DNA from: a phage
Reading direction: 5' to 3' (one strand)
Sequence record: PX441839.1
DNA: 64,000 nucleotides
Position numbers and translations under genes: made by a program
Notes under the pieces: model-generated
What the model saw: the letters and a program-made list of their open reading frames with translations, nothing else
Database searches by the model: none
Told to the model about the DNA's origin: nothing
Shown here: one piece after another, positions 1-64,000 of the stretch
Layout of the letters: each line of letters opens with the position of its first letter
How positions within the stretch are numbered: the stretch's first letter is position 1

Positions 1-573
1 GCAAGGTCTTACCGTAAAGGGACTAACCTGAATGTTGTTCTTAATGACCTTATTTCTGATCTTAAGTTGCCGAAGGGGAGGGTTGTAAATTTCTCCGGTC
101 AAACACTTCAACACTCTATGGCATTCTCTGGCACCGCATCACAAAACCTAGAAAATCTGGCGAGAAACACAGGATCTACCTTCTCTGTACAAGATGGGGC
201 GGTATACTGGACAAGAGAGGGTTCCAGATTTGAAAGCACGATGTTTGAGATATCCGAAGATGGCGGGATGGTTGGATCGCCAACACCAAAAAACCCCAAA
301 ACGGGCAAAAGAAGATTGGCACAAAGATCTGGAAAAGAGACCGTTGCCGATGCAAGTGAGAAGAAAAAGGCAGAGGTTAAGGAAGATGCTGGCCTATCTG
401 TGACCACGCTCCTAAACGGAGCTATTCTCCCTGAGTCAACAATATACCTCAAGAGTAGAAGGTACACAGGGTTTTATAAGGTGGTGTCTTTGAGACATAG
501 GGGTGGTTTTGAGTCAGGAGATTGGATCACTGAAATGGATCTTTCAGAAACCCGTGGGGAATTAATTAAGTAA
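1..573 (+). CDS. Tail/baseplate protein, C-terminal fragment (gene starts upstream of the window)
   Basis: Frame 1 is open from nt 1 to the stop at 571-573; sits directly upstream of the baseplate gene set; no specific motif recognised. Confidence 0.4.
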   Translation, partial: ARSYRKGTNLNVVLNDLISDLKLPKGRVVNFSGQTLQHSMAFSGTASQNLENLARNTGSTFSVQDGAVYWTREGSRFESTMFEISEDGGMVGSPTPKNPKTGKRRLAQRSGKETVADASEKKKAEVKEDAGLSVTTLLNGAILPESTIYLKSRRYTGFYKVVSLRHRGGFESGDWITEMDLSETRGELIK

Positions 574-582
574 GGTTACTTT

Positions 583-1230
583 ATGGCTTCCGTAGATCGT
601 TATGATGCTGCATATAATGTGTTTATCAGCAGGTATGTTAGAAACAACCTTCATACAAACATACGTGGAAAGGTTGTTGGGGTAGATTACAGTGGACCAT
701 CAGTAGATGTTCAACCAATGACCTATACCCAATTCCCATCAGGGACAAAAGATTCCTATCCTGTTATTTATGATGTCCCCATTCTCCTTCCTTCTGGGGC
801 AAATGGAAAGGCCAGGTTGACAATGCCTATCAAAGTTGGGGATATAGTTGGCCTGTCGTTTTCAGAGAGAAACGAGAGCGATGTCATGGATATGAACACC
901 CACCAGCTATTCCCAGGTTGGGCAGTGACTCAAATATTCACAGACGGGAACAGGAAACCAATAGACCCTGATAACGTTGTCCTTGAGAACGATAAGTCGA
1001 TTATGACCTATAAGCCAGATGGGACTATGACATTCAAAAACCCTTCTGTCAACATCGAGGCAAAACCAAACGGCCAGGTCTTTGTGAATGGCTGTGAGAT
1101 AACCCCTGACGGAAACGTGATAACCAGGGCTGGTGTGAACCTTAATGAATTTTGGCAGAAATATGTATCTCACGTCCACCCAGGTGTCCAATCAGGCGGG
1201 TCTTCAACTCAGCCAACAACACAAGTTTAA
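583..1230 (+). CDS. Baseplate spike/assembly protein (gpV-like by position and size)
   Basis: 215 aa ORF first in a V-W-J-I-fibre-chaperone-like order; tight spacing to neighbours. Confidence 0.35.
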   Translation: MASVDRYDAAYNVFISRYVRNNLHTNIRGKVVGVDYSGPSVDVQPMTYTQFPSGTKDSYPVIYDVPILLPSGANGKARLTMPIKVGDIVGLSFSERNESDVMDMNTHQLFPGWAVTQIFTDGNRKPIDPDNVVLENDKSIMTYKPDGTMTFKNPSVNIEAKPNGQVFVNGCEITPDGNVITRAGVNLNEFWQKYVSHVHPGVQSGGSSTQPTTQV

Positions 1231-1239
1231 GGAGATTAT

Positions 1240-1764
1240 GTGGCTACAAATTTCGTCGATTTTGCTCTGGACCCTTTGACAGGGGATCTTGATTTCTCAG
1301 GACAGGCTATCAACCTAATTGAGTCCAATCAGTTGTCCCTGAGGCAGAGGCTGTACCTCAGGTTTGCGGTATGGGCAGGAGATTGGTGGTTTGATGAAAC
1401 TTTCGGATTTCCATATAGAGCCTTTATTTCGAAAAAGACCATCAAATCAGTTCTTGACGGCAGAATAAAATCTGAGGTGAGAATGGAACCTGATGTCATG
1501 GAGATATCTGAGTTCCGGTCTGAGATGGACGTTGTCAACAGGACATATCAATGTTTCTTCACTGTCGTTACCCAAGAAGGTATTGAGGTGAATATGGCCT
1601 TTATGGGCCAAGACAACTTCGAATACCCAACACCTCCAGAAAGTAACGTATCTCTGTGTGGTGATGAGGGAGTTGTAATCCAGTTCAAGAATAAACTGTA
1701 CTACTTAATAAACTTCCGTTTACCATCCTATGGTGATGCCACTTGGGTAAATACTTGGAAATAA
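1240..1764 (+). CDS. Baseplate wedge protein (gpW/gp25-like by position)
   Basis: 174 aa ORF between the V-like and J-like genes; followed by a terminator. Confidence 0.35.
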   Translation: MATNFVDFALDPLTGDLDFSGQAINLIESNQLSLRQRLYLRFAVWAGDWWFDETFGFPYRAFISKKTIKSVLDGRIKSEVRMEPDVMEISEFRSEMDVVNRTYQCFFTVVTQEGIEVNMAFMGQDNFEYPTPPESNVSLCGDEGVVIQFKNKLYYLINFRLPSYGDATWVNTWK

Positions 1765-1771
1765 TAATAAA

Positions 1772-1796
1772 GGGAGCTTCGGCTCCCTTTTCTTTT
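1772..1796 (+). terminator. Rho-independent terminator
   Basis: GGGAGC-TTCG-GCTCCC hairpin followed by a T-run. Confidence 0.6.
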
Positions 1797-1858
1797 AATT
1801 CGTATCTGAATATGATAAAATACGACTATCGCCTAATTTAGGAGCACAGGAGGAGACT

Positions 1859-3346
1859 ATGGCTTCCAATTACGGCTTGACAAGCAGCGGATTCAACCTC
1901 CCGGCTCTTGATGACCTGACGGAGGAAACCAAGAAGGCTTTCCGCCAGGCTTTCGGAGAAAACTTCAATACCGGAAGTAACTCAGTTGCTGACAAGCTGA
2001 TCTACATTCTCAACGAGAGAGAATATCAACTTTATCTTTTAATGGCCTCTGTTTATTCTGCTCAAACAATGCAGGGTGCCGAGGGAATCTATCTTGACGA
2101 TTTGCTGGGTAAAAGAGGTATTTACCGCTTAGGCAAAACAAGAAGTACCGGGACAGCAGTTCTTACTGTTGACGCTTCCGTTCCCTACAATATGATCTAT
2201 AACGCTTCCAGTTACAGCATTGACGGTGGAAACTACGAACTGGCAACTGATGTTCAAGTAGCAGGGAACATCATAGCACAGGTGATCAGAGGAACTGATC
2301 TGGTTGTTGGTAATTATAGATTAACAATTCAAAACGTCAATGATCAATCTCAAAGGACAGTGACCCACAACCTCACCGCAACGAGCGGTGCCCCTCTGAC
2401 AGTTTTCTTTAACGTCATAAAAGATTTCATTGTCACAAACACCATTTTGTCCAACCAAGACCGAATTGTCATTGATTCGGTAGAGGGTGCCATCTACATT
2501 GGATACAACACCAGCAAGGAGATGATTGGACTTTCAAGCCGTGTTGATTTCAGAACATCACCGCTGGCAGGGAATAAGACAATCCTTATTGATGTAAGAT
2601 CGGTAGAGCCAGGTGCAATATCACGAGAGGCACACAGTATTAGGTCGATCTCTCCAACCCCTAGTGGTTTTGTTGCTATAGATAACCTGAGTGCATTTAC
2701 CGATGGTTCAGACGTAGAGTCAGATAACGAGTACAAGCTTCGTGGGGCCATGTCCGTTAACTCAGGGAAGGCAACCCGACCTGCTATCCTCTCTGCCCTT
2801 TTGAACGGAGTGGAAGGGATAGAGAAGGTTCGCATATTCAACAACAATACGGATAAGACTAACGCACTAGGTATCCCACCTTATCGCTTTCAGGTTGTTG
2901 TTTATGGTGGCACAACAGAACAGATCAGTCAAGTCCTTTATGATACGATAGCGGCATCTAATAATACCTTTGGTACAACTTTCCACGACATCACTACAGA
3001 GGATGACCAGGTGGAAAGAATATGGCACACAAAGGCATCAGAAAGAAGGTTAGCTATTCGAGTACGCTACAGAGGACGACCGTTGTCTATGACTGAGGAG
3101 ACAGCCATTGCAAACGGGTTGGTCACGATAGTTAACGGATCTAATATCGCAGACACGATCTACAACGTTCAGTTGGTAGGTACAGTAATGAGTTCCACAA
3201 CACCGGGTAGATTCACCCAAGTGTTTGTAGATATTAAGAATAAAGGGGCACCTGATTCGGAATTTGTAAACTCTGACATAACAGCAGGTGTTACCGAGGT
3301 ATTCAACCTTGAACCGGAAGATGTCCAGTTCAGCCAAGTTGTGTAA
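1859..3346 (+). CDS. Baseplate J-like protein
   Basis: 495 aa ORF in the baseplate J position; SD GGAGGAG upstream of the ATG. Confidence 0.45.
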   Translation: MASNYGLTSSGFNLPALDDLTEETKKAFRQAFGENFNTGSNSVADKLIYILNEREYQLYLLMASVYSAQTMQGAEGIYLDDLLGKRGIYRLGKTRSTGTAVLTVDASVPYNMIYNASSYSIDGGNYELATDVQVAGNIIAQVIRGTDLVVGNYRLTIQNVNDQSQRTVTHNLTATSGAPLTVFFNVIKDFIVTNTILSNQDRIVIDSVEGAIYIGYNTSKEMIGLSSRVDFRTSPLAGNKTILIDVRSVEPGAISREAHSIRSISPTPSGFVAIDNLSAFTDGSDVESDNEYKLRGAMSVNSGKATRPAILSALLNGVEGIEKVRIFNNNTDKTNALGIPPYRFQVVVYGGTTEQISQVLYDTIAASNNTFGTTFHDITTEDDQVERIWHTKASERRLAIRVRYRGRPLSMTEETAIANGLVTIVNGSNIADTIYNVQLVGTVMSSTTPGRFTQVFVDIKNKGAPDSEFVNSDITAGVTEVFNLEPEDVQFSQVV

Positions 3347-3354
3347 GGTGAATT

Positions 3355-4005
3355 ATGGCAGAAGAAGTAGATAACGTCACGGTGAAAGACGTTAACCACA
3401 TCCACCCTCTGCCCAATTTCGTCCAAGAGGGTATAGATTACATACCCTCTAATCTTTTCGAAGGAAAAGAAAACTTCCTTAAAACATTGACCATCTTTCT
3501 TGAAAGGCTGGAGAGCATAGATAAGAAGATGGTTGAGATGGCAGAAATGAGGACGATCCTCAATGCCGAAGGGGAGAACCTGGATGAGATAGGCAGACAA
3601 CTGGGGATCTTTAGAAACGGCCTCAACGACCCTGAGTACAGGGCAGTTATCATGATTCTTACAGGTAACAACTCTAAGAGTGGGACCAGAGCCGATATTA
3701 TTGCAACTTTGAAGCAACTATTCGGTGATGAGGGCGTTACAACATACAAGGGTCATAATTACAGGCTGGATATAAATATATTCAACACCTGTATGGAAGT
3801 CACTGACATACTTCCGCAAATATTGGATATGTTGCCCCTTGTCACCCACCTCCGAGTTGTAGAAAACAACGGATATCCTTTTGGGTTTGAGGGCGACAAC
3901 CAATCTTTTGGTTGGTCGTCAGTTTGGGATGAAAGGCCAACAGGCGCGGGTGGAATGGCATCACTGATCTATGTGTCCGATGATGAAGACCCTTTCTTTT
4001 CTTGA
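3355..4005 (+). CDS. Tail protein I-like baseplate component
   Basis: 216 aa ORF immediately after the J-like gene and before the tail fibre gene. Confidence 0.4.
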   Translation: MAEEVDNVTVKDVNHIHPLPNFVQEGIDYIPSNLFEGKENFLKTLTIFLERLESIDKKMVEMAEMRTILNAEGENLDEIGRQLGIFRNGLNDPEYRAVIMILTGNNSKSGTRADIIATLKQLFGDEGVTTYKGHNYRLDINIFNTCMEVTDILPQILDMLPLVTHLRVVENNGYPFGFEGDNQSFGWSSVWDERPTGAGGMASLIYVSDDEDPFFS

Positions 4006-4018
4006 GGAGATTTTATAA

Positions 4019-5509
4019 ATGGCTAAACCACGCAGCCAGCTTGTCGTTTGGGCAAGACAAGATGTTGCTTTGCCAAACACTGGCAGGATCAACAAAGTAA
4101 AACCTATTGATGACCTGTTGAATAAGGGTTATGATAAAGGTCAGAAGCCAGCGGCAGAAGAATTCAACTACATCTTGAACATGTGTACCGATTGGGTACG
4201 ATACATGCACGATGAGAAATTTCCAGAGTTTGAGAGGCAGATAGAAGAGAAGCTTGAAGCCTTCAAAGACGAGATGGAAAAGGAGATGGACAAGGTCCGT
4301 GGGGAAATGGACCAATTGGAAGCCTCTGTTAATAATAAACTGGCGGCTTTTGAATCTTACCTTGTTCCAGTAGGGGCGGTTATTGCTTGGCCCTCTACAA
4401 CAATACCGAAGGGTTGGTTAGAGTGTAACGGACAAGGTTTCAATATTGGTCAGAACCCCCGTCTGTATGCGGCACTCGGAAGAGGTAACGTACCGGATTA
4501 CCGTGGATTGTTCTTGCGAGGATGGGCACACGGTTCTGGTGAATATGATCCTGATGCAGGAAGGACTCTTGGCTCCATTCAGGGTGATGCCATTAGGAAC
4601 ATCACAGGTCGATTCGCTGCTGACCACGGTGAAACATGGATCATTGGTGCCTACAACGAGGGGGCCTTTTATGATGCAGGTGTTGCTGGGTCTGGTGACA
4701 AGGGCGGGAAGGCAAACGAAACCCGTCAGATCCGATTTGATGCCAGTCGTGTTGTACCAACTGCGCCGGAAAACCGACCTAAGAACATCGCAGTAATGTA
4801 CATCATAAAGGCAGATGCTGCAACGGCAACTGGTGGTAATGTCCCAACAGGACTGGAAGTGACACCTGAAACATTTGAGGGCCTTGTAGGTTCTACTTTC
4901 AGAGCCTCTGCTCAAGTTCTTCCAACGAACATGGCTCCTCAGTATCCTGTATCGTGGACCAGTCAAAACCCAGCAGTGGCAACTGTGGACGCCCAAGGTA
5001 ATGTAAGAATTGTTGGTCAGGGGACAACAAGCATTATCGCATCAATATCTTCTGGGATGAACTCTAGGATCTCCATTGTGGGTCACAAACCTCTTACTGG
5101 CCTCTCTATCGCCCAGTTTGAAAATTTAGAGGTCGGTGGGAGCATAAGGACGACTGTAGCAAGAATACCATCTGATTCAACAGAACCCTTAATCTTCTCC
5201 ACTGGCAACACAGGGATCGCCAACGTAACTCAAGATGGGGATGTTGTTGGGGTTGCAGAGGGAACAACTACCATTTCTGCAAGGGGTCGGTTCACAGGGA
5301 TAACTGCCAGAGCAAGCATAACCGTTGTTCCAGAAGAGGTTGTGACAACTGTTGAAGACATTATGCTGGGTATTGAACAGCAAGCTCCAAACGCTGCACC
5401 AAAAGGATGTGTAATAACATACGTCGATGGTGGTGAAAACATGGAGTATGTCAGATATAAGCCCATCCAGAAGAAGGTAAATGGGGTGTGGGTAACTATT
5501 GAGGGTTAA
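4019..5509 (+). CDS. Tail fibre protein with phage tail-collar domain and bacterial Ig-like (Big_2-like) repeats
   Basis: Motif VGAVIAWPSTTIPKGWLECNGQGFNIGQNPRLYAALG matches the tail-collar signature; C-terminal repeats such as PVSWTSQNPAVATVDAQGNVRIVGQGTTSIIAS look like Big_2. Confidence 0.7.
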   Translation: MAKPRSQLVVWARQDVALPNTGRINKVKPIDDLLNKGYDKGQKPAAEEFNYILNMCTDWVRYMHDEKFPEFERQIEEKLEAFKDEMEKEMDKVRGEMDQLEASVNNKLAAFESYLVPVGAVIAWPSTTIPKGWLECNGQGFNIGQNPRLYAALGRGNVPDYRGLFLRGWAHGSGEYDPDAGRTLGSIQGDAIRNITGRFAADHGETWIIGAYNEGAFYDAGVAGSGDKGGKANETRQIRFDASRVVPTAPENRPKNIAVMYIIKADAATATGGNVPTGLEVTPETFEGLVGSTFRASAQVLPTNMAPQYPVSWTSQNPAVATVDAQGNVRIVGQGTTSIIASISSGMNSRISIVGHKPLTGLSIAQFENLEVGGSIRTTVARIPSDSTEPLIFSTGNTGIANVTQDGDVVGVAEGTTTISARGRFTGITARASITVVPEEVVTTVEDIMLGIEQQAPNAAPKGCVITYVDGGENMEYVRYKPIQKKVNGVWVTIEG

Positions 5510-5511
5510 TT

Positions 5512-6027
5512 ATGAAGATGGAAAACTTTGAAGTTTACTCTCCAGAATTTAAAAGGTTTGGAGAGGGCGTCCAATATTTTAGGGATGCAGAAGGAAGAGA
5601 CTTCTATGAGAGTCGTGATCTTTTCACCAAGAAGTATTGCGTGTTCTACGACGAGCATGGGGTTGTAAGGGGTATCTGCAAATCAGTGGAGGTTACGAGG
5701 GGGAACCCTAACGGTCTATCTATTGCAGATCTCAACTCCTTGCCCAGAGGGTTTGAGATGTTCAAGGGTATCTGGAAATTCGACGGAAAGAGGATAATTC
5801 CTTGTGATTTTGACCCTGCCATAACAACCAAGATGCGGAAGGATAAGTTATTCAAAGCTCTTGCCTCACGACTTGCCCCTCTTCAAGATGCTGTTGAATT
5901 GGAGGAAGCCACAGAGGAAGAGACCTTGGAATATAAAAGGCTCCGTTCATTAAGGGTTAAGCTTCTCCGAGTCCCAGATGACGAGTCCCCTAGTAATGTA
6001 GCTTGGGAAGATTTCTCGGGTATTTAA
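5512..6027 (+). CDS. Tail fibre assembly chaperone (Tfa-like)
   Basis: 171 aa ORF directly downstream of the fibre gene; C-terminal LAPLQDAVELEEATEEETLEYKRLR resembles the conserved Tfa C-terminus. Confidence 0.55.
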   Translation: MKMENFEVYSPEFKRFGEGVQYFRDAEGRDFYESRDLFTKKYCVFYDEHGVVRGICKSVEVTRGNPNGLSIADLNSLPRGFEMFKGIWKFDGKRIIPCDFDPAITTKMRKDKLFKALASRLAPLQDAVELEEATEEETLEYKRLRSLRVKLLRVPDDESPSNVAWEDFSGI

Positions 6028-6067
6028 TAGCTGCCAGTGCCGACCCTGTCGGCACATAGGAGATAAA

Positions 6068-6406
6068 ATGATTCTTGATATAATGGCAGTTCTTAAAGCA
6101 CTCTGGGGATTTGCCACTTTTATTTTGTTGGGGATTCTCAAAATTACGTATTCTGACTTCAAAAAGATGCAGGAACGTCAGGACACTCTTGAGAAAGATA
6201 TTATCCGACTCAGGAGTGAGATGGTTACTAAGGACAGTCTTGATGATATTTTTGATCGGAAGATGAAACATATTCAAGACACTATCCAGGATATACGTGG
6301 GGATCTCGCAGACATGCGAGGAGAAACAAAGGACGAGGTTACTGCCTTACGTAATGAAATCAGGACTGTTTTGAATGTAGTTTTGGAGAGAAGCAACAGA
6401 CAATGA
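6068..6406 (+). CDS. Membrane-anchored coiled-coil protein (function unknown)
   Basis: N-terminal hydrophobic segment ALWGFATFILLGILKI followed by charged heptad-like sequence. Confidence 0.4.
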   Translation: MILDIMAVLKALWGFATFILLGILKITYSDFKKMQERQDTLEKDIIRLRSEMVTKDSLDDIFDRKMKHIQDTIQDIRGDLADMRGETKDEVTALRNEIRTVLNVVLERSNRQ

Positions 6407-6864
6407 TATCTTCCCTGTTCTACGGGATGTGCTTCCTGATTGTCCTTATGAACCCTTGCGTTCGTACAAAAATAATGGCGGGGCTATGCCTCGCCTATAT
6501 TGTAATAGAGAATATGATGCTTTGGTACACAATAACCAATGTTATCCATTTCGATATTACCCTTTATCATACCCTCGGGTGGATATTGGATTCAACTCTT
6601 TTGTTTGCAGTGGGTTGTGTTTTAAGAGGAAAGAGGCAGATCCTCATCATAGCTTCCGCAATACCCCTTATGGTGTCTCAAGTGTTAGCAATCCAATATC
6701 CTTCTATGTTCCCACCTGATGTATACCAGTGGGTAATTAAAGATGCTCACATGTATTTTATTGAGATGTTTATCTTCGCTCATTCTTGGAAAGACAACAC
6801 AGTAAAAGAGTGGTTAAAGACAGGAACAGTGTTGGGCCTTGTTGTTGCTGCACATTTAGTTTGA
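6403..6864 (+). CDS. Multi-pass membrane protein (function unknown)
   Basis: 153 aa with about four hydrophobic segments; start overlaps the upstream stop. Confidence 0.4.
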   Translation: MISSLFYGMCFLIVLMNPCVRTKIMAGLCLAYIVIENMMLWYTITNVIHFDITLYHTLGWILDSTLLFAVGCVLRGKRQILIIASAIPLMVSQVLAIQYPSMFPPDVYQWVIKDAHMYFIEMFIFAHSWKDNTVKEWLKTGTVLGLVVAAHLV

Positions 6865-6883
6865 TTGATATTACAGGTGGTAT

Positions 6884-7156
6884 ATGTTAAAATTCCTAAA
6901 GGACTTGATCCGGTCCACAACCGACCCTGCCAAGGCTTCACATACAAAGCTTTGGTCGAATATCGGTATGGCTTCAATGACTGCGGTGTTTCTCTGGTAT
7001 GGTTTCAAAGGAACCCTCCCTGAGTGGTATTTGTGGGTTTATGCCCCTTCCGTTGCTGCACCACAGTTATTTAGCAAACTGATCGCCCTTCGTTGGGGAA
7101 TAAACCCCAACCAGAAGAATACAGAAGATGAATTAAAAGGAGATCCTCGTGGCTGA
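6884..7156 (+). CDS. Small membrane protein (function unknown)
   Basis: 90 aa with two hydrophobic segments; stop overlaps the start of the long fibre gene. Confidence 0.35.
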   Translation: MLKFLKDLIRSTTDPAKASHTKLWSNIGMASMTAVFLWYGFKGTLPEWYLWVYAPSVAAPQLFSKLIALRWGINPNQKNTEDELKGDPRG

Positions 7157-10100
7157 TGATATTATTCAACTGATCAGTGCAGAAGCTGACGCCGCTGTTG
7201 ACCAAATCATTGAAGACTCTGTAAGGCTTCATAAAGTTGTAAATGGAACTGGAGTTGAGACAGTTGTAACAGAAGATGGTAGCATAATCCCTTCTGTTCG
7301 AAAAGCCCTGATTGACAACTTGTATTTTAAGACCCCTCCAATTCCTTGGAGACAAGGAACACAGGTAAGAGAGTTTAACCAACTTTATTCCTTTACCGAT
7401 GTAAACGGAAAAGCCACTTGGTGGTATGCACCAGGAGCTACAAACAGTTCACCAGTGACGCAAGGTGATCAGCCAGCTACGGATACAAGATGGAGAGTGT
7501 TCTTAGATGCTGGGAATATGGATGGGATCTATGCTCCGATCCTGTCTCCAGATTTCAAGGGAAATCCGAGAGTACCCACCCCTGCGGAAGGTGATGAGAG
7601 CACCTCAATTGCAAACACACTGTGGACAAAAAATGCGATAGCAAAAGCTATTGACATTGCACTTCCTAACTGGGATGATGCAATTTTTAACAACATCACT
7701 GTTAAAAATAATTCGGTGCTCAATAATCTCAGAGCAGACGGGCAGGTAACTTTTACTGGTCCGAAGGTCGATGCTGTTGATTCAGAGTTCAACCTTAAAA
7801 AGATCAATCTCGTCGGGGAAGATGCAGAAATAAATTTCCTTTGGTCTGATGGATCAGGTTACAGAACAAACCTGACACCCAACAAGATCTTCACTGCGGA
7901 AATGACGGCAAACAGGGTCAAAGGTTCGTATGTTGAATCAGGAGAACCTCGTGCTGTTGGAACAACTATGCGTGGGCATGGAGAGGCAATCTTTGATACT
8001 GTGCATATCTCAAAAAACGAAAGACAGCCAGTGGATGCAGACACATTATCTGTCACTGGGATAACCCGTGTTCAAAACCTCATTGTAGAGGGAGAGGCAG
8101 TAGGGATCAAGTCTAACGTAGATGGAACAACCATCGCACCGAGCAACATAAACAATGATGGGCATATTAATACCAAATCCCTGTATGTCTCCGAAGAGAC
8201 TCAATTGGATGGTATTACAAGGATCGGTGATGTAGAATTCTTAGGGACTGTCAAGGGACTTGATATGAATATCGAGTTCGACGAGATGAACCTTAAGAGT
8301 TTAAATGTCGCAGAATCCCTTGTTGTTGGTGGACAAACAACAATGTCTGCCGCTGTTATCGGAGATGTTGTTTTCACTGGATCTGTGGCGGGTATCGTAT
8401 TGCCACCTGCCAATGTCGATGGACAGGAAATAAAACCTGCCTCTGTTGAGACAGAAACTCTCGATGTGTTGGGAGAGACCGTTCTTGAGAACCTGACAGT
8501 AAATGGAACGGTGACTGGCATTGACATGTCTGTAGATGGAACAGACATATCCCCATCAAATGTTACGACAGGAAACTTAACCGTTAATGGACAGCTTACC
8601 ATGAACGGGGCTATCCAAATTAACAATATTGATGGTGACTCTGTCAAGACGAAAACGTTAGAGGTCTCCAACTTAGCAACTGTTCAGAATCTGACTGTTC
8701 CAGAGGAAGGGACTATAACGGGTTTTGGAAAGGTTGTCAATGAGCAAGATATCCTTCCAAACTCTGTCTCTGTAAAAGAGGGGTTGTCTGTAGGAGGAAC
8801 TACTAACCTGAGAGATGTGAACATCTCTGGGAAAGTAACTGGACTCAATCCCGATTTCGGGCCTGGTTCAACGATTACCTCTGACACGGTAAATGCTAAA
8901 ACGGTAAATGCTGATACTGTCAATGCAACTACTTCCAGGACTGGGAACATAACGGTTACTGGAAGGATCTTAGATGCAGAAGGAAATGATTTTGCTCTCC
9001 GTGTAAGTCCAGAACAGATTGGTGAAGCTATCAAGGTTCTTGATATCCAGCCAAAAACCATTGTTACTAAAGTCAGTGATGAGGATAAAGGATCTGTAAC
9101 CACAGGTACAATCACGGCTGATAATGGAAACATTGGAACTTTAGGGACCAGCAACCTCACCATGCAAAATGGTACGGTAAACGGATCTTTGAAGGTGATG
9201 GGAGAGATCCTGGACAAGGATGGAAACCCTGTTGCAATTATGGACATTCCGAGCATGATTGCTGGGAAGGACATCGCACCGAAGGACGTTAGATCCTCTG
9301 GCTCTGTAACTGCCGCTGTGGACCTTACCGTCAATGGAAAGGCCAAGGTAGGTGGAACCTTAGAAACAGGCTCTGTGACCGTTACAGGAGGTCTCAGCAC
9401 AACAGGCAGTGTCACTGTAACTGAGCAGCTATCTGTTCTTGGCAACGCTGTTGTTTCTGGAAGTCTACAGTCAACAGGTGCGGACATTGGAGGAACGACC
9501 TCTGTTGACAATCTGATTGTAGCTGGAACCCTTACAGATGCACAAGGGAACCCAATTGGATCTGTCGAGTCAATCACAGGGAAGGATATCAATCCTCGTG
9601 CTGTAACTGCAACTGGTAATATTTCCACAACAGGGACTATTACCGGACAGTCTGGTAGAGTAGATGAATCATTCACTGTAGGAACTGACCTTGGGGTTTC
9701 AGGTAAGTTGTCAGCAGGAGAGACAACACTTGGAGTCACAAAAACATCTTCTCTGGAAACAGGTCCAATAAAGACATCTGGAATATCTGTCCTTGAGGGT
9801 AGTATTTCGACAGGCAAAGCTGTGACTGTAGGAACTGACCTTACTGTAACAGACAATGCCGTCATCGGTCATGTAGATATGGATTTTGACGGTGATCGGT
9901 TGAAGGTTGTGGGGAACCAACGGGTAGAGGGGAACCTGTATGTAACTGGAAACATCAACGGGAACGTAGATATTTCTGGGCAGGATATTAACCCGAGATC
10001 TGTAACTGCCTCTGGTAATATTTCGGTTGCAGGTACAATTAGCTCCGACATTGGAGATTTCAACTCTGTCGAGATTGGTGTTTCTGGAACTGCGGTTGGC

Positions 10101-10637
10101 CTCAGGGTCCTCAATAATGCAACTTTTGCTGGAGATCTCACTGTCTCAGGAAAGGTCAATGCAACTATTGACCAATCCGAGCAAGATGTAGTGACAAAGA
10201 ACCTGCAAACTGGTAATATAACTGCAACGGCTATAACTGCTGGAAGTTTAAATGTTACTGGTGCTCTTAAGGCCCCGACTTCGGATGTTGAGGCAAACAG
10301 TGTCACTGCAAACAAGTTCATGGTCACACCTCAAGAAAGAACGCTAGATACTGGGGCATTTATCCCTGATGGAACAACCAATATCTACAATATTGTATTG
10401 ACACAGAATACAAGAATTGAGGCCCCTAGTCAACTTATTCAAGGTGGCAAGGGTGGTTCTATCATTATCTACTTGAACCAGGATGCAACTGGTGGTAGGG
10501 AGGTAACATTCTCCACAGAGTATCAAGCTCTTAATGATGGTGAAATAAATATGAACCCTAGTGGTGTTACTGTGGTCCAGTTGATGTATTCTGGACATGG
10601 AAGCATCATTGATACACTTATCCTTCCTAGAGTGTAA
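7149..10637 (+). CDS. Long tail fibre protein
   Basis: 1162 aa with many short G/T/V/N-rich beta-strand-like repeats (e.g. repeated TVNA at KTVNADTVNATT); fibre-like composition. Confidence 0.6.
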   Translation: MADDIIQLISAEADAAVDQIIEDSVRLHKVVNGTGVETVVTEDGSIIPSVRKALIDNLYFKTPPIPWRQGTQVREFNQLYSFTDVNGKATWWYAPGATNSSPVTQGDQPATDTRWRVFLDAGNMDGIYAPILSPDFKGNPRVPTPAEGDESTSIANTLWTKNAIAKAIDIALPNWDDAIFNNITVKNNSVLNNLRADGQVTFTGPKVDAVDSEFNLKKINLVGEDAEINFLWSDGSGYRTNLTPNKIFTAEMTANRVKGSYVESGEPRAVGTTMRGHGEAIFDTVHISKNERQPVDADTLSVTGITRVQNLIVEGEAVGIKSNVDGTTIAPSNINNDGHINTKSLYVSEETQLDGITRIGDVEFLGTVKGLDMNIEFDEMNLKSLNVAESLVVGGQTTMSAAVIGDVVFTGSVAGIVLPPANVDGQEIKPASVETETLDVLGETVLENLTVNGTVTGIDMSVDGTDISPSNVTTGNLTVNGQLTMNGAIQINNIDGDSVKTKTLEVSNLATVQNLTVPEEGTITGFGKVVNEQDILPNSVSVKEGLSVGGTTNLRDVNISGKVTGLNPDFGPGSTITSDTVNAKTVNADTVNATTSRTGNITVTGRILDAEGNDFALRVSPEQIGEAIKVLDIQPKTIVTKVSDEDKGSVTTGTITADNGNIGTLGTSNLTMQNGTVNGSLKVMGEILDKDGNPVAIMDIPSMIAGKDIAPKDVRSSGSVTAAVDLTVNGKAKVGGTLETGSVTVTGGLSTTGSVTVTEQLSVLGNAVVSGSLQSTGADIGGTTSVDNLIVAGTLTDAQGNPIGSVESITGKDINPRAVTATGNISTTGTITGQSGRVDESFTVGTDLGVSGKLSAGETTLGVTKTSSLETGPIKTSGISVLEGSISTGKAVTVGTDLTVTDNAVIGHVDMDFDGDRLKVVGNQRVEGNLYVTGNINGNVDISGQDINPRSVTASGNISVAGTISSDIGDFNSVEIGVSGTAVGLRVLNNATFAGDLTVSGKVNATIDQSEQDVVTKNLQTGNITATAITAGSLNVTGALKAPTSDVEANSVTANKFMVTPQERTLDTGAFIPDGTTNIYNIVLTQNTRIEAPSQLIQGGKGGSIIIYLNQDATGGREVTFSTEYQALNDGEINMNPSGVTVVQLMYSGHGSIIDTLILPRV

Positions 10638-10646
10638 TGTAAACAA

Positions 10647-10676
10647 TAGCCCCTACTAAGGGGCTATTTTACTTTT
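10647..10676 (+). terminator. Rho-independent terminator
   Basis: TAGCCCC-TACTAA-GGGGCTA hairpin followed by TTTT. Confidence 0.6.
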
Positions 10677-10687
10677 GAGGAGACAAA

Positions 10688-13186
10688 ATGATACCTTTCC
10701 CATTATTAGGTGGAAAATCACCAACTCCACCACCGCCACTTCCAAAGGGCGTTTCTGGGTACTCAGGAACTACCTACATAGGTGAAGATGGTGAAACTTG
10801 GTCTTGGAACAGGCAACTGGAGAGATGGATTAAAAAAGATCCGTTTCCAGTTGACGAAGGGCATCCTGAACACTTCATGGTGGGGCCTGCAAAGATAGGC
10901 ACAGATGGTTCTTTCCGATACTTCAATACTGTAACCAACGCTTGGGAAGATGTTCCTAACGGGAGCACCTTGGGGATGGTCCCTCTGACCCTGACAGATG
11001 AAGGCGTAAACATAGGGACATCGGTATTTGTAGAGTATCCCATTTATCAATCCGCTGGGTATGCCGTAGGTCTTGGAGGGTTCGCAAGACTGCTTGGGAC
11101 GGAGGTACTGGGAAGACCAGATCTTATGGACCTGTACCTTATAGGAAGAAGAGGGGATTTCTTTTCACCTTCTCCTGCAAACCCTGACTCCACCAACGCA
11201 ATTCTCGTAATTCGAAATGTTAAAAGGGATAGGGTGTGGAATACTTACCTGAACATGGTTGTGGAAACAAGTGATGGGGAGATGTGGGCTTGGGGAATGA
11301 ACTTCTATAATCAGTACGGCCCTTGGATAAGAAGCGGAGTAACAAGTTCCAGTCAACCACACATGAAGATAAACCCATTCTCTAAAATATCTGATTTTCC
11401 AGTACCACCTGAGAAAATAAAAGATATCTTCCCCGGTGTAACAATGGTCATAGTTGCAGACACTGACGGGAAATTCTGGTCCAAAGGGATTAACATTGGT
11501 CAGTTTAACGATATTGATGACCAAATTAGGACAGCCTGGGTAGAGATACCCGCAGATAGGTTCCCAGGGTTTAAAAAGTTTTATCGGAGTCTTAACGGAA
11601 CAGGTGCCGCCAATGATCTTGCTTACACCAACTGCGTTTGGTATTTGACAGATACAGGGATAAGACATTTTGGAAATGTGTATGGAGTGATGGACGGTTC
11701 CCCACTTGTATCTGCAACAACTAGGGATCTCCCTGACAGTAAAGTTCACTCAGCCCCTGTAGGATTGCCTGAAAGGAATGATGAGCCTAAAATAGTGAGT
11801 TTTTCACTGGCCAGATCTTCTGACTATATCCTTATTGCTGTTTGGTATGATGACCCCGAAGAGATGTATGTTGCCTATCCTACTTCTGGACTTATTTGGG
11901 ACCACGCAGATGGAGTAACGTATGGGAGGAGATTCAATAAATCCTCAGCCCCTGTAGGGAAGCATAGGAACCCCATACTGGACTTCAATAAAGAGGCCAC
12001 CCTTATAACGGGGTTTGATGGAAAATTCTATGCTTCTGGGACCCCAAGTGTAAATAACGGGCTATACTCAAGAACCAGCCCAACCACTTTTATCGACCAG
12101 AAGATGCCATCCTCTCTCGTTTATCAGGTTGAGCTATCCGACTCTGTAAACGGAAAAACTCAACTGTTGAGAAATGATAGGCGTTCTTTAATGATAGCCG
12201 ACCTTTCGGGAGGAAGCAACTACTTTGGAAATGGAACTTTCTGGAAACCAACTGCAACGATTAAGTGGCCTGACTATCCAGACGCAATTCCAATAGTGTT
12301 CAAGAATGATGGTGTCACTATCTCGGGATCTGCTGAAAGGGTAGATACGTTTTGGGGGTGGAATGTTAGCAACTACAACACTGTCAGCAGTACAGCCGGA
12401 GACCAGTACGGTGCTCCCAGTGGGGATGCTGTGCATGTCTCAGGGGAAGGGCACCTTACAATCTGGAAAGATGATAGCAGTATCCTTGTTGGTGGTTACA
12501 ACATAGGTGGAGTGTTTGGTGCTTTTAACCAGTGGAAGCAACCACAAGGTGCTGGAAGGTGGGTAGGCACAGTAAGAGAGTCTTTTACTGGCACATCGAC
12601 AGTAAGCTGCGGAACCACTATTGCTTGGGATGGAAAAGATCATTACATATTTGGCAAAAACTACTGGGATGTTGCAAACGGACAACCAGTAATAAAGTTC
12701 AGTTCCTCTGCACCTGTAAAATGGAACAGTAAACAGGGATACCCGAACCTCCCTAATTTTATAAAATGGATTCCTGCAATTATGGGATATTCTGATGACG
12801 AGGGTTCTTTGCAACAACCCTTCTTTATGTATCGGGGTACTGACGGTCTGTTTTATGCTGCGGGTAGCAATACAACAGGTGCCTTGGCGACAGGGACCCC
12901 ACCTGAGACAAGGGATGAGCAAAGATGGACTTTTGAGGTAATGAAGGGATCTGAGGTGTTTGTTGGTAAAAATGTTAAGGTTTACCACGGACACGGAAAT
13001 ACCTCTTGTTTGTTGTTCGCTTGCGAGGGAAAGGTGTACGGTGTTGGATTACCTAACAGTATGAAATGGAATGACACCGGAACCATCCCTGACCCGTTCT
13101 TCCCTGGTTTCAACAGAAGGCTTAATGAAATCACCTACCTGATGGATTTGCCGGATGTTATCTATACCCGACCAATAGAAGAATAA
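10688..13186 (+). CDS. Putative distal fibre / receptor-binding protein
   Basis: 832 aa ORF last in the fibre module, proline-rich N-terminus, W/G/N-rich body; assignment by context only. Confidence 0.35.
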   Translation: MIPFPLLGGKSPTPPPPLPKGVSGYSGTTYIGEDGETWSWNRQLERWIKKDPFPVDEGHPEHFMVGPAKIGTDGSFRYFNTVTNAWEDVPNGSTLGMVPLTLTDEGVNIGTSVFVEYPIYQSAGYAVGLGGFARLLGTEVLGRPDLMDLYLIGRRGDFFSPSPANPDSTNAILVIRNVKRDRVWNTYLNMVVETSDGEMWAWGMNFYNQYGPWIRSGVTSSSQPHMKINPFSKISDFPVPPEKIKDIFPGVTMVIVADTDGKFWSKGINIGQFNDIDDQIRTAWVEIPADRFPGFKKFYRSLNGTGAANDLAYTNCVWYLTDTGIRHFGNVYGVMDGSPLVSATTRDLPDSKVHSAPVGLPERNDEPKIVSFSLARSSDYILIAVWYDDPEEMYVAYPTSGLIWDHADGVTYGRRFNKSSAPVGKHRNPILDFNKEATLITGFDGKFYASGTPSVNNGLYSRTSPTTFIDQKMPSSLVYQVELSDSVNGKTQLLRNDRRSLMIADLSGGSNYFGNGTFWKPTATIKWPDYPDAIPIVFKNDGVTISGSAERVDTFWGWNVSNYNTVSSTAGDQYGAPSGDAVHVSGEGHLTIWKDDSSILVGGYNIGGVFGAFNQWKQPQGAGRWVGTVRESFTGTSTVSCGTTIAWDGKDHYIFGKNYWDVANGQPVIKFSSSAPVKWNSKQGYPNLPNFIKWIPAIMGYSDDEGSLQQPFFMYRGTDGLFYAAGSNTTGALATGTPPETRDEQRWTFEVMKGSEVFVGKNVKVYHGHGNTSCLLFACEGKVYGVGLPNSMKWNDTGTIPDPFFPGFNRRLNEITYLMDLPDVIYTRPIEE

Positions 13187-13194
13187 CAACCAAT

Positions 13195-13226
13195 AAAAAG
13201 GCTCCCGAATGGGAGCCTTTTCTTTT
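13195..13226. terminator. Bidirectional terminator between convergent transcription units
   Basis: GGCTCCC-GAAT-GGGAGCC hairpin flanked by an A-run and a T-run; lies between the last plus-strand fibre gene and the last minus-strand gene. Confidence 0.6.
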
Positions 13227-13231
13227 ATGTA

Positions 13232-14431
13232 TTACAGGACATAAATCACGTGGTTAGGATATTGAAGCCCTACCGGAGCGAAGGGGATGTCATCATCGAA
13301 ATCCATAACATCTGGGGTGTAGTCCAGATGACCATCATCGCTTACCGGAACTTGAGGATTAGTATCCTGAGGTTTTTGTTCCAGTTGAGGTTCAGGGGCT
13401 TTTTCTGGAGACGCGTCTTTCCGAACAAGGTCTTCTGTCGCATTGATGAATCGGAAGGTTGTTTCCACATTCTCAATAAACTGATCAATACCTTCTTGAC
13501 TGTGTCGAGCAGCCAAGATACCGGATTGGCCCAGACGAGCACCAAACGCATAATCATCCATACCTTTGAACTCTTCCCGCAGCTTGGCCTTGATGGTATC
13601 CATAGCTTTCAGAACCTGCACCACAATAATTTGCTGATCGACGATAGCTGCATTTGGGAACATTGCATCTGTGATAGTCAGTGCGTTGCCTAAACGAATC
13701 GGCAAGTCATCCTTTCCACCTTTACGGGAACCACCTGCACCACCTGCACCTTTTGGACCATAAGCCTTGAAAGCACTGATTGAACCATCAGCCGCCCGCT
13801 GACCAGCCAAACGACCACCCTCTTGGATCTGGGAGAGTTGCTCGTCTGACAGCTTAACGGTAACATCGCCATTATCTGTCTTCACTACAACGTCTGAGCC
13901 GCTCACAGAGACGATTTCTCCGTAAACCTTAGTGGTTGCACCACCTGCACCTTGAGAGCCTCCCTGAGGTGTCTGAGAGCCTTGCGGAGCTACATCTCGA
14001 GCACCAGATGCATCGGTAATTTTAATTTTGTTCTTTTTACCCTCGGTGGAGGTTCGTTCATTACCCTCTCGGTCTTTGTAATATTTAACCTGCACTGGTA
14101 GACGAATCTTCATGCCTGGTTTAAGGCTTACATATTTGTCACCTTCTTTGATCTGGAACTGATCTTCGTATTTCAAGTTCTTAACTTCACCTTCTCCAAA
14201 AGAGATCCAAGCTGAATCTTCACCTTCTTTCAACAGGATAGAATAGCGATGGGTAGACTTGATAGTCTTACCTGCATTTGGACCCTTGTTGATGTGGGTG
14301 ATTTTAGGACTACCGTCCTCATTGATACGTTTGATATTGATACGTTCAATTGTTCCAGCGGCGACGTGTACAGTCACATCATTAACAGCATCATAAACAG
14401 AGTTAACAACTTGAATTTTAACTTCGGACAT
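13232..14431 (-). CDS. SSB-like protein carrying an internal copy of the bacterial SSB C-terminal tail
   Basis: 399 aa; G-rich low-complexity middle; near the C-terminus the peptide MDFDDDIPF matches the E. coli SSB tail but is followed by 15 further residues. Confidence 0.4.
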   Translation of the reverse strand: MSEVKIQVVNSVYDAVNDVTVHVAAGTIERINIKRINEDGSPKITHINKGPNAGKTIKSTHRYSILLKEGEDSAWISFGEGEVKNLKYEDQFQIKEGDKYVSLKPGMKIRLPVQVKYYKDREGNERTSTEGKKNKIKITDASGARDVAPQGSQTPQGGSQGAGGATTKVYGEIVSVSGSDVVVKTDNGDVTVKLSDEQLSQIQEGGRLAGQRAADGSISAFKAYGPKGAGGAGGSRKGGKDDLPIRLGNALTITDAMFPNAAIVDQQIIVVQVLKAMDTIKAKLREEFKGMDDYAFGARLGQSGILAARHSQEGIDQFIENVETTFRFINATEDLVRKDASPEKAPEPQLEQKPQDTNPQVPVSDDGHLDYTPDVMDFDDDIPFAPVGLQYPNHVIYVL

Positions 14432-14504
14432 TTATTTCTCCTTCGGAATTAAGCCTCGTTTGAGGCCGGAACAACATATTATCACAAATACTTAGATTTG
14501 CAAC

Positions 14505-14897
14505 TTACAAGTAGACACGTTGGACTTCTTTGTCTGCCTTTTCGAACATCATGTTTGCCATGTTAATATCCTTGATCACCACCTCTGTAATCTCGTCCGG
14601 ACGAAAAGCCTTAAGTGACCGTTTAAAGATGATAGTCGGATCTTCACATGGATCACCTGATGTGTCAAACAATTTCACCAGCATCTTAACAGGAACTTGA
14701 CAAGACACCTTTCCCCCATAGTTGATTGCATACGCTGCGCCGACCTCTGCCTGACGGTCTCCCAGTTCATACACCAAATTCAGGTTTACATATTTACAAC
14801 CTTGACCTGCCGTTATGTTCTTTGTTGCAGAGATGCAGTTCCAACCTGGTTCAATAAAGGTGTTGTCAAAAATGCTCATGGTGAAATCTCCTTTCAT
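14505..14897 (-). CDS. Hypothetical protein
   Basis: 130 aa ORF in a same-strand gene series. Confidence 0.4.
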   Translation of the reverse strand: MKGDFTMSIFDNTFIEPGWNCISATKNITAGQGCKYVNLNLVYELGDRQAEVGAAYAINYGGKVSCQVPVKMLVKLFDTSGDPCEDPTIIFKRSLKAFRPDEITEVVIKDINMANMMFEKADKEVQRVYL

Positions 14898-14944
14898 TAA
14901 GTTATGGGTCTATTATATAAGACCCACCTCAATTAAGTCAACAC

Positions 14945-15301
14945 TTAAATACTTTTCTCAAAGCCTTCCGCTTGGAAGTAGGCTGTTTTCTCAGAGGTCT
15001 CAATTGAGAAACTTACCTGGGACAGTTCAGCAGCCAAGTGAGCAGCAATCTGTTTTGCCATGTGGACAATCATACCTTCTTCTTTTGGGAAGCGAGGGTA
15101 CTGGATAAGTCGCACAGTAAACCCCTTTTCCATCCCTCCCGTATAGATATAGTCAGTTTTAGTAAGCTGAATACATCCTCGCTCCGCATGGGTAAGGTAC
15201 TTCCTAAGAATATGACGAGCAAAGTCAATATCCCCTGCCATGTGGATCGTCACATAGAATGTTTTCTCGGTTGCCTTTTGAACGAAATTTACATTAGCCA
15301 C
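14945..15301 (-). CDS. Hypothetical protein
   Basis: 118 aa ORF, tight spacing. Confidence 0.4.
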   Translation of the reverse strand: MANVNFVQKATEKTFYVTIHMAGDIDFARHILRKYLTHAERGCIQLTKTDYIYTGGMEKGFTVRLIQYPRFPKEEGMIVHMAKQIAAHLAAELSQVSFSIETSEKTAYFQAEGFEKSI

Positions 15302-15685
15302 TTATTTTCTCCCCTTCTTACGGTGATAAACTCCACGTTTGGACAGAGGAATTTCCTCTGCATCTCTTCCATCAACACCATCTTCACCAGGTTCACCTTG
15401 AGGACCCATTGGACCTGCTGGTCCCATTGGCCCCATAGGTCCTACAGGTCCAGTGACAACACGAATGTCTTTAGGTTTGTACAGAGAATAACCCAAGCAT
15501 CCAAACCAACCGATAAGTGTAATTACGCTCGGAGGCAAAAGGAAGAAGATAACAGTAAAGACAGAGATCATCCACTTATTCCTGTGATCCTTCTTCCATG
15601 CGATAATTATTGGGGAAAAACTAATTGCCAATAAAATTAACAGAAAAACAAGACCGAGAGTGATGGCAGCTTCTGCAATTATCAT
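15302..15685 (-). CDS. Membrane protein with collagen-like G-X-Y repeat
   Basis: N-terminal hydrophobic segments, then GPVGPMGPMGPAGPMGPQGEPGEDG. Confidence 0.45.
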   Translation of the reverse strand: MIIAEAAITLGLVFLLILLAISFSPIIIAWKKDHRNKWMISVFTVIFFLLPPSVITLIGWFGCLGYSLYKPKDIRVVTGPVGPMGPMGPAGPMGPQGEPGEDGVDGRDAEEIPLSKRGVYHRKKGRK

Positions 15686-15999
15686 TAACGAAGACCCTCT
15701 TTGATTTTAAGTTCAATCAACCCTGCATCCAGGGTATACATGTATCCAGTGTTATCCCGAAAGTAACAAAGGACTCCCTTGGGTTCGGATTTTCTTACTA
15801 TGACCCGACCCCTTTGATAACCAGGTTGTGTTTCACAAACCTTGTACAGTTCCTGAATACGGGAAGGCAGAATAGTATGAGAATTCTTGTACTTATCCTC
15901 ACCTTCTTCCAGACACCCTGTCAAAAGTACAGAGCACAGTAGTGCAATAATTAACTTTTTCATGCGCAGAATGCCGCCACAATTAGTGAAAAGGGCCAC
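15685..15999 (-). CDS. Putative lipoprotein
   Basis: Signal peptide MKKLIIALLCSVLLTGC with lipobox LTGC. Confidence 0.5.
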   Translation of the reverse strand: MALFTNCGGILRMKKLIIALLCSVLLTGCLEEGEDKYKNSHTILPSRIQELYKVCETQPGYQRGRVIVRKSEPKGVLCYFRDNTGYMYTLDAGLIELKIKEGLR

Positions 16000-16138
16000 A
16001 CGATCCCGAAAATTACAGAGGGTCCTTTGTCAATTCTGCAAAATCGACGATAGAATAGTCGCCCTGCTCCAACACTGATCAGGATATAGAGTAAAGATAC
16101 AAGTAACTCAAGTGCATATAATGTTAAAAAATTCATAA

Positions 16139-16516
16139 TCAGATTCCTTTTCTTTCTCTGCGTTTACGGCGGATATCCTCTTCAACCTCTACCTCAGCCT
16201 TGTCGATAATCTCGTATACGGACGGAACTGATTCAGATGGGGAAAACATCTTGTGCAGGTTCCTGACCATCATTACCAACTTCCCCCTTACCTTGAAATC
16301 ATATCTCCAAGATCTAAAGTGGAAGCAATCATGACGCCATTGGAACATATAGCATATCTCTTTTGCACGGTTACGAGTAACACCCAGTAAGTTTGCAAAC
16401 TCTCCATGAGGATCTCCATTTGGATCTCCAAGAATATATGCTGTTGCCCAATGCTTCTTCGCCAAGTTGTACTCTTCAACCGTCATGTTTACTTTCGTGT
16501 TCATATTGCCCTCCAA
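16139..16516 (-). CDS. Hypothetical protein
   Basis: 125 aa ORF. Confidence 0.4.
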   Translation of the reverse strand: MEGNMNTKVNMTVEEYNLAKKHWATAYILGDPNGDPHGEFANLLGVTRNRAKEICYMFQWRHDCFHFRSWRYDFKVRGKLVMMVRNLHKMFSPSESVPSVYEIIDKAEVEVEEDIRRKRRERKGI

Positions 16517-16568
16517 GATACTCTACTCCAAGATTATGGGGAGTATAACGCCCCTTGTCAACAATTAC

Positions 16569-17165
16569 TTAATCACAACTGCAAGATGACCCTGAGTCAC
16601 AGGAAGAATAGCTGTCTGAACCACCGTAGCTGGACGAAGAACTATACGATGAAGTGTAGTTGCAATTGTCATCACTGCGGTAAGAACTTGAACCAGACGT
16701 CACGATTGCAGTGGAAATACCTGCAACGGTGGCGATATTCAAAATATCATCACTATCCTGGTGAACTGGACGAGATGGACTTGAAACCGACATTGGACGA
16801 CCATTTGATCGTGACCGCTTAATGAACTCTTTCTTCGCCTTAGGTGGTAATTTACGACCTTTGGCGTAAGCTGGGAGTTCAACTTCTTTCAGTTTATCAT
16901 TCAGAGTCTTACCCTGTTTAATTACAACTTTGGAATCATCCTGTACGATCTCCGCGACCTTGACAGTGTTCTCTTTGGTATTGACTGCTGTGACCACCTC
17001 TTTGTCACCCAGAGGCTTGTCGATAGGTTTGGTTCCCACTTCAACCATTCGAACATTAACATTGGTAGGTTGTTTACTGATGTATTCATCAACCTTCACT
17101 TCGTCAATTTCAACCTTGGAGGAAGAGAACAGACCTTTAAACCAAGATACCAGCTTCTTAAACAT
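16569..17165 (-). CDS. Hypothetical protein with Ser/Cys-rich C-terminus
   Basis: 198 aa; C-terminal SSYSSSSSYGGSDSYSSCDSGSSCSCD. Confidence 0.4.
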   Translation of the reverse strand: MFKKLVSWFKGLFSSSKVEIDEVKVDEYISKQPTNVNVRMVEVGTKPIDKPLGDKEVVTAVNTKENTVKVAEIVQDDSKVVIKQGKTLNDKLKEVELPAYAKGRKLPPKAKKEFIKRSRSNGRPMSVSSPSRPVHQDSDDILNIATVAGISTAIVTSGSSSYRSDDNCNYTSSYSSSSSYGGSDSYSSCDSGSSCSCD

Positions 17166-17175
17166 ATTGTTTCTC

Positions 17176-17397
17176 CTATTCGCTAATGACTACTAGTTGA
17201 GTAATTCCGATCAGACCTGCACTAAACAGATCGTCAATTGCAGCTTGCCCGTCAAGACCTTCTTCATAACATTCTTTGAGGGTATCATTGTCAAGCAGCC
17301 ATTTGTTTGCCACGTCCTCTGACGTGAAGACCAAATCTTGCTGACCAATATCCCATTCAGACCAAATAGAGTACATTATTTTGCACTCCCGTTCCAC
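17176..17397 (-). CDS. Hypothetical acidic protein
   Basis: 73 aa ORF. Confidence 0.35.
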   Translation of the reverse strand: MERECKIMYSIWSEWDIGQQDLVFTSEDVANKWLLDNDTLKECYEEGLDGQAAIDDLFSAGLIGITQLVVISE

Positions 17398-17570
17398 ACT
17401 GCGTCCACAACACCCTTGAGTCCAACACTATCTACAGCTTGGATAAGCTCAACAGCGCCCCAAATCATCACACCAATACCTACAACGGTCATCGCAAAAA
17501 CAATACCGATACCGATCTTGATTGCATTTTTTGTCCGGTTAAAGGATTTGTTGAAATCTGAACTAATCAT
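17376..17570 (-). CDS. Small membrane protein
   Basis: 64 aa, central hydrophobic stretch IGIGIVFAMTVVGIGVMIWGAV. Confidence 0.35.
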   Translation of the reverse strand: MISSDFNKSFNRTKNAIKIGIGIVFAMTVVGIGVMIWGAVELIQAVDSVGLKGVVDAVWNGSAK

Positions 17571-17900
17571 TTAATATCTCCCATTATCAAATTCATTTCT
17601 TGCCCATTGGACTGCCTTTATGAGCACATCTCCGTGACAAGGTTGCGGTGAGCAGAAGCAGACTAGGTCTTTGCCCTCCAACTCAAGAAGATCACCAATT
17701 GTTATTCTACCTTCTTTTATCTGAGTCCACAACCACTTTCTGTATCTTTCGATTGTGGCCCCTCTCGGCTCATCATTTGACAATTTGAAAGGGTTGGCAA
17801 ATCTCGATTGGAGTAGCCCGAAGTGGGGCATTCTCCTCCCGATATAAACTGCATTCTCTGGTATGACCTTCCCTAAGTGGTAGAAGTTCAATACCTTCAT
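17571..17900 (-). CDS. DUF4326-like protein
   Basis: C-terminal LVCFCSPQPCHGDVL motif as I recall for DUF4326; start moved to the internal ATG (MKVLNF) because the longer ORF overlaps the upstream gene. Confidence 0.35.
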   Translation of the reverse strand: MKVLNFYHLGKVIPENAVYIGRRMPHFGLLQSRFANPFKLSNDEPRGATIERYRKWLWTQIKEGRITIGDLLELEGKDLVCFCSPQPCHGDVLIKAVQWARNEFDNGRY

Positions 17901-17901
17901 A

Positions 17902-18180
17902 TTACTTACCTTCACGGTCCTTGTCAATAATTTTCTGTGCCAGATCGGATAGCTTGTTGCCAATGAATGGCATCTTGTCCAGCAATTTTGTGGATTTTCT
18001 CTCCAGATCATAAAATAGGTCAGTGGCCTTGTCGAAGATCCATCCTCCAAACTTACCGATATAAACAAAGACAAGGGCCAGTGTCCTATGGGGATTAATA
18101 ACCAGCAAGGCAAAGAGTAAACCTGCCATCTTACTGTGGAATTTGACCTCTTTCCAAAAATGTTTTAACTTAGTCACCAT
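17902..18180 (-). CDS. Small membrane protein
   Basis: Hydrophobic segment LLFALLVINP...LALVFVYIG; start uncertain. Confidence 0.3.
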   Translation of the reverse strand: MVTKLKHFWKEVKFHSKMAGLLFALLVINPHRTLALVFVYIGKFGGWIFDKATDLFYDLERKSTKLLDKMPFIGNKLSDLAQKIIDKDREGK

Positions 18181-18571
18181 ATAGTTGAGTCTCCGGAATA
18201 ATATCTTCAATAGAGTCGTCCCAAACAACACAGCCATAATGTCGGTACGGGTTCTCTCCGTAAGTGTTTGGCGACACCCAAACTTTGTTTATGTCTGCTG
18301 TAACAAGGTTTCCCTTATCTACGTGCATGTAGAAGTGACGGTAAACGGGGATTGGGGTGATTTCCCCTTTCCCGCTATCACAGCACCAAACTTGATGCTC
18401 TTTCAGTTCAACGGGATCTTCATCTTCGTCAATGGACAGTTGTAGGTCAGGGTAGAATCGTAAAATTCGCATTTCTGCATCTTCTACGGACAACCCATCC
18501 AATGAGTTCAGAAACTCCTCGAAATCATCCATTGCTTTTTCATTAATGGATGGACACTGTTCACTCATCAT
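18170..18571 (-). CDS. Hypothetical protein
   Basis: ORF with internal ATG start chosen to limit overlap. Confidence 0.35.
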   Translation of the reverse strand: MMSEQCPSINEKAMDDFEEFLNSLDGLSVEDAEMRILRFYPDLQLSIDEDEDPVELKEHQVWCCDSGKGEITPIPVYRHFYMHVDKGNLVTADINKVWVSPNTYGENPYRHYGCVVWDDSIEDIIPETQLYGD

Positions 18572-19001
18572 CTTCTTCCTTGCTCCCCTCGACCTTCGTG
18601 AATGAATACTCTGTACGTACAACCTCTTTGGAGGTCATGTTTACATAGTAGGCGTACTCCATCCAGTCAATCTCTTCTGGATTGCCGTGTTTTCCGCCGC
18701 CGTACCAATATGTCCAAGATACCCAACCGAACGGTGTTTCACGGGCAACTTGATCACTTTCATAATGGCGACTCATTTCTGGGAGAAGATTGGTTACAAT
18801 TCCTGAGCTTCGGAAATCGTATTGAACTTCCCACAGGCTATCTCCATCCACACCCTCAAACTCATTATCTTCAACCTTATCCCAGAGTTCGGCAATAGCT
18901 TCTTGGTTCATATTACGGATATCTTCCCGTGATACAATACCCTCTAAAACCTCTGCAAGAATTTCTGCACGGATTGCGTATTCAGCGGTAACTTTACTCA
19001 T
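18561..19001 (-). CDS. Hypothetical acidic protein
   Basis: 146 aa ORF. Confidence 0.4.
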   Translation of the reverse strand: MSKVTAEYAIRAEILAEVLEGIVSREDIRNMNQEAIAELWDKVEDNEFEGVDGDSLWEVQYDFRSSGIVTNLLPEMSRHYESDQVARETPFGWVSWTYWYGGGKHGNPEEIDWMEYAYYVNMTSKEVVRTEYSFTKVEGSKEEDDE

Positions 19002-19014
19002 TTTATCTCCTCAA

Positions 19015-19236
19015 TTAAAAGTCAAACTGCTTTGTCAACTTCGCCATAGATTTCTTGTATGAGGGGTGCAGTCGATAATTACACCCCTTCTCCACACACC
19101 AGTCGCTCGCCTTGTTTCTAAGAGCAATTAAGCCGCACCAAGCGCAAACTTGCTTACCTGCATTTTTGTCCAGATAGAAGTGGTGACGCTCGTAATGGTA
19201 TTCTTCCTTCTGGCTCTTGTCAATCTTTTTTACCAT
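19015..19236 (-). CDS. Small Cys-containing protein (possible zinc binding)
   Basis: 73 aa with CAWCG and CVEKGC. Confidence 0.35.
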   Translation of the reverse strand: MVKKIDKSQKEEYHYERHHFYLDKNAGKQVCAWCGLIALRNKASDWCVEKGCNYRLHPSYKKSMAKLTKQFDF

Positions 19237-19919
19237 CCGAATTTCTCCGTTGGAAGGTAAACCTGTTGTTGGTTACGAAGAACCAAGCGTAGGTCTGTTT
19301 GAGGCTCAAGGTAGTCCGTCTCGGTCACACGAATAAGGTATCGCCAACCTGGAGCACGGGCTTGCTGTGCCGTGTGGATTTCCCACCAATCCCATTCAAC
19401 AACCTGACCATCAGGTGCGTTGTAAGCGTCAATAAACCCTTGCTGTTCCATCTCTGCGACTTGAGAACTTATACCCGCATAAAGGTTTGGAACATCAACG
19501 TTAAGGTTCAAGTTACGACTGTGGATAAACTTCGTAGGGCAATCCCCACCCACAACCAAAAGATGATACCTCGGCGAAGATGCTTGCTCCTGCATGTGGA
19601 TATTGGGTTCACCTTTTGCAGGGGACATCTTTCCACCACGAGGGACACCATCCGTATGCCAACCAGGGATGGCGGGAATCATACCCGGCATGAGCATATG
19701 GGTCTTTACGTCCACCACAATATGTTTTCGATCACCGTGCAGATTCATGGCTTGTAATGCTGCTCTTGTTAAGTCCCCTCCGAAACGAAAGGCGTCATCA
19801 AAAGATGCATTCCAAAGACCTTGTGTGTTCTTAATATCATCCTGTGAGGGTTTTTCAATTTTGTTTCCGAATTTTACTACACCACGGTTAAATTTCATCT
19901 TTTCCTCCAAATATCGCAC
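19230..19919 (-). CDS. Possible 2OG-Fe(II) dioxygenase-like protein
   Basis: HxD-type motif in GWHTDG with later His residues (EIHTAQ); weak motif-only call. Confidence 0.3.
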   Translation of the reverse strand: MRYLEEKMKFNRGVVKFGNKIEKPSQDDIKNTQGLWNASFDDAFRFGGDLTRAALQAMNLHGDRKHIVVDVKTHMLMPGMIPAIPGWHTDGVPRGGKMSPAKGEPNIHMQEQASSPRYHLLVVGGDCPTKFIHSRNLNLNVDVPNLYAGISSQVAEMEQQGFIDAYNAPDGQVVEWDWWEIHTAQQARAPGWRYLIRVTETDYLEPQTDLRLVLRNQQQVYLPTEKFGW

Positions 19920-20121
19920 AAGCTAGTGATTTATCTATGTGGCCCATTACATTGTGGCCTTCTTTCTTTAAGCATTTGCTGCATATTCTGTAGATATTAG
20001 ACTCTTTTGACGAAGGTGTCAAGTGGGCAGGTGTGTCATGCTCCCTTACAAAATGGACAACTTCGGTTATATGCCATTGGTGGCTACATACTTTTTTCTT
20101 TTGACGTTTAAAGGGCCACAT
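19888..20121 (-). CDS. Small Cys/His-rich protein
   Basis: CSHQWH and CSKC motifs; start ambiguous. Confidence 0.3.
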   Translation of the reverse strand: MWPFKRQKKKVCSHQWHITEVVHFVREHDTPAHLTPSSKESNIYRICSKCLKKEGHNVMGHIDKSLACAIFGGKDEI

Positions 20122-20122
20122 A

Positions 20123-20308
20123 TTAACCACCTATCAACTTAAAGCTGCCATATACAGACGTTTCGAAGACAACCTGAGTTTGAACACCCTCATCGTTGAT
20201 TACTTCAACCATCTTCTTGTTTGGAGACATGACGAGGATCTTGTATTCCTTACCAGTTGTGAATAATCCCCAATCTGCATAGTGGCTGTTGGTGCATAAA
20301 AGCTTCAT
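20123..20308 (-). CDS. Hypothetical small protein
   Basis: 61 aa ORF. Confidence 0.3.
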   Translation of the reverse strand: MKLLCTNSHYADWGLFTTGKEYKILVMSPNKKMVEVINDEGVQTQVVFETSVYGSFKLIGG

Positions 20309-20312
20309 ATTC

Positions 20313-20531
20313 TTATACTCCTGGAGGTAAAGTTACGCCGCCTACGCTACGGCAGTTTCCCATACACTGGGTATTTGAACGTGCCAGTTGTTCTTCCAGT
20401 TCGTCATTCTTGTGCTGTTGGTACGCCATGAATTGTAACATTTCCCACATCTTGTCCATTAGGTGGTCTTTCTTTAAAGTCTTCCAGTATTTACGGAAGG
20501 CCACTTCATCCTCTTTGGTTAATGGTTTCAT
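20313..20531 (-). CDS. Hypothetical small protein
   Basis: 72 aa ORF. Confidence 0.35.
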   Translation of the reverse strand: MKPLTKEDEVAFRKYWKTLKKDHLMDKMWEMLQFMAYQQHKNDELEEQLARSNTQCMGNCRSVGGVTLPPGV

Positions 20532-20610
20532 TTGTTATCCCTCTTTCGTTTGGTATGGGATCATTATGAGGGTTCTGAGCAAGGAAGTCAACACCTTTCT
20601 GCAAATAAAA

Positions 20611-20630
20611 AGGCCACCCGAAGGTGGCCT
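20611..20630. terminator. Hairpin terminator (A-run and T-run flanked)
   Basis: AGGCCACC-CGAA-GGTGGCCT perfect 8-bp stem. Confidence 0.55.
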
Positions 20631-20635
20631 TAATT

Positions 20636-21028
20636 TTATTCCAGTTCTGCCAATTGTTTGCGGATTTCTTCCGGAGTTAATTTCTGTAACTCACGGGCCT
20701 CTGCATCTGCCAATTGCTGCAACAGAGCTTCACGCTTCTGTCGTTTTGCCGTTTCTTCCTGCTGTTTGGCAATCTCCTCTTTGCGGACCTTGATCACATG
20801 TTTAACAATTTCCATCGCCAGTTCAAGGCGTTCGTCCACAGAAGTCTTGTCATCAACAAAAGATTTTTCCCCTGCGGCCTTGATTTGCTTGTCAACAGAT
20901 ACTGCGATGGAGTTCAGGCTAACATTGTTACCTTTCAGCGGAAGTTGCCATAAATCTTCAACGGTGATCAGGCCACGCTGGGTTTCAAAACGCAGTTTTG
21001 CACGGGATGCTTTTTCAAAAATAGACAT
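20636..21028 (-). CDS. Coiled-coil protein
   Basis: 130 aa, charged heptad-like sequence (EEIAKQQEETAKRQKREALLQQLADAEARELQKL). Confidence 0.4.
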   Translation of the reverse strand: MSIFEKASRAKLRFETQRGLITVEDLWQLPLKGNNVSLNSIAVSVDKQIKAAGEKSFVDDKTSVDERLELAMEIVKHVIKVRKEEIAKQQEETAKRQKREALLQQLADAEARELQKLTPEEIRKQLAELE

Positions 21029-21092
21029 ATTTGTTCTCCTCAGTAATAAGTGATTTCGTGTTAATTATGGGGCCTTTCGGCCCCGTTGTCAA

Positions 21093-23111
21093 TTAAAATT
21101 TAATTTTCAGTGTTCGGGTGAAAGAACCAGACACTTTCACAGTAACTTCGTTTCGCACGGTATCCGAGAAACCAATACCTGCCAACTGACGATCAGACTT
21201 GGCAACCTTCATCTTAGCTGCAAGGTGTTCAAACACCTTACCGTGATCTTTAGCCAAATCGTTACGAAGATACTCATTATAGAATCCACGAGTACCCTCT
21301 GGATTGGCACAGCCCTCAAGGATGAAGAACATGTGCTTGTTTCCTACTCCTTGACCATCCCAATGGTTAGGAGAGTTCATCACCATAGAAACTTTCTGGA
21401 ACTGCTCTGTGGCGATACCCCACACTTCCTTGGACTGCTTGGTGCTGCCAATGGAGTCAAGAACCTTGATCCCGTGGATTCGAGAATACTCGAACGACAA
21501 CACCTTGACAGAACCTTTCTCACTTACAGCCTTGTCATAAACAAACTGTGTGGAGTTTCCACGGAAATCCAGTTCAACAACAAAACCTTCACGGTCACGA
21601 AGACGTTTGTTAAAGTTTTGAACCTCTACGCGATACACACCCTCAACCATACGGTTCATGTTAGGCCATGTAATGTTCTCAACCGGATTGAAAGCATCAG
21701 ATTCTCCGTATGCGTTCATATCGACATCCAGTTCAGCACCCGTGTTACCAAAACGGTTGCCAAAGTACACACGATTCCCGTTAGGTTCAATCAGGTACAG
21801 GTCAAGGTCATCTGGGTTAAACCACGACAGAGATACACGCAGTTCACCAGAAACACTACCACCCGCCGCCTTTACACGTTCCTTGATAGAGTCTGTAACT
21901 TCACCATTGTATGACCAAGAGAAGTTGTTATCCCATTTCAGCATATTAGGTGCATCTGGGTATACAGGTGCCACTAACGTCATCAGATTTGGAACATGAC
22001 GGTTTTCTACCAGAACTTCCAGAGCCTCTGCTTTAGGCAGGACGTTGGAAATAAAGTCTGCAATGCTGATCTCTTCTGCCTTGGCAGGTCCAGCCTTGGG
22101 CTTCTTAGCCGTGGCTAACAGGTCATCAAATGCATTCATCGCCTTCTTAGCTGAACGATCTGCAAACAGAACGTTATTGATAGTCAGGTCTTCTGCAACA
22201 GCATATCGACGAGGCAGTGAATCCATCATGCCCAACTCTTCAACTTTTTCCTGAGCCTTCTTGATCATGGCTTCTGTAACCAGCGCTGTCGGACGCTTAT
22301 AGTTTGCCGGGGCCATTACATTTTCCCAACGCTTAACCGCAGTTTCCAGATCCATGCCGTCAGAAAGATCTTGCAGCAGTGTACCTACCGCAGTGTTTCG
22401 GAACTTACCGAAAGCACCAAGTTCTTTACTCTTGGTCCATAAGAACGCATCACGGGACTCATCATTGTCGATATTATCAAACTCACGTTTGATTGCAACA
22501 AACTTCTCCAGTGTACCTTTGGCTTCATTGCCACGATACAGGGAGTTCTGAGCAATTAGTTCTAAAGCGGTTTCAGCAGAATCTGTGGTCAGTTCTTTCA
22601 GAGAACGTTCCAGAACTTGCTTGTTTCCACGGCTATCGTTTAACTTGGTCGGGATCTTGTCACCTCGCTCAACGTACTGGGACGGGAGAACCGCATGGAA
22701 GTGATTGAAGATGATAGTCTTCTCGTCACCAGCGCCTAAAATAACAGACCGCTCAGTACCAACCTTCGCCTGGAAGTGCAGAAACTCGTCAGTTACCTTT
22801 GCAGACTTAATAACATCCGCCATGGTATCAACCACCACCTGGTAGTAGCTTGGTACGGAGATGTCCCAAATAGTTACCATCTTGCCATCAACGAAAGTTA
22901 CAACTCGACCAAGGTCACGAATAAACTGCTTGCAGCAGTTGCAATCATATTCACGTCGCTCTTTGTAGATCAGGTTGGTTCCTTCTGGGAAAGAATCCAG
23001 GTAGGTGTTCCAAACAAGATCCTTATCCAAGGCCACCTCAAACAGGCCCGTCTTAGCCATCTTGGAAAGTTGTTTCTGCATTGCTGTTACAAAACCGTGG
23101 AAGTTGCTCAT
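21093..23111 (-). CDS. Large hypothetical protein (672 aa)
   Basis: Long uninterrupted ORF, no motif recognised; hairpin GGGGCC-TTTC-GGCCCC just downstream. Confidence 0.45.
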   Translation of the reverse strand: MSNFHGFVTAMQKQLSKMAKTGLFEVALDKDLVWNTYLDSFPEGTNLIYKERREYDCNCCKQFIRDLGRVVTFVDGKMVTIWDISVPSYYQVVVDTMADVIKSAKVTDEFLHFQAKVGTERSVILGAGDEKTIIFNHFHAVLPSQYVERGDKIPTKLNDSRGNKQVLERSLKELTTDSAETALELIAQNSLYRGNEAKGTLEKFVAIKREFDNIDNDESRDAFLWTKSKELGAFGKFRNTAVGTLLQDLSDGMDLETAVKRWENVMAPANYKRPTALVTEAMIKKAQEKVEELGMMDSLPRRYAVAEDLTINNVLFADRSAKKAMNAFDDLLATAKKPKAGPAKAEEISIADFISNVLPKAEALEVLVENRHVPNLMTLVAPVYPDAPNMLKWDNNFSWSYNGEVTDSIKERVKAAGGSVSGELRVSLSWFNPDDLDLYLIEPNGNRVYFGNRFGNTGAELDVDMNAYGESDAFNPVENITWPNMNRMVEGVYRVEVQNFNKRLRDREGFVVELDFRGNSTQFVYDKAVSEKGSVKVLSFEYSRIHGIKVLDSIGSTKQSKEVWGIATEQFQKVSMVMNSPNHWDGQGVGNKHMFFILEGCANPEGTRGFYNEYLRNDLAKDHGKVFEHLAAKMKVAKSDRQLAGIGFSDTVRNEVTVKVSGSFTRTLKIKF

Positions 23112-23141
23112 GTATATCTCCTTTGTAATTGGTTTCAGGTA

Positions 23142-23456
23142 TTACTTAATTGTGATAAAGTTTACTTTATTTTCTGCCAGGATGTCAATACGTAATTGAC
23201 GTTCATTTTCACGATAGTCGTCTATAATCTTATCCAACCTCTCTTTTTCCTCCTCATATTTTTCAGGAGGAAGTACACGGATTATGCTTTCAGCACGGTA
23301 ATAGCTGTAATCATTTACCTTTACTGACCCATCCCCTTGAAGAAATCCCTTGCTGACCCTGTATTTTGGAAAAAGGTCATACTTAACAATCGCCGTAACT
23401 GGCATTCCAAGTTCCCCCATCTTACACCACCTTTCTCTCCATATAAGCTTTAGCAA
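23142..23456 (-). CDS. Hypothetical protein
   Basis: 104 aa ORF. Confidence 0.35.
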   Translation of the reverse strand: MLKLIWRERWCKMGELGMPVTAIVKYDLFPKYRVSKGFLQGDGSVKVNDYSYYRAESIIRVLPPEKYEEEKERLDKIIDDYRENERQLRIDILAENKVNFITIK

Positions 23457-23661
23457 CTTGAATCCCTAATCGCTCCTGCGGGGTAGCTTCTTTGAAGCCT
23501 TCCCCCATCATTTTACGAAGTTGATACTGAGTCATTGCAGATTTAATGGTCTCTTCGTAACACTCGATTTCAACTGTAAACTTGACGATTTTCTTATCAG
23601 TCATGTTGGCCCCCTTTGTGCTTCGATGGGTGTATATTACCAGCTTTGATCTTGAAGTCAA
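23422..23661 (-). CDS. Hypothetical protein
   Basis: 79 aa ORF. Confidence 0.35.
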   Translation of the reverse strand: MTSRSKLVIYTHRSTKGANMTDKKIVKFTVEIECYEETIKSAMTQYQLRKMMGEGFKEATPQERLGIQVAKAYMERKVV

Positions 23662-23676
23662 CAGTTTTATGCAATA

Positions 23677-23702
23677 AAAAACCGCCCCGAAGGGCGGTTT
23701 TA
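23677..23702 (-). terminator. Rho-independent terminator closing the paralog array
   Basis: AACCGCCC-CGAA-GGGCGGTT hairpin with flanking A/T runs, directly after the stop at 23704. Confidence 0.6.
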
Positions 23703-23703
23703 A

Positions 23704-24825
23704 TTAATCTACACTTGCACTTATTTCAGTCGCAAGTCTAAAGCTCCCTTCGACCAAGCCAGGGATCTCCTCAACATTGTTAATTACAACATTTGACACT
23801 CTGACAGGAGGAGAACTCGGCAGGTAATCCTCCACCTTGCTTGCCACAACATCACCGTTTGTGTTTTTGACCACCAGTTTCGAGGCAGATCTTGATGTAG
23901 TGGTTGGAGCCTTTGTGTACGTTGTAACCTGAACAGCTTTTATCTGTTGACCACCTGGTGCTCTCCAGCTTGGGGACAGGGCTACAATTGGTGCCTTCCC
24001 TACAGTTTCAGATGCCAATGAATTCACAGCAGGGGAGTTCATAGCCCTCCCCATTGTATTTGAACCCCCATAGACGATATCTGAAATTGTTTGTGTCGTT
24101 CCTCCAGAGAAGCTACCTATGTCAGTGACACTTTGTGTTGTTCTTGTTATTTGGGGTTCACCCAAGAACTCAAAATTCCCTTCTTCATTGTATGCAGTAT
24201 ACATCCTTCCAAACATTAGTGGGTTAACAGTGTCGCCAAAGGCAACTCCATCGTACAAAGCACCAGAGAACCCTATGAAAAGTCCAGTCCCAACTGGCAT
24301 ACGCTCTGCGAAAGTGTAAGGACCAAGCGGCCCTGCCGGGGCATCTCCGTTGAGTGAGTTCCATGTCTCAAAGCTATCTTCACTGACCTTTCTTATACAC
24401 ACCTCCATGTAGTTATAACCAGGGGTGTACGATGATCGCATCAGGACTGTAGATGGGTCAACCCCATTGAACTGGTTTGTAAGTATCCCCGTCCGGAGGA
24501 ATCCTCTATTAAAGGGGAAGAATACCCGATACCCGAAGGTAAAGGTGGCATTCACTGGAGCTTCAAGAAGTATCTTCCTGACATCTATGGTGAACCCACC
24601 ATAATCTCCAGTGGAGCTTGTAAACCTGATTGCGAACACGGGGGATGATCCTCCACTCTGGGAGGCGGTCATAAGGGACCCCGGCAAGGTAGGTGATTTT
24701 ATCATAGATATTGACACACCGAGCTTTTTTGACAGGTACTCCTCAAGACCCTTTTCATAATCGTTGCTGGAATTATATGCGAATGGTGTCATATCCAAAA
24801 AATCTGTAAATCCGAGTATTGCCAT
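23704..24825 (-). CDS. Array paralog C (about 373 aa, possible lectin-like beta-sandwich)
   Basis: Shares diverged blocks with paralogs A and B (Y-x-A-[FY]-N-x-E-G; GDVVASK near the C-terminus); ATG with AAGGAG SD; overlaps the stop of micro-ORF C. Confidence 0.5.
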   Translation of the reverse strand: MAILGFTDFLDMTPFAYNSSNDYEKGLEEYLSKKLGVSISMIKSPTLPGSLMTASQSGGSSPVFAIRFTSSTGDYGGFTIDVRKILLEAPVNATFTFGYRVFFPFNRGFLRTGILTNQFNGVDPSTVLMRSSYTPGYNYMEVCIRKVSEDSFETWNSLNGDAPAGPLGPYTFAERMPVGTGLFIGFSGALYDGVAFGDTVNPLMFGRMYTAYNEEGNFEFLGEPQITRTTQSVTDIGSFSGGTTQTISDIVYGGSNTMGRAMNSPAVNSLASETVGKAPIVALSPSWRAPGGQQIKAVQVTTYTKAPTTTSRSASKLVVKNTNGDVVASKVEDYLPSSPPVRVSNVVINNVEEIPGLVEGSFRLATEISASVD

Positions 24826-24827
24826 AA

Positions 24828-25025
24828 TCACTCCTTAATTGGTGATGTTAAGACTTCTGTTACCACGAGTAGCGTGTTCTGTGCCAACTCAGGTTGAAGG
24901 AGAACCTCTGTGACCACAATGCCGACATTGGCAGAAAATTGTGGTGTAATAAGAACCTCTGTTGTCACTAAATAGACGTTGGAAAACATTGCCTGTTCCC
25001 CAACGGCGGTCATGATTTCAATCAT
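24828..25025 (-). CDS. Micro-ORF C: conserved N-module plus three 17-aa tandem repeats
   Basis: MIEIMTAVG..., then VTTEVLITPQFSANVGI / VVTEVLLQPELAQNTLL / VVTEVLTSPIKE; start overlaps the stop of paralog B (ATGA). Confidence 0.5.
   Translation of the reverse strand: MIEIMTAVGEQAMFSNVYLVTTEVLITPQFSANVGIVVTEVLLQPELAQNTLLVVTEVLTSPIKE
24831..24968 (-). repeat. Three tandem 51-bp (17-codon) repeats inside micro-ORF C
   Basis: Repeated AGAACCTCTGT(T/G)... units visible on the plus strand. Confidence 0.6.
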
Positions 25026-26089
25026 ACATCCACAACCCTCTCGCTGGAAGCAACGAACGAAAGACCTGCCAACTGGTCCCTTCCTGAAAGTGGAATAGTC
25101 ACCTTGCTAACCCCACGGGCGTAATCTTGACTATCGTTCTTTATGCTTTTCGATTTCAAAAGCTCACCATCAGAACTTACTATCTGAGATGTGATATCCA
25201 CAGACTTGCCTTGTACACTTGATCTTCCAACTAGTGTAGAGCTAACCGCAGCAATCTTCACAGAAGGGTCAAGAGTTGAAAGATTAGCTTTTGCCACTGC
25301 TGGGTTTACTAGGGTTGTTGGACCCAGCAATCCTCCCAAGTGATTATAGTTTAATCTGTTGGTAAGTGTTGCCTCCCCGTTTGGGTTATCACCTCCAGAT
25401 ACCAGTGTGTTTGGTAATGTTCTTACCGAGCAAGTTCCCAAACGCTCCTCAAGACCTTCCTTGTTGAATGCCCAATATTGGTCCATAAATGTTACCTCCA
25501 CTTGAGTGGTTGGTAACTTATTGGTGGTAAGAGGGGACCAATTATACCCAGTGCCTATTACCATTTGCTGGGGAAGAGAGTTTACAGAATCGTTTTGCAA
25601 GACAGTGCCGTCAACCCAAGCCCTTAGTCGATATGAGGTTGCAGAAACTTTACTTACTTCAAGCTCCACGTACACTGATCTTTCTGATCCCGAGTACCTC
25701 TGCATAGGGTAATCCAAAACTGCTGCCAAAGATCCAGAGGTAAACCCTCCCAACCTTAGGTCTGCGGTCATATATTCTTGGGGGATGATTACTCGGCTTC
25801 CGACCGTAAGGGTATCGCCAACATCCACAATCCAAGGCCCAATCGACGTCACAGTTGCTGCGTATGATGTCATCGTCGGAAAGAATGACACCTTATTTTG
25901 ACCAACGGTTCCGTACATGGTGCCGGATGAAATGTAGTAATCGAATCTACCTCCGTTTGAACCCACAGGGGTTTTTGGAATACAAGCGGCATTTAATGTT
26001 TGTAGCAGCAGGAGCGCATCGTTACCTTGTATTTGCCCCTTGTTAGGGAATTCCCTGAGGGAACCGAACCCATTGATGTGAAAAATCAT
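25022..26089 (-). CDS. Array paralog B (about 355 aa)
   Basis: Conserved blocks IVDVGDTLTVG, YWAFNKEGLEERLG, VGRSSVQG shared with paralog A; start overlaps micro-ORF B stop. Confidence 0.5.
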   Translation of the reverse strand: MIFHINGFGSLREFPNKGQIQGNDALLLLQTLNAACIPKTPVGSNGGRFDYYISSGTMYGTVGQNKVSFFPTMTSYAATVTSIGPWIVDVGDTLTVGSRVIIPQEYMTADLRLGGFTSGSLAAVLDYPMQRYSGSERSVYVELEVSKVSATSYRLRAWVDGTVLQNDSVNSLPQQMVIGTGYNWSPLTTNKLPTTQVEVTFMDQYWAFNKEGLEERLGTCSVRTLPNTLVSGGDNPNGEATLTNRLNYNHLGGLLGPTTLVNPAVAKANLSTLDPSVKIAAVSSTLVGRSSVQGKSVDITSQIVSSDGELLKSKSIKNDSQDYARGVSKVTIPLSGRDQLAGLSFVASSERVVDV

Positions 26090-26094
26090 ACAAC

Positions 26095-26286
26095 TCACCC
26101 CACAGTATAAAGATATTCTTGAACAAAAGCCGCTGAGTTAATCTCTGACGGGACATAATACAGATATTCTTGAACAAAAGCAACAGTATCTGTATTTGTT
26201 GGGGAGTAGTACAGGTACTCCTGAACAAAAGTCACAATCTCAGGATTAATGGCTCCACTTCCAGAGGCTGTCATCATCTCCAACAT
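26095..26286 (-). CDS. Micro-ORF B: conserved N-module plus three 17-aa tandem repeats
   Basis: MLEMMTASG..., then VQEYLYYSPTNTDTVAF / VQEYLYYVPSEINSAAF / VQEYLYTVG. Confidence 0.5.
   Translation of the reverse strand: MLEMMTASGSGAINPEIVTFVQEYLYYSPTNTDTVAFVQEYLYYVPSEINSAAFVQEYLYTVG
26098..26226 (-). repeat. Three tandem 51-bp repeats inside micro-ORF B
   Basis: Repeated GATATTCTTGAACAAAAGC-like units on the plus strand. Confidence 0.6.
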
Positions 26287-26302
26287 AGCATTACCTCAAT
26301 AA

Positions 26303-26320
26303 GACGCCCCGAAGGGCGTG
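26303..26320 (-). other. Inter-cassette RNA hairpin
   Basis: ACGCCC-CGAA-GGGCGT between paralog A stop and micro-ORF B start; only a weak T-run follows, so attenuator or processing site rather than full terminator. Confidence 0.35.
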
Positions 26321-26324
26321 TGAC

Positions 26325-27377
26325 TTAAACATTCGGTTCTTTTTCCCTTGAAGATACGAAACTGTAGTTTGTAAGTTCAGACATTGGTTTATCACTCACA
26401 TCCAAAACTGTTTCACAGAAACCTCCACGATAATCAGGGGTTACAGATTCCTTTGTGGTTGAGGATACTACCTTTCCAGTGTGATCCAGAATCTGACTGG
26501 TCACCGGAGCAGGAACTCCCGTTACCGACGACTTACCTACAGTTGTCATCTTAAAAGCCTTAATCCTTAGGTTAGGGTTCGGGCTTGGCATATTCACCTT
26601 TTGTACCATAGGGTCGCGAAGGGTTATCGGGTCCTGAGACCCTTTCGAGAGATCCCAATTAACCCTTGCGGTCCCCCAAGTGGACCCACCAGGGTTTTCA
26701 CTTCCTGCCGTTAATGTTCTTGGGACTTGGGTCACGGTTGCTCTCCCAATTCTCTCATCCCTTCCCTCAGTATTAAATGCAAAATAGATATCTTGGAAAT
26801 AAAAACTCCCCGCTGGGTTGGTGTTGGATTTCCAAAGAACACTTGTTCCAATAGCACCATAGTTGAACAGTTCCGACCCTTGACCCGCTTTCCTCAAAAG
26901 ACCGTTTACCCACATCTCGTAAGTGTATGGGTAATCAGGATGATCTGTTTTTCTAACTACCATCTCCACATACGGATTAGCTGTCCTATCTGTGTGGTCA
27001 CAAACCATGGTTAATGACGACAGATACCCATTTGAAAATCCACCAACCGCAGGTAATGAATTTGCGTGAGTAGATGTCATACCCAATCCACAACCAACCG
27101 TCAAAGCGTCCCCAACATCAATAATTATGGATGGGAGGTGAATATTCAAACATCCGATCCCTGATGGACCCAATACGTTCATTGACAACCTGTTGGTCCC
27201 AGGTAAAGATAGATTAGGGCTAGAACTCTGGTATGCATAATTTGCAAAAGTTGCACCTTGCTTTGGGCTTTGTGGGTGCCCGTACCGCAGAGAAGTTAAA
27301 ACGGTTTGGATATCGTTAGTGCTTACCAAGTTAGTTAATGGCTCCCACACAGAAAACCCCTGAATTCCGATAATCAT
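26325..27377 (-). CDS. Array paralog A (350 aa, possible lectin-like beta-sandwich)
   Basis: IIDVGDALTVG, YFAFNTEGRDERIG, VGKSSVTG blocks; SD AGAGGAAAG; ATG overlaps micro-ORF A stop (ATGA). Confidence 0.5.
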   Translation of the reverse strand: MIIGIQGFSVWEPLTNLVSTNDIQTVLTSLRYGHPQSPKQGATFANYAYQSSSPNLSLPGTNRLSMNVLGPSGIGCLNIHLPSIIIDVGDALTVGCGLGMTSTHANSLPAVGGFSNGYLSSLTMVCDHTDRTANPYVEMVVRKTDHPDYPYTYEMWVNGLLRKAGQGSELFNYGAIGTSVLWKSNTNPAGSFYFQDIYFAFNTEGRDERIGRATVTQVPRTLTAGSENPGGSTWGTARVNWDLSKGSQDPITLRDPMVQKVNMPSPNPNLRIKAFKMTTVGKSSVTGVPAPVTSQILDHTGKVVSSTTKESVTPDYRGGFCETVLDVSDKPMSELTNYSFVSSREKEPNV

Positions 27378-27574
27378 ACACTTTCCTCTATAACGTATAA
27401 ATATTCCGGCATTAAACCTATCGTACTTACATCGGGAATGATGGAGTACAAGTATTCCGGCATAATGCCTATAAGATTTACCTCTGGGGCCAGAATATAA
27501 AGATATTCCGGCATAAGACCTATGACCTCAACTGGGGCCTTTCTTACCCCTGATGCCGTCATCAATTCTATCAT
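27374..27574 (-). CDS. Micro-ORF A: conserved N-module plus three 17-aa tandem repeats
   Basis: MIELMTASGVRKAPVEVI, then GLMPEYLYILAPEVNLI / GIMPEYLYSIIPDVSTI / GLMPEYLYVIEESV. Confidence 0.5.
   Translation of the reverse strand: MIELMTASGVRKAPVEVIGLMPEYLYILAPEVNLIGIMPEYLYSIIPDVSTIGLMPEYLYVIEESV
27377..27520 (-). repeat. Three tandem 51-bp repeats inside micro-ORF A
   Basis: Repeated (A/G)ATATTCCGGCAT(T/A)A... units on the plus strand. Confidence 0.6.
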
Positions 27575-27586
27575 ACATACCCCCGA

Positions 27587-28426
27587 TTACACTTTTCTTG
27601 CATTGCTGGGAAATTCTCGTTTCTCCGTATCACCCCATATGATCCTTACAGCAGATGCACCTGGGGCATTTGAAGATCCGTGTCCAGACCCACCTCCGAA
27701 GTTTCCTCCTCGTCTACCACTCTGGTCTTCGCCTCCAGACCCACCTCTTGCACTTGTGGGGATTTGACCACCCCTGCCCCCTGCACCATTGACACCTACT
27801 CCGTAAATACCCACTCCACCACCGCCACCTGAGTTTTCACCAGATGACCCTGAGAAGTAATATCCTACAGATCCTCCACCCCCACCACCTTCCCCGCTAC
27901 CTCCAGCGGAGTAATTTGTAGAAGGGGGGTATGCATTACCTCCGTCCCCTCCCTTTCCTATATACCCTGCTGCACCTCCAGCGCCAGCACATCTTTTCCT
28001 GTCATTGGCGGAGGAGTTACTCCCTCCAGCACCACCTTTGTTTATTACCGCACCACCCATATCAGGATACGATCCTGTGTAAGGTTCCGGTCCAGAACCA
28101 AACCCTGCGACAACCAGCGGAGTTCCATCCCGAAAAAGTCCAACAACAGTTGTCCCATCATCGCTGCCTCTTGTGTGGACCTGTAGAGTCTCCCCAGGTA
28201 GCACAGGTATGTGGTTTCTCCATACTAGGTCTCCCCCAGCACCACCTCTACGTGGGAGAGGATCTGTTTGAGGCATCCCTCCTTGACCGACACACACTAC
28301 GCTAATATCTTCCACATTGTTTGGAACAACCCACAACTTAGGTGCAGTAGTGAGGGAAGTGTACTCCACATTCCCTAGTTTAACTGGAGCTTTAGTTTTT
28401 ACCGTCGCTGTCATTAATTCTAACAT
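27587..28426 (-). CDS. Glycine-rich protein with fused N-module
   Basis: Starts MLELMTATVKTKAPVKLGNVEY (resembles the micro-ORF N-module), followed by long GGxGG low-complexity tracts; start moved to the internal ATG that carries the shared motif. Confidence 0.45.
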   Translation of the reverse strand: MLELMTATVKTKAPVKLGNVEYTSLTTAPKLWVVPNNVEDISVVCVGQGGMPQTDPLPRRGGAGGDLVWRNHIPVLPGETLQVHTRGSDDGTTVVGLFRDGTPLVVAGFGSGPEPYTGSYPDMGGAVINKGGAGGSNSSANDRKRCAGAGGAAGYIGKGGDGGNAYPPSTNYSAGGSGEGGGGGGSVGYYFSGSSGENSGGGGGVGIYGVGVNGAGGRGGQIPTSARGGSGGEDQSGRRGGNFGGGSGHGSSNAPGASAVRIIWGDTEKREFPSNARKV

Positions 28427-28451
28427 AACTTTCCTCTTTAAGATACTAATT

Positions 28452-28709
28452 CTAGAACGGGTCTCCATCCAAGATCGGTATTAGCTGTACCGTTAATCTT
28501 CCCACCGAAGATATTCCCAGTAGACTAGGAGATACCTCTGCGTGGAACATGTTATTTTGGTACATTGTGAATTCAGTCGATAGTGAGTACCTGCCGTAAA
28601 TTGGAGGGTTAAAGTCCGTAGTTGGCAAAGTCAGAAGTGTCATAAGTACCTCTCTAAAATTCAATGCAATTGGATCGCTGTTTATAAAACCATAAAGTCT
28701 TCCTTCCAA
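28452..28709 (-). CDS. Hypothetical small protein
   Basis: 85 aa ORF inside the array; contains an EVLMTLLTL stretch. Confidence 0.3.
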   Translation of the reverse strand: MEGRLYGFINSDPIALNFREVLMTLLTLPTTDFNPPIYGRYSLSTEFTMYQNNMFHAEVSPSLLGISSVGRLTVQLIPILDGDPF

Positions 28710-28842
28710 ATTACCACAATTTCAAGCATTATTTACCCTCTGTGTTGCATGGAAGGATCTTTATTGATCCTCGACGTACCGCAGGATTCTTATCACTCCT
28801 TGCACACTGTTGTCGGGTACTGGTGAGTATAGCCTAGGTATC

Positions 28843-29379
28843 TCAAGTATATATAAACTCCCCTGTAAAGTTTACATCCGTGTATATTCCACGAAACGGA
28901 GATACAATCTTCATCAACCCGCTTACAGGGTCTAAGTACACAAAATTAGTAACCGTATATCCTAAGTAACTGGAGTAAGAGTTACTGGTGTGGTTATTCC
29001 TTGAAACCGAAATATATTGATTATAAGTAACAGTTACTGTTTTCGTTATAAGGACGGTAGAATTAGTCCGCAGCAGGGCTTGGTACGTACCATACGAAGG
29101 TGAGGCATGTTGCGCTACCAGATACCACCAAGAGTCGTAAGTTACCGAAGTTCCGTATGGGCTTCCCCACATCCTCCCGTCTGTTGAGTACACTTTCCCG
29201 ACATCATACGCCATAGTTTGGGCCGGAGCAGTGACCTCGGGTATCCAAGACCCTGCCGCCTGATTGTCAGGGATACGGAGTATTCCCCTTTGTTGGTCTA
29301 GCCATTTTAGAAACACAGGATAGGTCATGGGGCCCTCGATTGGGGCGGATGCCCCTGATACCGACAGTAACTCAAGCAT
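28843..29379 (-). CDS. Array family member with fused N-module (about 179 aa)
   Basis: Starts MLELLSVSGASAPIEG; the longer ORF-track start lies inside the upstream terminator hairpin, so the internal ATG with a GGAGAG SD was chosen. Confidence 0.4.
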   Translation of the reverse strand: MLELLSVSGASAPIEGPMTYPVFLKWLDQQRGILRIPDNQAAGSWIPEVTAPAQTMAYDVGKVYSTDGRMWGSPYGTSVTYDSWWYLVAQHASPSYGTYQALLRTNSTVLITKTVTVTYNQYISVSRNNHTSNSYSSYLGYTVTNFVYLDPVSGLMKIVSPFRGIYTDVNFTGEFIYT

Positions 29380-29397
29380 AAATCTCTCCAATATTTG

Positions 29398-29422
29398 AAA
29401 GGGGCCGAAGCCCCTTTTTTCT
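29398..29422. terminator. Hairpin terminator between the polymerase gene and the paralog array
   Basis: GGGGCC-GAAG-CCCC hairpin flanked by AAA and TTTTTT. Confidence 0.55.
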
Positions 29423-29501
29423 TTGTACAGAGGGTATTTTAACACGGACGCTTTGAATTATCCACAAGGTATAAAACCACCCCATAGAACAAGCGCATAA
29501 C

Positions 29502-29801
29502 TCAGTGACATTGCCCCCAATTAAGTCCTGTCAGATACTCACCTGTGATATGTACAGGTGCCTTCATCATCTTAGCTGCTTGTTCAACGCAACGAACAAC
29601 CATTTCACCGACAGGGCAGTAGATGATAGTGAATATTCCATTCTCATCGGGGTCGCACTTAAACTTACCTTCCTTGACACAATGACCATCCAGAACCATA
29701 CGCTTCTTGAGGCAATCCTCAACAAAAGCTTTTGCTTCGACTTCATTGTCAAACTTCCATTCCTTCTTGAACTTATTTGGAACTTCAAGCTGGTATTCAT
29801 C
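29502..29801 (-). CDS. DNA polymerase (family A), exon 2
   Basis: Translation begins DEYQLEV (motif C region) and ends ...LNWGQCH, resembling the T7 gp5 C-terminus; a TAA lies in frame just upstream, so this cannot be a continuous extension. Confidence 0.55.
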   Translation of the reverse strand, partial: DEYQLEVPNKFKKEWKFDNEVEAKAFVEDCLKKRMVLDGHCVKEGKFKCDPDENGIFTIIYCPVGEMVVRCVEQAAKMMKAPVHITGEYLTGLNWGQCH

Positions 29802-30631
29802 CAAAGTTTAGCAGGTTCGTTAATCCTGCCCACACCATTACGTGTTGCCATACGGTTTCCCGTAGGATCGGACTATATCACCACCCTTTTCAGGGTGCTC
29901 CCCATTTCGACGCCACTTGGTCGCCTACGCCTCTCGGCTAGTCTCTGAACGTTAAGACCACGTATACTTCTCGGAAATATGCTTCCACTGCCGACGCTGC
30001 TTAATGGCTCGTACTGTTGCATAGGGGAATCCCATGTCGCGTACCTCTGCCTGGCTCATTCCGCTTTCAAGAAGCTGGCAAATGGTCATCACTTCGTCTT
30101 CTGTGAGGGCACTATTAGCATTGTTGATACCTTCCGCGCTGCGACAGTTGTGGCGATAGGCGTTCTCTATGTTTTTGCCTCTCGTAACCCACTGTAGGTT
30201 GTCTTTGTGGTTATTCCTTTTATCGGGCCACTTGTGATCAACCTCTGGAAGATTGTTCGGATTGGGAACAAAACATTCTGCCACCAAAACATGGACCGCC
30301 TTTGTCGTCGCCTTTTTGTTAAGGTAAAGACTGACAATTGCATACCCTCTTCCATTATCAACATGCTTCATAGGTTTACCTCGACGACCTATAATGGTCC
30401 CGTCCTCGTAAACTTTATATCCGAAATAGTCTTTGTACTCCACGTAGTCCTCTTCGCTGCTGATTAACATAGCTGCACTTTAGTTTATTATTAACCCAGT
30501 GTCAACCTTAGCCTTCCAGCAATTAAAGGAGTTTTCGATGTAGGTTGCCCTACAAAGCCACAATGTTACTTATGGTAATAGATAATACGACGAACTCCCT
30601 CGTCATACCATCCCTTCTTGACCAGTTGCCA
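29802..30631 (-). mobile_element. Group I intron in the DNA polymerase gene (boundaries approximate, about +/-6 nt)
   Basis: On the transcribed strand: P-like AATTGCTGGAAGG, R-like GTTCAGAGACTAGCC, S-like GATATAGTCC, terminal G before exon 2; contains an HNH ORF. Confidence 0.55.
29952..30470 (-). CDS. HNH homing endonuclease (intron-encoded)
   Basis: VHVLVAECFVPNPNNLPEVDHKWPDKRNNHKDNLQWVT His-Me finger signature; paralog of the ORF in the second intron. Confidence 0.65.
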   Translation of the reverse strand: MLISSEEDYVEYKDYFGYKVYEDGTIIGRRGKPMKHVDNGRGYAIVSLYLNKKATTKAVHVLVAECFVPNPNNLPEVDHKWPDKRNNHKDNLQWVTRGKNIENAYRHNCRSAEGINNANSALTEDEVMTICQLLESGMSQAEVRDMGFPYATVRAIKQRRQWKHISEKYTWS

Positions 30632-32899
30632 GTGAAGCAAGATTCCAACCAGGTCAAATAGTGCTGCACCACCATTCTGCTGAAATGCGTTCAACAGGGA
30701 GTGCTTTGAACGAGTCCAAATCTTACGCCCATCCAAACCATAGATGAATCTTTTCCCTGTCGCTTCCCAGAATTTCTCCAGCGCTTCTTTACGACCTTTT
30801 AATCCGATGTTGCTATCCCAGAATGCGTTGATTACATCCTGTGCCTTATCTACTGTGATTCCAAGCATGGATGCAATCTTGGGTGCCTGAGCGCCGTACA
30901 TGATTCCATACGTGATACTCTTTCCCTCGCCACGAGAAACCTTCTTCCCCGCTGCCTTTGTGTATGCCTCTGCGTTTCGGGTGTGGGCGTCCCCCGACTC
31001 CATGATTTCAAGGTAAGCGCCACCATCGAACTCATACGCACCCCAAGCCGCAATCATACCTTCCAGGTTAGAACCATCAATACCCACTTGGTACTTACCC
31101 TTTGGTGCTCGCCAAAGGGAACGCATCTCATAACCAAACAACACCTTCGGATCAGGCTTAGGCATGTTTGCGCAGATCGTGTGCTTACGACGCCCAGTGT
31201 TGGTAATCCCTGAGAACCTTGCTGGTAATCGACCATCAATCTTCAAGCGTGGGTGGTTAAGAAGTCCAGTATCAACCTTATCCTCTTTCAGTGGATCAAG
31301 GACAGATCGTCGGTTACGTGCAGATAACCACTGAACAATGCCTTTAGCCATCGCACCATCCACCTTTTCCAAGTTTGGGCACAATCCCTGCTGGTCTTTC
31401 AACTGAGGGCTTGTTGGCAATGCACGGGCCTTCTTACGGAAGAATTTGAACATCTTCTCCTTGTCTGCCCACTGCTTAGGGGTAATGTGCAAGTTCTTAA
31501 GGATAAGATCACGATATTCTGTCTGATCTAGTTGCTCAATATACTCCCGCACAATTGCATCAACTTCACCATCCGGACGTTGCTTTTTAAACTGGTCCTT
31601 TGTTGCATCCTTTGTACGCCAAATTGTTGGAATCCAACCCGCATCTCGGATGAGGAACTTCTTAACATCATCCTGGTTACCGATACGCATCGGAATCATT
31701 ATATCTGGCATGGTCTTATTCTTCAAGTCCGCCAAAGCCCGTGCCATATCCTCTGGAGGTAGTGGCTCCAGTGTGGATTGTTTTTCGTTCTGACTACGAA
31801 TGAACTGAGGCATTTGATCCTCATCTTCCACCCCGTGGTCATTACAGTATTTAATAGCCGCAGCCGTAAGTGAACCATCTGCCTTAAATGCTTTAGCCGG
31901 AGGCCCCTTGAAATCAAGGGCTTCCCAATTAATATTGTATCCTAACTTCTCCAGCCATTTCCAACCTGTGCCGGACAATGTCCCGTCACCCTTGAAAGGT
32001 TTGGATGGGAAAGTTGGTTGTGCGGATTTAGCCATCTCTTTCTTCGGAAGCTGAGGCTCAACCTCTTCCTCAATCTTCTTCATGAAGGCATCAACCGTAT
32101 CGCGGAGTTTCAGCGCCGCCTCTATGTCAAAATCAACACCTTGGATTTCTTGCTCAATCATCAGGTAATCGGTAAGCATACCTCGACGAAGAGAGTCTTT
32201 CCAGTTGATCATTTTATATTTTGTTGGGACACGCTCATCTTTAAACATGAAGCGTTTATCATCTGGGTACGCATCGCAGGTGATTTCCTTCATAAGGGCG
32301 TCCCACACCTTTTCGTTGATGATAACGTCCTCAATGATACGGTCACAATACTTCCACAACGGGAGTCCACGCCAATCATCAATGGCGACTTTCAGGTTGG
32401 CTACTCTCATACCCCATGCTTCCAGACCATGAGGGCCAACAGGTTTCATCTTTCCTGTGACAGGGTTTTTAACCATTTCTGGGCAACCCTTCGGCAATGG
32501 GCGGTCAGGGTAGAGTGTACGAGACATAGACAAGGAGTCAAACAGGTTAACCTGTTTTCCATTGATCGTTCCCATGCACTTAGGATCGGCAAACATATCG
32601 TATTGTGTACCGAACAGCTTCTTGAACAGACGTAAGTCATATCCAAACAAGTTGTGAATAACAATGCTACTAGGGACTTCTGTGAACCATCTATTAAGGT
32701 CAGAGAAGTTCATTACATGCAGATTGAATCCCTTCGCATTAACGAAGTTCAAAGCCTCTTGATAACCCTCTCGCGCTGGGTCCATGAAGAGATACCAGTT
32801 ATCCTTTTTGTACTCCTTGAAGAGGATGCAGTGAGCATGTAAGTTCTCCTCGTCAAGTAAACCAGATGCTTCCGCATCACCTACCCATAAACCTTTCAT
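30632..32899 (-). CDS. DNA polymerase (family A, T7 gp5-like), exon 1
   Basis: Exo I GDAEASGL; motif A IDGSNLEGMIAA; motif B RGEGKSITYGIMYGA; the ORF-track C-terminal 21 codons (30566-30631) are interpreted as intron read-through. Confidence 0.75.
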
Positions 32900-32955
32900 C
32901 TTGTTCTCCTTTTCTCATACCTTCTGGTAAGATAACCCATTCCCCATAAAAGATC

Positions 32956-32976
32956 AAGCCCAGCTTTCACTGGGCT
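32956..32976 (-). other. Hairpin upstream of the polymerase gene (terminator or attenuator)
   Basis: AGCCCAG-CTTTCA-CTGGGCT followed by a T-run on the minus strand. Confidence 0.4.
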
Positions 32977-32982
32977 TCTGTA

Positions 32983-33318
32983 TTAAGGTACAACCTGCAT
33001 ATGGTTAGAATCGCAACCATCGTACCAGTGGTCAAAGAAAATCTTCACTGTGTCATCCCAGGCGAAAACATTCGCACGTTTTAACTCCTCGTTGAACTCC
33101 TTAATAAGTTCATGTGGATTGAAGGATTCAAAAGAGAAATCATAGCTCTCTTCATCACGTTTGATAAAAAGAATCATGTTCCCATCGTAGTTCAATTTCA
33201 GGTTCGATTCAATTTCTTCCAGCCACTCTTGCAGGTCGATATGCTCAGAATTTTCATAGCCACCTACCGGAATAGCCATCTCTGCCATCACGCCGAAAGT
33301 TATACGTTGATTACTCAT
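32983..33318 (-). CDS. Hypothetical protein
   Basis: 111 aa ORF. Confidence 0.4.
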   Translation of the reverse strand: MSNQRITFGVMAEMAIPVGGYENSEHIDLQEWLEEIESNLKLNYDGNMILFIKRDEESYDFSFESFNPHELIKEFNEELKRANVFAWDDTVKIFFDHWYDGCDSNHMQVVP

Positions 33319-33578
33319 TTCTTATTTCCTCCCCAAATTTCAAAAGATGGTTCCCAGCACAAAGAGATCTTACAAGAATAGATCAGTTTGTTGTCCTCAT
33401 CGTACAGTTCACAATTAACATCACCCTCCTTCCAACTTTCCCAACCATCGTGGTAATCTCGATAATCAGCAGCGGCCTGTTGAGCAATTGATTCCAGATC
33501 CCATTCATCCTCTAAGTCAAAAATGGTCATATCTGGAGCGAAGGTGTACTCGTAACCTTGAATAACATACTTAATCAT
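33315..33578 (-). CDS. Hypothetical protein
   Basis: 87 aa ORF, overlapping stop/start. Confidence 0.4.
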   Translation of the reverse strand: MIKYVIQGYEYTFAPDMTIFDLEDEWDLESIAQQAAADYRDYHDGWESWKEGDVNCELYDEDNKLIYSCKISLCWEPSFEIWGGNKK

Positions 33579-33844
33579 TAATACTCTCCTCTCAGAAGGC
33601 CATCTTTGTCAGGGAAGGTGGCACCATCACCACCTTCAAACATTCCGTCCAGGTCTGCGATTACAAGAGCACCCTGCTCACCTGACTGAACAAACCGTAG
33701 AGATCCTGAATAAGAACCACCACCAAAAATTTGGATACCTAGGGCCTGAGCTTGTCGCCCGTAACGGGACAGACCTTTTGCAATACGCTCAACTTCTTTT
33801 GGATCTAAACCTGCTGCTTCACACTCATCAACATTCGCGTACAT
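33578..33844 (-). CDS. Hypothetical protein
   Basis: 88 aa ORF. Confidence 0.35.
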   Translation of the reverse strand: MYANVDECEAAGLDPKEVERIAKGLSRYGRQAQALGIQIFGGGSYSGSLRFVQSGEQGALVIADLDGMFEGGDGATFPDKDGLLRGEY

Positions 33845-34212
33845 TATTTCTCCAGATATTCCAAGCGAGGGTATTTTTTACCTGCGTAGGTTTCGACATT
33901 ACCACACTTGTTACAGGTATGTGGGTACTTTATCGGGCTGGACAGAAGTGCATCTCCACGAGACTCCATTTCCCCACCGCATTCGCAATACATGTGGATA
34001 AAGTAAGGTTTTGCCTCTACTCGCCGTTCACCCTTTGTCGGCTTAGGATCTGTGGCCCTCATGTTCCATTGTTCTTGGAGATAATCAAATCCGTGTTCTG
34101 TTCTTTTCTGACAGCCGCAGTTCCCACATTCGGCAACGTACCGATCAGAGTACCTTTTCTCCTCATATGTGTATGCTTCACTCCCGCAGAACGGACAAGG
34201 TTTAAAGTTCAT
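33844..34212 (-). CDS. Double zinc-ribbon protein, Lar-like (possible restriction alleviation)
   Basis: N-terminal PCPFCGSEAY...CGNCGC and a second CECGG...CNKCG pair; the CPFCG start is reminiscent of Lar-family proteins. Confidence 0.35.
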   Translation of the reverse strand: MNFKPCPFCGSEAYTYEEKRYSDRYVAECGNCGCQKRTEHGFDYLQEQWNMRATDPKPTKGERRVEAKPYFIHMYCECGGEMESRGDALLSSPIKYPHTCNKCGNVETYAGKKYPRLEYLEK

Positions 34213-34654
34213 TATCGACCTCCAGACTTAACTCAACCATAGCTTTCTGCCCTGTTGCGCCATAATAAAAAACTTGGAAACTGTCGAAAGTGTAATAAAT
34301 ATCCCACATATCAGGATCTGTAGGCCAGCACTCGATCAATTTACCGCTGTCCCATTCATCCCCTACCCACTCATCATAACCCTCAACATTTTTGTAGTGC
34401 TTGCTCCCACTTTTCCCATTCGGGTATTCTGCCAAGCAACGTAAGAGGAAATTAACAAAACGTTTAAGGTCCTTTTCCCCTTCAAATACAAACACTTCAT
34501 TTTTGTAACCGTCTGCATCACCAATCATCCAGCGAGCTTCAACCGTGTAGACATTGAAGTGTTCCAGAGGGACAAGTCCGGTAATGTTAAGATCTTTGAC
34601 CTTGTAGGTTTTTGTGTCTCGAAACTCTTGAGTTACAAACGTTTTCTTTATCAT
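34202..34654 (-). CDS. Hypothetical protein
   Basis: 150 aa ORF. Confidence 0.4.
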   Translation of the reverse strand: MIKKTFVTQEFRDTKTYKVKDLNITGLVPLEHFNVYTVEARWMIGDADGYKNEVFVFEGEKDLKRFVNFLLRCLAEYPNGKSGSKHYKNVEGYDEWVGDEWDSGKLIECWPTDPDMWDIYYTFDSFQVFYYGATGQKAMVELSLEVDNEL

Positions 34655-34663
34655 AGTGTTTCC

Positions 34664-35377
34664 TTATTGGTTGTGTAGGAAAACTGCCTTTGCCAAACCC
34701 CTTGGGGTAAGGGAGCGTATCAGTTTTGTACGTGCCGATTTACCACCTAACTTATTATGCTGCTCAGAATATCCCTGTGCGACACCGACAGGCGACTTCA
34801 CTGGCATCTTGAACCCTTTCCCCGTCCAAAGGCATGTCTTCTTAGGATAAGCGTCACGAGCCTTAATGTACTCAGGGAAAAATGGATTCACATCATCCTC
34901 CGGTAAGTAACCACCATACTCATATGGGTGGAACTGGTAGTCAGATTTTCTCCATTTTGTTGCCAAAACACTTACAGGGTTTTCTATCATGTAAGGGCAG
35001 TCGAAAACAAACTCTGCCAAGTATGCCGGAATTTTTGCAGTACGTACAGCATTTATTTGGAAAAATGGATCTTTTGCTGCTTTTCTTTTAAAGTGGGCTG
35101 CACCGCTCACCGCCATATCTGTGCAGGGAGGGAAGGCAAAGATAATATCTGGGTTTGGGATTCCCAAACTTTCAACATTCTCTGCCCACTCCATGTCAAT
35201 CCACGCATCCACATACGTCACGTTCGGGTGATTAACTCTTACATTATCATACAATCCGTGGTCAGCCTCCTTAGCGTTGAAGCAGAAGCACAGGTGACCA
35301 GCTTTTGCCCAATCAAAGACCATTGCCCCAGATCCATCAAACAAAGACCAAACAACCTTTTTAGACATGCTTTTCAA
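34664..35377 (-). CDS. DNA (cytosine-5)-methyltransferase, small
   Basis: Motif I LFDGSGAM (FxGxG), motif IV FPPC (catalytic PC), motif VI ENP in canonical order. Confidence 0.55.
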   Translation of the reverse strand: MKSMSKKVVWSLFDGSGAMVFDWAKAGHLCFCFNAKEADHGLYDNVRVNHPNVTYVDAWIDMEWAENVESLGIPNPDIIFAFPPCTDMAVSGAAHFKRKAAKDPFFQINAVRTAKIPAYLAEFVFDCPYMIENPVSVLATKWRKSDYQFHPYEYGGYLPEDDVNPFFPEYIKARDAYPKKTCLWTGKGFKMPVKSPVGVAQGYSEQHNKLGGKSARTKLIRSLTPRGLAKAVFLHNQ

Positions 35378-35738
35378 ACCCCAAGGTGGTTACCAATTGC
35401 TCGTAATCCCAAGTATCCAGGTATGCTTTCTCTCCATGTTTGGCAAAACCTCGCCACTTATTGGTTCGATACAGGAACCAAAGTTGTTTCGCAACATTCT
35501 TATCATCAACATACCCCAGCAGAAATGCCCAACGGTGGGTTGGAATGAGGCCAACAGCAATACGATTAAGTTCGTCCCATTGGTTTGTTTTCACATTAAA
35601 AACCCAAAGTCGTTTCCTGATCACCTCTTTACTTTTCAGGAGGTCACGTAAATGTTCTGCACGTTTAATCATTGTGTCGTGTACATTCGCGGCACGGATC
35701 AGTGTGTTTTTGTTAACTTCGATCAAGGTGTTACTCAT
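35361..35738 (-). CDS. Hypothetical protein
   Basis: ORF with internal start chosen to limit overlap. Confidence 0.35.
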   Translation of the reverse strand: MSNTLIEVNKNTLIRAANVHDTMIKRAEHLRDLLKSKEVIRKRLWVFNVKTNQWDELNRIAVGLIPTHRWAFLLGYVDDKNVAKQLWFLYRTNKWRGFAKHGEKAYLDTWDYEQLVTTLGFEKHV

Positions 35739-35979
35739 GTTCTTCCTCCTCCGCAATCTCACCAATGGCAACAAACTGATCATGGTCAAGAGATACCCAT
35801 GCACCAAGGATTCCGTTGTGTACCCAGAAGGTGAACATGTCACCGCTTTCGTCTACGGCGCAGTAATTTACACCATCTTCGTCCTCGTATTCATTAATTA
35901 CTTCAAGGAAGGACCCTACCCGTAAGACATTACTTAACGTTACCTTTATTTTCACCTTTGCCTCCAAAATCATGTTCAA
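35731..35979 (-). CDS. Hypothetical acidic protein
   Basis: 82 aa ORF. Confidence 0.35.
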   Translation of the reverse strand: MNMILEAKVKIKVTLSNVLRVGSFLEVINEYEDEDGVNYCAVDESGDMFTFWVHNGILGAWVSLDHDQFVAIGEIAEEEEHE

Positions 35980-35988
35980 GTTTAATGA

Positions 35989-36246
35989 TTATACTATCTT
36001 GTCACCAATGATGCAAGGAACATACACAGACCCGCCATTACTGTTGGTAATCTTTACTTTTGGGGATGAGGTCATCAAAATATCCTCCTCATCCACCCCA
36101 AACCAGTCTTCACCATATTCCAGTAAGGCATTCAGTGTGCGAATTACGTAGATAGCTTCCTCTGTACCACAATCGTAGAGATCCTCTTCACTCTCTTGTC
36201 GTTCAATGGCAGTACGTTTGTCCAGTTTCACAAAATAACGGCTCAT
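35989..36246 (-). CDS. Hypothetical protein
   Basis: 85 aa ORF. Confidence 0.35.
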   Translation of the reverse strand: MSRYFVKLDKRTAIERQESEEDLYDCGTEEAIYVIRTLNALLEYGEDWFGVDEEDILMTSSPKVKITNSNGGSVYVPCIIGDKIV

Positions 36247-36449
36247 TTCTTTTTCCTCTTTGATTCAACTTTTGGTTCCACTAGTCGGGCTTGGTAAGAA
36301 TGAGGTGTGACGTACCGCCATGTTTTCTTTAAGTGTTCAACAAGTTCTTTCAGGTTTTCTTCGTCGGTGGCCCAACCCAAGGTTAGGGCAGGATCACCTA
36401 CCGACATCTGGCACTTGACATACCAACGGGTAACTGTAGGATGTTTCAT
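36243..36449 (-). CDS. Hypothetical protein
   Basis: 68 aa ORF. Confidence 0.35.
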   Translation of the reverse strand: MKHPTVTRWYVKCQMSVGDPALTLGWATDEENLKELVEHLKKTWRYVTPHSYQARLVEPKVESKRKKK

Positions 36450-36700
36450 TTCATTACCTCCAGAAAGGATTTAAACTCTTCAACATTCCGTTTGTGTACA
36501 ATTTGGGGCCAGTTTTTAAGAATATCTCGAAACTTTACATAGCGTTCTCGGAATCCAACCACCCCTCCAATACATAACAGGGTTACCCCTTCAACACCGA
36601 CAAAAGTTACAACTTCCACAATCTTGGAGTTATCATACCCACGATTAACAACGAGATCCCCGATCTCAAAGTCAACATTTTCATTTGATGAATAGTTCAT
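36446..36700 (-). CDS. Hypothetical protein
   Basis: 84 aa ORF. Confidence 0.35.
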   Translation of the reverse strand: MNYSSNENVDFEIGDLVVNRGYDNSKIVEVVTFVGVEGVTLLCIGGVVGFRERYVKFRDILKNWPQIVHKRNVEEFKSFLEVMK

Positions 36701-36761
36701 TTTGTCCTCTCCTTATTTGATAGGGTAAGTATAAGTGAGATTTTGCCCCATGTCAAATGAA

Positions 36762-36780
36762 AAAAGGCCCCCGAAGGGAC
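36762..36780. terminator. Hairpin terminator after the primase-helicase gene
   Basis: Imperfect GGCCCC-CGAA-GGGACC hairpin flanked by A-run and T-run, immediately 3' of the stop at 36788. Confidence 0.45.
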
Positions 36781-36787
36781 CTTTTAT

Positions 36788-37258
36788 TTAGAAAGGTGGT
36801 TGGTCATCCCAATCACTGTCGTCTTCCACAACCTCAGGTGTGACTTTAGATTCTTCCGGTTTGGAATCCTCTTTAATCTCCATCTGCTGTGGTTCAATGT
36901 CATCTTCATCATCAGGGATATCGTCTTCCTTGAGATCAGATAGACCTTTCTCCGAGTTCTCTTGTGATAATGGCTGCATTTTACCAACAGCCTTCTCAAC
37001 ATAATGTTCAGAACTTGGATCATCTTCTGGATGAATCGCATACCACTCTCGAAGAGTTTCATATGGACTGTCCAAGAAGCCTTCTGGCGGTTCTAAGTAA
37101 TCACCTGTGTCAATATCATAGAACACAGGGAACTTCCCGCTACGCCCGTGCTTACGGTCATCTAGAATTACAAACCAAGAGGTATTTCGCTCTTTCATTG
37201 GCAACTCTGGATCTTTGTTACGCTCAATACCCACCATAAAATAAGTGTTCTTTTTGTC
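36788..37258 (-). CDS. Primase-helicase (T7 gp4-like), exon 2
   Basis: Begins DKKNTYFMVGIERNK...DDRKHGRSG...YDIDTGDYLEP (helicase C-terminal motifs) and ends in an acidic tail DDSDWDDQPPF with terminal Phe, as in T7 gp4. Confidence 0.55.
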   Translation of the reverse strand, partial: DKKNTYFMVGIERNKDPELPMKERNTSWFVILDDRKHGRSGKFPVFYDIDTGDYLEPPEGFLDSPYETLREWYAIHPEDDPSSEHYVEKAVGKMQPLSQENSEKGLSDLKEDDIPDDEDDIEPQQMEIKEDSKPEESKVTPEVVEDDSDWDDQPPF

Positions 37259-38123
37259 CAGTGGGTTCGCTACTCCCACCCGGTGCGATTCCTGGCACCC
37301 GCCTACACTTTCGTGCAGGAACAGACTATATCATCACCTTTCGGTGCTCTCCGCTTCGGGACCGCTTGGCCCTAACGCCTTTCGGCTAGTCGTTGAGGTT
37401 TTTGCACGTTCTGGGTACATCTTCCAAGAATACAAGTCCCCGACCTCTTTCCAATCCCTTCGGGAGCGGATATTGAGGACTGCTGACCTTGTTACAGGTA
37501 ATCCACTATTATCGACAATCTTCTGCGCTGACCAACCCTCAGAAAGAAGCCTACAAATTTTGTGAACCTCTGCCTCTGTGACTTTGGACCTGTAATGATC
37601 CTCTCCCCTCTTTGGAAGCTTATTGGCAATAGAGTGCTCAAGATTTTGCCTACCAGTGACCCATTCCAGGTCATCTTTGTGGTTAAATTCCTTGCCTCTT
37701 TTATGATTAACTTCGGGTAAGTTCAGCGGGTTTGGAATATAAGTCTTAGCTACCAACCTGTGAACATACTCGGGCGTTCTCTTACCTTTAAGTATCACAT
37801 TGACAAAATAATACCCTGTACTCTTGTTTCGAATGTTCTTCAAAAATTTATTTGTGAACAAACTAAATACCTTGCCATCTTCTGTTACAAGATATTTACT
37901 ACCCTCTTCTATTGGTATCATGTTTCCCCCTTCTTTATTCTAACAAAAGGGTATAATACACAAAAGAATTTGAATATGCAACTTACCTGCTGATTACCCA
38001 ATCCTCTGTCTTTTCAAACATTCACGCCCACCCTTACGGGTCACGTTGTAGTGCCAGAGGCTCTAAGGGCTTCCCAGCAATTCAAAGAGTTTTACATGCG
38101 CTAAATCAACGCATCATCGCACG
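37259..38123 (-). mobile_element. Group I intron in the primase-helicase gene (boundaries approximate)
   Basis: P-like AATTGCTGGGAAG, R-like CAACGACTAGCC, S-like GATGATATAGTCTG on the transcribed strand; core clearly related to the polymerase intron; contains an HNH ORF. Confidence 0.5.
37334..37921 (-). CDS. HNH homing endonuclease (intron-encoded)
   Basis: YVHRLVAKTYIPNPLNLPEVNHKRGKEFNHKDDLEWVT; paralog of the ORF at 29952-30470. Confidence 0.65.
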   Translation of the reverse strand: MIPIEEGSKYLVTEDGKVFSLFTNKFLKNIRNKSTGYYFVNVILKGKRTPEYVHRLVAKTYIPNPLNLPEVNHKRGKEFNHKDDLEWVTGRQNLEHSIANKLPKRGEDHYRSKVTEAEVHKICRLLSEGWSAQKIVDNSGLPVTRSAVLNIRSRRDWKEVGDLYSWKMYPERAKTSTTSRKALGPSGPEAESTER

Positions 38124-39644
38124 AGAACCTGCAAACTGTGCCGACTGAACCTGACCACCAAATTCATGGGGTTTTCCAGATTCCGGTTTGTTCAAGTGAC
38201 AGAAACAATAATATGTGAAACCTAAGTCCTTTGCAAGGATAGAGATCTCATCTGAAAATCGTTCCAGTTCTGTGTTAGCATCACCTGGTGACATACCTTG
38301 CACAAGTCGAGTAATTGGGTCGATAATAATATCTTCACAACCCTCCACCAAGACTGCGTGGCGGATTGCACCCTTCACCTCGTCCCATACTGCACGACCA
38401 TAGTTGGAATAATAAATGATCTTATCGCCAACATAATCTGTAGCTTGGATTAGTTCTTCATGCTTGAAGTATCCACGTTGTCCTTCAAAGATTTCGTTAC
38501 CCCAAACATCTCGGTAAGTCCCATCTTCCTGAGGGATCATTACCTTTTCTGCGTTAATGAAGTCCTTGTGGTAAATTTTACCTGCAACCTTCTTACAAGT
38601 GATGTCGTTCTCTTCTTCAAACTTAAAGATACCGACTTTCTTCTTGTCTTTTTCAATGATGTGCTCGACAAGTTGGTTAACAAACTCGGACTTACCGATC
38701 TTAACACCTGCACCAAGGAAGTATCCCTCTCCTTTACGACGACCCAGTGTCAACTTGGTCATGGTAGGCCAAGGCCATGATTTACCAAGTTTTGGAATCT
38801 CGTGCGCTTTGTCTCGAAATTGTGCATACGTAGAGAAACCTTCTGGTACATAGTCCTTTGGCTTCATTGCTGCCCAGAATAATTGGTCAGCCATTCCCTT
38901 GATGTACATGTCGCATGGGTCCATGTCCTCTGGGATGTCAACAACCTTCATCTGAGGAATTACTGAGTAAACCGCTGCAACAGCATCCTTACCTTTCATA
39001 ATCCCCTTGGCCTTTTCTGCCTCCGTTGCACGATCAGCATCAAAAGCTACAATAATCTCTTCAAACTTGTTCAGAAGCTTGTAGTTGTTCTTCTGAGCTA
39101 GGTTCTGCACGGCATTAGATGTGCCGTTGGAAATTGAGACCACCGTGAAGTTTGGTTTACGTGCATTTCCATCCTTAGATTTATACTTTTCTCGGAGAAC
39201 CTGCCACAACACTGCCGCATCGTACTCGCCCTCCGTGATAAAAATCATGCGACGTGAGGATTTATTTGCACCCTCCAGACCAAACAGGTCACAAGCGACA
39301 GATTGGAAACCAATCGTACTAAAGTGGCCCTTCTGTTGCTTAGGAATGGTCAGATCTCGCTTCTTAAAGCCGACGATCTTACCCTCCAGTGTGTAGGGAA
39401 AATAGTGCGCCTCTGGTGTCATCCCATCCTTGGCAGACAGCTTAGTCCTGATTCCAAAGCGCTCTGCCGTCTTCTGATCGATACCTCGCTCAGGGATGGC
39501 TTTAAATGGGTAAGTTTTTACATCTTCTACTGTTTCTTCAACCTTGTTCATACGACCACCCCCTACTGAACGAGATACCGATGCCTTCGGGTTCTTGTAC
39601 CCCGTCTTATAACCACCAAACAGACCTTCACCTAATGTGCTCAC
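38124..39644 (-). CDS. Primase-helicase (T7 gp4-like), exon 1
   Basis: TOPRIM FITEGEYDA; Walker A GAGVKIGKSEF; H3-like CHLNKPESGKPHEFGG; last few ORF-track codons (38106-38123) interpreted as intron read-through. Confidence 0.7.
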
Positions 39645-39804
39645 TCACCAATCTCCTTTACCATCGTTGCTACAAAAATGGTGTTTCCGTTACCATTTAT
39701 ACCAACAGTGACCGGACCTGCGAGTTTGTAACCGTATCCGTACCACTTCTCGATAGTATCTTCAAGGACCTGCATGTTGGTGTAATTTAACAGTTTCACT
39801 TCCA

Positions 39805-40080
39805 TCAAAAACCTCCAGTTTCCTCGTTAAATGCACGATTTATTTGTGCATCACGAATTTGGGCCGAGATCTCAGAATAGATTACCTGCTCTGGAATGTC
39901 AACAAGGATCTTCTCTCCTTCGTCGAACACCTCAACAGAGATAATGTCGAGATAATCGCTGGCATCCCAATCCGATTGAGGATTCTTAATACCCTTGTGG
40001 AGCATAAACTCTACTTCAACAATGATCTCTTTAGCCATGTCTACGTTGAAATATGGAAAATCAATAGTTACTGTACGCAT
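39805..40080 (-). CDS. Hypothetical protein
   Basis: 91 aa ORF. Confidence 0.35.
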   Translation of the reverse strand: MRTVTIDFPYFNVDMAKEIIVEVEFMLHKGIKNPQSDWDASDYLDIISVEVFDEGEKILVDIPEQVIYSEISAQIRDAQINRAFNEETGGF

Positions 40081-40101
40081 TGTTTGCTCCTTCTTTTATT
40101 A

Positions 40102-40293
40102 TCACTTCTTTCCAGAAATCTGATCTTCTTTTACTTGGGTCTTCACACCATCAGGCATTTCCACGAGGTACGCATTGCAGGAGAGGTATTCCTGTTGCAT
40201 CAAAACCTTCCCGTTTCCACGTAAATCCCACTTCATGGGGCCTTGGTCAAAAACAACCACCTCATTAATTTCGTACTTGAAAGTATTCTTCAT
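40102..40293 (-). CDS. Hypothetical protein
   Basis: 63 aa ORF. Confidence 0.3.
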   Translation of the reverse strand: MKNTFKYEINEVVVFDQGPMKWDLRGNGKVLMQQEYLSCNAYLVEMPDGVKTQVKEDQISGKK

Positions 40294-40564
40294 CTGTAAT
40301 CACCTCGGTTAGCATTTCAAATCCATCTTTTTCAAGATAGAACTTCATACTGGCCTTATCCACAGGCATTATTAGCCACATTTCGTCATTTTTGCAACAA
40401 TACAGGTTTATGCCGTAACCCAGGTCACAAGCCCGATCAAATCCATTCTGTGTTTTTCTTACTTTGCACCGCACATTCTTAACCATTACTCCACCTCCAA
40501 ATATTTCTTCAATGTTTTGGCAATATGGGTTCTGAGTTGTTGGGTCTTCCCATACGTTACGCAA
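40265..40564 (-). CDS. Hypothetical protein
   Basis: 99 aa ORF. Confidence 0.35.
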   Translation of the reverse strand: MRNVWEDPTTQNPYCQNIEEIFGGGVMVKNVRCKVRKTQNGFDRACDLGYGINLYCCKNDEMWLIMPVDKASMKFYLEKDGFEMLTEVITDEEYFQVRN

Positions 40565-40740
40565 ACTTCCCGAATGTCATTCACCATTTGGTTAAAGAGG
40601 TGGGGTTTGATCTTAGTACCACCTCTGGAACACTCAAGCTCCTCAAGCGTCTCAATCGCCTTCTGAGCGATATCTGTCATTTGCCTAGGGTTATCATGGG
40701 CTGCGTCTTCAAAACGCTCCCAGAGGCGGTACGCTTTCAT
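40486..40740 (-). CDS. Hypothetical protein
   Basis: 84 aa ORF. Confidence 0.35.
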   Translation of the reverse strand: MKAYRLWERFEDAAHDNPRQMTDIAQKAIETLEELECSRGGTKIKPHLFNQMVNDIREVCVTYGKTQQLRTHIAKTLKKYLEVE

Positions 40741-40916
40741 TTACTCACCTTTCTCCTTGCGTTCTTCGAGAAGACTGTGAATTTCGTTCTCGTAGATAAT
40801 TTGGTGACGGTATTCTTCCGCTAAACGGGCGGTGTTGGCAACCGCCAAGTCACGAAGACTTAGCAGTTGACGCGTTGTCAGGTTGTTTAGCTCTTTGCTG
40901 AAATCAATAACTTCCA

Positions 40917-41156
40917 TTATTTACCTACCTTAGTGATCTCTTCTTCCGTAAGAATGTACAGGCGAGAGTACAGTTTCTCAGAGAACTCCTCCCCCGCAGT
41001 GTCATAAATTTCCACGAGGGTTACATCGTAAACAATACCCTCACCATCCTCGGTAACACGTTCACCACGAATATACGCAGTGCCATGCCAATAATCGGAC
41101 CCCCAAGTGGTCTTTTCATTGAAGTGTACGAAATCACCGCTCTTGTACTTACTCAT
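40917..41156 (-). CDS. Hypothetical protein
   Basis: 79 aa ORF. Confidence 0.35.
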   Translation of the reverse strand: MSKYKSGDFVHFNEKTTWGSDYWHGTAYIRGERVTEDGEGIVYDVTLVEIYDTAGEEFSEKLYSRLYILTEEEITKVGK

Positions 41157-41158
41157 AA

Positions 41159-42571
41159 TTAACCTCCAAAAATTTGTGGGAATGTTCTTTTATAAAAATC
41201 AGCCACTTGCTGGTCAACAATAATATCTTTCACCCGCAACGGCTTAGACAAACGCAGACCCTCTACACTTCGGGCACGAGACAGCATAACATATGTCTGA
41301 CCTGCTGTAAATGCCCCGTATCCAAGGTCAATATTAACCTTGTCTAAGGTTAACCCTTGACTCTTGTGTCCGGTAATAGCATAACCCAGTTTGAGTGGAA
41401 ACTGCAAGAACTTTCCGATCTCCTTATCCACAAGGCGGGTTGCCTCTACCTTCTTCTTGACGGTTTTCTTTGTCCCGTCAGGCATATCAACTTCCTCTTC
41501 CACCTCTTTCCAATAGGTCTCTGGAACCTGAATGTTGTTTTTCCACTCATTTCTTCCCAGCGTCACAGGGACACCGTCTACATTAACAACTACGAATGTA
41601 CGGGCAATACGGGATACAATTCCAACAGTCCCATTAACATATTGTGGCTCACCCTCCCCCTCTTTGGGGTTGTGGTTTACAGTAATCATTACCTTTAGCC
41701 CAACCTTCAAGCTTAAGGTTTCCTGTACCGGACGGTCAGGGAACTCTCCACTAATATGAGCTTGGAACTCATGAGCCTCTGCCTTAATTTTGGCAAACTC
41801 ACGAGCATTGATTGCCTCTGCCATCTTGTTTGTTGTGGTCAAGGTAACAGCATCCGCAAGAGGCGCTTTCCCAAAGCAACAGTTCTTATTGAGGAACTCT
41901 ACAGCTTCGTTTAAGTTCTTACCAACACGGATGTTGTTCAGATGGTTAGCATACACAGGGTCTGCCTGTCGGTGAACCTTCGGCAGATAGCAGTTCGTAA
42001 AGTTTAAAGAGTTCCATACATCACTTTCGAAAGGGATCTCATCTCCATATAGGCGACGGAATTCCGCAATTTCGTTACGAACCAGAACAGGCTTAATCTG
42101 GAACCCATCCCCAAAAGCGATGACCTGTAGGCCACCAAATGGCTTGTTAACTTTCCGATGGTGTCGGAGTTTCATATCCATCTCTTTCAACTTATCTCTC
42201 CGCACCATAGAGATCTCATCGATAACAAGAGCTTCTAGGGCATCGGAGGATAACAGCATCGCCGCCTTCCGAGATTTCGCCTTGTAGTCCTCGTCTGTCG
42301 TGATGCCAAAAGTAAGTCCAAAAGCCTTGTGGCAAGACATCCCCGCAATATTAAGTGCAGCAATCCCCGTTGGGGCAACGAACAAAAAACTCTCCCCAAA
42401 GAACTCCCTGAGAGACGAGATCATCATACTTTTACCAGAACCACCTGGTCCAGTGATGAACACATTCTCCCCTGCCATAATAGCTTCCATCCCTGCATCA
42501 TTTCCGATTACTGTTTTACTCACCAATATACTCCTCGATTTCGTCAGGGTAAAGGACGTATGTCTTTCCAT
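41159..42571 (-). CDS. SF1 DNA helicase, Dda/RecD/Pif1-like
   Basis: Walker A FITGPGGSGKS, Walker B LVIDEISMV, C-terminal VMLSRARS-type motif. Confidence 0.7.
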   Translation of the reverse strand: MERHTSFTLTKSRSILVSKTVIGNDAGMEAIMAGENVFITGPGGSGKSMMISSLREFFGESFLFVAPTGIAALNIAGMSCHKAFGLTFGITTDEDYKAKSRKAAMLLSSDALEALVIDEISMVRRDKLKEMDMKLRHHRKVNKPFGGLQVIAFGDGFQIKPVLVRNEIAEFRRLYGDEIPFESDVWNSLNFTNCYLPKVHRQADPVYANHLNNIRVGKNLNEAVEFLNKNCCFGKAPLADAVTLTTTNKMAEAINAREFAKIKAEAHEFQAHISGEFPDRPVQETLSLKVGLKVMITVNHNPKEGEGEPQYVNGTVGIVSRIARTFVVVNVDGVPVTLGRNEWKNNIQVPETYWKEVEEEVDMPDGTKKTVKKKVEATRLVDKEIGKFLQFPLKLGYAITGHKSQGLTLDKVNIDLGYGAFTAGQTYVMLSRARSVEGLRLSKPLRVKDIIVDQQVADFYKRTFPQIFGG

Positions 42572-42698
42572 CCACTAAGGATTCACATAAGTAACTTTGA
42601 ATGAATCCATCGTGAAAATCTAAAACCTTAAATACATGACCCGCCTTTGGGTGGTCGAGTCTGTCACTATAATCCGCCGTCAGATACACTTTCTTCAT
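42516..42698 (-). CDS. Hypothetical small protein
   Basis: ORF with internal start chosen to avoid overlap with the hydrolase gene. Confidence 0.3.
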   Translation of the reverse strand: MKKVYLTADYSDRLDHPKAGHVFKVLDFHDGFIQSYLCESLVDGKTYVLYPDEIEEYIGE

Positions 42699-43213
42699 TT
42701 TACCCTCTCTTTGTAAAATATGTGGTTTCCGATTATTACTGTTCTTACCATACTGGCTATCCAATAGGGCCTGATCTTCTTTGTATGGTAATGCGTAGAA
42801 CCATTCGTGAAATCATAAGATGAGTATACAGCAGGGTACTTGTGCAATGCAAGAATAAATTTGGATAATTTCTTTGCCTTCTCCCAAGTAGCTTTATCCC
42901 TGATCCGGTAATTCTTGCCGGAGTTTGCCCAAGAGAACTGGGAATCTTGATAAACAACACCTTTTACGGAATCTGGATATCTGTCCTTATCTTTTCTGTT
43001 GAGAGTTACAAAACCAACAGCGAGCATACCTCTCTCACCTTCACCAGATGCCTCTTTAAACATGTTACATGCAAGGGCATTGACTGCATTATCATTCTTC
43101 TTGCAGACGTGGACAACGGGTGGGTTTTTCGGTGCGTTCTCTTTAGCCAAAGCCGAGGCGGTGGATAGAGACAACGTACAGGCCAAAAGAATGGCGGTTA
43201 TCCGCTTCTTCAT
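42695..43213 (-). CDS. Secreted cell-wall hydrolase, SleB/CwlJ (Hydrolase_2)-like
   Basis: Signal peptide MKKRITAILLACTLSLSTASALA; EASGEGERGMLAVGFVTLNR...VKGVVYQDSQFSW matches the Hydrolase_2 pattern. Confidence 0.6.
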   Translation of the reverse strand: MKKRITAILLACTLSLSTASALAKENAPKNPPVVHVCKKNDNAVNALACNMFKEASGEGERGMLAVGFVTLNRKDKDRYPDSVKGVVYQDSQFSWANSGKNYRIRDKATWEKAKKLSKFILALHKYPAVYSSYDFTNGSTHYHTKKIRPYWIASMVRTVIIGNHIFYKERVK

Positions 43214-43271
43214 GAGGACTCCTAAAATAATAAAGGCCCAGTGTACTTAACTGGGCCAGTGTGTCAATAGC

Positions 43272-44690
43272 TTATCGCTTCATTTGTGAAAATAAATATG
43301 TTTTAGCTACCTTCGAGATACGGCTACCAACATCCTTCATAGTTAACCCCGAAGTCTCCAGTGTATCGTACTCCTCCTTGTAGATATCTGAGTTAAGCCA
43401 CTTTAAAAATTCACCAACTTTAGGCCCAAGTTCAACAGGGTCTTCGCCAAATACCTCAGTAAGGGCTTGGTCTAGTCGAGATTTGGTTAAAGCATACTCA
43501 ACAAACTTCTCCACAGACTCCAACTTCTCAGGGTCAACCGTCGCCAGTTTCTTCACCTTTGAAGACGAGTGTTTTTCACCCTTAACCTTAAACCATGTCC
43601 CAGAGTTCTTTGCAAGTTCCTTCTTAAGGGGTTTCCATACAACACCCTCACCAATACCAGTCACCCCAAAGAACTTACCGATGGGACAAGCGTCTTCAAC
43701 CTGGGTGGTGATCTCTACAAGCCGATTTGTTGATTTTTCAGGGTCATTGAAGTCAATAACCTCAGTGAACCAGCCAAAATCCATAGCATTGTAGACCTTT
43801 ATATGCGGTGCAGAGAGAGCCATCATTGAAATTGTATTCGTCCACTTCATCCCTTGATTATCTCGACCAAAAGCCACACCAATAATCATGAATGTTCGCT
43901 CAAGCTCAGATACGGCAACGCCCTTTTGAATGCCCTTCCCCATCCACTCACCAGCAATTTCGATAGGGTATTCTACAGGAATGCCTTTGGATCGTGCAAT
44001 GAACTTTGCTTGCTCAAAAAGGTGCTCTACTTGGACAATCTTCTTAGCGAAGAATTCAGCAAACCCGTTGTTGTCTGACACCAAAGGTAACAGTTTACGC
44101 TCTTTACTTTGGAAAGCGATCTCTCCATCAGCGTACTGAACGAAACTCCCATTTGTTCCGTGGGCCTTTACCGTACCAATGTACACCTCTTTTGCATCCG
44201 AAGGCATAGGTTTACGAATGACGTTTCCATCCTCATCCACACCTCCAAATGTCAGAGTATTCTGAACATTCTTAACAACATTTCGGAATTGACCCGTGGA
44301 GGGGTATTTAATAGCTGATTTGTCCACAGGTTCAGACTGCATAAGGTCATGTTGACCGGATACGATCCGAGATTTTAATTCTTCCCACATTTCAACTAGG
44401 TCTTCACCCGTGACAACCTCTTGAACCTTTTCCCCAACCAACTTGTAGGCGCTGTTACGAGTAATTGCGTACAGTTCACCATCTTTTGCGGCAAATCCGC
44501 AAACATAGGATGTTCGGATATCCGAAGAATCTCGGAATCGATTCCCCATATCCTTTTCCAAATTACCAAAAAGACAAATTGCCTTACTTCCTTTCAATAG
44601 ACCTTCCGTGACAATACCGAAGTCAACACTACCTTCAACACGGAGTTCCCCACAATAGCGACGACCTTCAATAATCTTATCCAATTTCAC
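43272..44690 (-). CDS. ATP-dependent RNA ligase-like nucleotidyltransferase (Rnl2-type motifs) with about 170-aa N-terminal extension
   Basis: Motif I KAHGTN (K-x-H-G-T-N), motif III IAGEWMGKG, motif IV GEGVVWKP, motif V WFKVKGEKH. Confidence 0.55.
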   Translation of the reverse strand: MKLDKIIEGRRYCGELRVEGSVDFGIVTEGLLKGSKAICLFGNLEKDMGNRFRDSSDIRTSYVCGFAAKDGELYAITRNSAYKLVGEKVQEVVTGEDLVEMWEELKSRIVSGQHDLMQSEPVDKSAIKYPSTGQFRNVVKNVQNTLTFGGVDEDGNVIRKPMPSDAKEVYIGTVKAHGTNGSFVQYADGEIAFQSKERKLLPLVSDNNGFAEFFAKKIVQVEHLFEQAKFIARSKGIPVEYPIEIAGEWMGKGIQKGVAVSELERTFMIIGVAFGRDNQGMKWTNTISMMALSAPHIKVYNAMDFGWFTEVIDFNDPEKSTNRLVEITTQVEDACPIGKFFGVTGIGEGVVWKPLKKELAKNSGTWFKVKGEKHSSSKVKKLATVDPEKLESVEKFVEYALTKSRLDQALTEVFGEDPVELGPKVGEFLKWLNSDIYKEEYDTLETSGLTMKDVGSRISKVAKTYLFSQMKR

Positions 44691-45183
44691 TCTCCTTTAA
44701 TACATACACGGTAACATCCCAATGAGATAGATTTTTATCAATCATCTTAGAGATAATTTTCCAATCACCTCCGGCAAGACCTGCACCAAGCTTAGGTAAA
44801 CCCACCCGAAGTTCATTTTTTGGTACGTCCAATAAACGAACCTTTCCGTGAAGAGATGCGTTCATCATTTTTAAAGCCTTGTCTAAGGCATCATAATCAA
44901 GGTCCATCTTCCCCTGTTTACGTAACCACCAACCAAACTGACCGTAGAGGTTGTACACAAGGGTTGCGGATTCGAAGCAAAAAGCCTCTGTTATAGTCCC
45001 TAGCTTACCTTGATCACCCTTCTTTGTGTTTTGATCAACGTAGTAAGCCTCTGGAAATGATTTTGCAATCAAGGGAGCAATCCCAGATTTCATAGTGTTG
45101 AAACAATTGCAGCAGTGAGCGATAACATCCACCTCTTTGTCTTTAGCTGCCTGGATAAGATCACCAACCTTGTATTTTATCAT
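44677..45183 (-). CDS. Macro-domain-like protein
   Basis: VGDLIQAA...VDVIAHCCNCFNTMKSGIAPLIAKSF resembles the macro-domain N-terminal signature; weak motif-level call. Confidence 0.4.
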   Translation of the reverse strand: MIKYKVGDLIQAAKDKEVDVIAHCCNCFNTMKSGIAPLIAKSFPEAYYVDQNTKKGDQGKLGTITEAFCFESATLVYNLYGQFGWWLRKQGKMDLDYDALDKALKMMNASLHGKVRLLDVPKNELRVGLPKLGAGLAGGDWKIISKMIDKNLSHWDVTVYVLKESEIG

Positions 45184-45389
45184 ACCTTGCCCCGAATTTC
45201 CTTAGATGCTTTATCTGCTGCCGAAACAACCTCAGAGAATGATTGCGATACATGAGCAATATCCCCGTCGAGATACTCAATAGTCGTGCAAGGTGCATTA
45301 CCTACCTCATCCGACCAAAAAGATTTAACGAGGTTAACAGGGATGGCAACAGGTGTGTTTGTACGAGCATAATTCAGAACCATAAACAT
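45180..45389 (-). CDS. Hypothetical protein
   Basis: Internal ATG start chosen to limit overlap. Confidence 0.3.
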   Translation of the reverse strand: MFMVLNYARTNTPVAIPVNLVKSFWSDEVGNAPCTTIEYLDGDIAHVSQSFSEVVSAADKASKEIRGKV

Positions 45390-45390
45390 A

Positions 45391-45618
45391 TTAAACAACC
45401 TCCCCACTGATGTGTTTCTTAGCCTCATTGACAAGTCGGAGTGCAGTATCAAAGTCTTGTTGGATCACAATAGCCTCGTCATCATAGGTCTCCACGATAA
45501 CTGCCTTAATCTTATCTCCGTTTGGGCCGTCTACCCAATCCCCCACTAAACGTTTGATGTTACTTGCATCCTCTGCATAAGGGTTCCCGCCATTCAGGTA
45601 GTTAAAAAGTACAAGCAT
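45391..45618 (-). CDS. Hypothetical protein
   Basis: 75 aa ORF. Confidence 0.35.
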   Translation of the reverse strand: MLVLFNYLNGGNPYAEDASNIKRLVGDWVDGPNGDKIKAVIVETYDDEAIVIQQDFDTALRLVNEAKKHISGEVV

Positions 45619-45627
45619 ATTATCTCC

Positions 45628-45819
45628 TCAATAGGTCAATGATTTTATTGCTTCGTTGCAAATAGTATAGATGTCTTTATCGGTTATGCCTGGGAAAATC
45701 CTTTTCATTTCATCAAATAAGGGTTTTTTCTTAAAGAACCTTCCAGATCTAGCCAAAGTTACAAATGTGACTATGACTTCAAAATCATCAAATTTTAAAG
45801 GTACTTCCATATCAGCCAT
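45628..45819 (-). CDS. Hypothetical protein
   Basis: 63 aa ORF. Confidence 0.3.
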   Translation of the reverse strand: MADMEVPLKFDDFEVIVTFVTLARSGRFFKKKPLFDEMKRIFPGITDKDIYTICNEAIKSLTY

Positions 45820-46052
45820 TGTGTAGCCTCCTCATATGAGTTAAATACCTTTGACTCTACGGTAATCCATCCGAGATTATCTATAGCATCTTCCTCATAA
45901 TCTTCCTCGTCTTCGTCCCAAATTTCTTGGACGTCTACAAAGATCTTCCCTTCAAAATTAACGTCGCTACATATCTGAACATCCCCGTGGAGTTTAGCCT
46001 CCACTTTGGAGGCAGTTTCATCAAAAATCTCAAATGCTGTATTATCTGTCAT
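45795..46052 (-). CDS. Hypothetical acidic protein
   Basis: 85 aa ORF. Confidence 0.35.
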   Translation of the reverse strand: MTDNTAFEIFDETASKVEAKLHGDVQICSDVNFEGKIFVDVQEIWDEDEEDYEEDAIDNLGWITVESKVFNSYEEATQWLIWKYL

Positions 46053-46492
46053 AAATCCCCCAAGCTTAATCTTCCACCTTTACGCATCTCAAGAAATGCC
46101 TTGAGATCCCCGAACTTCCCTGTTTTCACTACTCCACTTGGCGCTTTGTTATAGTCCCAGGCTTCCTTCGCCTCCTCGATATCACCAACTCGTTTCTCAA
46201 TCCGCTTTCTTAACTCGTAAGCGGAATATCCTGAACGGATGATTCTGGGCGGTATGTAATTTGAAACAAGATCACCGTTTGGAAGATATCTCCCACTTCC
46301 AACCTTAGTTGTGTGCATCTTGATACAACGGACAACATACTCCTCGAACTCTTTTTTAAACGCCGGATGAATAAGAGCCTCTGGTGCAAAGAAATGAACA
46401 GTTCGGTACTTACCATCCTCGCCTTTGAAGTATTTAACCTCTGGGCGACCGAACTGGACTGTAACATCAAAACCTTCAACTTCAAATCTCAT
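46049..46492 (-). CDS. Hypothetical protein
   Basis: 147 aa ORF. Confidence 0.4.
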   Translation of the reverse strand: MRFEVEGFDVTVQFGRPEVKYFKGEDGKYRTVHFFAPEALIHPAFKKEFEEYVVRCIKMHTTKVGSGRYLPNGDLVSNYIPPRIIRSGYSAYELRKRIEKRVGDIEEAKEAWDYNKAPSGVVKTGKFGDLKAFLEMRKGGRLSLGDL

Positions 46493-46548
46493 CTAAAAAG
46501 TCCTCACTTGTTACAATGAGGACAGATTACATGATCCTTTTTAAGTTG

Positions 46549-46857
46549 TCAACTCAGGAGTTGAATCTTTGGACCTTTTTCTTTATCTTCCTCTCGGATT
46601 CGTTGACGAACGTACTTTTCGATATCTGTTGGTCGCCAAAGTTCCACAATAACAACTTCAAATCGCCCAGGGCATCCTGATTGAATGTTCATAAAACCCT
46701 TCATTTCATTAGCACTTGCCTCATCTGCAAACACCGCCTTGGCCCAAAGAGTGAGTCCTTCTGAGGTCTCACCGAGAGATAAGGAGGGCACATTGTGACC
46801 GTCTTGGGTATCATTGATTGCATACAGCAGCGTAGAACCTAATTCTTTCATGCTCAT
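46549..46857 (-). CDS. Hypothetical protein
   Basis: 102 aa ORF. Confidence 0.4.
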   Translation of the reverse strand: MSMKELGSTLLYAINDTQDGHNVPSLSLGETSEGLTLWAKAVFADEASANEMKGFMNIQSGCPGRFEVVIVELWRPTDIEKYVRQRIREEDKEKGPKIQLLS

Positions 46858-46866
46858 AAACTCTCC

Positions 46867-47199
46867 TTATTCGCCTTTTATTAATTCCAGATCGCTTTCT
46901 GGGATGTAGTAGATACCTTTGCGGTAGAACCACTCATAACCTTTATCACCCTCAGTGATCTCTGCTCCGACAATGGTGAATGTTTTACCGGAGAATTTAT
47001 CTTTCACGACATCTCCAATCTTGAACTTCGCCAAACCTACCTCACGTATACCACGAAGACACTCCCGTGTGGAAATAGCCTCATGCAAGATACCACGAAG
47101 GCGACCTATAGGATAATCAATCACATCATCATCGTCAAAACCGGGATACGTTGTCTCGATCTCTTGAAGAATATCCTCCATTGACAGTCCATCAATCAT
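46867..47199 (-). CDS. Hypothetical protein
   Basis: 110 aa ORF. Confidence 0.4.
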   Translation of the reverse strand: MIDGLSMEDILQEIETTYPGFDDDDVIDYPIGRLRGILHEAISTRECLRGIREVGLAKFKIGDVVKDKFSGKTFTIVGAEITEGDKGYEWFYRKGIYYIPESDLELIKGE

Positions 47200-47914
47200 T
47201 CTTAGGACCCTCTAGCATATCCATGTTACCACCAAGTGACTTGATCCCTGTCCGCACAATCATATTATTAATTGTAGCCTCAACCTCCGCCTGAGCTTTT
47301 GTTACAATGATCTCAGAATTCTCCTTGAACGTTGACAAAGCGTGGGCCGTTGTCTCAGGTAGTCGGCTGTGAAGACGAGACAATTGGCTCAAGACTTTTG
47401 TCAATTCTCCTTTGTTGGCCTTACCTTTAGCGACCAAATCACGAAGTTCATCCAAACCTGTGTTGAAATCCTTTACCAGATCCTTGAGGTTGGCCTCTAT
47501 GTCGATATTTGCCATCTCTTCACTGGTATTCTGATTTTCAATCAGAGGGATGGCTGGTTCACCTTTCACGTAGCGTAGCGTACAAGGCACCCCTCTTCCA
47601 CTGTGACAAGATACCAATGCAGCCCATTGGAAAGATGTCATTTCAATCTCAACGATTGACCCTGTTCTACGTGGCGCTGTGCGATACTCAGGGATTCCGT
47701 ATGCTGTTTCCTCGTAACCGACATCAACCCGAAGACTGATTCGCTCATTGTGCTTAATATCTGACCCAAACATCTCCACATTGCCACCAGAAGGGTGGCT
47801 TACACTAACAATACCATATGCAGGGTGCTCTTGAATAACCCGTGGTGTGGGAAAATCCTCAAATCGAACAGTGGGTCGAGTTCGAGGGTATCTTGCCTGT
47901 TTTTCTTTAGTCAT
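47192..47914 (-). CDS. Hypothetical protein
   Basis: 240 aa ORF. Confidence 0.4.
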   Translation of the reverse strand: MTKEKQARYPRTRPTVRFEDFPTPRVIQEHPAYGIVSVSHPSGGNVEMFGSDIKHNERISLRVDVGYEETAYGIPEYRTAPRRTGSIVEIEMTSFQWAALVSCHSGRGVPCTLRYVKGEPAIPLIENQNTSEEMANIDIEANLKDLVKDFNTGLDELRDLVAKGKANKGELTKVLSQLSRLHSRLPETTAHALSTFKENSEIIVTKAQAEVEATINNMIVRTGIKSLGGNMDMLEGPKND

Positions 47915-47915
47915 A

Positions 47916-48143
47916 TCATTTGCTCCCTAGTCCATAAAATTTATCGAACTGAATGCTCCAAAGGTTTACATACGCCTTTCCACGAGGTCGTAGCTCGTTG
48001 ACATGAGTATCGTAAATCTTACCTTTGAGGCGCATCTCATTGCCATATTTATTAACACAGTAGTGGTTAAAAATGTTCTTGCTGATACTGTTATCCATGC
48101 CAACCTTATCATTTTCACTGAAAAGAATTTGTACTTTAGGCAT
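47916..48143 (-). CDS. Hypothetical protein
   Basis: 75 aa ORF. Confidence 0.35.
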   Translation of the reverse strand: MPKVQILFSENDKVGMDNSISKNIFNHYCVNKYGNEMRLKGKIYDTHVNELRPRGKAYVNLWSIQFDKFYGLGSK

Positions 48144-48352
48144 TAAATATCCTCCACTCGTGCGACATAGTCGCCAGATTTGTTTATTCGTTTAGGTTTC
48201 TCAGAGTTACTTACTCTATACTCAATCGTTACCATAGTCAAACTTTTATTGTATCCAACAACCCTGCCAACTCCCAAACCGTGTCGTTGGAATTCAGAAA
48301 ATACTACCTTGTCTCCGACAAACAACTCAAGACCATTGACATCCTGGATCAT
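48143..48352 (-). CDS. Hypothetical protein
   Basis: 69 aa ORF. Confidence 0.35.
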   Translation of the reverse strand: MIQDVNGLELFVGDKVVFSEFQRHGLGVGRVVGYNKSLTMVTIEYRVSNSEKPKRINKSGDYVARVEDI

Positions 48353-49359
48353 TTCTTTCCTCGCTTCTTAAGTTTGTTGTGTCCATTACCACGGCGAATC
48401 TTCACCTGTTTCCAATCTTTTACTGGCTTTTCCACCTCGGCAATAGCGGAAAATTCATCAATGATATTTTTGCCAATTGGTTTACCAGCCTCCAGCAGTG
48501 CAACTTTATTGTATTTGGACATAAGGGTTTTTACCTTCTCAGAATCTAAAATTTCAACATTAGACAGATCCATGTCCTCTTTCCTCGCACCATACATTGT
48601 TTGGTACATTGCCGTCTTTAATGCAGTTTTTGTCCCAAAGTAAATTTCAACCTTGTACTCAGAAGCCAGCCTAATCAACCTCTTCATTACAGAGTCTATA
48701 TTGTTAATTGAGGATGCACAACCCGGTACTGACTCTACAAAAATAGGTGTCATGGGCCAACCTGTGTACTCAACAGTTGCTTTTGTTCTTTCCAGCATAC
48801 ACTCTAACCTTGTAAATTCATCTGGGTCTTCGACAAGGTCCGTAATTTTGAAAATAACAGGATGCTTGGTGGGAATATCCTGCATACATAGCTTCTCCAG
48901 TTCTTCCCAATCAACGCCGCTCTCCATGTCTAAATACAAATCACCATCCTTTGGGATCGACAATGTCTTTCCAGATGGGGATGTATTAGGGAGATAATTA
49001 TAGTTAAGCCGACCAGTTGGTCTACCGTCCCGTTTTTTAATGAAGTCAGCGTAGAGTTTATCACCATCCTCTAACACCTCATCAAACCAGACAAAACTGT
49101 TTACACCCAACTGATCGGTATCAGAAGTGAACTCAGATCCGGGGGTAGCGATAGCCCTTACATTTTTCAAATGATCACGAAAGAAAGGATCTGGAATAAA
49201 GAATTCCCTGCTTAGAAACATTCTTGATTTATTCTCATCTTCGTGGGTTGAGATGAGGGATTCTTCAAAATCATGACCTTTGGATTTGTAATTCATAAGT
49301 TTTAATTCCTTGTTTTGTTTTGATAAGGGGATATTACTCCCCTTTCTGACTCGTGTCAA
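48349..49359 (-). CDS. Hypothetical protein (336 aa)
   Basis: Long ORF with basic C-terminal tail. Confidence 0.4.
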   Translation of the reverse strand: MTRVRKGSNIPLSKQNKELKLMNYKSKGHDFEESLISTHEDENKSRMFLSREFFIPDPFFRDHLKNVRAIATPGSEFTSDTDQLGVNSFVWFDEVLEDGDKLYADFIKKRDGRPTGRLNYNYLPNTSPSGKTLSIPKDGDLYLDMESGVDWEELEKLCMQDIPTKHPVIFKITDLVEDPDEFTRLECMLERTKATVEYTGWPMTPIFVESVPGCASSINNIDSVMKRLIRLASEYKVEIYFGTKTALKTAMYQTMYGARKEDMDLSNVEILDSEKVKTLMSKYNKVALLEAGKPIGKNIIDEFSAIAEVEKPVKDWKQVKIRRGNGHNKLKKRGKK

Positions 49360-49362
49360 CAG

Positions 49363-49611
49363 CTATTTCATGAATATTTCTACGTGGAGCCAGGCATGAA
49401 TCAAAGTGTCCGCAATTAAATACATCACAAAGGCCATCAAAGGAATGATCAGGATGTCAGCTTTCTTAACTGAGCTTCGTGTTTCCTTTTTGCACAAACC
49501 CCAAGTTGTTTTCAGAATGTGAAATGCATCATAAGCAAACAAAGCAATAGCTGAGATAATGCCCCACATAACCAAGGTAGATACAGAATCAGGTAATGAA
49601 ATAATGGTCAT
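49363..49611 (-). CDS. Small two-TM membrane protein, paralog 1
   Basis: Related to the next gene (shared WGI...ALF...KKETR core). Confidence 0.4.
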   Translation of the reverse strand: MTIISLPDSVSTLVMWGIISAIALFAYDAFHILKTTWGLCKKETRSSVKKADILIIPLMAFVMYLIADTLIHAWLHVEIFMK

Positions 49612-49620
49612 AATTGCCCC

Positions 49621-49851
49621 TTAAAAGTTAATGATTGCTAAAGACTTTAGGATCGCCGCAGGGACGATGAAAATACAAACCACCCGAATCAACATCGCAA
49701 CCAAGGATCTGCGAGACACGCGATGACGGGTCTCCTTCTTCATCAGCCACTTGGTCTTCTTCACGGCATCTCGCATAACGTAGAAAAACAACGCCAAACT
49801 AAGGACAATACCCCATAAGTAAACAATTAAGAACGCCTCAAAAGATGTCAT
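49621..49851 (-). CDS. Small two-TM membrane protein, paralog 2
   Basis: ATG overlaps upstream stop (ATGA); paralog of 49363-49611. Confidence 0.4.
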   Translation of the reverse strand: MTSFEAFLIVYLWGIVLSLALFFYVMRDAVKKTKWLMKKETRHRVSRRSLVAMLIRVVCIFIVPAAILKSLAIINF

Positions 49852-50132
49852 TTCAAATCTTCCTCTGCCCAATATTCATTAAAAGATGGGACATAGTATG
49901 TCCAACATCCGCCAATATTCATCATTCCGACATTTAAAGATTCAAACCACAAAATGTTTGTAATCTGGACAGTAAAGATCTCGCCTGTTTCTGGATGAAC
50001 ACCAGATACAGTTTCTCCAACCTTAAACTTGGGGAGTGGAACACCCATCGAAATCAACTCCTTCTCCCTTGCCACAGGCTCCCTTCCGAAAATAGCCGAC
50101 AGGGAGGAGTCTTTAATTTCAAAACTTGTCAC
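49848..50132 (-). CDS. Hypothetical protein
   Basis: GTG start with AAGGAGG SD. Confidence 0.35.
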   Translation of the reverse strand: MTSFEIKDSSLSAIFGREPVAREKELISMGVPLPKFKVGETVSGVHPETGEIFTVQITNILWFESLNVGMMNIGGCWTYYVPSFNEYWAEEDLK

Positions 50133-50133
50133 T

Positions 50134-50364
50134 TTAAACCTCCTTGAAAGATGCAAAGATGTGAGTAGGTTTACCGTTTGGGCCGTTTCCACCACCCATT
50201 ACGTAACTGCCATCCTCCATTTTCTCCACGTATGCAACATCTTCGTCGTCTCCGATTACCGACCACATATTAAAAGAAGGCATGAAGTTACCACGGTAAA
50301 ACTTACCAACCGTGAAGTCAACAGCTTCACTTCTTGATTCTACGCACATTAAATTCTTGTCCAT
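50134..50364 (-). CDS. Hypothetical protein
   Basis: 76 aa ORF. Confidence 0.35.
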   Translation of the reverse strand: MDKNLMCVESRSEAVDFTVGKFYRGNFMPSFNMWSVIGDDEDVAYVEKMEDGSYVMGGGNGPNGKPTHIFASFKEV

Positions 50365-50365
50365 A

Positions 50366-51286
50366 TCATACCACCTTTTTCAAATTCTTAACCAGGTCTG
50401 CAACTGACAATCCAGTTGTTGTCACCAACTCATTAAGGGCATGAGCAGCCTTTTCTTCGGCAAACTTGAGATTACCTGCCTCAATTGCCTTGGATTTGTC
50501 CATAATAACTGGAGACATGTTCTCTGTCAACTCCTTACCAGTGATAAAGCAACGCTTCGCTCGATATGCCGCCTTGAAATGAGCAAAGGAGATTGTAATC
50601 TCGTGATTATGCTTTGCCAAGAAGCGCAGTAGTCCCGCATATCTCTCAGCAATGATCACATCATCAGGAACAGAATTAACAATAACCTTCTCTTTAGGTG
50701 TGGCAGACTCCTGGTCCTCGACCACCTTTTCAACTTCCACCTTGTGATCCCCTAATCCATGTAATGTAATAGTTTCTTTTTCTTCGTTACGAATTTCCAC
50801 AAGTTCACCCTCTTCGTTGATTGCATATTCAAAATCTGGAATATATTTAGTTTTCAGGTATTCCATGTGTTCTGGAGACATATGCTCAAACATGGCTTTT
50901 ACGTATCTTTGCTCACCAGCCTGGATCGTTGCCTTTCGATCAACCTTATCGATAAGCTGGTCCTTGAGTTGATTAACCCGTTGTATGGCAACACAGACAT
51001 TGCCACGGACATAGCCCTTTTTATCATCGATCCTTTCAAGTGTTGGGTGCTCAGACTGATGGATACTCCCAACAGGGAATGGAAGATCAGTGTAGTCGCA
51101 ATTCCCTCTACCACAGAGCTTTTCTGCCAACATTTTTATGTCAGAGAGAGTGAGCGTAAATTCCAAGCCCCTGTCGTTTGCCTCTTTTCTTTTACGAGCC
51201 ATTCGGTTACGAAGGTACTCGCCATCTTCTCCGAAGATTTGTACAAAGTGACTTGAGCAGAAATTTTGGTGGTCTAATATTTGCAT
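50366..51286 (-). CDS. Hypothetical protein (306 aa)
   Basis: Long ORF, no confident motif. Confidence 0.4.
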   Translation of the reverse strand: MQILDHQNFCSSHFVQIFGEDGEYLRNRMARKRKEANDRGLEFTLTLSDIKMLAEKLCGRGNCDYTDLPFPVGSIHQSEHPTLERIDDKKGYVRGNVCVAIQRVNQLKDQLIDKVDRKATIQAGEQRYVKAMFEHMSPEHMEYLKTKYIPDFEYAINEEGELVEIRNEEKETITLHGLGDHKVEVEKVVEDQESATPKEKVIVNSVPDDVIIAERYAGLLRFLAKHNHEITISFAHFKAAYRAKRCFITGKELTENMSPVIMDKSKAIEAGNLKFAEEKAAHALNELVTTTGLSVADLVKNLKKVV

Positions 51287-51366
51287 TTTTAAATTACCTT
51301 GTTTGCTTGATGTAGCTATAATACTCCCTGTTTACCCTGTTGTCAACATCTAATTTCCTTCGGGTC

Positions 51367-51876
51367 TCAATTTTCAACTTCCACACCACCCCTTAAGGTT
51401 ACACCAGCCTCTTCAAGGGTTCGGGCAGGGTCTGCATGTCGTCCCGTAAGACCACTGATCAACCGTTCAGTTTTCCTATTCAAAACCTCCCTTACAACCT
51501 CTGGATTGATCTTTGGCATACACTCTCGGCGCAGACGTTTAGATTCTTCGTAAGCATCATCAAGAACACCTTGGATTTTCTTTTCAACTTCCAAGGAATC
51601 CATAGCATCTTTACACACGCAAGTGTGTCCAACAACATCATAATCCCCGTGATAAATGTATGGTTGCAGAGGGAGACCCCTGTTTCCACAGTACGCACAA
51701 ATAGGGGTTCCTCCGTCCATAATCATCAGAGTCTTTTTGGCACCACATTGGGAGTTCCAGTGATAACGGAAGTCTTCTTTTCCACAGTATCCGAAGCGGA
51801 AGTAATCTTTTGCACGGTCGTCAACATACTCTGGATAATTTTTCATATTTGTTCCTCTCGTCATTTGATTCAGCAA
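51367..51876 (-). CDS. Cys-rich (possible zinc-binding) protein, first gene of the leftward unit
   Basis: CAYCG...HTCVCKD motifs; directly downstream of a consensus promoter. Confidence 0.4.
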   Translation of the reverse strand: MLNQMTRGTNMKNYPEYVDDRAKDYFRFGYCGKEDFRYHWNSQCGAKKTLMIMDGGTPICAYCGNRGLPLQPYIYHGDYDVVGHTCVCKDAMDSLEVEKKIQGVLDDAYEESKRLRRECMPKINPEVVREVLNRKTERLISGLTGRHADPARTLEEAGVTLRGGVEVEN

Positions 51877-51904
51877 TACTAATCTATACCTTGCCGCATG
51901 TCAA
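51876..51904 (-). promoter_or_regulatory. Sigma70-like promoter for the leftward operon
   Basis: On the minus strand: TTGACA, 17-nt spacer, TAGTAT. Confidence 0.5.
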
Positions 51905-51928
51905 ACAATATTTTAAAGCTTAAGTGTA

Positions 51929-51957
51929 TTGACACCTTAAGAATATTGTACAATAAT
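51929..51957 (+). promoter_or_regulatory. Sigma70-like promoter for the rightward island (divergent from the previous one)
   Basis: TTGACA, 17-nt spacer, AATAAT; AAGGAG SD and ATG follow at 51975-51988. Confidence 0.45.
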
Positions 51958-51985
51958 GTCGTCACACAAACACAAGGAGAAACAG

Positions 51986-52543
51986 ATGAATAAATTATCG
52001 CCAGAAAAACAACTTGCCCTTATGATTAAACTTGCAGCAGATGGGCATCTTGACCAGTTCGACAAAGGGGGTCGTCCTTATGTTCTTCACGTATTAAAGG
52101 TTATGCATTATCTCAAAGAGAAGAGTGACGATGAGCTTAATTGCATTGCGGTAGGACATGATTTACTAGAGGATACCTTGATGGACATGTTCACTCTACA
52201 AAATCTGGGATTCTCTGTCCGAGTTATCGATGGGATTGTACGTCTTACGAAGGTTTCATCTGATAATGATGTTTCCTACATGTATCGGGTCCTGGATAGT
52301 TTCGATGCTTGTCGCGTCAAGTTGGCAGATCTGCGACACAATACAGATATTCGCCGTTTGAAAGGTGTCCGAGAAAAAGACTTGAAACGTATGGCAAAGT
52401 ATCATAAAATGCACCTCAGCATCAGTGAGATGATCAAGTGGTATGAAGAAAACAACTTGAAAAATTACACTTACCCTGGGGATTACTTTACAGAAAAAGA
52501 TGAGAAAATTGAGGAGATTATGAATGCGTATAAGGGTGGTTAA
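51986..52543 (+). CDS. Small alarmone hydrolase (RelA/SpoT-type HD domain)
   Basis: GRPYVLHVLKV..., IAVGHDLLEDT and VKLADLRHN match the SpoT/Mesh1 hydrolase signature; start set to the ATG with a proper SD because the upstream ATG lies in the -10 box. Confidence 0.7.
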   Translation: MNKLSPEKQLALMIKLAADGHLDQFDKGGRPYVLHVLKVMHYLKEKSDDELNCIAVGHDLLEDTLMDMFTLQNLGFSVRVIDGIVRLTKVSSDNDVSYMYRVLDSFDACRVKLADLRHNTDIRRLKGVREKDLKRMAKYHKMHLSISEMIKWYEENNLKNYTYPGDYFTEKDEKIEEIMNAYKGG

Positions 52544-52677
52544 TGGACCGGAGGGGAGTCGGTTTTCTCCTGAGGTTTTGTACGAGGTTTACAACTTCTT
52601 TCCGGGGTTGAACAAAGCTTTCGTATTCGACGATAGTTCAGAGTCATATTTTCTTTGGGAATTGGAGTGGAGGGAAG

Positions 52678-52866
52678 ATGAAGGTTGAATTTGCAAAAAC
52701 ATCCGGTGGGTACTTGTCTGATGTAATCCATACAACTCCTGACTGGATTTGCCCCCGTAAAGGTGAGATTATTCATCTTAACGATAAAAACTGGAGTGTG
52801 GAACAAGTTTTCCATGAAATTGAAAGAAATTCCTTAATCATTTACGTTGAGGCTTGCTATGGGTAA
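52678..52866 (+). CDS. Hypothetical small protein
   Basis: 62 aa ORF with SD. Confidence 0.3.
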   Translation: MKVEFAKTSGGYLSDVIHTTPDWICPRKGEIIHLNDKNWSVEQVFHEIERNSLIIYVEACYG

Positions 52867-53392
52867 AATTACACACAGTTTTCAGTCGAAGTTTAGCTCC
52901 TATGTTGGAAAATTGAACTCTTGGGCACATCTGTGCGATGTTGGTGAGGATAAGGAGATACCAGAGGGCAAGGTGAAAATCACCTCCTTAGGTTGTCGGT
53001 TTGACAAGGTAGAACCAAAAGAGGTGTACTCGATCTGGGCGCTTCTTGATGCAACAGTCCCTGGTTGGAAGGGTGATTACCAGTTTGAATACTCGAGGGA
53101 TGAATTCCTAACCTGCTCTTGTGGTCATGGCGGGTGTGCTGGATACTTCAATGGTATACGTATCCACAAGAAAAAGAAAGCTTATCGGTTGACGGGTAAA
53201 AAGAAAGACGGTTATACTAAAGGTGTTGTTGGGACAGGGCATCAGGTGGTGTATCTGTCCCGTGAAGAGGTGGAATCAGTCCGAGATGAGTTCTTAGATA
53301 TGTTTAAAAAGGACCTGAATGGTATTTTCCAAATCAACGATATGTTCATCACTGGGGCATATGGCCTTAAACGTTGGGGGACCAAGAAGTGA
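52859..53392 (+). CDS. Cys-rich hypothetical protein
   Basis: CSCGHGGCAGY motif; internal ATG with GAGG SD. Confidence 0.4.
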   Translation: MGKITHSFQSKFSSYVGKLNSWAHLCDVGEDKEIPEGKVKITSLGCRFDKVEPKEVYSIWALLDATVPGWKGDYQFEYSRDEFLTCSCGHGGCAGYFNGIRIHKKKKAYRLTGKKKDGYTKGVVGTGHQVVYLSREEVESVRDEFLDMFKKDLNGIFQINDMFITGAYGLKRWGTKK

Positions 53393-54000
53393 AGCGTACC
53401 AAAAACATCAACAAATCTCGTTTTCGAAAATCTTTTACAGGTGCGGCGGTTGCAGTGGCATTGACGTTCTCCTTGTCTGCTTGTGAACAGGCAGATGAGA
53501 CAGTAAAATTCTACCAGAATGCAGAGGAGTGTGTCACTGGTGGAAATCCCGCTGAAACATGTAAATTGGCAGAAGAACAAGCAAAAAAGGTTGCTACAGA
53601 GACGGCCCCTCGGTTTGCGACACTTGAGGATTGCCGAGCCGAATTTGGAGACATGTGTCAAAACAATAGTTCAGGGGGGAATTCGGATTCCCCGTGGATG
53701 CCCTTGATGATGGGGTATATGCTTGGAAACATGATGAGCAATAACGGTAGCAACCACTACTACCACAACAGTTCCCCGATGTATAAGTCAAAATCAGGGA
53801 AGTGGATGGACAATAAGTTCAGGAGTTATAATGTAACACCTGGTAAAACGTTTAAAGTTACAAAGTCAGCGATCAATCCAAAGGCACAGGCACCAAAGAG
53901 TACAATCAGTGGAAGCAAAAAGTCATCTTCCTCTTTTAAGTCAACCACAACAACTCGGGGTGGTTTCGGTAGTTCAGTTGGCCGCAGCAGCGGCGGATAA
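53389..54000 (+). CDS. Putative lipoprotein (Ser/Asn/Gly-rich)
   Basis: GTG start overlapping the upstream stop; signal-like AAVAVALTFSLSAC with lipobox LSAC. Confidence 0.45.
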   Translation: MKRTKNINKSRFRKSFTGAAVAVALTFSLSACEQADETVKFYQNAEECVTGGNPAETCKLAEEQAKKVATETAPRFATLEDCRAEFGDMCQNNSSGGNSDSPWMPLMMGYMLGNMMSNNGSNHYYHNSSPMYKSKSGKWMDNKFRSYNVTPGKTFKVTKSAINPKAQAPKSTISGSKKSSSSFKSTTTTRGGFGSSVGRSSGG

Positions 54001-54013
54001 TTTGGAGGTTTTT

Positions 54014-54331
54014 GTGAAAAAGATTCAAGTAAATAATGTTTTGGCACCTCAGACGATTCTGGTTCTGGTTCAGAAAAATGTCGGTAAGTCAAATACATAT
54101 ACAACACTTTACCGTTCAAGTGAAAATAAGATTAGCCATAATGTTAAAAATTATTGGGGGAATGGGTGGGACTCATCATTTTCTAAATTCTTTGTACAAA
54201 ACTGGCATGAACATTGGCTACCAGTGGATATTTCGAATGAGAAGTTTACTCATGTATCTATCGTTCGACCAAATGACAAAACCCGCAAAATTAAGCGTTG
54301 GATTAAAAATGCAGCAAAACGATTAAAATGA
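54014..54331 (+). CDS. Hypothetical basic protein
   Basis: GTG start 5 nt after a GGAGG SD. Confidence 0.35.
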   Translation: MKKIQVNNVLAPQTILVLVQKNVGKSNTYTTLYRSSENKISHNVKNYWGNGWDSSFSKFFVQNWHEHWLPVDISNEKFTHVSIVRPNDKTRKIKRWIKNAAKRLK

Positions 54332-54389
54332 GTTGACTTGACTAAAAGGGGCGTGTAAAGTGCCCCTGTTATTTCAATAAGGAGAAGAT

Positions 54390-55610
54390 ATGACAATCAA
54401 AACATATGAACGAGTATCGCAGAGCGTATTTAAAAAACGAATTAACATCCGTCAAATGTACGATATGATGCTTCTTGGTAAAATGATCGGTAAGACTGTG
54501 TTCTTCTACGGCGGCGCTGGCCTTGGTAAGTCTCAAAAGATGCGCCAAGTAGCGGATATTTTGTTTCCGCACCGAATTGGGGATAACCTTGTCGATGTCC
54601 GGTTGTCCGATAAGGAACCCCAAGATATTGCAGGGATTCAGATCCCGATTGAACTGCCAGATGGGACTGCTCGCACCGTTTATGCTGTCCCTGACTTTTG
54701 GCCCACAGATCCAGATTGGGAAGGGATCATCTTTTTAGATGAACTTCCTAATGCTGGTCCGGCAACCCAGCAAAGTTCTTACCAAGTTGTTTTGGATCAT
54801 ATTGCGGGTAGTCATGTGTTCCCGAAGGGTGCTATTTACGCTGGGGCAGGGAACCGAGACTCTGACAATGGTAACACTCATGAGATCCTCGGTCCTTTAG
54901 TTAACCGAATGATGATGTGTGAGATTGATTATGACTTGGATATCTGGATCGAGGATTTTGCAATCCCTTTCCGAATCCACCCGATGGTTATTGGATTCTT
55001 AAAGAACTTTCCACATCATTTCTACACAGGTGATGTTGAAAACCGATCAACAGTCGTATTTGCCTCACCTCGTCAGTGGGAAACAGTCTCTAAGATTCTG
55101 TTTTGCCTGGATGAAAAACTGATCAGTACAGAGATTGCAGAGATCGCCATCTGCGGTTCAGTTGGAGAGGGCCTTGATACTGAGCTTCTGGCATACTATA
55201 AGAGAGCTAAGACTCTACCTGACTTGGAGGATATTTTCTCCGGTAAAGTTACCAAGCACAAGATCCCTCATGAGGATATGGATCTGGTGTATGTTCTGTC
55301 TCAGATTTCTATCCGTAAGATCGAAGATGAGATTATGAATAATAACATGTCAGATGAAGATGTTATTGAACGTGTTGGCAACTTCTTGACCTTCATGTAC
55401 GAAAACTACGGAAAGGAAAACAGAGATACCGTGATGGCAATGATCACCTCTCTCTTCCGAGCACCGACAGGGCAAACTCCAGTTCTTCAAATGAACCCTC
55501 GTCGCAGTAAAATGGGGCCGCTTCTCCGCAAGCGTACTCCAACAATGATGAAGGTGGTAATGGACTACATGACCCGTTACGGTTCAATCATGGCGGACTT
55601 TGAAAAGTAA
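54390..55610 (+). CDS. AAA+ ATPase (MoxR/CobS-like)
   Basis: Walker A GGAGLGKSQ, Walker B IIFLDELPNA, sensor-1-like AGAGN. Confidence 0.6.
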   Translation: MTIKTYERVSQSVFKKRINIRQMYDMMLLGKMIGKTVFFYGGAGLGKSQKMRQVADILFPHRIGDNLVDVRLSDKEPQDIAGIQIPIELPDGTARTVYAVPDFWPTDPDWEGIIFLDELPNAGPATQQSSYQVVLDHIAGSHVFPKGAIYAGAGNRDSDNGNTHEILGPLVNRMMMCEIDYDLDIWIEDFAIPFRIHPMVIGFLKNFPHHFYTGDVENRSTVVFASPRQWETVSKILFCLDEKLISTEIAEIAICGSVGEGLDTELLAYYKRAKTLPDLEDIFSGKVTKHKIPHEDMDLVYVLSQISIRKIEDEIMNNNMSDEDVIERVGNFLTFMYENYGKENRDTVMAMITSLFRAPTGQTPVLQMNPRRSKMGPLLRKRTPTMMKVVMDYMTRYGSIMADFEK

Positions 55611-55613
55611 TTG

Positions 55614-55641
55614 TTGACTTTGATTAATTGGCTATTAGAAT
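55614..55641 (+). promoter_or_regulatory. Possible sigma70-like promoter
   Basis: TTGACT, 16-nt spacer, TAGAAT, followed by a hairpin and T-run. Confidence 0.3.
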
Positions 55642-55683
55642 AGGGGTGTCCGAAAGGGCATCCCTTTTTTATTTGGAGGATAT

Positions 55684-57237
55684 ATGGATTTTGAAAGTAT
55701 CATGAGTGATGAAGAACTTACCCTTGCGAACAGTGTCGATGATGAGGCTAGGAAACTTCTAGAGGCAGCTAGTCTACAGCTTATGCGTTATCGACCTTTC
55801 TACGGCACTCTGCTTGCGTCTATGCCTGTGAAAAGGGCAACAGAGTGGTTGTCCACTATGGCAACAGACGGGAGGAACCTGTACTACTCTCCTGAGTTTA
55901 TCGCTGGTATGACTCCAGAGAGAAAACAAGCAGTTTTTAAAAGAATTGACTATCTACAAACAGATCCTAAAAAGAACAAGGAGTTGAAAACTTATATTGA
56001 TGTTTTCTACAGAAGAAAGACTGCAAGAGAGGTTTGCTTTGTGTTGCAACATGAAGTAAGGCACGTTGTTGCAGACCATGCTACTCGTGGCAGAGGTTTT
56101 GATCACAAAACTTACAACTGTGCAGCAGACCATTATATCAATACCGATTTGATCATTGTCCATTCCAAATCCAGTGATATTGGTCAAGCTTGGTTTCCCC
56201 TTGGCAGCAAAACAAAATGGGATCTGGACAAAGAGTGGGGATTCATGCACTACGCCCTCGCTGATTTTCGATTCCACGGTATGCATACGGAAGAGATTTA
56301 CGACATACTCAAGAAAGAGGACCAAGTAAAACTTATGGGCCTCAAAGGGGCAGACCAACACCAGGGTTCGAATGGGAAGATGGGTACTGAAAACCAAGAT
56401 CGTGCCAGTGATGAAGGAGATGGTGGGGAGGAACAAAAAGAAGGTGAATTGGGACAAGGTGACGTATCAGATGCATTGGGTATTGATGTCCATGCACAAC
56501 CTACCTGCTCCAGTGAACAAAAACAGGCCAATGATACAGTGATGAGACAGGCCATAGAGAATGCTGTCAAAGCTGCTGGGGCAGGTGCTCCTCCAGAGGC
56601 CCGTGAGTTCGTAGAGGAAGCAGGGAAGCCTAAAATAAATTACCTAAGGCTGATTCGTAGAACAGTCGAAAGAATGATGAAAGAGCACCTTTCTTATCGA
56701 CGACCAGCAAGACGTAGTTTTGGTCTTACGAAAGCATTGCGTCGTGGAGGGTACATTCCACGCAACCAGAGCGTCATCCTGCCTGGGAAGATTAAGGGTA
56801 AGACAATCCGCTGTCATATCGGTTTTGACGTCTCAGGATCGTTTACAGACGACCTGCTGGCACCAACAAGGAGGGAGATCTCCGGTCTGTGTGGACTTTA
56901 CGAAGACTTTGAGGTAACATTGTTTTGTTGGTCAACAAAGGTTGGCAACTTGGTTCGCTACACAAAGGATAACTTCCGAGCTATCAAGGATTACAAGATC
57001 CAAACAACGGGAGGGACTGATGTTAGATGTGTGTTCAATAAGCTAGATGAGTTGAAAGAACCAATTGATCAGGTGATCATCTACACTGATGGTGTGTTCG
57101 GTGATGTTTCCAAAGAGAAAGATTGGGCCAAGAAGTATGGTAACAAGACGCTTTGGGTGATCATCGACCGAGGTCGGAAGAAAGAATGGAAAGCTCCATT
57201 CGGTAAAGTTATTATGTTTGACAAATACTTAAAGTAA
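55684..57237 (+). CDS. vWA-domain protein with N-terminal HExxH region (partner of the AAA+ ATPase)
   Basis: HEVRH zinc-peptidase-like motif in the N-terminal half; MIDAS-like DVSGS in IGFDVSGSF in the C-terminal half. Confidence 0.5.
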   Translation: MDFESIMSDEELTLANSVDDEARKLLEAASLQLMRYRPFYGTLLASMPVKRATEWLSTMATDGRNLYYSPEFIAGMTPERKQAVFKRIDYLQTDPKKNKELKTYIDVFYRRKTAREVCFVLQHEVRHVVADHATRGRGFDHKTYNCAADHYINTDLIIVHSKSSDIGQAWFPLGSKTKWDLDKEWGFMHYALADFRFHGMHTEEIYDILKKEDQVKLMGLKGADQHQGSNGKMGTENQDRASDEGDGGEEQKEGELGQGDVSDALGIDVHAQPTCSSEQKQANDTVMRQAIENAVKAAGAGAPPEAREFVEEAGKPKINYLRLIRRTVERMMKEHLSYRRPARRSFGLTKALRRGGYIPRNQSVILPGKIKGKTIRCHIGFDVSGSFTDDLLAPTRREISGLCGLYEDFEVTLFCWSTKVGNLVRYTKDNFRAIKDYKIQTTGGTDVRCVFNKLDELKEPIDQVIIYTDGVFGDVSKEKDWAKKYGNKTLWVIIDRGRKKEWKAPFGKVIMFDKYLK

Positions 57238-57245
57238 GGGGTTTT

Positions 57246-57629
57246 ATGCTTCAATACAGCCACAAATTGGATGTAGGTAAGATTGGAACTTGTTTATCTG
57301 TATACGCCCTCACGGAGGAGGGCAATATCCACATGACTTACAGTGTTACCCTCAATGGTAAAGGGTTTAAGATAGATCGGTGGTACGAGGATGACCCGAG
57401 CCAAATCACAGAGGTTTGTGATTTTGATTCCTTCCTGTACCCGGATCGTATCGAAGACGGTGAAGTGGACATGGTGATCATGTTGATGGGTTCCAACATA
57501 AAAACTGATCGTTTGATTATCGATCTGTGTTCAATGTTGTGCGCTCAGTATGCGGCAGGGCATAGTGAAGAAGCCTTGTTTAAAACTGTCAATGATTCGA
57601 TTAAATATTGGTCAGAATCTGGAGACTGA
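57246..57629 (+). CDS. Hypothetical protein
   Basis: 127 aa ORF. Confidence 0.4.
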   Translation: MLQYSHKLDVGKIGTCLSVYALTEEGNIHMTYSVTLNGKGFKIDRWYEDDPSQITEVCDFDSFLYPDRIEDGEVDMVIMLMGSNIKTDRLIIDLCSMLCAQYAAGHSEEALFKTVNDSIKYWSESGD

Positions 57630-57794
57630 TGCATGTGCCCCGAAAGGCACACAATACTTATATTAAGATCTATAAACACTCACACTCCATCCGTCGTTTA
57701 CCGTGTTTATTAATGATCTTATAAAAACTTCGTTACACTCACCCATTCGGGCTTCGGTTTTTATAGTCTTTTTAAAGATCTTTATGAATTGTGG

Positions 57795-57823
57795 TTGACA
57801 ACCACATTGGTTATGATTACTAT
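57795..57823 (+). promoter_or_regulatory. Sigma70-like promoter
   Basis: TTGACA, 17-nt spacer, TACTAT; TAGGAG SD and ATG follow. Confidence 0.5.
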
Positions 57824-57852
57824 TGTATCAAAGAAAAGCATAGGAGATTGAA

Positions 57853-57951
57853 ATGGAAATTTTTATGTTGGTATCAGCTATGTTCTTGGTATGTTTGATT
57901 GATGAATTGTACTACAATGTTCGTAAGAATCCCTTCGGATGTTGGGAATAA
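57853..57951 (+). CDS. Micro-ORF (32 aa, hydrophobic)
   Basis: SD TAGGAG; MEIFMLVSAMFLVCLIDELYYNVRKNPFGCWE. Confidence 0.35.
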   Translation: MEIFMLVSAMFLVCLIDELYYNVRKNPFGCWE

Positions 57952-58058
57952 TGGACAGCTATGTCAAGATGTATGTTGGGATCATGTTGTTTGGTATGAT
58001 CCTGATGGGACTAGGTATGTTGGGTAAGTTTATAATTTGGATTATGGGGGTGTTATGA
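57951..58058 (+). CDS. Micro-ORF (35 aa, transmembrane-like)
   Basis: Start overlaps upstream stop (TAATG); MDSYVKMYVGIMLFGMILMGLGMLGKFIIWIMGVL. Confidence 0.35.
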   Translation: MDSYVKMYVGIMLFGMILMGLGMLGKFIIWIMGVL

Positions 58059-58180
58059 AGATCACGGTTACAAATATGAAGTGGTGGGCCTTAGCTCAAG
58101 TAGCGAATGACCATGTTGGTGGTGATAACAAGCGAGCACCCGCTCAAGTTTATGTGTGGGGACGAGGTAAGGTGGTATGA
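58055..58180 (+). CDS. Micro-ORF (41 aa)
   Basis: ATGA overlap with upstream stop. Confidence 0.3.
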   Translation: MKITVTNMKWWALAQVANDHVGGDNKRAPAQVYVWGRGKVV

Positions 58181-58356
58181 TTAAGAAGATCTCTTACCTG
58201 CGGTGGCAGATGTGGGAACTTATTTATAAGTTCACTTACTGGCTGTTCGCAGAGCACCCTGTCACATGGGGAGTTAAGCACAGTAGGAATATGGCATACA
58301 CTAAGTATTGTTTACCAAATCGAGGTGGGAAATGGAAGGGTATTTTCAAAAAGTAA
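58177..58356 (+). CDS. Micro-ORF (59 aa)
   Basis: ATGA overlap with upstream stop. Confidence 0.3.
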   Translation: MIKKISYLRWQMWELIYKFTYWLFAEHPVTWGVKHSRNMAYTKYCLPNRGGKWKGIFKK

Positions 58357-58571
58357 AGTGCATCGAATCTGACACTTGGATGTTTACAGAGGGATTCTTG
58401 TACCTGGCCCGAAAATCATTCTGGGGTGACGATTGGGAGATCTTGTCAGACGATGATGGTAAGTGCATAGATAATCCGTGGTACGCCCGTGGGGATGCTG
58501 ATGGCAAGCTTATTTTCATCCTAGGTGAGGATGATCTTAAATTCGAGGTTGTTAATGCAGAAGCTAACTAA
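58332..58571 (+). CDS. Hypothetical protein
   Basis: ATG with GAGGTGGG SD. Confidence 0.35.
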   Translation: MEGYFQKVKCIESDTWMFTEGFLYLARKSFWGDDWEILSDDDGKCIDNPWYARGDADGKLIFILGEDDLKFEVVNAEAN

Positions 58572-58800
58572 GGCAGAAGAAAAGTGGATTCGTGACTTAC
58601 AAAAGGTCATTGATCGATGCCCTTCTGATAGGCTGGGTTTCTACACTATAGGTGATCCCATGATAGGGATCTACAATCTAGAGTTCTTAGATAAGATCTC
58701 CGACATGAAGGGAGACCTTATCAGTATACTTAACCAAAATGGCTGGGGTTTCGATGAGATTATCTACTTCCCTGCCCCTGTTGAAGGAGTTTGTGGCTGA
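58555..58800 (+). CDS. Hypothetical protein
   Basis: Internal ATG overlapping upstream stop. Confidence 0.35.
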   Translation: MQKLTKAEEKWIRDLQKVIDRCPSDRLGFYTIGDPMIGIYNLEFLDKISDMKGDLISILNQNGWGFDEIIYFPAPVEGVCG

Positions 58801-59042
58801 TGATTGATAAAGCATTCATTGTGCAATGTATTAAGAATGACAAGTATATCCCTTCTGAGCCGAAGGAGGAGATTAACTTTAGGGAAGGTGAACGCTACAT
58901 TTGCTTCTGTAACGGTGCCCATTTTGACATCTACAATCCCAACGATGTTGATGGAATGGAGCCGTGGTCTGCCAAGAAGCTGGGTGATGGATACCTGGGT
59001 ATATTTGGGTTCAAGAATGAAGTTCAATTTGAAATTATTTAA
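58800..59042 (+). CDS. Hypothetical protein
   Basis: ATG overlapping upstream stop. Confidence 0.35.
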   Translation: MIDKAFIVQCIKNDKYIPSEPKEEINFREGERYICFCNGAHFDIYNPNDVDGMEPWSAKKLGDGYLGIFGFKNEVQFEII

Positions 59043-59047
59043 TAAAA

Positions 59048-59073
59048 AGGGTTGACTTCGGTCAGCCCTTTTT
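59048..59073 (+). terminator. Rho-independent terminator
   Basis: AGGGTTGAC-TTCG-GTCAGCCCT hairpin followed by a T-run. Confidence 0.55.
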
Positions 59074-59118
59074 GTATTCTATCCTCATCGAAACGAAACA
59101 GAGAAAAGGAAGCATAAA

Positions 59119-59343
59119 ATGAGCATGAAGAAAAAAGCAAATGACCTAGCACGTATTGCAACCCAGAAAGGACACATCGAAGCGGTTCGTCGTTTACAGC
59201 AAGCTTTTGAACTGGAATTACGTGCTGCGGGAGTAAAGGGGCTTAATATCGAACTGGCACAGATCAATGCAGTCATTGGATTCTATGAAGATAAGATCGG
59301 TGGTGAGTATGACAACGCCCTGTTTGAGATGGAGGATCTGTAA
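59119..59343 (+). CDS. Hypothetical protein
   Basis: 74 aa ORF. Confidence 0.4.
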   Translation: MSMKKKANDLARIATQKGHIEAVRRLQQAFELELRAAGVKGLNIELAQINAVIGFYEDKIGGEYDNALFEMEDL

Positions 59344-59489
59344 TGGCTGCTCATCATCCTCTGTAAGTATATCGCCGAGTTTATCGAATATACTTTCATC
59401 AATAATAAAATGTTCCTGAACTATGCCTGTGGGTTAAGTGGTAATTTTAATGGCATTCAACGAAGATAAAACTGCAAATCTGGAGATAA

Positions 59490-59861
59490 ATGATGGTTAA
59501 CATTCCTACCTCTAAGCACCTTGTTCCGCATTACCGTGTAATGACAAGCGACATCCGGTGCTCTTGTGAAGACTCCTGTGATTGTATGCCAGGTATGTAC
59601 TTGACATTAGATGGTCTCCCAGGTTATGGTTCCGCACACTGGACCTATACGGATGAGACTTGCCCCAAAGGTGTGGATACATTTGGCAAAGCATACTGGT
59701 GCTCTTTCTTAGGTTTAGAACCCTTTTGGGCTACGTGTGAGGAGGATGCGGCAGAAACTTTACGGAAACGTCTTGACATGATGGGTATGTGTGCTACAGT
59801 TAACTTTCAAAACACGAAACAGGCGCAGGACGTCATTAATGAACTGGAGAAAAATAAATGA
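59490..59861 (+). CDS. Cys-rich hypothetical protein
   Basis: 123 aa; CSCEDSCDCMPG. Confidence 0.4.
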   Translation: MMVNIPTSKHLVPHYRVMTSDIRCSCEDSCDCMPGMYLTLDGLPGYGSAHWTYTDETCPKGVDTFGKAYWCSFLGLEPFWATCEEDAAETLRKRLDMMGMCATVNFQNTKQAQDVINELEKNK

Positions 59862-60115
59862 ATCATCTTGAAGATATTGAAGAATGTGAAGTTAAATTGA
59901 TTACTCAAAAAGAGGCTGCTAATATTTTGGATATGGCATACGCCCTCAATCGAGCACACCCTCAGCTTCGGGTTGGTCAAAACTTGTGGAACTATATTGA
60001 CGAAGACTTTCCAGAACTGGCTGCTAAGTTCTGCTCAGGGGAGTATGACTTTTTCTACCAGCGCCATGTCCCAACAGTAATCGAAATCTTTTATCAACAT
60101 TATGTGGAGAAATAA
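59858..60115 (+). CDS. Hypothetical protein
   Basis: 85 aa ORF, ATGA overlap. Confidence 0.4.
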   Translation: MNHLEDIEECEVKLITQKEAANILDMAYALNRAHPQLRVGQNLWNYIDEDFPELAAKFCSGEYDFFYQRHVPTVIEIFYQHYVEK

Positions 60116-60349
60116 ATGAATATCAACAAACTTCTGACAACCGCCGATAAACTACTCACTCACGAATCTGTTATCCGTGTATGCAAGGAGGATGGTCGAA
60201 TTGCAGAGGCAACTGTGATGCAGCACATCACTGATGAACTGTCTTGGGATTTCACTTACTCAATTCGAGACCTGGATCTTGAGAATCCAGAGAAGTTCCT
60301 TGACTTCTATGCCGCTGTTAAAGACTATGTTCTGAAAGAAAACAACTAA
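60116..60349 (+). CDS. Hypothetical protein
   Basis: 77 aa ORF. Confidence 0.4.
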   Translation: MNINKLLTTADKLLTHESVIRVCKEDGRIAEATVMQHITDELSWDFTYSIRDLDLENPEKFLDFYAAVKDYVLKENN

Positions 60350-60358
60350 GGACTCGAT

Positions 60359-60631
60359 ATGGATTTTAAAATTAAGACCGTAACCAAAACTGGAACTCTT
60401 GTGTTTAGCCCTCAAGATGATACGTGGGATGACAACACGGAAGAAGAATTAATGGAACTCTTCAAGGAGTCATTTCCAAATCTCACTCTTGTGAACGATG
60501 ACAGCTTGTGGTTCCAATTTGAGATCGTTGATGAAGGTTGTTCCCGACCAGAATACATGACGGCAGCTTGCCAAGAACTGGTTAGTATTGCGGAATCGAA
60601 ATTCAACTTGAAGCTGGATACAGTATTTTAA
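60359..60631 (+). CDS. Hypothetical acidic protein
   Basis: 90 aa ORF. Confidence 0.4.
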   Translation: MDFKIKTVTKTGTLVFSPQDDTWDDNTEEELMELFKESFPNLTLVNDDSLWFQFEIVDEGCSRPEYMTAACQELVSIAESKFNLKLDTVF

Positions 60632-60636
60632 AAATA

Positions 60637-60655
60637 AGGGGCCTAGGAAGGCCCC
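60637..60655 (+). terminator. Hairpin, probable terminator
   Basis: AGGGGCC-TAGGA-AGGCCCCT; weak T-run. Confidence 0.4.
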
Positions 60656-60735
60656 TGTTGCGTTTAAACGACACAACCCTTAACATCGTACCAGATGACC
60701 AGAAAGTCTCTCAGAATTGATTACAGGAGCTTACA

Positions 60736-61539
60736 GTGACAACACCAAAAGGACCAGATATTTTACCAATACACGCATATGGGGTGGAGGAGTACAACCC
60801 AAGCCATAGTGATACCCGACCAGAGTTACCTGACCTACCATCATTCTGTGATAAGGTTAGTGAAGCAATGAATGAGATCTCCGATGGAAATCCAGATGAA
60901 GCCATTAGGATACTGGCAGACTTACGATCAGACATGTCTTATTTTAGCATGGCACCAATCGTAGAGCATATGGATCAGAGCGAAGATGTTATTGCCAAAT
61001 TTGCCCTGACCTACCATGAAATAAGACAAAGCCTCCTCGGAGTTGCCACCTATGAGGAAAATGCCCAGGCCCTTATGGATGTGCTGGAAGATATCGATGA
61101 GAGCATTACCGATGTTGAGCCTTCTACTGTGTGGGGAGACAAAATAAAGGAGTACGTGGGGTACGGAGTCAAGGGGTTCTTCGACAGCTTCCCCTACCTT
61201 TCTAAAAGGACTTTTTATTACAACCCTTATCTTAAGGCGTACATGGCAAAGGTTAATCTCCCTGATTCCCAAACCATATGGATTAAGGTTATGGGCGGTG
61301 GTGTTGTAATGAATACCGACAGTGGGACTATGACAATAACTGGCAGAGAGGTTATGTTCTCATCAATAAGCAGAGAATCAGTTAAGTACACGGATAAGCA
61401 ATTGAAAGAGATGTTTGAAACATCCATGTGGGATGCCAGCGAAGACGAACTTATGATGTTTAAGATGGTTTACCCTGAACACCACAGTGATATTTTAGAT
61501 TTACTGAGGGCTTGGCGCGGAAAAGAAAATACGAATTGA
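60736..61539 (+). CDS. Hypothetical acidic protein (267 aa)
   Basis: GTG start with AGGAG SD. Confidence 0.4.
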   Translation: MTTPKGPDILPIHAYGVEEYNPSHSDTRPELPDLPSFCDKVSEAMNEISDGNPDEAIRILADLRSDMSYFSMAPIVEHMDQSEDVIAKFALTYHEIRQSLLGVATYEENAQALMDVLEDIDESITDVEPSTVWGDKIKEYVGYGVKGFFDSFPYLSKRTFYYNPYLKAYMAKVNLPDSQTIWIKVMGGGVVMNTDSGTMTITGREVMFSSISRESVKYTDKQLKEMFETSMWDASEDELMMFKMVYPEHHSDILDLLRAWRGKENTN

Positions 61540-61627
61540 GATATTTTTGCAGGATATTTGGATTGATATTTGGGTTCAATTCTCAGATTGAAATTCGATT
61601 TGAGATTTTATTTTAGATTTTTACATA

Positions 61628-61647
61628 TGGGCTTCGGCCCCCTTTTT
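61628..61647 (+). terminator. Short hairpin terminator
   Basis: GGGC-TTCG-GCCC followed by CCTTTTT. Confidence 0.4.
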
Positions 61648-61788
61648 CACATTTGTTGAACAACTTGGAGGTCATACGGAACGATTGGTAGGCGTCAGTG
61701 ATAATTAAGTACAACATTTCACACATTAAGTGCAGAATATTGGCATAACTCACAATATATCACACATAACTTCGTTAACGTATGTTCA

Positions 61789-61975
61789 AAAATTTTGGAA
61801 CTCGATCACTTTTTTAAAATCCAAATCGTATTCGTCAGTGAGGGAATGAGTTGGGTACAGAGGTAAAATTTTGAGAACCGGAGCACTTTTTTAAATCTGA
61901 GATCGTATTCAAAATCCAGATACAGAGTGAAAAATTTGAGAACTAGAGAGCTTTTTTAAAATCCAAATCGTATTC
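61789..61975. repeat. Three imperfect ~47-bp direct repeats (iteron-like)
   Basis: Units near 61789-61834, 61863-61910, 61929-61975, each ending CTTTTTTAAAATCCAAATCGTATTC or a close variant, spaced about 66-74 bp. Confidence 0.6.
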
Positions 61976-62305
61976 TTTTCTAAGTTGTTAAGCACAATTT
62001 TATAGTGGAGTCAATGTGTTTTTAAAATCTTCACAAAAGGTTTAGATGGGAGTGATTATCGTTTAGAAAGGTAAATAAGAATCATTATCATTTGCAGGAT
62101 AGCGGGCACCCCCGGTGTTTTGTACTCCGGTTTCAATGTTCCCGCTATGTGTATAATATACCCTGGACCGTTACCGCTTGCAAGTGTCTTTACATTTATT
62201 TACAAAACTATTTAAGACGAACTACCGGCGATCAACCTTCGGTGCGCCTCCGCTACCTTAGCCCCGCCTTTACGCCGTGGGGTGGCGTTCCTAACCTTTG
62301 AAAAT

Positions 62306-62334
62306 AGTATAGCCAGGCTTGCGCCCGGCGTCAA
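62306..62334 (-). promoter_or_regulatory. Sigma70-like promoter firing leftward into the non-coding/repeat region
   Basis: On the minus strand: TTGACG, 17-nt spacer, TATACT; no ORF downstream. Confidence 0.45.
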
Positions 62335-62337
62335 TAG

Positions 62338-62646
62338 TTATTTTTCCAATTCCCTTAAATAATCCACCACGCCAAACCAATAAGAGATTAACAACGGTTT
62401 AAGTTTAAATTGTTCCTTCCGTGCCAGATAAACAACCTTTACACATTTTTCGTCGGCGTCGATCCTACCCTGGCGGCGCGGGCTGTTGTAAGTTACATCT
62501 TGTATTTTGTGAAGATCTAAGATCTCGCTTACGGTTAAACCTGTTTCCCTTGCCACCTGGTGAACGGTTCCACCTTGCCAACCTAAAGCAGCCATCAATA
62601 GTTCGGTATTGGTTTTCATGTTCCTGTTTCCTTTGTTTGCTTTCAT
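62338..62646 (-). CDS. Small putative DNA-binding regulator (possibly leaderless)
   Basis: MKANKGNRNMKTNTELLMAALGWQGGTVHQVARETGLTVSEI... with HTH-like stretch; ATG lies about 7 nt after the -10 box (alternative start at 62619 with SD). Confidence 0.35.
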   Translation of the reverse strand: MKANKGNRNMKTNTELLMAALGWQGGTVHQVARETGLTVSEILDLHKIQDVTYNSPRRQGRIDADEKCVKVVYLARKEQFKLKPLLISYWFGVVDYLRELEK

Positions 62647-62653
62647 TGCGTAC

Positions 62654-62682
62654 ATAATACCCCCATATAAAAAGGATTGCAA
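62654..62682 (-). promoter_or_regulatory. Sigma70-like promoter (divergent partner)
   Basis: On the minus strand: TTGCAA, 17-nt spacer, TATTAT. Confidence 0.45.
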
Positions 62683-62706
62683 GTAAAAATATTTTATATT
62701 TAGGTA

Positions 62707-62735
62707 TTGACTTGTAAAGGTCAATGATTGATAAT
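62707..62735 (+). promoter_or_regulatory. Sigma70-like promoter with overlapping inverted repeat
   Basis: TTGACT, 17-nt spacer, GATAAT; TTGAC-n8-GTCAA inverted repeat overlaps the -35. Confidence 0.45.
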
Positions 62736-62767
62736 GGCACCACGTTAACAAAACAGGTGATAAAGAT

Positions 62768-63094
62768 ATGCTACAAACTAAATATTATATTGAAGGTATC
62801 CAGGCGGCGCATAACGGCGCGGGGCGTTTCTGCCGTTATCGTAAACCTGAGAACGTAGAACAATGGCAAGCTGGTTATGATAGTGTTGAACGATCCCACA
62901 TGGTGATCCGATTCAACAGCAAGCCAATGGGTAAGCCGCTTACAGCGTACCAGGAGCGCCCCGATCCTGTCTATATGGGGACGCTAAGACAGTGCCAGGA
63001 TCGCGCCGTGTCTTTATCCCTTGCTGACCGTTCGGCATTTTTTGAAGTGTACACAAAAGACGGCGATTTGTACCGATACGAAAGCAAGATCTGA
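62768..63094 (+). CDS. Hypothetical protein with Rmf-like N-terminal motif
   Basis: GIQAAHNGAGRFCRYRKPENVEQWQAGY loosely resembles the ribosome modulation factor core (GYQAG...CPY...QW..GW); weak. Confidence 0.3.
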   Translation: MLQTKYYIEGIQAAHNGAGRFCRYRKPENVEQWQAGYDSVERSHMVIRFNSKPMGKPLTAYQERPDPVYMGTLRQCQDRAVSLSLADRSAFFEVYTKDGDLYRYESKI

Positions 63095-63110
63095 TTTTAT
63101 TTAAAAGCTA

Positions 63111-63139
63111 TTGACAAGCGCCGCTATCGTCACCATAAT
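63111..63139 (+). promoter_or_regulatory. Sigma70 consensus-like promoter
   Basis: TTGACA, 17-nt spacer, CATAAT; AAGGAG SD and ATG follow. Confidence 0.55.
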
Positions 63140-63168
63140 ACAGACTCAAAAGCAAAGGAGGCCGTAAG

Positions 63169-63408
63169 ATGTTAACCAAAAATCAATTAGTTTCTGCCGT
63201 TAAGGGTACGAATGGCATTAGCCTTGATCAAGTTTACAAGGAGTGTCGGCGATACGGGAAGATCCGACACCTGGAGGATGTAGACCAGTCCGGCACGTTG
63301 GTAACATATGCCTACATTGAATACAAGTATCTTTCTTGGGAGTTCGAACTTGTAAAAGGTGAAGTTTTATCCGTTTCATGGAACAAAGAAAATAACTGGT
63401 CATTCTAA
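63169..63408 (+). CDS. Hypothetical protein
   Basis: 79 aa ORF with AAGGAGG SD. Confidence 0.4.
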   Translation: MLTKNQLVSAVKGTNGISLDQVYKECRRYGKIRHLEDVDQSGTLVTYAYIEYKYLSWEFELVKGEVLSVSWNKENNWSF

Positions 63409-63426
63409 AAATAATTGTTGACGTAT

Positions 63427-63454
63427 CGTTATGACCGTTTATAATAGCGGTCAT
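63427..63454 (+). promoter_or_regulatory. Sigma70 consensus-like promoter with operator-like inverted repeat
   Basis: TTGACG, 16-nt spacer, TATAAT; inverted repeat ATGACCG...CGGTCAT brackets the -10. Confidence 0.55.
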
Positions 63455-63491
63455 AGAGAAACGAAACACAATCCAAACAAAGGAAATAAAA

Positions 63492-63866
63492 ATGAAAAAA
63501 TCTATCATTGCCATTATCGCCGCAGTATCTTTTAATGCCAGTGCTTACACTGTAAACCTGAATGATCTTTCAAGTTGGGAAAACAACATGCGTGATCGCT
63601 TTTCGGTCCCGAATCAAATCAAGAAAAGTCAGGAAGTCTACTGTATCGCAGATCTGACTAATGAGATCACTGGTGAAATCACAAAGGGCAATAGCTTTAA
63701 TCTTTCCGGCCCTTACGAAATGCAGGGCGGGGATCGTGTCTACACTGAGCAGGACGAAACAGGATCAACCGTTGTTTATGTTAACCCTAAAACGGGGCGC
63801 GGTTCCATTTCCATGATGGACAATAGCCAGGTTATTGCAAGCGGAAATATTAAGTGTAAATTTTAA
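63492..63866 (+). CDS. Secreted protein (signal peptide)
   Basis: MKKSIIAIIAAVSFNASA signal-peptide-like N-terminus; Cys near the C-terminus. Confidence 0.45.
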   Translation: MKKSIIAIIAAVSFNASAYTVNLNDLSSWENNMRDRFSVPNQIKKSQEVYCIADLTNEITGEITKGNSFNLSGPYEMQGGDRVYTEQDETGSTVVYVNPKTGRGSISMMDNSQVIASGNIKCKF

Positions 63867-63875
63867 AAATAGTTG

Positions 63876-63904
63876 TTGACACCGATTAGAGAAAGTAATA
63901 TTAT
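63876..63904 (+). promoter_or_regulatory. Sigma70 consensus-like promoter
   Basis: TTGACA, 17-nt spacer, TATTAT; 5' UTR hairpin GGGG-AGTTGTT-CCCC then SD. Confidence 0.5.
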
Positions 63905-63960
63905 TTATCACATAGGGCGGGGAGTTGTTCCCCACCTAAAAACAAAGAGAGTAAATAAAA

Positions 63961-64000
63961 TGGCTAAAGTAACTTTCAAAAAATCTCGCGGCGTATCTTC
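63961..64000 (+). CDS. Start of a CDS running off the window (MAKVTFKKSRGVS...)
   Basis: ATG after an SD-like AGAGAG; open to the window edge. Confidence 0.3.

What the first reader, a model, noticed from the sequence alone, without database searches (positions are those of the whole stretch)
43272..45183. RNA ligase-like enzyme with a long N-terminal extension, adjacent to a macro-domain-like protein
The 472 aa protein has nucleotidyltransferase motifs of the Rnl2 type (KAHGTN, GEWMGKG, EGVVWK, KVKGEKH) preceded by about 170 residues of unknown function. The next gene, overlapping by 14 nt, looks like a macro domain. Macro domains process ADP-ribose derivatives, including ADP-ribose 1''-phosphate generated when a 2'-phosphate is removed from ligated RNA, so the pair could be an RNA repair module countering host anticodon nucleases, or the macro domain could reverse ADP-ribosylation. 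No kinase/phosphatase or Tpt1-like gene was recognised nearby.
Basis: partly seen in the sequence, partly recalled or inferred. Interest (0 to 1): 0.6.

Follow-up and report, generated by a model that had tools for sequence, protein, structure and literature searches.

The report
Phage RNA ligase fusion beside macrodomain
A V5-like (Vequintavirinae) phage encodes a distant T4-Rnl2-type RNA ligase that has swallowed a small neighbouring gene as an extra N-terminal domain. It sits just downstream of a macrodomain related to T4 Tk.4/AdfM, and the two look like separate counter-defence tools that share an operon, not one RNA-repair machine.

Summary
Both genes are real and sit at the stated coordinates. 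The window is a Vequintavirinae-type phage, 83% nucleotide identity to Salmonella phage SSBI34.

- **Ligase.** The 472-aa ORF is a distant member of the T4 Rnl2 family. All nucleotidyltransferase motifs are invariant, and it carries an Rnl2-type C-terminal helical domain.
- **N-terminal extension.** The true extra part is about 125 aa, not about 170. It is a DUF6957-like beta-rich module. In sister phages it is a separate small gene just upstream of a 345-aa ligase. Elsewhere it is fused to MazG pyrophosphatases.
- **Macrodomain.** The upstream 168-aa protein has a confident macro fold of the TARG1/BT1257/DarG/Poa1p group. It is a homologue of T4 Tk.4 (31% identity, hhalign 99.8%), which a 2025 preprint names AdfM, an anti-DarTG2 factor.
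- **Linkage.** The two genes are co-transcribed and overlap, but every gene in this run overlaps its neighbour. Comparative data show separable modules. The macro family occurs in 2769 phage records and the ligase family in 154. Their adjacency is confined to one lineage, and lineages lacking either the ligase or the extra domain exist.
- **Missing partners.** No Tpt1/KptA, sirtuin, 2H or Pnkp gene was found in the window.

The Appr-1''-p repair reading is therefore not supported. The domain fusion is the modestly new element.

The parts
44677..45183 (-). Stand-alone macrodomain protein (168 aa) of the Tk.4/AdfM-PHROG 335 family, in the TARG1/BT1257/DarG/Poa1p structural group
   Evidence: - phrog_335, E 7e-57.
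- PDB profile hits: BT1257 9e-19, SCO6735 7.5e-15, TARG1 6e-13, Poa1p 8e-11, DarG 1e-7.
- AF2 model pLDDT 93.7.
- Foldseek top hit TARG1, target-normalised TM-score 0.83-0.85.
- BLASTP to T4 Tk.4: 31% identity, E 8e-22. hhalign 99.8%.
43272..44690 (-). RNA ligase ORF (472 aa from the GTG; probably 470 aa from TTG 44684), made of N-domain + NTase + Rnl2-type C-domain
   Evidence: - ORF listing.
- PF09414, E 2.6e-8, 34.7 bits, above the gathering score of 27.
- phrog_548 RNA ligase, E 6e-61.
- TIGR02307, E 1.7e-10, covering model positions 27-320 of 326.
- Family profile against T4 Rnl2 2hvq, E 4.5e-11.
- AF2 model pLDDT 89.
44316..44690 (-). N-terminal extension (aa 1 to about 125): a DUF6957-like beta-rich module with five strands followed by two helices. 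It is a separate gene in sister phages.
   Evidence: - phrog_16099 and phrog_12555.
- It is a separate 110-135-aa ORF directly upstream of the ligase in PVP-SE1, 4MG, Av-05 and other phages.
- 75 relatives among 1.84 billion representative proteins.
- Family links to Pfam DUF6957 and fusions to MazG.
- Secondary structure from the AF2 model.
43551..44312 (-). Nucleotidyltransferase domain (aa about 127-380) with lysine nucleophile K175 and motifs I, Ia, III, IV and V
   Evidence: - Invariant residues: K175, H177, G178, T179, N180, G247, E248, E348, G349, K368, K370; K196 is invariant in 13 homologues and nearly invariant in 49.
- These align with T4 Rnl2 K35, R55, E99, E204, K225 and K227 (the T4 residue numbers come from my own knowledge).
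43275..43538 (-). Rnl2-type C-terminal all-helical domain (aa about 385-472)
   Evidence: - Helices 387-470 in the AF2 model.
- HMM alignments extend to T4 Rnl2 residue 306 and to TIGR02307 position 320 of 326.
- Invariant R405 and D435 align with T4 Rnl2 R266 and D292 (my own residue count).
44692..44697 (-). Shine-Dalgarno AAGGAG for the ligase, lying inside the 3' end of the macro gene
   Evidence: Sequence read directly. It is 7 nt upstream of TTG 44684 and 1 nt upstream of GTG 44690.
43235..43257 (-). Terminator-like hairpin (8 bp, 6 G-C pairs, followed by a T-run) directly after the ligase stop codon. It marks the end of the transcription unit.
   Evidence: Consensus scan. A second terminator-like site at 46500-46523 (-) bounds the unit upstream.

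Best explanation
This is the 3' end of an early transcription unit (about 46492 to 43272, minus strand) of a Vequintavirinae-type phage. It encodes two enzymes that work independently.

**1. The macrodomain.** It belongs to the Tk.4/AdfM family and is a TARG1/DarG-like ADP-ribosyl hydrolase. By homology, it most likely strips ADP-ribose that a host ADP-ribosyltransferase has put on nucleic acid. The best precedent is thymidine-ADP-ribose on single-stranded DNA made by DarT2.

**2. The ligase.** It is a distant Rnl2-family ATP-dependent RNA ligase.
- K175 is adenylylated.
- AMP is passed to a 5'-PO4.
- The 3'-OH then attacks, sealing nicks in structured or duplex RNA.
- With no end-healing enzyme nearby, its natural substrates are most likely 3'-OH/5'-PO4 breaks. 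Metal-dependent host tRNases of the Toprim or HNH type make such breaks.

**3. The N-terminal extension.** It is a gene fusion. A small DUF6957-like accessory protein, encoded between the macro and ligase genes in sister phages, has been joined to the ligase here. I infer that it serves as a ligase accessory module for substrate, nucleotide or pyrophosphate handling, or for regulation.

**Shown:** gene structure, homology, folds, motif conservation, the fusion history and the gene distributions.
**Inferred:** the substrates of both enzymes and the role of the N-domain.
For: **Phage identity.** 83% nucleotide identity to SSBI34, a member of Vequintavirinae.

**Ligase.**
- Profile matches.
- Structure matches.
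- Invariant catalytic residues.
- The relative SSBI34 has a separate DNA ligase.

**Fusion history.**
- The N-domain is a separate ORF in L003, L005, L008-L011, L019 and L086.
- It is fused in the window, in SSBI34, in ABPH49 and in several metagenomic proteins.
- It is absent in Mydo and KB57.
- The ligase is absent in L084 and L090.

**RNA-repair character of the ligase core.** Other members carry an N-terminal metallophosphoesterase instead (P0036, P0040).

**Substrate chemistry.** Toprim tRNases leave 5'-P/3'-OH ends. T4 Rnl1 and Rnl2 reseal a single such nick without end healing (PMC12445682; PMC12409363).

**Macro.**
- Family and fold.
- Homology to T4 Tk.4.
- Tk.4 = AdfM, required for T4 growth on DarTG2 hosts (bioRxiv 10.1101/2025.11.20.689424).

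**Independence of the two genes.**
- The macro family is in 2769 phage records and the ligase family in 154.
- A macro gene lies within 6 kb of the ligase in 17 of 80 IMG/VR loci. Thirteen of these are the same syntenic lineage.
- In the T4 stretch examined, tk.4 has no RNA ligase gene beside it.
Against: - The two genes are co-transcribed and translationally coupled.
- The N-domain gene sits immediately downstream of the macro gene even in lineages that lack the ligase (L084, L088, L089, L090). Some three-way functional link is therefore not excluded.
- Identity to Tk.4 is only 31%. The AdfM result is genetic, comes from a preprint, and concerns T4 only.
- TARG1 catalytic D125 aligns with A137. 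TARG1 K84 aligns with R88, which Tk.4 lacks. The chemistry is therefore unclear.
- The biological role of T4 Rnl2 itself is unknown.
- No activity was measured here.
Confidence: 0.6

Rival explanations
1. The macro, N-domain and ligase form one coupled cassette that repairs ADP-ribosylated or capped RNA. The macro removes ADP-ribose from an RNA end or 2'-OH placed there by a host toxin (for example 5'-phosphate ADP-ribosylation of the Tpt1/TRPT1 type). The N-domain recognises the end, and the ligase reseals it.
For: - Overlapping, co-transcribed genes.
- The order macro then N-domain then ligase is kept across roughly 50%-identity divergence in this lineage.
- The N-domain stays beside the macro gene when the ligase is lost and is fused to the ligase elsewhere.
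- Other family members lie near a NADAR (30.3) gene in Aeh1, a Pnkp in L098 and an RNA ligase in KIL1.
- TARG1-type macrodomains are reported to act on ADP-ribosylated nucleic-acid ends (my own knowledge; related paper PMC9458441 listed, not read).
Against: - All supporting synteny comes from one phage lineage and can be explained by shared ancestry plus deletions.
- Outside that lineage, 4 of 67 ligase loci have a macro gene within 6 kb. I expect roughly 2-3 by chance, given that 40-56% of medium and jumbo phages carry a macro gene (PMC9503650).
- In the broad N-domain family, the neighbours are replication and nucleotide-metabolism genes and the fusions are to MazG, with no macro or RNA-repair enrichment.
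- Every gene in this operon overlaps its neighbour, so the overlap is not specific.
Confidence: 0.15
2. The ligase repairs tRNA cut by an anticodon nuclease, leaving a 2'-phosphate. Tpt1 removes it with NAD+, and the macro domain (as a Poa1p-like phosphatase) detoxifies the resulting ADP-ribose 1''-phosphate.
For: - Poa1p is among the structural and sequence relatives: profile E 8e-11, Foldseek TM about 0.73.
- GenBank annotators call the family 'phosphatase'.
- Macro involvement in KptA-linked RNA repair has been proposed in general terms (PMC9503650).
Against: - The ligase is of the Rnl2 type, which needs no 2'-PO4 and leaves none (established knowledge; PMC7261155).
- Pfam detected no Tpt1/KptA, sirtuin, 2H, cREC or Pnkp in 38 window ORFs.
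- The macro is closer to BT1257, SCO6735 and TARG1 than to Poa1p.
- Its only NCBIfam hit is DarG.
- T4, which has the homologous Tk.4, repairs tRNA with Pnkp and Rnl1 and no Tpt1 (my own knowledge; the Pnk/Rnl1 part is stated in PMC12409363).
Confidence: 0.05
3. The macro domain degrades a soluble ADP-ribose-derived immune signal or toxin (for example a Thoeris-type cyclic ADPR isomer, or ADPr-1''P made by RES toxins), not a macromolecular adduct. The ligase is unrelated.
For: - Iyer et al. [quoted passage not shown]
- The relative SSBI34 also carries NAD-salvage-type genes, Prs and a phosphoribosyltransferase.
Against: The only experimental datum for this family, T4 Tk.4/AdfM, points to DarTG2, a DNA-modifying system. 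The nearest characterised structures (TARG1, DarG, SCO6735) act on macromolecular adducts.
Confidence: 0.15
4. The ligase acts in phage nucleic-acid metabolism and not in counter-defence. For example, it could seal nicks that have a ribonucleotide 3'-OH in RNA:DNA hybrids during replication or repair, as proposed for the Rnl5 enzyme DraRnl.
For: - The gene lies in a replication-rich block: PIF1/Dda helicase at 41159-42571, DnaB-like helicase at 38106-39644 and PolA at 30566-32899.
- Relatives of the N-domain neighbour replication and nucleotide-metabolism genes.
- Rnl5 and Rnl2 enzymes seal nicks whose 3'-OH strand is RNA (PMC7261155).
Against: - The ligase is dispensable in closely related lineages (L084 and L090 lack it) and patchy across phages (154 records). 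That pattern fits an accessory or counter-defence gene.
- The metallophosphoesterase fusions point to RNA end healing.
Confidence: 0.1

Closest known systems
T4 RNA ligase 2 (Rnl2 family; PDB 2HVQ, 2HVR, 1S68)
   Same: - NTase motifs I to V with the lysine nucleophile.
- An all-helical C-terminal domain, with the residues aligning to T4 R266 and D292 conserved.
- Best Foldseek hit and best sequence-profile hit.
   Different: - Only about 17-19% identity.
- 41 bits against TIGR02307, whose cutoff is 197.
- About 45 extra core residues before motif I.
- A 125-aa N-terminal domain that no characterised Rnl2 has.
Naegleria gruberi / Deinococcus radiodurans RNA ligase (Rnl5 family)
   Same: - An N-terminal module of about 125 aa placed before the NTase (126 aa and K170 in NgrRnl; about 125 aa and K175 here).
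   Different: - Rnl5 has no C-terminal domain, whereas this protein has the Rnl2 one.
- I could not show an OB fold for the N-domain.
- No sequence similarity was found.
- Here the N-domain is dispensable in most family members.
T4 Tk.4 / AdfM (anti-DarT factor Macrodomain)
   Same: - Homologous stand-alone phage macrodomain of the same PHROG, with shared motifs HxCNCF..M.SG.A, KLG, NLY.Q and P.IGAG...G.W.
- An early-gene location.
   Different: - 31% identity.
- Tk.4 lacks the WWLRKQG insertion.
- The genomic contexts differ: tk.4 lies between vs and tk in T4.
- Activity against DarTG2 has not been tested for this protein.
Human TARG1/OARD1, bacterial DarG, Bacteroides BT1257, Streptomyces SCO6735
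   Same: Same macro sub-fold. These are the best structural and profile matches.
   Different: - TARG1 D125 corresponds to A137.
- The TARG1 K84 equivalent is uncertain: it aligns with R88.
- DarG carries an extra C-terminal antitoxin domain.
Bacterial Pnkp/Hen1 and T4 Pnkp + Rnl1 RNA repair systems
   Same: A phage-encoded ATP-dependent RNA ligase, probably used to undo host RNA damage. Some family members are fused to a metallophosphoesterase, as in CthPnkp.
   Different: No kinase or phosphatase end-healing partner was found in this window. The ligase family is also different: Rnl2-like, not Rnl1 or Rnl4.
Pfam DUF6957 and MazG-DUF6957-like fusions (e.g. Caulobacter phage Seuss gp080)
   Same: Shared core motif D-x-KGRF-x-DG-x2-IRTS ... 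T-x-NS-x-Y.
   Different: - The window copy scores only 12 bits against DUF6957.
- The function of the family is unknown.
- The fusion partner here is a ligase, not MazG.

Membership tests
Rnl2 family RNA ligase | Covalent nucleotidyltransferase domain with motifs I, Ia, III, IV and V and a lysine nucleophile | tested here: met
   K175-x-HGTN, E248, E348-G-x-x-x-K and K368-x-K370 are invariant in 49 homologues; K196 is invariant in 13 homologues and nearly invariant in 49. They align with the T4 Rnl2 motifs. PF09414 scores above its gathering score.
Rnl2 family RNA ligase | Family-specific all-helical C-terminal domain following the NTase (PMC7261155) | tested here: met
   The AF2 model has helices at 387-470. 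The profile alignment reaches T4 Rnl2 residue 306 and TIGR02307 position 320 of 326. R405 and D435 are invariant.
Rnl2 family RNA ligase | Score above the curated equivalog threshold (TIGR02307, 197 bits) | tested here: not met
   41 bits, E 1.7e-10. The protein is a distant relative, not an equivalog.
Rnl2 family RNA ligase | Two-domain architecture that begins with the NTase | tested here: not met
   An extra domain of about 125 aa precedes the core. Most family members (about 345 aa) do meet this feature.
Rnl2 family RNA ligase | Seals 3'-OH(RNA)/5'-PO4 nicks through ligase-AMP and AppRNA intermediates | not testable with these tools
   This needs a biochemical assay.
Rnl5 family RNA ligase (NgrRnl/DraRnl) | N-terminal OB-fold module fused to the NTase, with no C-terminal domain | tested here: not met
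ATP-dependent DNA ligase | NTase followed by a C-terminal OB domain | tested here: not met
Macro domain superfamily | Macro alpha/beta fold with an ADP-ribose-binding cleft | tested here: met
   AF2 pLDDT 93.7. Foldseek gives 190 PDB hits at E<=1e-3, and all 50 listed matches have the macro fold (two are serine hydrolases designed on a macro scaffold); target-normalised TM-score is 0.83-0.85 to TARG1.
Macro domain superfamily | Pfam PF01661 gathering score (22 bits) | tested here: not met
   16.4 bits, E 0.009. Some homologues do carry PF01661. The PDB profile search is highly significant.
TARG1/DarG-type ADP-ribosyl glycohydrolase | Catalytic Lys (TARG1 K84 / DarG K80) and Asp (TARG1 D125) | tested here: inconclusive
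   In the HMMER alignment, K84 aligns with R88 and D125 with A137 (my own residue count). Tk.4 lacks the R88 segment. No structure-based superposition was available.
Tk.4/AdfM phage macrodomain family | Homology to T4 Tk.4 | tested here: met
   BLASTP E 8e-22 with 31% identity over 162 aa. hhalign 99.8%. tblastn hits T4 tk.4.
Tk.4/AdfM phage macrodomain family | Protects the phage against DarTG2 | not testable with these tools
   Genetic evidence exists only for T4.
Tpt1-linked RNA repair pathway (Trl1/Tpt1/Poa1p logic) | Presence of a 2'-phosphotransferase (Tpt1/KptA or sirtuin) and a ligase that generates a 2'-PO4 junction | tested here: not met
   No such Pfam family was found in 38 window ORFs. 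The ligase is Rnl2-like. The rest of the genome lies outside the window and could not be examined.
Pfam DUF6957 | Gathering score of 27 bits | tested here: not met
   The window N-domain scores 12.1 bits, E 0.16. The link is transitive: the small-family HMM hits the window at 5e-16, and 8 of 28 family members hit DUF6957 at up to 2.8e-5.

The most novel reading that the evidence does not exclude
The DUF6957-like module may be a portable accessory domain for enzymes that break the alpha-beta phosphoanhydride of an NTP and release pyrophosphate. MazG does this by hydrolysis, and the ligase does it in step-1 adenylylation.

In this lineage it would link the macrodomain and the ligase into a three-part cassette that first de-ADP-ribosylates and then reseals host-damaged RNA. 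That would give an Rnl2-like enzyme an Rnl5-style N-terminal helper domain, and would define a phage counter-measure to RNA-targeting ADP-ribosyltransferases.
Probability: 0.1. Interest if true: 0.75.

Novelty: new variant of a known kind. Interest (0 to 1): 0.35.

Why it matters
- **A candidate role for Rnl2-type ligases.** The biological role of T4 Rnl2-type ligases is still unknown. This phage lineage keeps one without any end-healing partner, which fits repair of the 3'-OH/5'-PO4 tRNA nicks made by newly described Toprim or HNH defence nucleases. The idea can be tested directly.
- **A handle on an uncharacterised domain.** The Rosetta-stone fusion identifies a small, uncharacterised but recurrent phage domain (DUF6957-like) as a partner of this ligase and of MazG enzymes. 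That gives a starting point for studying phage 'dark matter'.
- **A better annotation for the macro gene.** Recognising it as a Tk.4/AdfM homologue extends a very recent anti-DarTG2 finding to Vequintavirinae. It also corrects the 'phosphatase' label carried by many of the 2769 matching phage records.

Tried and rejected
1. **Word-indexed homologue search with the N-domain alone** found nothing. The exhaustive representative search was needed instead.
2. **GAF-domain relationship of the N-domain.** Multi-GAF sensor kinases appear and are GAF by Pfam. Per repeat, however, the scores are only 5-17 bits, and most fall on the inter-domain helix. I rejected this as probably spurious.
3. **OB-fold or Rnl5-like identity of the N-domain.**
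   - Foldseek alignments to NgrRnl are long (about 408 columns), but so are those to other multidomain ligases.
   - There is no sequence signal.
4. **Homology of the N-domain to T4 Vs**, the gene next to tk.4. The N-domain HMM found no hit on that T4 locus.
5. **The search for related loci with N-domain alignments** failed because no stretch was conserved enough. I replaced it with a back-translated DNA motif scan, in which 42 of 43 hits were true family members.
6. **Search for the sirtuin, cREC, kinase and MazG 'RNA repair' neighbourhood** described for V5 and Mydo (PMC9503650). It was not found in the window ORFs scanned nor around the Mydo ligase annotation.
7. **tRNA genes.** None in the window.
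8. **The PHROG label 'methyltransferase' for phrog_16099.** Pfam, NCBIfam and PDB give it no support.
Full report
**What the window is.** The region is 83% identical in nucleotide sequence to Salmonella phage SSBI34, a 141-kb member of Vequintavirinae (the 'V5-like' phages). Gene order is collinear. GC skew and ORF orientation show that the finding lies in a long minus-strand block of early and replication genes.

**Checking the observation.**
- ORF 43272..44690 (-) encodes 472 aa, and ORF 44677..45183 (-) encodes 168 aa.
- The macro gene is upstream of the ligase.
- The four quoted motifs sit at aa 175-180, 247-253, 348-353 and 368-374. Their key residues are invariant in an alignment of 49 homologues.
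- The AAGGAG ribosome-binding site is 1 nt from the GTG and 7 nt from an in-frame TTG two codons later. The real product therefore probably starts MDKIIEG, as annotated in SSBI34, and overlaps the macro stop codon by 8 nt rather than 14 nt.
- A strong terminator-like hairpin follows the ligase stop codon. Another lies near 46500. Together they bound a unit of five small ORFs plus the macro and ligase genes.
- The macro start also overlaps the stop of the ORF before it (ATGA). Overlap is therefore the rule in this operon and not a special mark of this pair.

**The ligase.**
- Pfam RNA_ligase (PF09414) matches above its gathering score, and PHROG 548 'RNA ligase' matches at 6e-61 over aa 127-466.
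- A single-sequence search of PDB finds nothing. A profile of the family hits T4 Rnl2 at 4.5e-11, across both the nucleotidyltransferase and the C-terminal domain.
- NCBIfam gives only TIGR02307 'RNA ligase, Rnl2 family', covering positions 27-320 of 326. The score is 41 bits against a cutoff of 197.
- The AlphaFold model is confident (pLDDT 89).
- The residues that align with T4 Rnl2 K35, R55, E99, E204, K225 and K227, and with the C-domain residues R266 and D292, are invariant or nearly so. The T4 numbering and the essentiality of those residues come from my own knowledge.
- The protein is therefore a distant Rnl2-family RNA ligase and not a DNA ligase. SSBI34 also encodes a separate DNA ligase elsewhere in its genome.

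**The N-terminal extension.**
- Most of the 1448 database relatives are about 345 aa long and begin at IKYPSTGQFRN, which is aa 127 here. The extra part is thus about 125 aa.
- The AF2 model predicts it with confidence as five beta strands followed by two helices.
- The same domain is fused to the ligase in SSBI34, in Acinetobacter phage ABPH49 and in several metagenomic proteins.
- In PVP-SE1, 4MG, Av-05 and other Vequintavirinae-like contigs it is a separate 110-135-aa ORF immediately upstream of the ligase. L086 shows the same arrangement.
- Mydo and KB57-type phages lack it.
- Contigs L084 and L090 keep macro then N-domain but have no ligase. The cell-wall hydrolase and PIF1 helicase follow directly.
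- This is a Rosetta-stone pattern. The domain is an optional partner of the ligase, and the fusion is real, because it is seen in independent genomes.

**The wider family of the N-domain.**
- An exhaustive profile search found 75 relatives, mostly small stand-alone proteins.
- The multi-GAF hits in that list are weak matches to linker helices, and I discount them.
- A minimal form of 58-96 aa carries the motif D-x-KGRF-x-DG-x2-IRTS...T-x-NS-x-Y.
- A back-translated motif scan of IMG/VR recovered 42 true members among 43 hits.
- Of 28 longer proteins carrying the domain, 8 match Pfam DUF6957, 5 match the Pfam MazG family and 3 match MazG-like. One example is Caulobacter phage Seuss gp080.
- The neighbours of the broad family are replication and nucleotide-metabolism genes, with no macro or RNA-repair enrichment.
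- Anecdotal neighbours include a NADAR (30.3) homologue in Aeh1, a T4-type Pnkp in L098 and an RNA ligase in KIL1.
- No fold assignment or known function could be obtained.
- MazG and ligase step 1 both release pyrophosphate from an NTP, and the N-terminal OB module of Rnl5 ligases orients that leaving group (PMC7261155). A comparable helper role is therefore an attractive hypothesis, but it remains untested.

**The macrodomain.**
- Pfam Macro is sub-threshold, but PHROG 335 matches at 7e-57.
- A family profile hits BT1257 (9e-19), SCO6735, TARG1, Poa1p and DarG in PDB.
- The model has pLDDT 93.7. Its best structural matches are TARG1, BT1257, Poa1p and DarG.
- The only NCBIfam hit is the DarG antitoxin, and the same is true for T4 Tk.4.
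- The protein is a homologue of T4 Tk.4: BLASTP 8e-22 with 31% identity, and hhalign 99.8%.
- A 2025 preprint shows that tk.4 is the single T4 gene needed to grow on a DarTG2 host, and renames it adfM.
- The TARG1 catalytic pair is not obviously conserved. D125 aligns with A137, and K84 aligns with R88, which Tk.4 lacks. The chemistry therefore remains open.

**Are the two genes one module?**

For a link:
- co-transcription and overlap;
- conserved order within the lineage;
- the N-domain's double association, with the macro gene and with the ligase.

Against a link:
- The macro family occurs in 2769 phage records and the ligase family in 154.
- In the T4 stretch examined, tk.4 has no RNA ligase gene beside it.
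- Among 80 IMG/VR ligase loci, a macro gene lies within 6 kb in 17. Thirteen of those are the same syntenic lineage.
- The remaining 4 of 67 are close to what chance predicts, given that 40-56% of medium and jumbo phages carry a macro gene (PMC9503650).
- The Appr-1''-p logic needs Tpt1/KptA and a ligase that generates a 2'-PO4 junction. The ligase here is Rnl2-like, and Pfam scans of 38 window ORFs found no Tpt1, sirtuin, 2H or Pnkp.
- The window has no tRNA genes.

**Most likely mechanism.**
- The ligase reseals 3'-OH/5'-PO4 breaks in structured RNA.
- Toprim defence nucleases such as P2 OLD and PARIS AriB leave exactly such ends. T4 Rnl1 and Rnl2 reseal a single OLD nick without end healing (PMC12445682 and PMC12409363). 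This would explain a ligase that has no kinase or phosphatase partner.
- Family members fused to a metallophosphoesterase (P0036, P0040) show that the same core is used with end healing elsewhere.
- The macrodomain most likely removes ADP-ribose from host-modified nucleic acid, with DarT2-modified DNA as the best precedent.
- These substrate assignments are inferences from homology. Nothing was measured here.

**Verdict.** The annotation as RNA ligase plus macro domain is sound and largely already present in GenBank records, as 'RNA ligase' and 'putative phosphatase'. The proposed Appr-1''-p repair coupling is not supported. The modestly new element is the fusion of a DUF6957-like accessory gene onto an Rnl2-like ligase, together with the modular macro / N-domain / ligase cassette in this phage lineage.

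Noticed in passing
window 29849-30581 (-), with ORF 29952-30470 (-) inside it: Rfam finds a group I intron (RF00028, 54 bits against a gathering score of 50) starting 15 nt before the stop of the PolA-like ORF 30566-32899. An HNH endonuclease ORF (PF13392) lies inside it. A plausible downstream exon of about 100 aa, ending ...GEYLTGLNWGQCH, is open in another frame. The DNA polymerase gene appears to be split by a mobile intron.
   Followed up: partly
L084 (3439-4396) and L090 (2970-3839), metagenomic relatives: In these syntenic contigs the macro gene is followed directly by the stand-alone N-domain gene, and the ligase is missing. The SleB-like hydrolase and PIF1 helicase come next. The N-domain therefore persists beside the macro gene without the ligase.
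   Followed up: partly
P0036 and P0040 (L013: IMGVR_UViG_3300004634_000001): The same ligase core carries an N-terminal calcineurin-like metallophosphoesterase (PF00149) in place of the DUF6957-like domain. This is a heal-and-seal fusion.
   Followed up: partly
L099 2251-3237 (Caulobacter phage Seuss gp080) and L141 3551-4540: The DUF6957-like module is fused to the C-terminus of MazG-type nucleotide pyrophosphohydrolases. Of 28 longer family members, 5 match the Pfam MazG family and 3 match MazG-like.
   Followed up: partly
L101 2950-4138 (Aeromonas phage Aeh1): A 185-aa protein with the DUF6957-like module at its N-terminus lies two genes upstream of the 30.3 homologue. In T4, 30.3 is the NADAR protein AdfN, an anti-DarTG1 factor.
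   Followed up: no
window 42695-43213 (-): The gene just after the ligase terminator is a SleB-type cell-wall hydrolase (PF07486, 4.8e-23). It has an N-terminal signal-like hydrophobic segment, MKKRITAILLACTLSLSTASALA. It is probably the endolysin, placed among the early genes.
   Followed up: no
window about 13200 and about 51900: GC skew and ORF orientation flip at both points. The flips bracket a minus-strand early/replication block of about 39 kb. Several strong sigma-70-like promoter matches (11 of 12 positions) cluster at 50500-51960 in both orientations.
   Followed up: no
Pseudaeromonas phage KLEP7 (H24, P0076): The ligase of this family is interrupted by an intein with a LAGLIDADG domain in that phage (707 aa).
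   Followed up: no
SSBI34 record 6123-11305 and 37233-39995 (L093; outside this window): The closest relative also encodes a CCA-adding tRNA nucleotidyltransferase and a second nucleotidyltransferase. It also carries ribose-phosphate pyrophosphokinase plus a nicotinate/nicotinamide phosphoribosyltransferase, which are NAD-salvage-type genes. These may bear on tRNA repair and on NAD-depleting defences.
   Followed up: no

Follow-up and report, generated by a model that had tools for sequence, protein, structure and literature searches.

A predicted adenine-specific, Aph1-type small alarmone hydrolase at a divergent promoter junction of a Vequintavirinae-type phage

What would a phage gain from a RelA/SpoT-type hydrolase that has no synthetase partner, and which nucleotide would such an enzyme act on? 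These questions are raised by a gene in the 64,000-nucleotide stretch of phage DNA analysed here (the window; PX441839.1). An earlier note on the locus had offered two answers, degradation of (p)ppGpp that blunts the host stringent response and neutralisation of alarmone-synthetase toxins (toxSAS). The window comes from the genome of a Vequintavirinae-type myovirus, whose nearest relative is Salmonella phage SSBI34 (MZ520832). Window positions 40000-64000 align to SSBI34 over 96% of their length with 85.5% nucleotide identity, and other phage records gave short matching stretches at most in the same comparison. No tRNA genes were found within the window. Homologues of the hydrolase were detected by tblastn in 274 of 50,697 phage records, including the Certrevirus phages CR3, CR8, CR9 and phiTE (57-67% identity), Seunavirus and Klebsiella phages (about 52-54% identity), T4-like Aeromonas phages and streptococcal prophages.

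The gene and the features around it are listed in Table 1. A longer reading frame of 195 codons, starting at the ATG at 51956, was rejected because this start overlaps the -10 region of the rightward promoter and has no ribosome-binding site, and because the homologues begin at MNK. We also considered whether the gene is a horizontally acquired 'moron' of foreign composition. Its GC content (0.41) equals that of its neighbours and the junction at which it lies is syntenic across the subfamily, which speaks against such an origin.

Table 1. Positions of the hydrolase gene, its control elements and neighbouring features in the window
Feature	Position	Strand	Details
RNA ligase and adjoining putative-phosphatase homologue	43272-45183		
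Srd/sigma-70-decoy-like protein	50366-51286	-	306 aa; matches PHROGs 'Srd anti-sigma factor / decoy of host sigma70' and HNH models
Cys-rich protein, function unassigned	51367..51846	-	159 aa; ATG 51846, GAGAGG ribosome-binding site; PHROG 13698/11258; first leftward gene
Leftward sigma-70-type promoter	51876..51904	-	TTGACA-17-TAGTAT, 10/12; back-to-back with the rightward promoter
Rightward sigma-70-type promoter	51929..51957	+	TTGACA-17-AATAAT, 11/12; transcription predicted to begin near 51964
Shine-Dalgarno sequence of the hydrolase gene	51973..51978	+	AAGGAG, 7 nt upstream of the ATG; kept in SSBI34
Aph1-type small alarmone hydrolase CDS (predicted)	51986..52543	+	ATG 51986, TAA 52543; 185 aa
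HD and ED catalytic motif codons	52157..52174	+	H58-D59-L-L-E62-D63; aligned to Aph1/Rel motifs; invariant in 50/50 homologues
C-terminal extension codons	52427..52540	+	Residues 148-185; absent in Aph1 and in homologues of ~150 aa
54-aa ORF	52524..52688	+	20-nt overlap with the hydrolase stop, also annotated in SSBI34; PHROG 15304
Chain of overlapping ORFs	52524-52688, 52678-52866, 52847-53392, 53374-54000 (DUF1190)	+	Head-to-tail overlaps of 11-20 nt
MoxR-like ATPase gene	54390-55610	+	3' of the overlapping ORF chain
Strong intrinsic terminator-like hairpin	55642..55665	+	10 bp stem and T-run; after the MoxR-like ATPase gene

The earlier note had described the product as a RelA/SpoT HD hydrolase without a synthetase domain. 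This is confirmed by our analysis: the HD-type domain is the sole domain signal in the 185-residue protein, synthetase and regulatory domains are absent, and the AF2 model is a single all-helical domain (pLDDT 93.1, pTM 0.90). The only Pfam match, HD_4 (PF13328), falls below its gathering threshold (13.7 versus 27.2 bits; E = 0.054), although some close homologues have a precomputed PF13328 match. In NCBIfam, long RelA/SpoT models were hit only weakly and over part of their length, far under their cut-offs, and no PADLOC model matched the protein. It belongs with PHROG families 30929 (E = 2e-66) and 990 ('metal-dependent phosphohydrolase'; E = 8e-53). Since HD_4 remains under threshold, assignment to the RSH/SAH proteins rests on profile and fold matches to PDB entries.

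These matches converge on one structure. By phmmer against PDB sequences, 7SMG scores E = 5e-15 and Rel hydrolase domains about 1e-7. A profile built from 50 homologues finds 7SMG at 4e-34 (120.6 bits), whereas every Rel, SpoT, RelH, MESH1 and PaSAH chain stays at or below 60.8 bits. Foldseek places the four 7SMG chains first, with TM(target) of 0.88-0.90 and rmsd of 1.9-2.8 Å to the AF2 model, followed by MESH1, PaSAH, RelH, Rel and SpoT, all with a probability of 1.00. MESH1, the Pseudomonas aeruginosa SAH, Corynebacterium glutamicum RelH and the Rel/SpoT hydrolase domains have the same fold and the same HD/ED/D/N constellation as the window hydrolase, but superpose less well (TM 0.6-0.65, rmsd 4-7 Å). 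7SMG is Aph1, an adenosine 3'-pyrophosphohydrolase of Bacteroides caccae that cleaves (p)ppApp and has undetectable activity on (p)ppGpp (PMC10083569). Sequence, profile and fold thus all point to Aph1 as the closest relative of solved structure; it too is phage-encoded and has the same catalytic residues, but it is only about 30% identical, has 149 residues and forms a tetramer.

The active site is complete. Aligned to Aph1 and Rel, the catalytic and metal-binding residues H35, H58, D59, E62, D63, D115 and N119 are all present, each of them conserved in 49 or 50 of the 50 homologues. Alignment and conservation together rule out a degenerate or inactive HD site, the outcome that by the earlier note would have spoken against its reading. 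The window gene is intact and encodes a stand-alone RSH-type small alarmone hydrolase (SAH) of the Aph1 type.

We then turned to specificity. For Aph1 a specificity signature of six residues, D24, R96, D116, R119, K133 and Y134, has been defined (Ahmad et al. 2023, PMC10083569), and alignment to Aph1 finds all six in the window hydrolase as D26, R101, D121, R124, K138 and Y139, respectively. D121, R124 and Y139 are present in 50 of 50 homologues and D26 in 49, while the position of K138 holds K or R in 49. The position of R101 is variable (R in 21 of 50), with G in both PVP-SE1 and CR3; its Aph1 counterpart, R96, is the sole signature residue that lies away from the Aph1 active site. The Aph1 family is defined by its C-terminal 53 residues (Y90-E143), and this segment is covered by both the phmmer alignment (Aph1 11-142) and the profile alignment (4-147). 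The window hydrolase reads QFDKGGRPY where (p)ppGpp hydrolases have Q-x-R-K-S-G-x-P-Y, such that D26 replaces the arginine that stacks on guanine in those enzymes (TtRel R43), an arginine also found at this position in MESH1, PaSAH, RelH and Rel/SpoT, which hydrolyse (p)ppGpp. R124 in turn occupies room that the guanine carbonyl needs. The complete signature and the D26-bearing motif together lead us to predict an adenine-specific enzyme of the Aph1-like branch.

These residues bear directly on whether the protein could instead be a (p)ppGpp hydrolase, which by early removal of the stringent alarmone would sustain ample nucleotide pools and a high output of rRNA, tRNA and ribosomes for phage production. 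Its fold and catalytic motifs are indeed those of Rel/SpoT hydrolase domains, and some relatives are annotated accordingly, as 'guanosine-3',5'-bis(diphosphate) 3'-pyrophosphohydrolase'. However, the position equivalent to TtRel R43 is D26, R124 fills the space of the guanine carbonyl, and Aph1, which has the same residues, acquires ppGpp cleavage only when D24R and R119A are combined (PMC10083569). Of 12 purified Aph1 homologues all cleave ppApp and only two have modest ppGpp activity (Ahmad et al. [quoted passage not shown] The Aph1 profile score, twice that of any (p)ppGpp hydrolase, points the other way. We therefore regard a (p)ppGpp hydrolase as unlikely and (p)ppGpp degradation as the least likely among the proposed roles. 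The earlier note's suggestion that the gene blunts the stringent response is disfavoured by the same scores and by the presence of D26 and R124, and should be dropped.

The same evidence touches existing annotation. Close relatives are labelled RelA/SpoT-family or metal-dependent phosphohydrolases, among them the 'RelA/SpoT family protein' of SSBI34, which is 91% identical in amino acids to the window hydrolase. The labels 'ppGpp pyrophosphohydrolase', '(p)ppGpp synthase' and 'GTP pyrophosphokinase' used in related genomes are probably wrong, given that the Vequintavirinae enzyme carries the adenine-specific Aph1 signature.

According to the AF2 model, a C-terminal helix of ~35 residues, common to the Certrevirus-like clade, is all that sets the protein apart from Aph1. 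The extension comprises the end of a helix spanning residues 130-155 and a further helix at 164-184, both predicted with high pLDDT. The 50 homologues fall into two length classes, of about 146-164 and 182-193 residues, the window hydrolase being in the longer, and residues ~148-185 are conserved in alignments of the Certrevirus-like clade. Aph1 itself has eight helices, and its tetramer is possible only without the C-terminal helix 9 of dimeric SAHs (PMC10083569); dimeric SAHs (MESH1, PaSAH and RelH) and Rel/SpoT hydrolase domains have nine or more helices, one of them C-terminal. The predicted helix 164-184 extends the Aph1-equivalent core, so that the compact eight-helix protomer is not matched here; that protomer describes Aph1 itself and not the whole 2,769-member family. 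Hence, as Aph1 tetramerises only without helix 9, the modelled extension may change the oligomeric state.

The extension also figures in the case for a different 3'- or 2'-phosphorylated substrate, such as NADPH, PAPS, pGpp/pApp or a defence nucleotide, whose hydrolysis would serve metabolic reprogramming or another form of counter-defence. RSH hydrolases are promiscuous, as illustrated by structures of MESH1 with NADPH and PAPS (5VXA, 9CHY) and by promiscuity reported for SAHs (PMC9765508), and the clade-specific C-terminal helix also counts in favour of such a substrate. Set against this are the strong conservation of the complete Aph1 signature, the cleavage of ppApp by all 12 Aph1 homologues tested and the neutralisation of toxSAS by the homologue from phage PVP-SE1, which make another substrate quite unlikely.

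When would the enzyme be made? The earlier note had placed the gene next to a pair of divergent consensus promoters, and both are present in near-consensus form, with matches of 11/12 (+) and 10/12 (-). A scan of the whole window finds 12 promoter sites of at least 11/12, against 1.1 ± 0.9 in 40 dinucleotide shuffles. These sites are sorted by strand, every '-' site lying at or below 51346 and every '+' site at or above 51929, and the GC skew changes sign at about 52000, the point of the promoter strand switch. SSBI34 keeps all four hexamers (24 of 24 bases) and both 17-nt spacings, while the spacers themselves have diverged (about 5 of 17 positions identical in the + promoter). Shuffles, strand consistency and conservation in SSBI34 thus rule out that the promoters occur by chance. 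Moreover, at the equivalent junction of PVP-SE1 and rV5 a sigma-70-type promoter is annotated on the side of the leftward, Srd-like gene.

The hydrolase gene is the first one rightward of this promoter pair, directly behind the promoter at 51929-51957 (+), in agreement with the place at the head of a rightward unit that the earlier note gave it. Two further details of that description need qualification. The distance of 'about 50 bp' to the leftward promoter is approximate, the separation being 24 bp for the -35 boxes and about 70 bp for the -10 boxes. The 'long leftward operon' exists as a block of leftward genes (13232-51846, -), but it holds at least eight further internal consensus promoters and so is a gene block rather than a single operon. 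Its first genes, encoding the Cys-rich and the Srd/sigma-70-decoy-like proteins, form a host-takeover neighbourhood. Early expression of the hydrolase gene is plausible from these neighbours and the sigma-70-type promoter; on timing of transcription in Vequintavirinae, or on their sensitivity to CapRel, literature searches returned nothing usable.

Downstream, the 54-aa ORF is likely to be translationally coupled to the hydrolase gene, and the terminator-like hairpin behind the MoxR-like ATPase gene is the probable end of the rightward unit. The slot to the right of the junction varies between phages. The hydrolase gene comes first in this phage, SSBI34 and CR3, whereas PVP-SE1 has gp219 (PHROG label 'thymidylate kinase') ahead of it. 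The phiTE annotation has a 413-aa protein in which the hydrolase domain makes up the C-terminal half, while the N-terminal 231 aa match HNH endonucleases. A different gene, gp010, takes the slot in rV5, and no hydrolase homologue of rV5 is among the tblastn matches. Since the rV5 junction does without it, the hydrolase is dispensable for the subfamily. Accessory or counter-defence genes typically behave in this way, present in some phages and missing from others at an early junction that is itself conserved.

The surroundings of the gene also speak to whether it encodes an antitoxin or immunity protein against a toxin of the phage itself. This is exactly the role of its closest characterised relatives, Aph1, which counters a MuF-fused Apk2 (p)ppApp synthetase, and ATfaRel, which counters FaRel. 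The Aph1 gene adjoins its cognate MuF-Apk2 toxin gene in a temperate phage, whereas the window gene stands alone, first after its promoter. Pfam searches found no RSH synthetase or toxSAS in ORFs 50366-51846 (-) and 52524-57237 (+), and PADLOC defence models had no match in the scanned neighbours. The gene is monocistronic-first at its promoter here, in CR3 and in SSBI34, an order kept without a toxin, and only 0.4% of Aph1 homologues adjoin MuF genes (Ahmad et al. 2023, PMC10083569). An antitoxin role is therefore very improbable, and with no synthetase in the scanned neighbours a stand-alone counter-measure fits better.

Such a counter-measure has experimental precedent in a homologue. Jimmy et al. 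[quoted passage not shown] The neutralisation data for this SAH and for that of phage SSU5 come from plasmid co-expression only. By tblastn, the window hydrolase matches PVP-SE1 gp220 with 54% identity over 155 aa (E = 8e-55). As this is the only match in the PVP-SE1 genome, we take gp220 to be the SAH tested; it is through gp220, placed in PbcSpo by Jimmy et al., that the window hydrolase is indirectly linked to this subfamily. Both proteins come from the same phage subfamily and divergent junction and have the same catalytic residues, and gp220 shares five of the six signature residues. They differ in that gp220 is shorter at 169 aa, without the greater part of the C-terminal extension, carries G at the position of R101 and is encoded second in its unit. 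By homology, then, the other role raised in the earlier note, neutralisation of alarmone-synthetase toxins, gains support from the five toxSAS counteracted by the PVP-SE1 enzyme.

Two further SAHs are likened to the window hydrolase by description. ATfaRel, from the FaRel module of Cellulomonas marina and assigned to PbcSpo like the PVP-SE1 enzyme (PMC7229694), is likewise a stand-alone HD hydrolase; its catalytic activity detoxifies toxSAS, following a type IV antitoxin logic. The SAH of Salmonella phage SSU5 is likewise phage-encoded and stand-alone and neutralises all tested toxSAS, but belongs to another SAH subfamily (PaSpo) and to an unrelated phage; it has become a routine tool for rendering CapRel and FaRel2 harmless when these toxins are to be purified. 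Literature searches found no paper in which any phage SAH acts as counter-defence in a real infection, and no biochemical or genetic infection data on the window hydrolase or any phage SAH.

Taken together, we favour, with somewhat better than even confidence, an active divalent-metal-dependent 3'-pyrophosphohydrolase of the Aph1-like branch that would act as an early, catalytic and broad-spectrum counter to toxSAS products. Host RNA polymerase would transcribe the hydrolase gene, first in the rightward unit, from the consensus sigma-70 promoter; being the first gene behind a host-type promoter, its product would probably be made soon after DNA entry. The enzyme would then remove the 3'-diphosphate from adenosine 3'-pyrophosphates, namely (pp)pApp made by toxSAS and probably also the 3'-pyrophosphorylated A76 left on tRNA by CapRel/FaRel2/PhRel-type toxSAS. 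The ATP depletion or translation arrest imposed by abortive-infection systems would thereby be reversed, and it is this reversal that would make the hydrolase a catalytic, broad-spectrum counter-defence. From comparison with its relatives, neutralisation of toxSAS products, (pp)pApp and probably pyrophosphorylated tRNA, is the most likely role.

CapRel and similar toxSAS systems do defend enterobacteria against phages. By catalytically undoing what these toxins make, a hydrolase would offer a broad-spectrum means of escape, independent of what triggers the toxin, with possible effects on the host range of phages, for instance when they are combined in therapy cocktails. The family, its occurrence in phages, the counter-defence hypothesis and the co-expression test of the PVP-SE1 homologue (2020) have all been published. 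The present analysis adds a further family member, the adenine-specific signature in a Vequintavirinae enzyme and a clean promoter context, and little beyond these.

Within the reading as a counter to toxSAS products, the weight given to the two substrates could shift. [quoted passage not shown] Either substrate, (pp)pApp or 3'-pyrophosphorylated A76, would suit the predicted adenine-specific pocket. It is conceivable, although we hold this only tentatively and at less than even weight, that the real substrate during infection is RNA rather than a free alarmone, the enzyme providing early repair of tRNA A76 against CapRel/FaRel2/PhRel-type defences. The clade-specific C-terminal helix might then adapt the Aph1 core to a macromolecular substrate, if it does not alter oligomeric state instead, and the hydrolase may act alongside the phage RNA ligase and the adjacent putative-phosphatase homologue.

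The two back-to-back sigma-70-type promoters of the divergent junction are separated, between their -35 boxes, by 24 bp of A/T-rich DNA (51905-51928; ACAATATTTTAAAGCTTAAGTGTA). The TATTTTAAA core of this segment is kept in the related Salmonella phage SSBI34, and the segment may constitute an UP-element-like region common to both promoters. The junction is conserved; the slot adjoining it differs among the related phages compared (phiTE, PVP-SE1 and rV5), being occupied by a gene annotated as a fusion, by gp219 with the hydrolase gene and by an unrelated gene, respectively. PVP-SE1 gp219 carries the PHROG label 'thymidylate kinase' and has no Pfam match.

The labels that phage records carry under the match to homologues of the small alarmone hydrolase vary, and include 'GTP pyrophosphokinase', 'putative (p)ppGpp synthase', 'nicotinamide phosphoribosyl transferase', 'Sir2' and 'major head protein'. 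The homologues bearing these labels are hydrolase-only proteins, and in these public entries the labels probably reflect wrong annotation or a feature table that has been shifted.

Leftward from the junction, the opening Cys/His-rich gene is followed by one for an Srd-like protein, homologues of which are rV5 gp011 and PVP-SE1 gp218. Rightward, beyond the hydrolase and a DUF1190 protein, lie a MoxR-like ATPase and a DUF2201_N/DUF2201 protein, the latter a putative metallopeptidase with a VWA-like domain; this pair is kept among rV5-like phages.

Features of the window and of related phages (consensus scores are bases matching the sigma-70 -35 and -10 hexamers, out of 12)
Feature	Position	Strand	Details
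RNA ligase-domain protein and adjoining ORF	43272-45183	-	PF09414, 472-aa ORF; then 168-aa ORF
Srd-like protein, 306 aa	50366-51286	-	PHROGs 'Srd anti-sigma factor', 'decoy of host sigma70', HNH endonuclease families
Promoter within Srd-like coding sequence	50530-50502	-	11/12; directed at next small genes
Promoter of Srd-like gene	51346-51318	-	11/12
Cys/His-rich protein, 159 aa	51367-51846	-	Opens leftward block; CxxC-type motifs; PHROG 13698/11258 sole match
DUF1190 protein	53374-54000	+	Upstream of MoxR-like ATPase/DUF2201 pair
MoxR-like ATPase, then DUF2201_N/DUF2201 protein	54390-57237	+	ATPase, PHROG 1297
Three promoters inside 800 bp	63111, 63418, 63876 (region 63111-63904)	+	Each at least 11/12
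phiTE_055	phiTE NC_020201, 2805-4046		Annotated as single 413-aa protein, HNH endonuclease fused to hydrolase domain
Slot with gp219 and hydrolase gene	PVP-SE1, 2476-3977		37-nt overlap
Slot with gp010	rV5, 5703-6787		Unrelated gene in slot; no hydrolase

The ORF directly after the RNA ligase-domain ORF has a homologue in SSBI34 and CR8 annotated as 'putative phosphatase', and the two may form an RNA (tRNA) repair pair. Such a pair, together with an enzyme able to take off a 3'-pyrophosphate, hints at multiple RNA-repair counter-defences within one phage. The pair lies about 7 kb from the hydrolase gene. Finally, the closely spaced promoters at the window's right end suggest a cluster of short early genes there, each promoted separately.

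What the first reader, a model, noticed from the sequence alone, without database searches (positions are those of the whole stretch)
54390..57237. AAA+ ATPase paired with a vWA protein carrying an HExxH motif
A MoxR/CobS-like ATPase is followed by a 517 aa protein with a HEVRH motif in the N-terminal half and a MIDAS-like DVSGS in the C-terminal half. Such ATPase plus vWA pairs usually act as chaperone or remodelling machines; a version with a possible metallopeptidase module in a phage non-structural island has no obvious role.
Basis: partly seen in the sequence, partly recalled or inferred. Interest (0 to 1): 0.55.

Follow-up and report, generated by a model that had tools for sequence, protein, structure and literature searches.

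The report
Phage MoxR ATPase plus zincin-vWA partner
Two adjacent phage genes encode an ATP-driven remodelling enzyme and a partner protein with a probable zinc protease fused to a metal-dependent binding domain; the pair is a widespread, already catalogued module of phages and conjugative plasmids (phage N4 gp24/gp25) whose function I found no experimental test of.

Summary
Window 54390-55610 (+) encodes a 406-aa MoxR-class AAA+ ATPase. Window 55684-57237 (+) encodes a 517-aa protein with an N-terminal zincin-like domain (Pfam DUF2201_N, HEVRHVVADH) and a C-terminal vWA domain (Pfam DUF2201) with a complete MIDAS site.

The pair is not an oddity. It is homologous to coliphage N4 gp24/gp25 (hhalign 99.9% for both). 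These are two of about 14 core genes of N4-like phages. The same MoxR + peptidase-vWA pair was described in jumbo phages in 2021.

In 49 of 50 loci examined the two genes lie within 6.5 kb of each other, and no third gene is shared across clades. The same module also sits on Burkholderiales conjugative plasmids, directly upstream of type IV secretion genes in three of four examined.

The window is a Vequintavirinae (rV5-like) phage. The pair lies in a host-takeover-type region with sigma-70-like promoters.

Best reading: an ATP-driven remodelling and cleavage machine acting before virion assembly on a host or other non-virion target. The target is unknown, and I found no experimental study.

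Verdict: an ordinary new member of a known, functionally uncharacterised kind. Interest is modest.

The parts
54333..54389 (+). Upstream cassette of the ATPase gene: sigma-70-like -35 TTGACT and -10-like TAAAGT overlapping a GC-rich hairpin (54347-54367), then the RBS AAGGAG.
   Evidence: The hairpin is kept in Salmonella phage SSBI34 through a compensatory G-C to T-A change. The promoter call is a consensus match only.
54390..55610 (+). MoxR-class AAA+ ATPase, 406 aa, homologue of N4 gp24. The AAA+ core and lid span roughly residues 20-245, followed by a family-specific helical C-terminal extension (about 245-406).
   Evidence: (PHROG 1297, 2e-93).
54510..54533 (+). Walker A motif GGAGLGKS (residues 41-48).
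   Evidence: G41, G44, G46 and K47 are invariant and S48 nearly so in 27 homologues. The motif follows strand 36-40 in the model.
54738..54743 (+). Walker B residues D117-E118, at the end of the IIFLDE strand.
   Evidence: Invariant. Strand 111-117 in the model.
54852..55073 (+). Stretch holding sensor 1 N155 (54852-54854), arginine R173 (54906-54908) and the sensor 2 motif P227-R228 (55068-55073).
   Evidence: All invariant in 27 homologues. Their positions relative to the strands and helices fit an AAA+ fold.
55611..55683 (+). 73-nt spacer: promoter-like TTGACT-16-TAGAAT (55614-55641), then a terminator-like hairpin of 10 pairs plus a T run (55642-55675), then the RBS GGAGG.
   Evidence: It is 94% identical to SSBI34, against 85% for the two genes overall. 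CR3-like relatives have only about 17 nt here.
55684..57237 (+). Zincin-vWA protein, 517 aa, homologue of N4 gp25 (Pfam DUF2201_N + DUF2201).
55684..56328 (+). Zincin-like domain (residues 1-215): helices, a three-stranded sheet (49-68) and an active-site helix (114-133). A roughly 35-residue insertion (about 77-113) is absent from N4 gp25.
   Evidence: Pfam DUF2201_N. Model pLDDT is above 90 over most of this span. A diverse family profile matches the solved chain MJ1213 (4qhf) at E 3e-5 and M48 peptidases weakly. The insertion is seen.
56050..56079 (+). HEVRHVVADH (residues 123-132): the HExxH motif plus a candidate third zinc ligand, H132.
   Evidence: H123, E124, H127 and H132 are invariant, as are N145, A147 and D149 in the next helix.
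56329..56511 (+). Low-complexity acidic and glycine-rich linker (residues 216-276), variable in length between homologues.
   Evidence: 13 D/E and 12 G in 62 residues. Low pLDDT. Large length variation in the alignment.
56692..56718 (+). Conserved basic loop SYRRPARRS (residues 337-345), just N-terminal to the vWA domain.
   Evidence: The motif [ST][YF]xRPxRR, with an invariant Pro, is conserved family-wide. The loop overlaps a low-confidence stretch of the model, residues 334-340. Its role is unknown.
56794..57234 (+). vWA domain (residues about 371-517) with a complete MIDAS site: D382-x-S384-x-S386 (56827-56841), T445 (57016-57018) and D469 (57088-57090).

Best explanation
The two genes form a self-contained two-component module of the phage N4 gp24/gp25 type.

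Shown here: gene 1 is a MoxR-class AAA+ ATPase with every catalytic motif intact. Gene 2 fuses a zincin-like HExxH domain, through a flexible acidic linker, to a vWA domain with a complete MIDAS site. The two genes are linked across very distant phages and plasmids.

Inferred from solved MoxR-vWA systems (NorQ-NorD): the ATPase forms a hexamer that grips the vWA partner. The MIDAS metal site binds an acidic residue of a target protein, and ATP hydrolysis pulls on or twists the target.

Further inferred: the remodelled target is cut by the zincin domain carried on the same adaptor. That would make the pair a split, adaptor-directed ATP-dependent protease.

Inferred from context: it acts before late gene expression on a host protein or another non-virion target, helping an incoming mobile element take over or establish itself. 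It does not act in virion morphogenesis. The target is unknown.
For: Identity. Pfam DUF2201_N + DUF2201. hhalign 99.9% to N4 gp24 (E 2.6e-37) and N4 gp25 (E 2.2e-32). Closest solved folds to the ATPase are the MoxR ATPases NorQ and CbbQ2, with a profile match to midasin. The C-terminal half is a vWA fold.

Intact chemistry. ATPase motifs, HExxHxxxxH and MIDAS residues are invariant over deep divergence. The catalytic-base Glu is invariant, which fits hydrolysis rather than metal binding alone. The zincin profile matches MJ1213 (4qhf) at E 3e-5, including the third His.

Coupling. 49 of 50 loci hold both genes within 6.5 kb, and no other gene family is shared across clades.

Pre-late timing or a non-virion role. 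N4 gp24/25 are middle transcripts (PMC4193335). Sigma-70-type promoters are annotated upstream of both rV5 genes. Promoter-like sites sit before both window genes and the spacer site is conserved in SSBI34. Neighbours are an Srd-like protein, an HD phosphohydrolase and small ORFs. Distant homologues sit beside DNA polymerase or thymidylate kinase genes.

Plasmids. The homologous module lies on conjugative plasmids, which make no virions. It sits directly upstream of VirB/Trb genes in three of four Burkholderiales plasmids examined.

General mechanism. The NorQD work shows a vWA 'finger' entering the MoxR pore (PMC9976466, PMC13036017).
Against: No experiment on any member was found. Peptidase activity is untested, and the zincin fold is supported only by sequence profiles. 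Both structure searches of the full model returned vWA hits only. No vWA 'finger' or ATPase-vWA interface was modelled here. The promoter matches are consensus hits, and their overall count is not above shuffled sequence (20 against 15.4 +/- 3.7). In Rak2-like jumbo phages the pair lies next to genes annotated as structural. The ATPase homologue was detected in a phAPEC6 virion preparation (PMC7247149). The plasmid homologues are only about 25-30% identical to N4 gp25, include an extra roughly 305-aa gene, and could have a different role.
Confidence: 0.45

Rival explanations
1. Virion assembly chaperone plus maturation protease. The MoxR-vWA pair would help assemble a head or tail structure while the fused peptidase trims structural proteins. 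This was proposed for jumbo phages by analogy with the MoxR-vWA pair of the Acidianus two-tailed virus.
For: The proposal is published (PMC7824862, section 3.4.5). In 121Q the pair follows genes annotated as structural. The ATPase homologue (49.5 kDa) was detected by mass spectrometry in phAPEC6 virion preparations (PMC7247149; mass match).
Against: The same module occurs in podoviruses (N4-like), in myoviruses (rV5-like, Rak2-like) and in conjugative plasmids that build no virion. No structural gene is co-conserved with it. N4 gp24/25 are middle genes (PMC4193335). In the window and in rV5 the pair sits among early-type genes with sigma-70-like promoters. The phAPEC6 list also contains thymidylate synthase, so it includes non-structural carry-over, and the vWA partner is not listed there.
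Confidence: 0.2
2. Non-proteolytic maturation factor. As with NorQ/NorD, CbbQ/CbbO or the chelatases, the pair would insert a metal or remodel a specific enzyme complex of the phage or host. The HExxH site would act as a metal-holding site rather than a protease.
For: The closest solved structures to the ATPase are NorQ and CbbQ2, and NorD's vWA domain is among the top matches for the partner. Most characterised MoxR-vWA pairs act in cofactor insertion or complex activation (PMC9976466, PMC13036017).
Against: The Glu of HExxH, which is a catalytic base and not a ligand in zincins, is invariant across the family. The profile similarity is to peptidases (MJ1213, M48). No client enzyme gene is co-conserved nearby.
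Confidence: 0.15
3. Inter-element conflict or exclusion module. The pair would attack proteins of competing phages or plasmids, acting in superinfection exclusion or as a defence-like system carried by mobile elements, rather than helping the carrier's own takeover.
For: It is carried by many kinds of mobile element. One is Synechocystis plasmid pSYSA, where it lies among toxin-antitoxin-type genes. vWA-MoxR systems with effector domains are predicted conflict systems (PMC7159879). A lipoprotein-like gene lies upstream in the window and a gene annotated as lipoprotein lies upstream in N4.
Against: There is no match to any PADLOC defence model. Its core-gene status in N4-like phages (PMC4193335, PMC7650795) fits an essential step of the phage's own cycle better than an accessory exclusion gene.
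Confidence: 0.1
4. Chance motifs in two unrelated hypothetical proteins, with no functional pairing.
For: HExxH and DxSxS alone arise in 2% and 8% of shuffles of this protein. The ATPase has no significant Pfam hit.
Against: There are strong profile matches, invariant catalytic residues and confident fold predictions, and the genes are linked in 49 of 50 loci.
Confidence: 0.01

Closest known systems
Coliphage N4 gp24 (AAA+ ATPase) and gp25 ('vWFA domain' protein), core genes of N4-like phages (Schitoviridae)
   Same: Homologous over the whole AAA+ core and over both domains of the partner (hhalign 99.9% each). Same gene order, same strand, adjacent. Same Pfam architecture, DUF2201_N + DUF2201. 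No functional study found for either pair.
   Different: The window proteins are longer (406 against 352 aa; 517 against 380 aa). The ATPase has a longer C-terminal helical extension. The partner has an N-terminal extension, a roughly 35-residue insertion before the active-site helix and a long acidic linker. The host phage is a Vequintavirinae myovirus, not a podovirus.
MoxR AAA+ / peptidase-vWA 'chaperone-cochaperone' pair of group 2.2 jumbo phages (Iyer et al. 2021, PMC7824862)
   Same: Same architecture and same family. Rak2/121Q-type loci were recovered with both profiles, with the genes adjacent.
   Different: About 25% identity to the window's vWA protein and about 27-29% to its ATPase. 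The published proposal of virion assembly and processing is not favoured by the context seen here.
NorQ/NorD and CbbQ/CbbO (CGN-type MoxR ATPases with vWA partners)
   Different: Only 13-16% identity. NorQ and CbbQ lack the C-terminal extension. NorD and CbbO have no zincin domain. Those systems mature a known enzyme encoded nearby, and none is present here.
Acidianus two-tailed virus MoxR-vWA pair (as cited in PMC7824862 and PMC7159879)
   Same: A viral MoxR ATPase working with a viral vWA protein.
   Different: It has no peptidase domain (PMC7824862). It is an archaeal virus, with a role in extracellular tail development. Homology to the window pair was not tested here.
Minimal zincins and M48-type peptidases (MJ1213, PDB 4qhf; BepA, HtpX, Ste24)
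   Same: The family profile of the N-terminal domain aligns to MJ1213 over the strands, the HExxH helix and the third His at E 3e-5, and to M48 peptidases at E 0.04-0.1.
   Different: The match covers only about 53 residues. The spacing is HExxHxxxxH. The rest of DUF2201_N (the NxAxD helix and the RPxRR loop) has no counterpart, and no solved homologue of the whole domain was found.
AAA+ proteases and AAA+-assisted zincins (FtsH; Wss1/SPRTN with Cdc48/p97), recalled from general knowledge
   Same: They combine ATP-driven unfolding or remodelling with an HExxH metalloprotease. This is the working analogy for the proposed mechanism.
   Different: This is an analogy, not homology. There the AAA+ modules belong to the classical clade, and the protease is either fused to the ATPase (FtsH) or recruited by short motifs. 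Here the protease rides on a vWA adaptor of a MoxR ATPase.
CobS/CobT cobaltochelatase subunits, common in marine phages
   Same: An AAA+ (MoxR-related) ATPase plus a vWA-containing partner.
   Different: There are no CobS or CobT family hits. The partner's N-terminal half is a zincin-like domain.

Membership tests
MoxR-class AAA+ ATPase | Walker A, Walker B, sensor 1, arginine finger and sensor 2 present and conserved | tested here: met
   GGAGLGKS (41-48), D117-E118, N155, R173 and P227-R228 are invariant in 27 homologues and correctly placed in the model.
MoxR-class AAA+ ATPase | Closest sequence and structure relatives are MoxR, midasin or dynein-type (AAA_5) modules | tested here: met
   Profile against the PDB: midasin at E 9e-19. 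Foldseek: NorQ, CbbQ2 and dynein on top, TM (target-normalised) 0.58-0.65 for NorQ/CbbQ2. Relatives N4 gp24, Ab09 ORF30 and the plasmid ATPases hit Pfam AAA_5. The window protein itself misses Pfam thresholds (bpMoxR, E 0.073).
MoxR-class AAA+ ATPase | Hexamer with ATPase activity | not testable with these tools
   No multimer prediction or biochemistry was available.
MoxR-vWA two-component system | Conserved genomic linkage of the ATPase with a vWA/MIDAS protein | tested here: met
   49 of 50 loci have both genes within 6.5 kb. They are tandem in the window, SSBI34, CR3-like, Rak2-like and N4-like loci, and divergent in rV5/PVP-SE1-like loci.
MoxR-vWA two-component system | Physical engagement of the vWA domain with the ATPase ring (the 'finger' in the pore, as in NorQD) | not tested
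   Known for NorQD (PMC9976466, PMC13036017). No complex model was made here. A conserved hairpin (409-426) and the RPxRR loop (337-345) are candidates only.
vWA domain with MIDAS | vWA fold and the DxSxS...T...D metal site | tested here: met
Pfam DUF2201_N + DUF2201 (N4 gp25 family) | Both Pfam domains above the gathering score, in this order | tested here: met
   108.6 bits (cut-off 23.2) and 39.0 bits (cut-off 26.4). hhalign to N4 gp25 is 99.9% over 356 columns.
Zincin metallopeptidase | HExxH on a helix plus a third zinc ligand, conserved | tested here: met
   H123, E124, H127 and H132 are invariant. Helix 114-133 in the model. The third His aligns with that of MJ1213.
Zincin metallopeptidase | Zincin fold confirmed against solved structures | tested here: inconclusive
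   A sequence profile reaches MJ1213 at E 3e-5 and M48 peptidases weakly. Both structure searches of the full model listed only vWA matches. hhalign to one SprT-like sequence gave 22% probability.
Zincin metallopeptidase | Peptidase activity | not testable with these tools
   Needs biochemistry.
CobS/CobT cobaltochelatase | Matches to CobS and CobT family models | tested here: not met
   No such hits in Pfam or NCBIfam, even at E up to 10 for the ATPase.
Known anti-phage defence systems (PADLOC) | Match to a defence-system protein model | tested here: not met
   No hits for either protein.
HNH endonuclease (the name carried by PHROG 1314 and many GenBank records) | HNH domain | tested here: not met
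   Pfam finds only DUF2201_N and DUF2201. The 'HNH endonuclease' label appears to be a propagated misannotation.

The most novel reading that the evidence does not exclude
The N4 gp24/gp25-type module is a shared 'establishment' weapon of virulent phages and conjugative plasmids. It would be a split ATP-dependent protease in which a MoxR ring and a MIDAS adaptor capture a conserved host protein, such as a defence or housekeeping factor, soon after DNA entry, and the adaptor's own zincin domain cuts it. That would define a new class of anti-host machine and explain why the pair is a core gene set in N4-like phages.
Probability: 0.25. Interest if true: 0.7.

Novelty: new member of a known kind. 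Interest (0 to 1): 0.33.

Why it matters
The module is very common. The vWA-zincin profile matches about 22,000 clusters at 50% identity. It is present in hundreds of sequenced phages. It is two of roughly 14 core genes of N4-like phages. Yet I found no experimental function for it in the searched literature. This window adds one more member and does not change that picture. The useful by-products are three. First, the widely propagated 'HNH endonuclease' and 'ribosomal protein uS19' labels are wrong. Second, the pair behaves as a two-gene unit with no conserved third partner in phages. Third, its presence next to type IV secretion genes on conjugative plasmids, together with early or middle placement in phages, argues against the only published proposal (virion assembly). 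It points instead to a role in host takeover or establishment, which is directly testable in N4 or in rV5-like phages.

Tried and rejected
(1) Direct searches of both proteins against PDB sequences found nothing meaningful.

(2) NCBIfam and PADLOC gave no hits.

(4) hhalign of the N-domain profile against a single SprT-like sequence aligned only the HExxH helix, at 22% probability. I do not claim a SprT/Wss1 relationship.

(5) The genome-contig scans failed. The first pattern was too clade-specific and gave no confirmed loci. Chromosomal contexts were therefore not surveyed, and plasmids were used instead.

(6) Cluster look-up of ten family representatives gave almost no names or organisms.

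(7) Literature searches for DUF2201, COG3864, MoxR/vWA/phage, N4 gp24/gp25, CRISPRi-ART and 'VWA-like domain' found no functional study. One search, on Vequintavirinae transcriptomes, was unproductive.

(8) A CobS/CobT identity was considered and rejected, because there are no family hits and the partner architecture is wrong.

(9) A conserved third component was searched for by all-against-all BLAST of 50 loci. None was found across clades. A roughly 305-aa middle gene exists only in plasmids and a few viral contigs, not in the window.
Full report
**Observation.** HEVRH lies at residues 123-127 of the second protein and DVSGS at 382-386. The short motifs alone are weak evidence. Shuffles of the protein contain HExxH in 2% and DxSxS in 8% of trials. 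The case rests on profiles, conservation and structure.

**The window.** The nearest record is Salmonella phage SSBI34 (Vequintavirinae, rV5-like myoviruses, 141 kb). It is 85% identical in DNA over the pair, and its proteins are 97% and 94% identical. The pair lies in a + strand block that begins near 51.9 kb, after a strand switch that also shows in the GC skew. Its neighbours are:
- an Srd-like/HNH-like gene (50366-51286, - strand);
- an HD-domain 'RelA/SpoT'-type phosphohydrolase (51956-52543);
- a protein with a signal-peptide-like N-terminus and an LSAC lipobox-like motif (53374-54000);
- many small ORFs of unknown function.

**The ATPase.** Pfam finds nothing at E<0.01. The only weak hit is bpMoxR at E 0.073. 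PHROG 1297 'ATPase' matches at 2e-93.
- In an alignment of 27 homologues down to 23% identity, several motifs are invariant: Walker A (GGAGLGKS, 41-48), Walker B (D117-E118), sensor 1 (N155), R173 and the sensor 2 motif (P227-R228).
- A profile of that alignment matches the AAA modules of midasin at E 9e-19.
- The AlphaFold2 model is confident (pLDDT 89.4, pTM 0.81) and places each motif where an AAA+ fold needs it.
- Its best solved matches are the MoxR ATPases NorQ (2026 NorQD cryo-EM entries) and CbbQ2. Dynein motor domains and clamp-loader AAA+ subunits follow.

It is therefore a MoxR-class AAA+ ATPase with a family-specific helical C-terminal extension of about 150 residues. There are no CobS family hits.

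**The partner.** Pfam gives DUF2201_N ('putative metallopeptidase domain', E 5.6e-31, residues 115-359) and DUF2201 ('VWA-like domain', E 1e-9, residues 380-512).
- In 25 homologues, H123, E124, H127, H132, N145, A147 and D149 are invariant. So are D382, S384, G385, S386, T445 and D469.
- The equivalent residues are invariant in a second alignment of 30 much more diverse members, with N4 gp25 as the reference.
- The AF2 model (pLDDT 81) shows four parts. A well-predicted N-terminal domain has a three-stranded sheet and the HExxH on helix 114-133. A disordered acidic, glycine-rich linker follows (13 D/E and 12 G in residues 215-276). Next comes a helical segment ending in a conserved basic loop (SYRRPARRS, 337-345). 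The last part is a compact vWA domain.

Because vWA hits dominate, neither search classified the N-terminal half. A diverse sequence profile of that half does reach a solved chain. It matches M. jannaschii MJ1213 (PDB 4qhf) at E 3e-5 over the strands, the HExxH helix and the third histidine. M48-family peptidases follow at E 0.04-0.1 (a weaker version appears). From memory, MJ1213 is a minimal active metallopeptidase. The zincin assignment is thus well supported by sequence, but not confirmed by fold comparison or activity.

**What the pair is.** Profile-profile comparison shows the two proteins are homologues of coliphage N4 gp24 and gp25. Probability is 99.9% for both (E 2.6e-37 over 281 columns; E 2.2e-32 over 356 columns spanning both domains).
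- N4 gp25 is a textbook DUF2201_N + DUF2201 protein (E 3e-87 and 1e-46).
- gp24 and gp25 are adjacent in N4. They are listed among the roughly 14 core genes of N4-like phages, as 'unknown'/'AAA+ ATPase' and 'vWFA domain'/'gp25' (PMC4193335 Table 3; PMC7650795 Table 2). PMC4193335 describes them as middle-gene transcripts in N4.
- Iyer et al. [quoted passage not shown] They proposed a role in virion assembly with proteolytic processing.
- tblastn finds the vWA protein in 417 phage records and the ATPase in 801. These include rV5-like, Rak2/121Q-like, PA5oct-like and many N4-like phages.
- A profile search of 1.84 billion representatives finds 22,071 clusters at E<=1e-3 and 3,190 at E<=1e-30.

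I found no experimental work on any member.

**Linkage.** I collected 49 loci from annotated phages, IMG/VR contigs and metagenome contigs, and added the window. Each locus was searched with HMMs of both proteins.
- All 50 carry the vWA-zincin gene, and 49 carry the ATPase within 6.5 kb.
- The genes are tandem on one strand in the window, SSBI34, CR3-like phages, all Rak2-like jumbo phages, N4 and other N4-like or unclassified contigs.
- In rV5- and PVP-SE1-like phages they lie 3.5-5 kb apart on opposite strands. In rV5 each is downstream of an annotated sigma-70-type promoter.
- In Callisto, and in an A. baumannii record filed as a plasmid whose genes look N4-like, endonuclease-like genes sit between the two.
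- All-against-all BLAST of the ORFs found no other family shared by three or more of the four clades.

The module therefore has two components, and its target is not encoded next to it.

**Plasmids.** tblastn of N4 gp25 against PLSDB finds 74 plasmids, of which 30 are typed as conjugative.
- All four Burkholderiales conjugative plasmids examined (Burkholderia, Paraburkholderia, Cupriavidus) carry the order ATPase, an unknown protein of about 305 aa, then 'VWA-like domain-containing protein'.
- In three of the four this block is directly upstream of the VirB11/TrbC/VirB3/VirB4 type IV secretion genes. In the fourth it lies downstream of a PRTRC cassette gene.
- The plasmid ATPase is homologous to the phage one (hhalign 99.9%, E 4e-36). 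Its partner has both Pfam domains.
- Synechocystis pSYSA carries 'MoxR family ATPase' + 'VWA-like' among toxin-antitoxin-type genes.
- The roughly 305-aa middle gene also occurs in a few viral contigs (L046-L049, L007). It is absent from the window, N4, and the rV5-like and jumbo loci.

**How it most likely works.**

Shown here: both proteins keep every residue needed for ATP hydrolysis, MIDAS metal binding and zincin catalysis. The two genes are inherited together over very deep divergence.

Inferred from solved systems: in NorQ-NorD, a finger of the vWA domain enters the pore of the MoxR hexamer. ATP hydrolysis twists and stretches a linker of the partner to remodel the client (PMC9976466, PMC13036017).

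By analogy: the phage ATPase ring would engage the C-terminal vWA domain. The MIDAS site would hold an acidic residue of a target. The zincin domain, tethered by the flexible acidic linker, would cleave the remodelled target. The pair would then be a split, adaptor-directed ATP-dependent protease. FtsH, or Wss1/SPRTN with Cdc48/p97, are functional analogies only. The invariant catalytic Glu favours real hydrolysis over simple metal holding.

On the target class, I favour a host or otherwise non-virion target acted on before late gene expression. The reasons are:
- the middle-gene status of gp24/gp25 in N4;
- sigma-70-type promoters in rV5 and promoter-like sites before both window genes;
- host-takeover-type neighbours (Srd-like protein, HD phosphohydrolase);
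- placement beside replication or nucleotide-metabolism genes in N4-like contigs;
- occurrence in phages with unrelated virion architectures;
- occurrence on conjugative plasmids, which assemble no virion.

Evidence for the virion-assembly rival also exists. The pair neighbours structural genes in 121Q. The ATPase homologue was detected in phAPEC6 virion preparations: 49.52 kDa listed, against 49.51 kDa computed for 121Q gp563. That list also contains thymidylate synthase and does not list the vWA partner. None of this is experimental proof, so my confidence in the favoured reading is about 0.45.

**Novelty and verdict.** This is a new member, in a Vequintavirinae phage, of a known and widespread kind. 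The kind has a Pfam definition, a place in the N4 core genome and a published in-silico description. Interest is modest (0.33). The open question of what N4 gp24/gp25 do is real and easily testable. The plasmid link and the pre-late context are small new clues against the published assembly hypothesis.

Noticed in passing
window 54333-54389 and 55611-55683 (similar hairpin at 60637-60656): Both genes are preceded by a compact cassette: -35 TTGACT, a -10-like hexamer, a GC-rich hairpin starting AGGGG, a T-rich tail and an RBS. The spacer between the genes is 94% identical to SSBI34, against 85% for the genes. The upstream hairpin keeps its pairing through a compensatory G-C to T-A change. The cassette may combine a terminator with a re-initiation promoter or a 5' stabilising stem.
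   Followed up: partly
window 55684-57237; L006 3165-4307; L002 4004-5329; L001 8001-9221: Annotation errors are propagating. PHROG 1314 and many GenBank records call the zincin-vWA protein 'HNH endonuclease', although there is no HNH domain. SSBI34 calls the ATPase 'ribosomal protein uS19'. Salmonella phage GEC_vB_MG calls the vWA protein 'DNA repair ATPase'. 121Q notes 'T4-gp25-like'.
   Followed up: yes
L050 6061-6987, L052 7013-7942, L053 7073-7990, L057 5992-6942; L046-L049, L007 4352-5209: A roughly 305-aa protein with no Pfam match sits between the ATPase and the vWA gene on Burkholderiales conjugative plasmids and in a few viral contigs. In L007 it lies just downstream. It may be a third component of a three-gene variant. 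It is absent from the window, N4, and the rV5-like and jumbo phages.
   Followed up: partly
L050, L052, L057 (plasmids); L053: On conjugative plasmids the module lies directly upstream of the VirB11/TrbC/VirB3/VirB4 type IV secretion genes. In Cupriavidus it lies downstream of a PRTRC-system gene. This is a conserved block of unknown genes at the edge of the transfer region.
   Followed up: partly
window 50366-51286 (-) and L002 3035-3970: An Srd-like gene (anti-sigma / sigma-70 decoy PHROGs, also labelled HNH) lies near the pair in the window. In rV5 the equivalent gene (gp011) is immediately upstream of the vWA gene.
   Followed up: no
window 51956-52543 (+): An HD-domain 'RelA/SpoT family' metal-dependent phosphohydrolase opens the + strand block, just after a strong promoter-like site (TTGACA-17-AATAAT at 51929). 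It may be a (p)ppGpp hydrolase used in host takeover.
   Followed up: no
window 53374-54000 (+): A 208-aa protein with a signal-peptide-like N-terminus, an LSAC lipobox-like motif and a Ser/Gly-rich C-terminus (PHROG 3739, unknown function). It is a likely lipoprotein. N4 also has a gene annotated as lipoprotein (gp20) a few genes upstream of gp24.
   Followed up: no
L002 4004-5465 (rV5 gp012/gp013): In the rV5 reference genome the vWA-zincin gene is split into two overlapping CDSs. The tblastn match stops at residue 445 of 517. This is a probable frameshift or sequencing error, since other rV5-like phages have the full-length gene.
   Followed up: no
L005 2413-3909; L051 6025-6561: In Pseudomonas phage Callisto a restriction-endonuclease-like gene lies between the ATPase and the vWA gene. 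In an A. baumannii record filed as a plasmid (its RNA polymerase, AAA ATPase and VWA-like genes look N4-like), an HNH endonuclease gene does. These look like mobile endonuclease insertions into the module.
   Followed up: no
L024 (IMGVR_UViG_3300045988_163358): This is the only one of the 50 loci with a full-length vWA-zincin gene but no ATPase homologue within 10 kb on either side.
   Followed up: no
PMC7247149 table; L003 2619-3944: The phAPEC6 virion mass-spectrometry list includes 'gp265c ATPase, 49.52 kDa'. By mass and gene order this matches the 121Q homologue of this ATPase. The list also has thymidylate synthase, and the vWA partner is not listed.
   Followed up: partly
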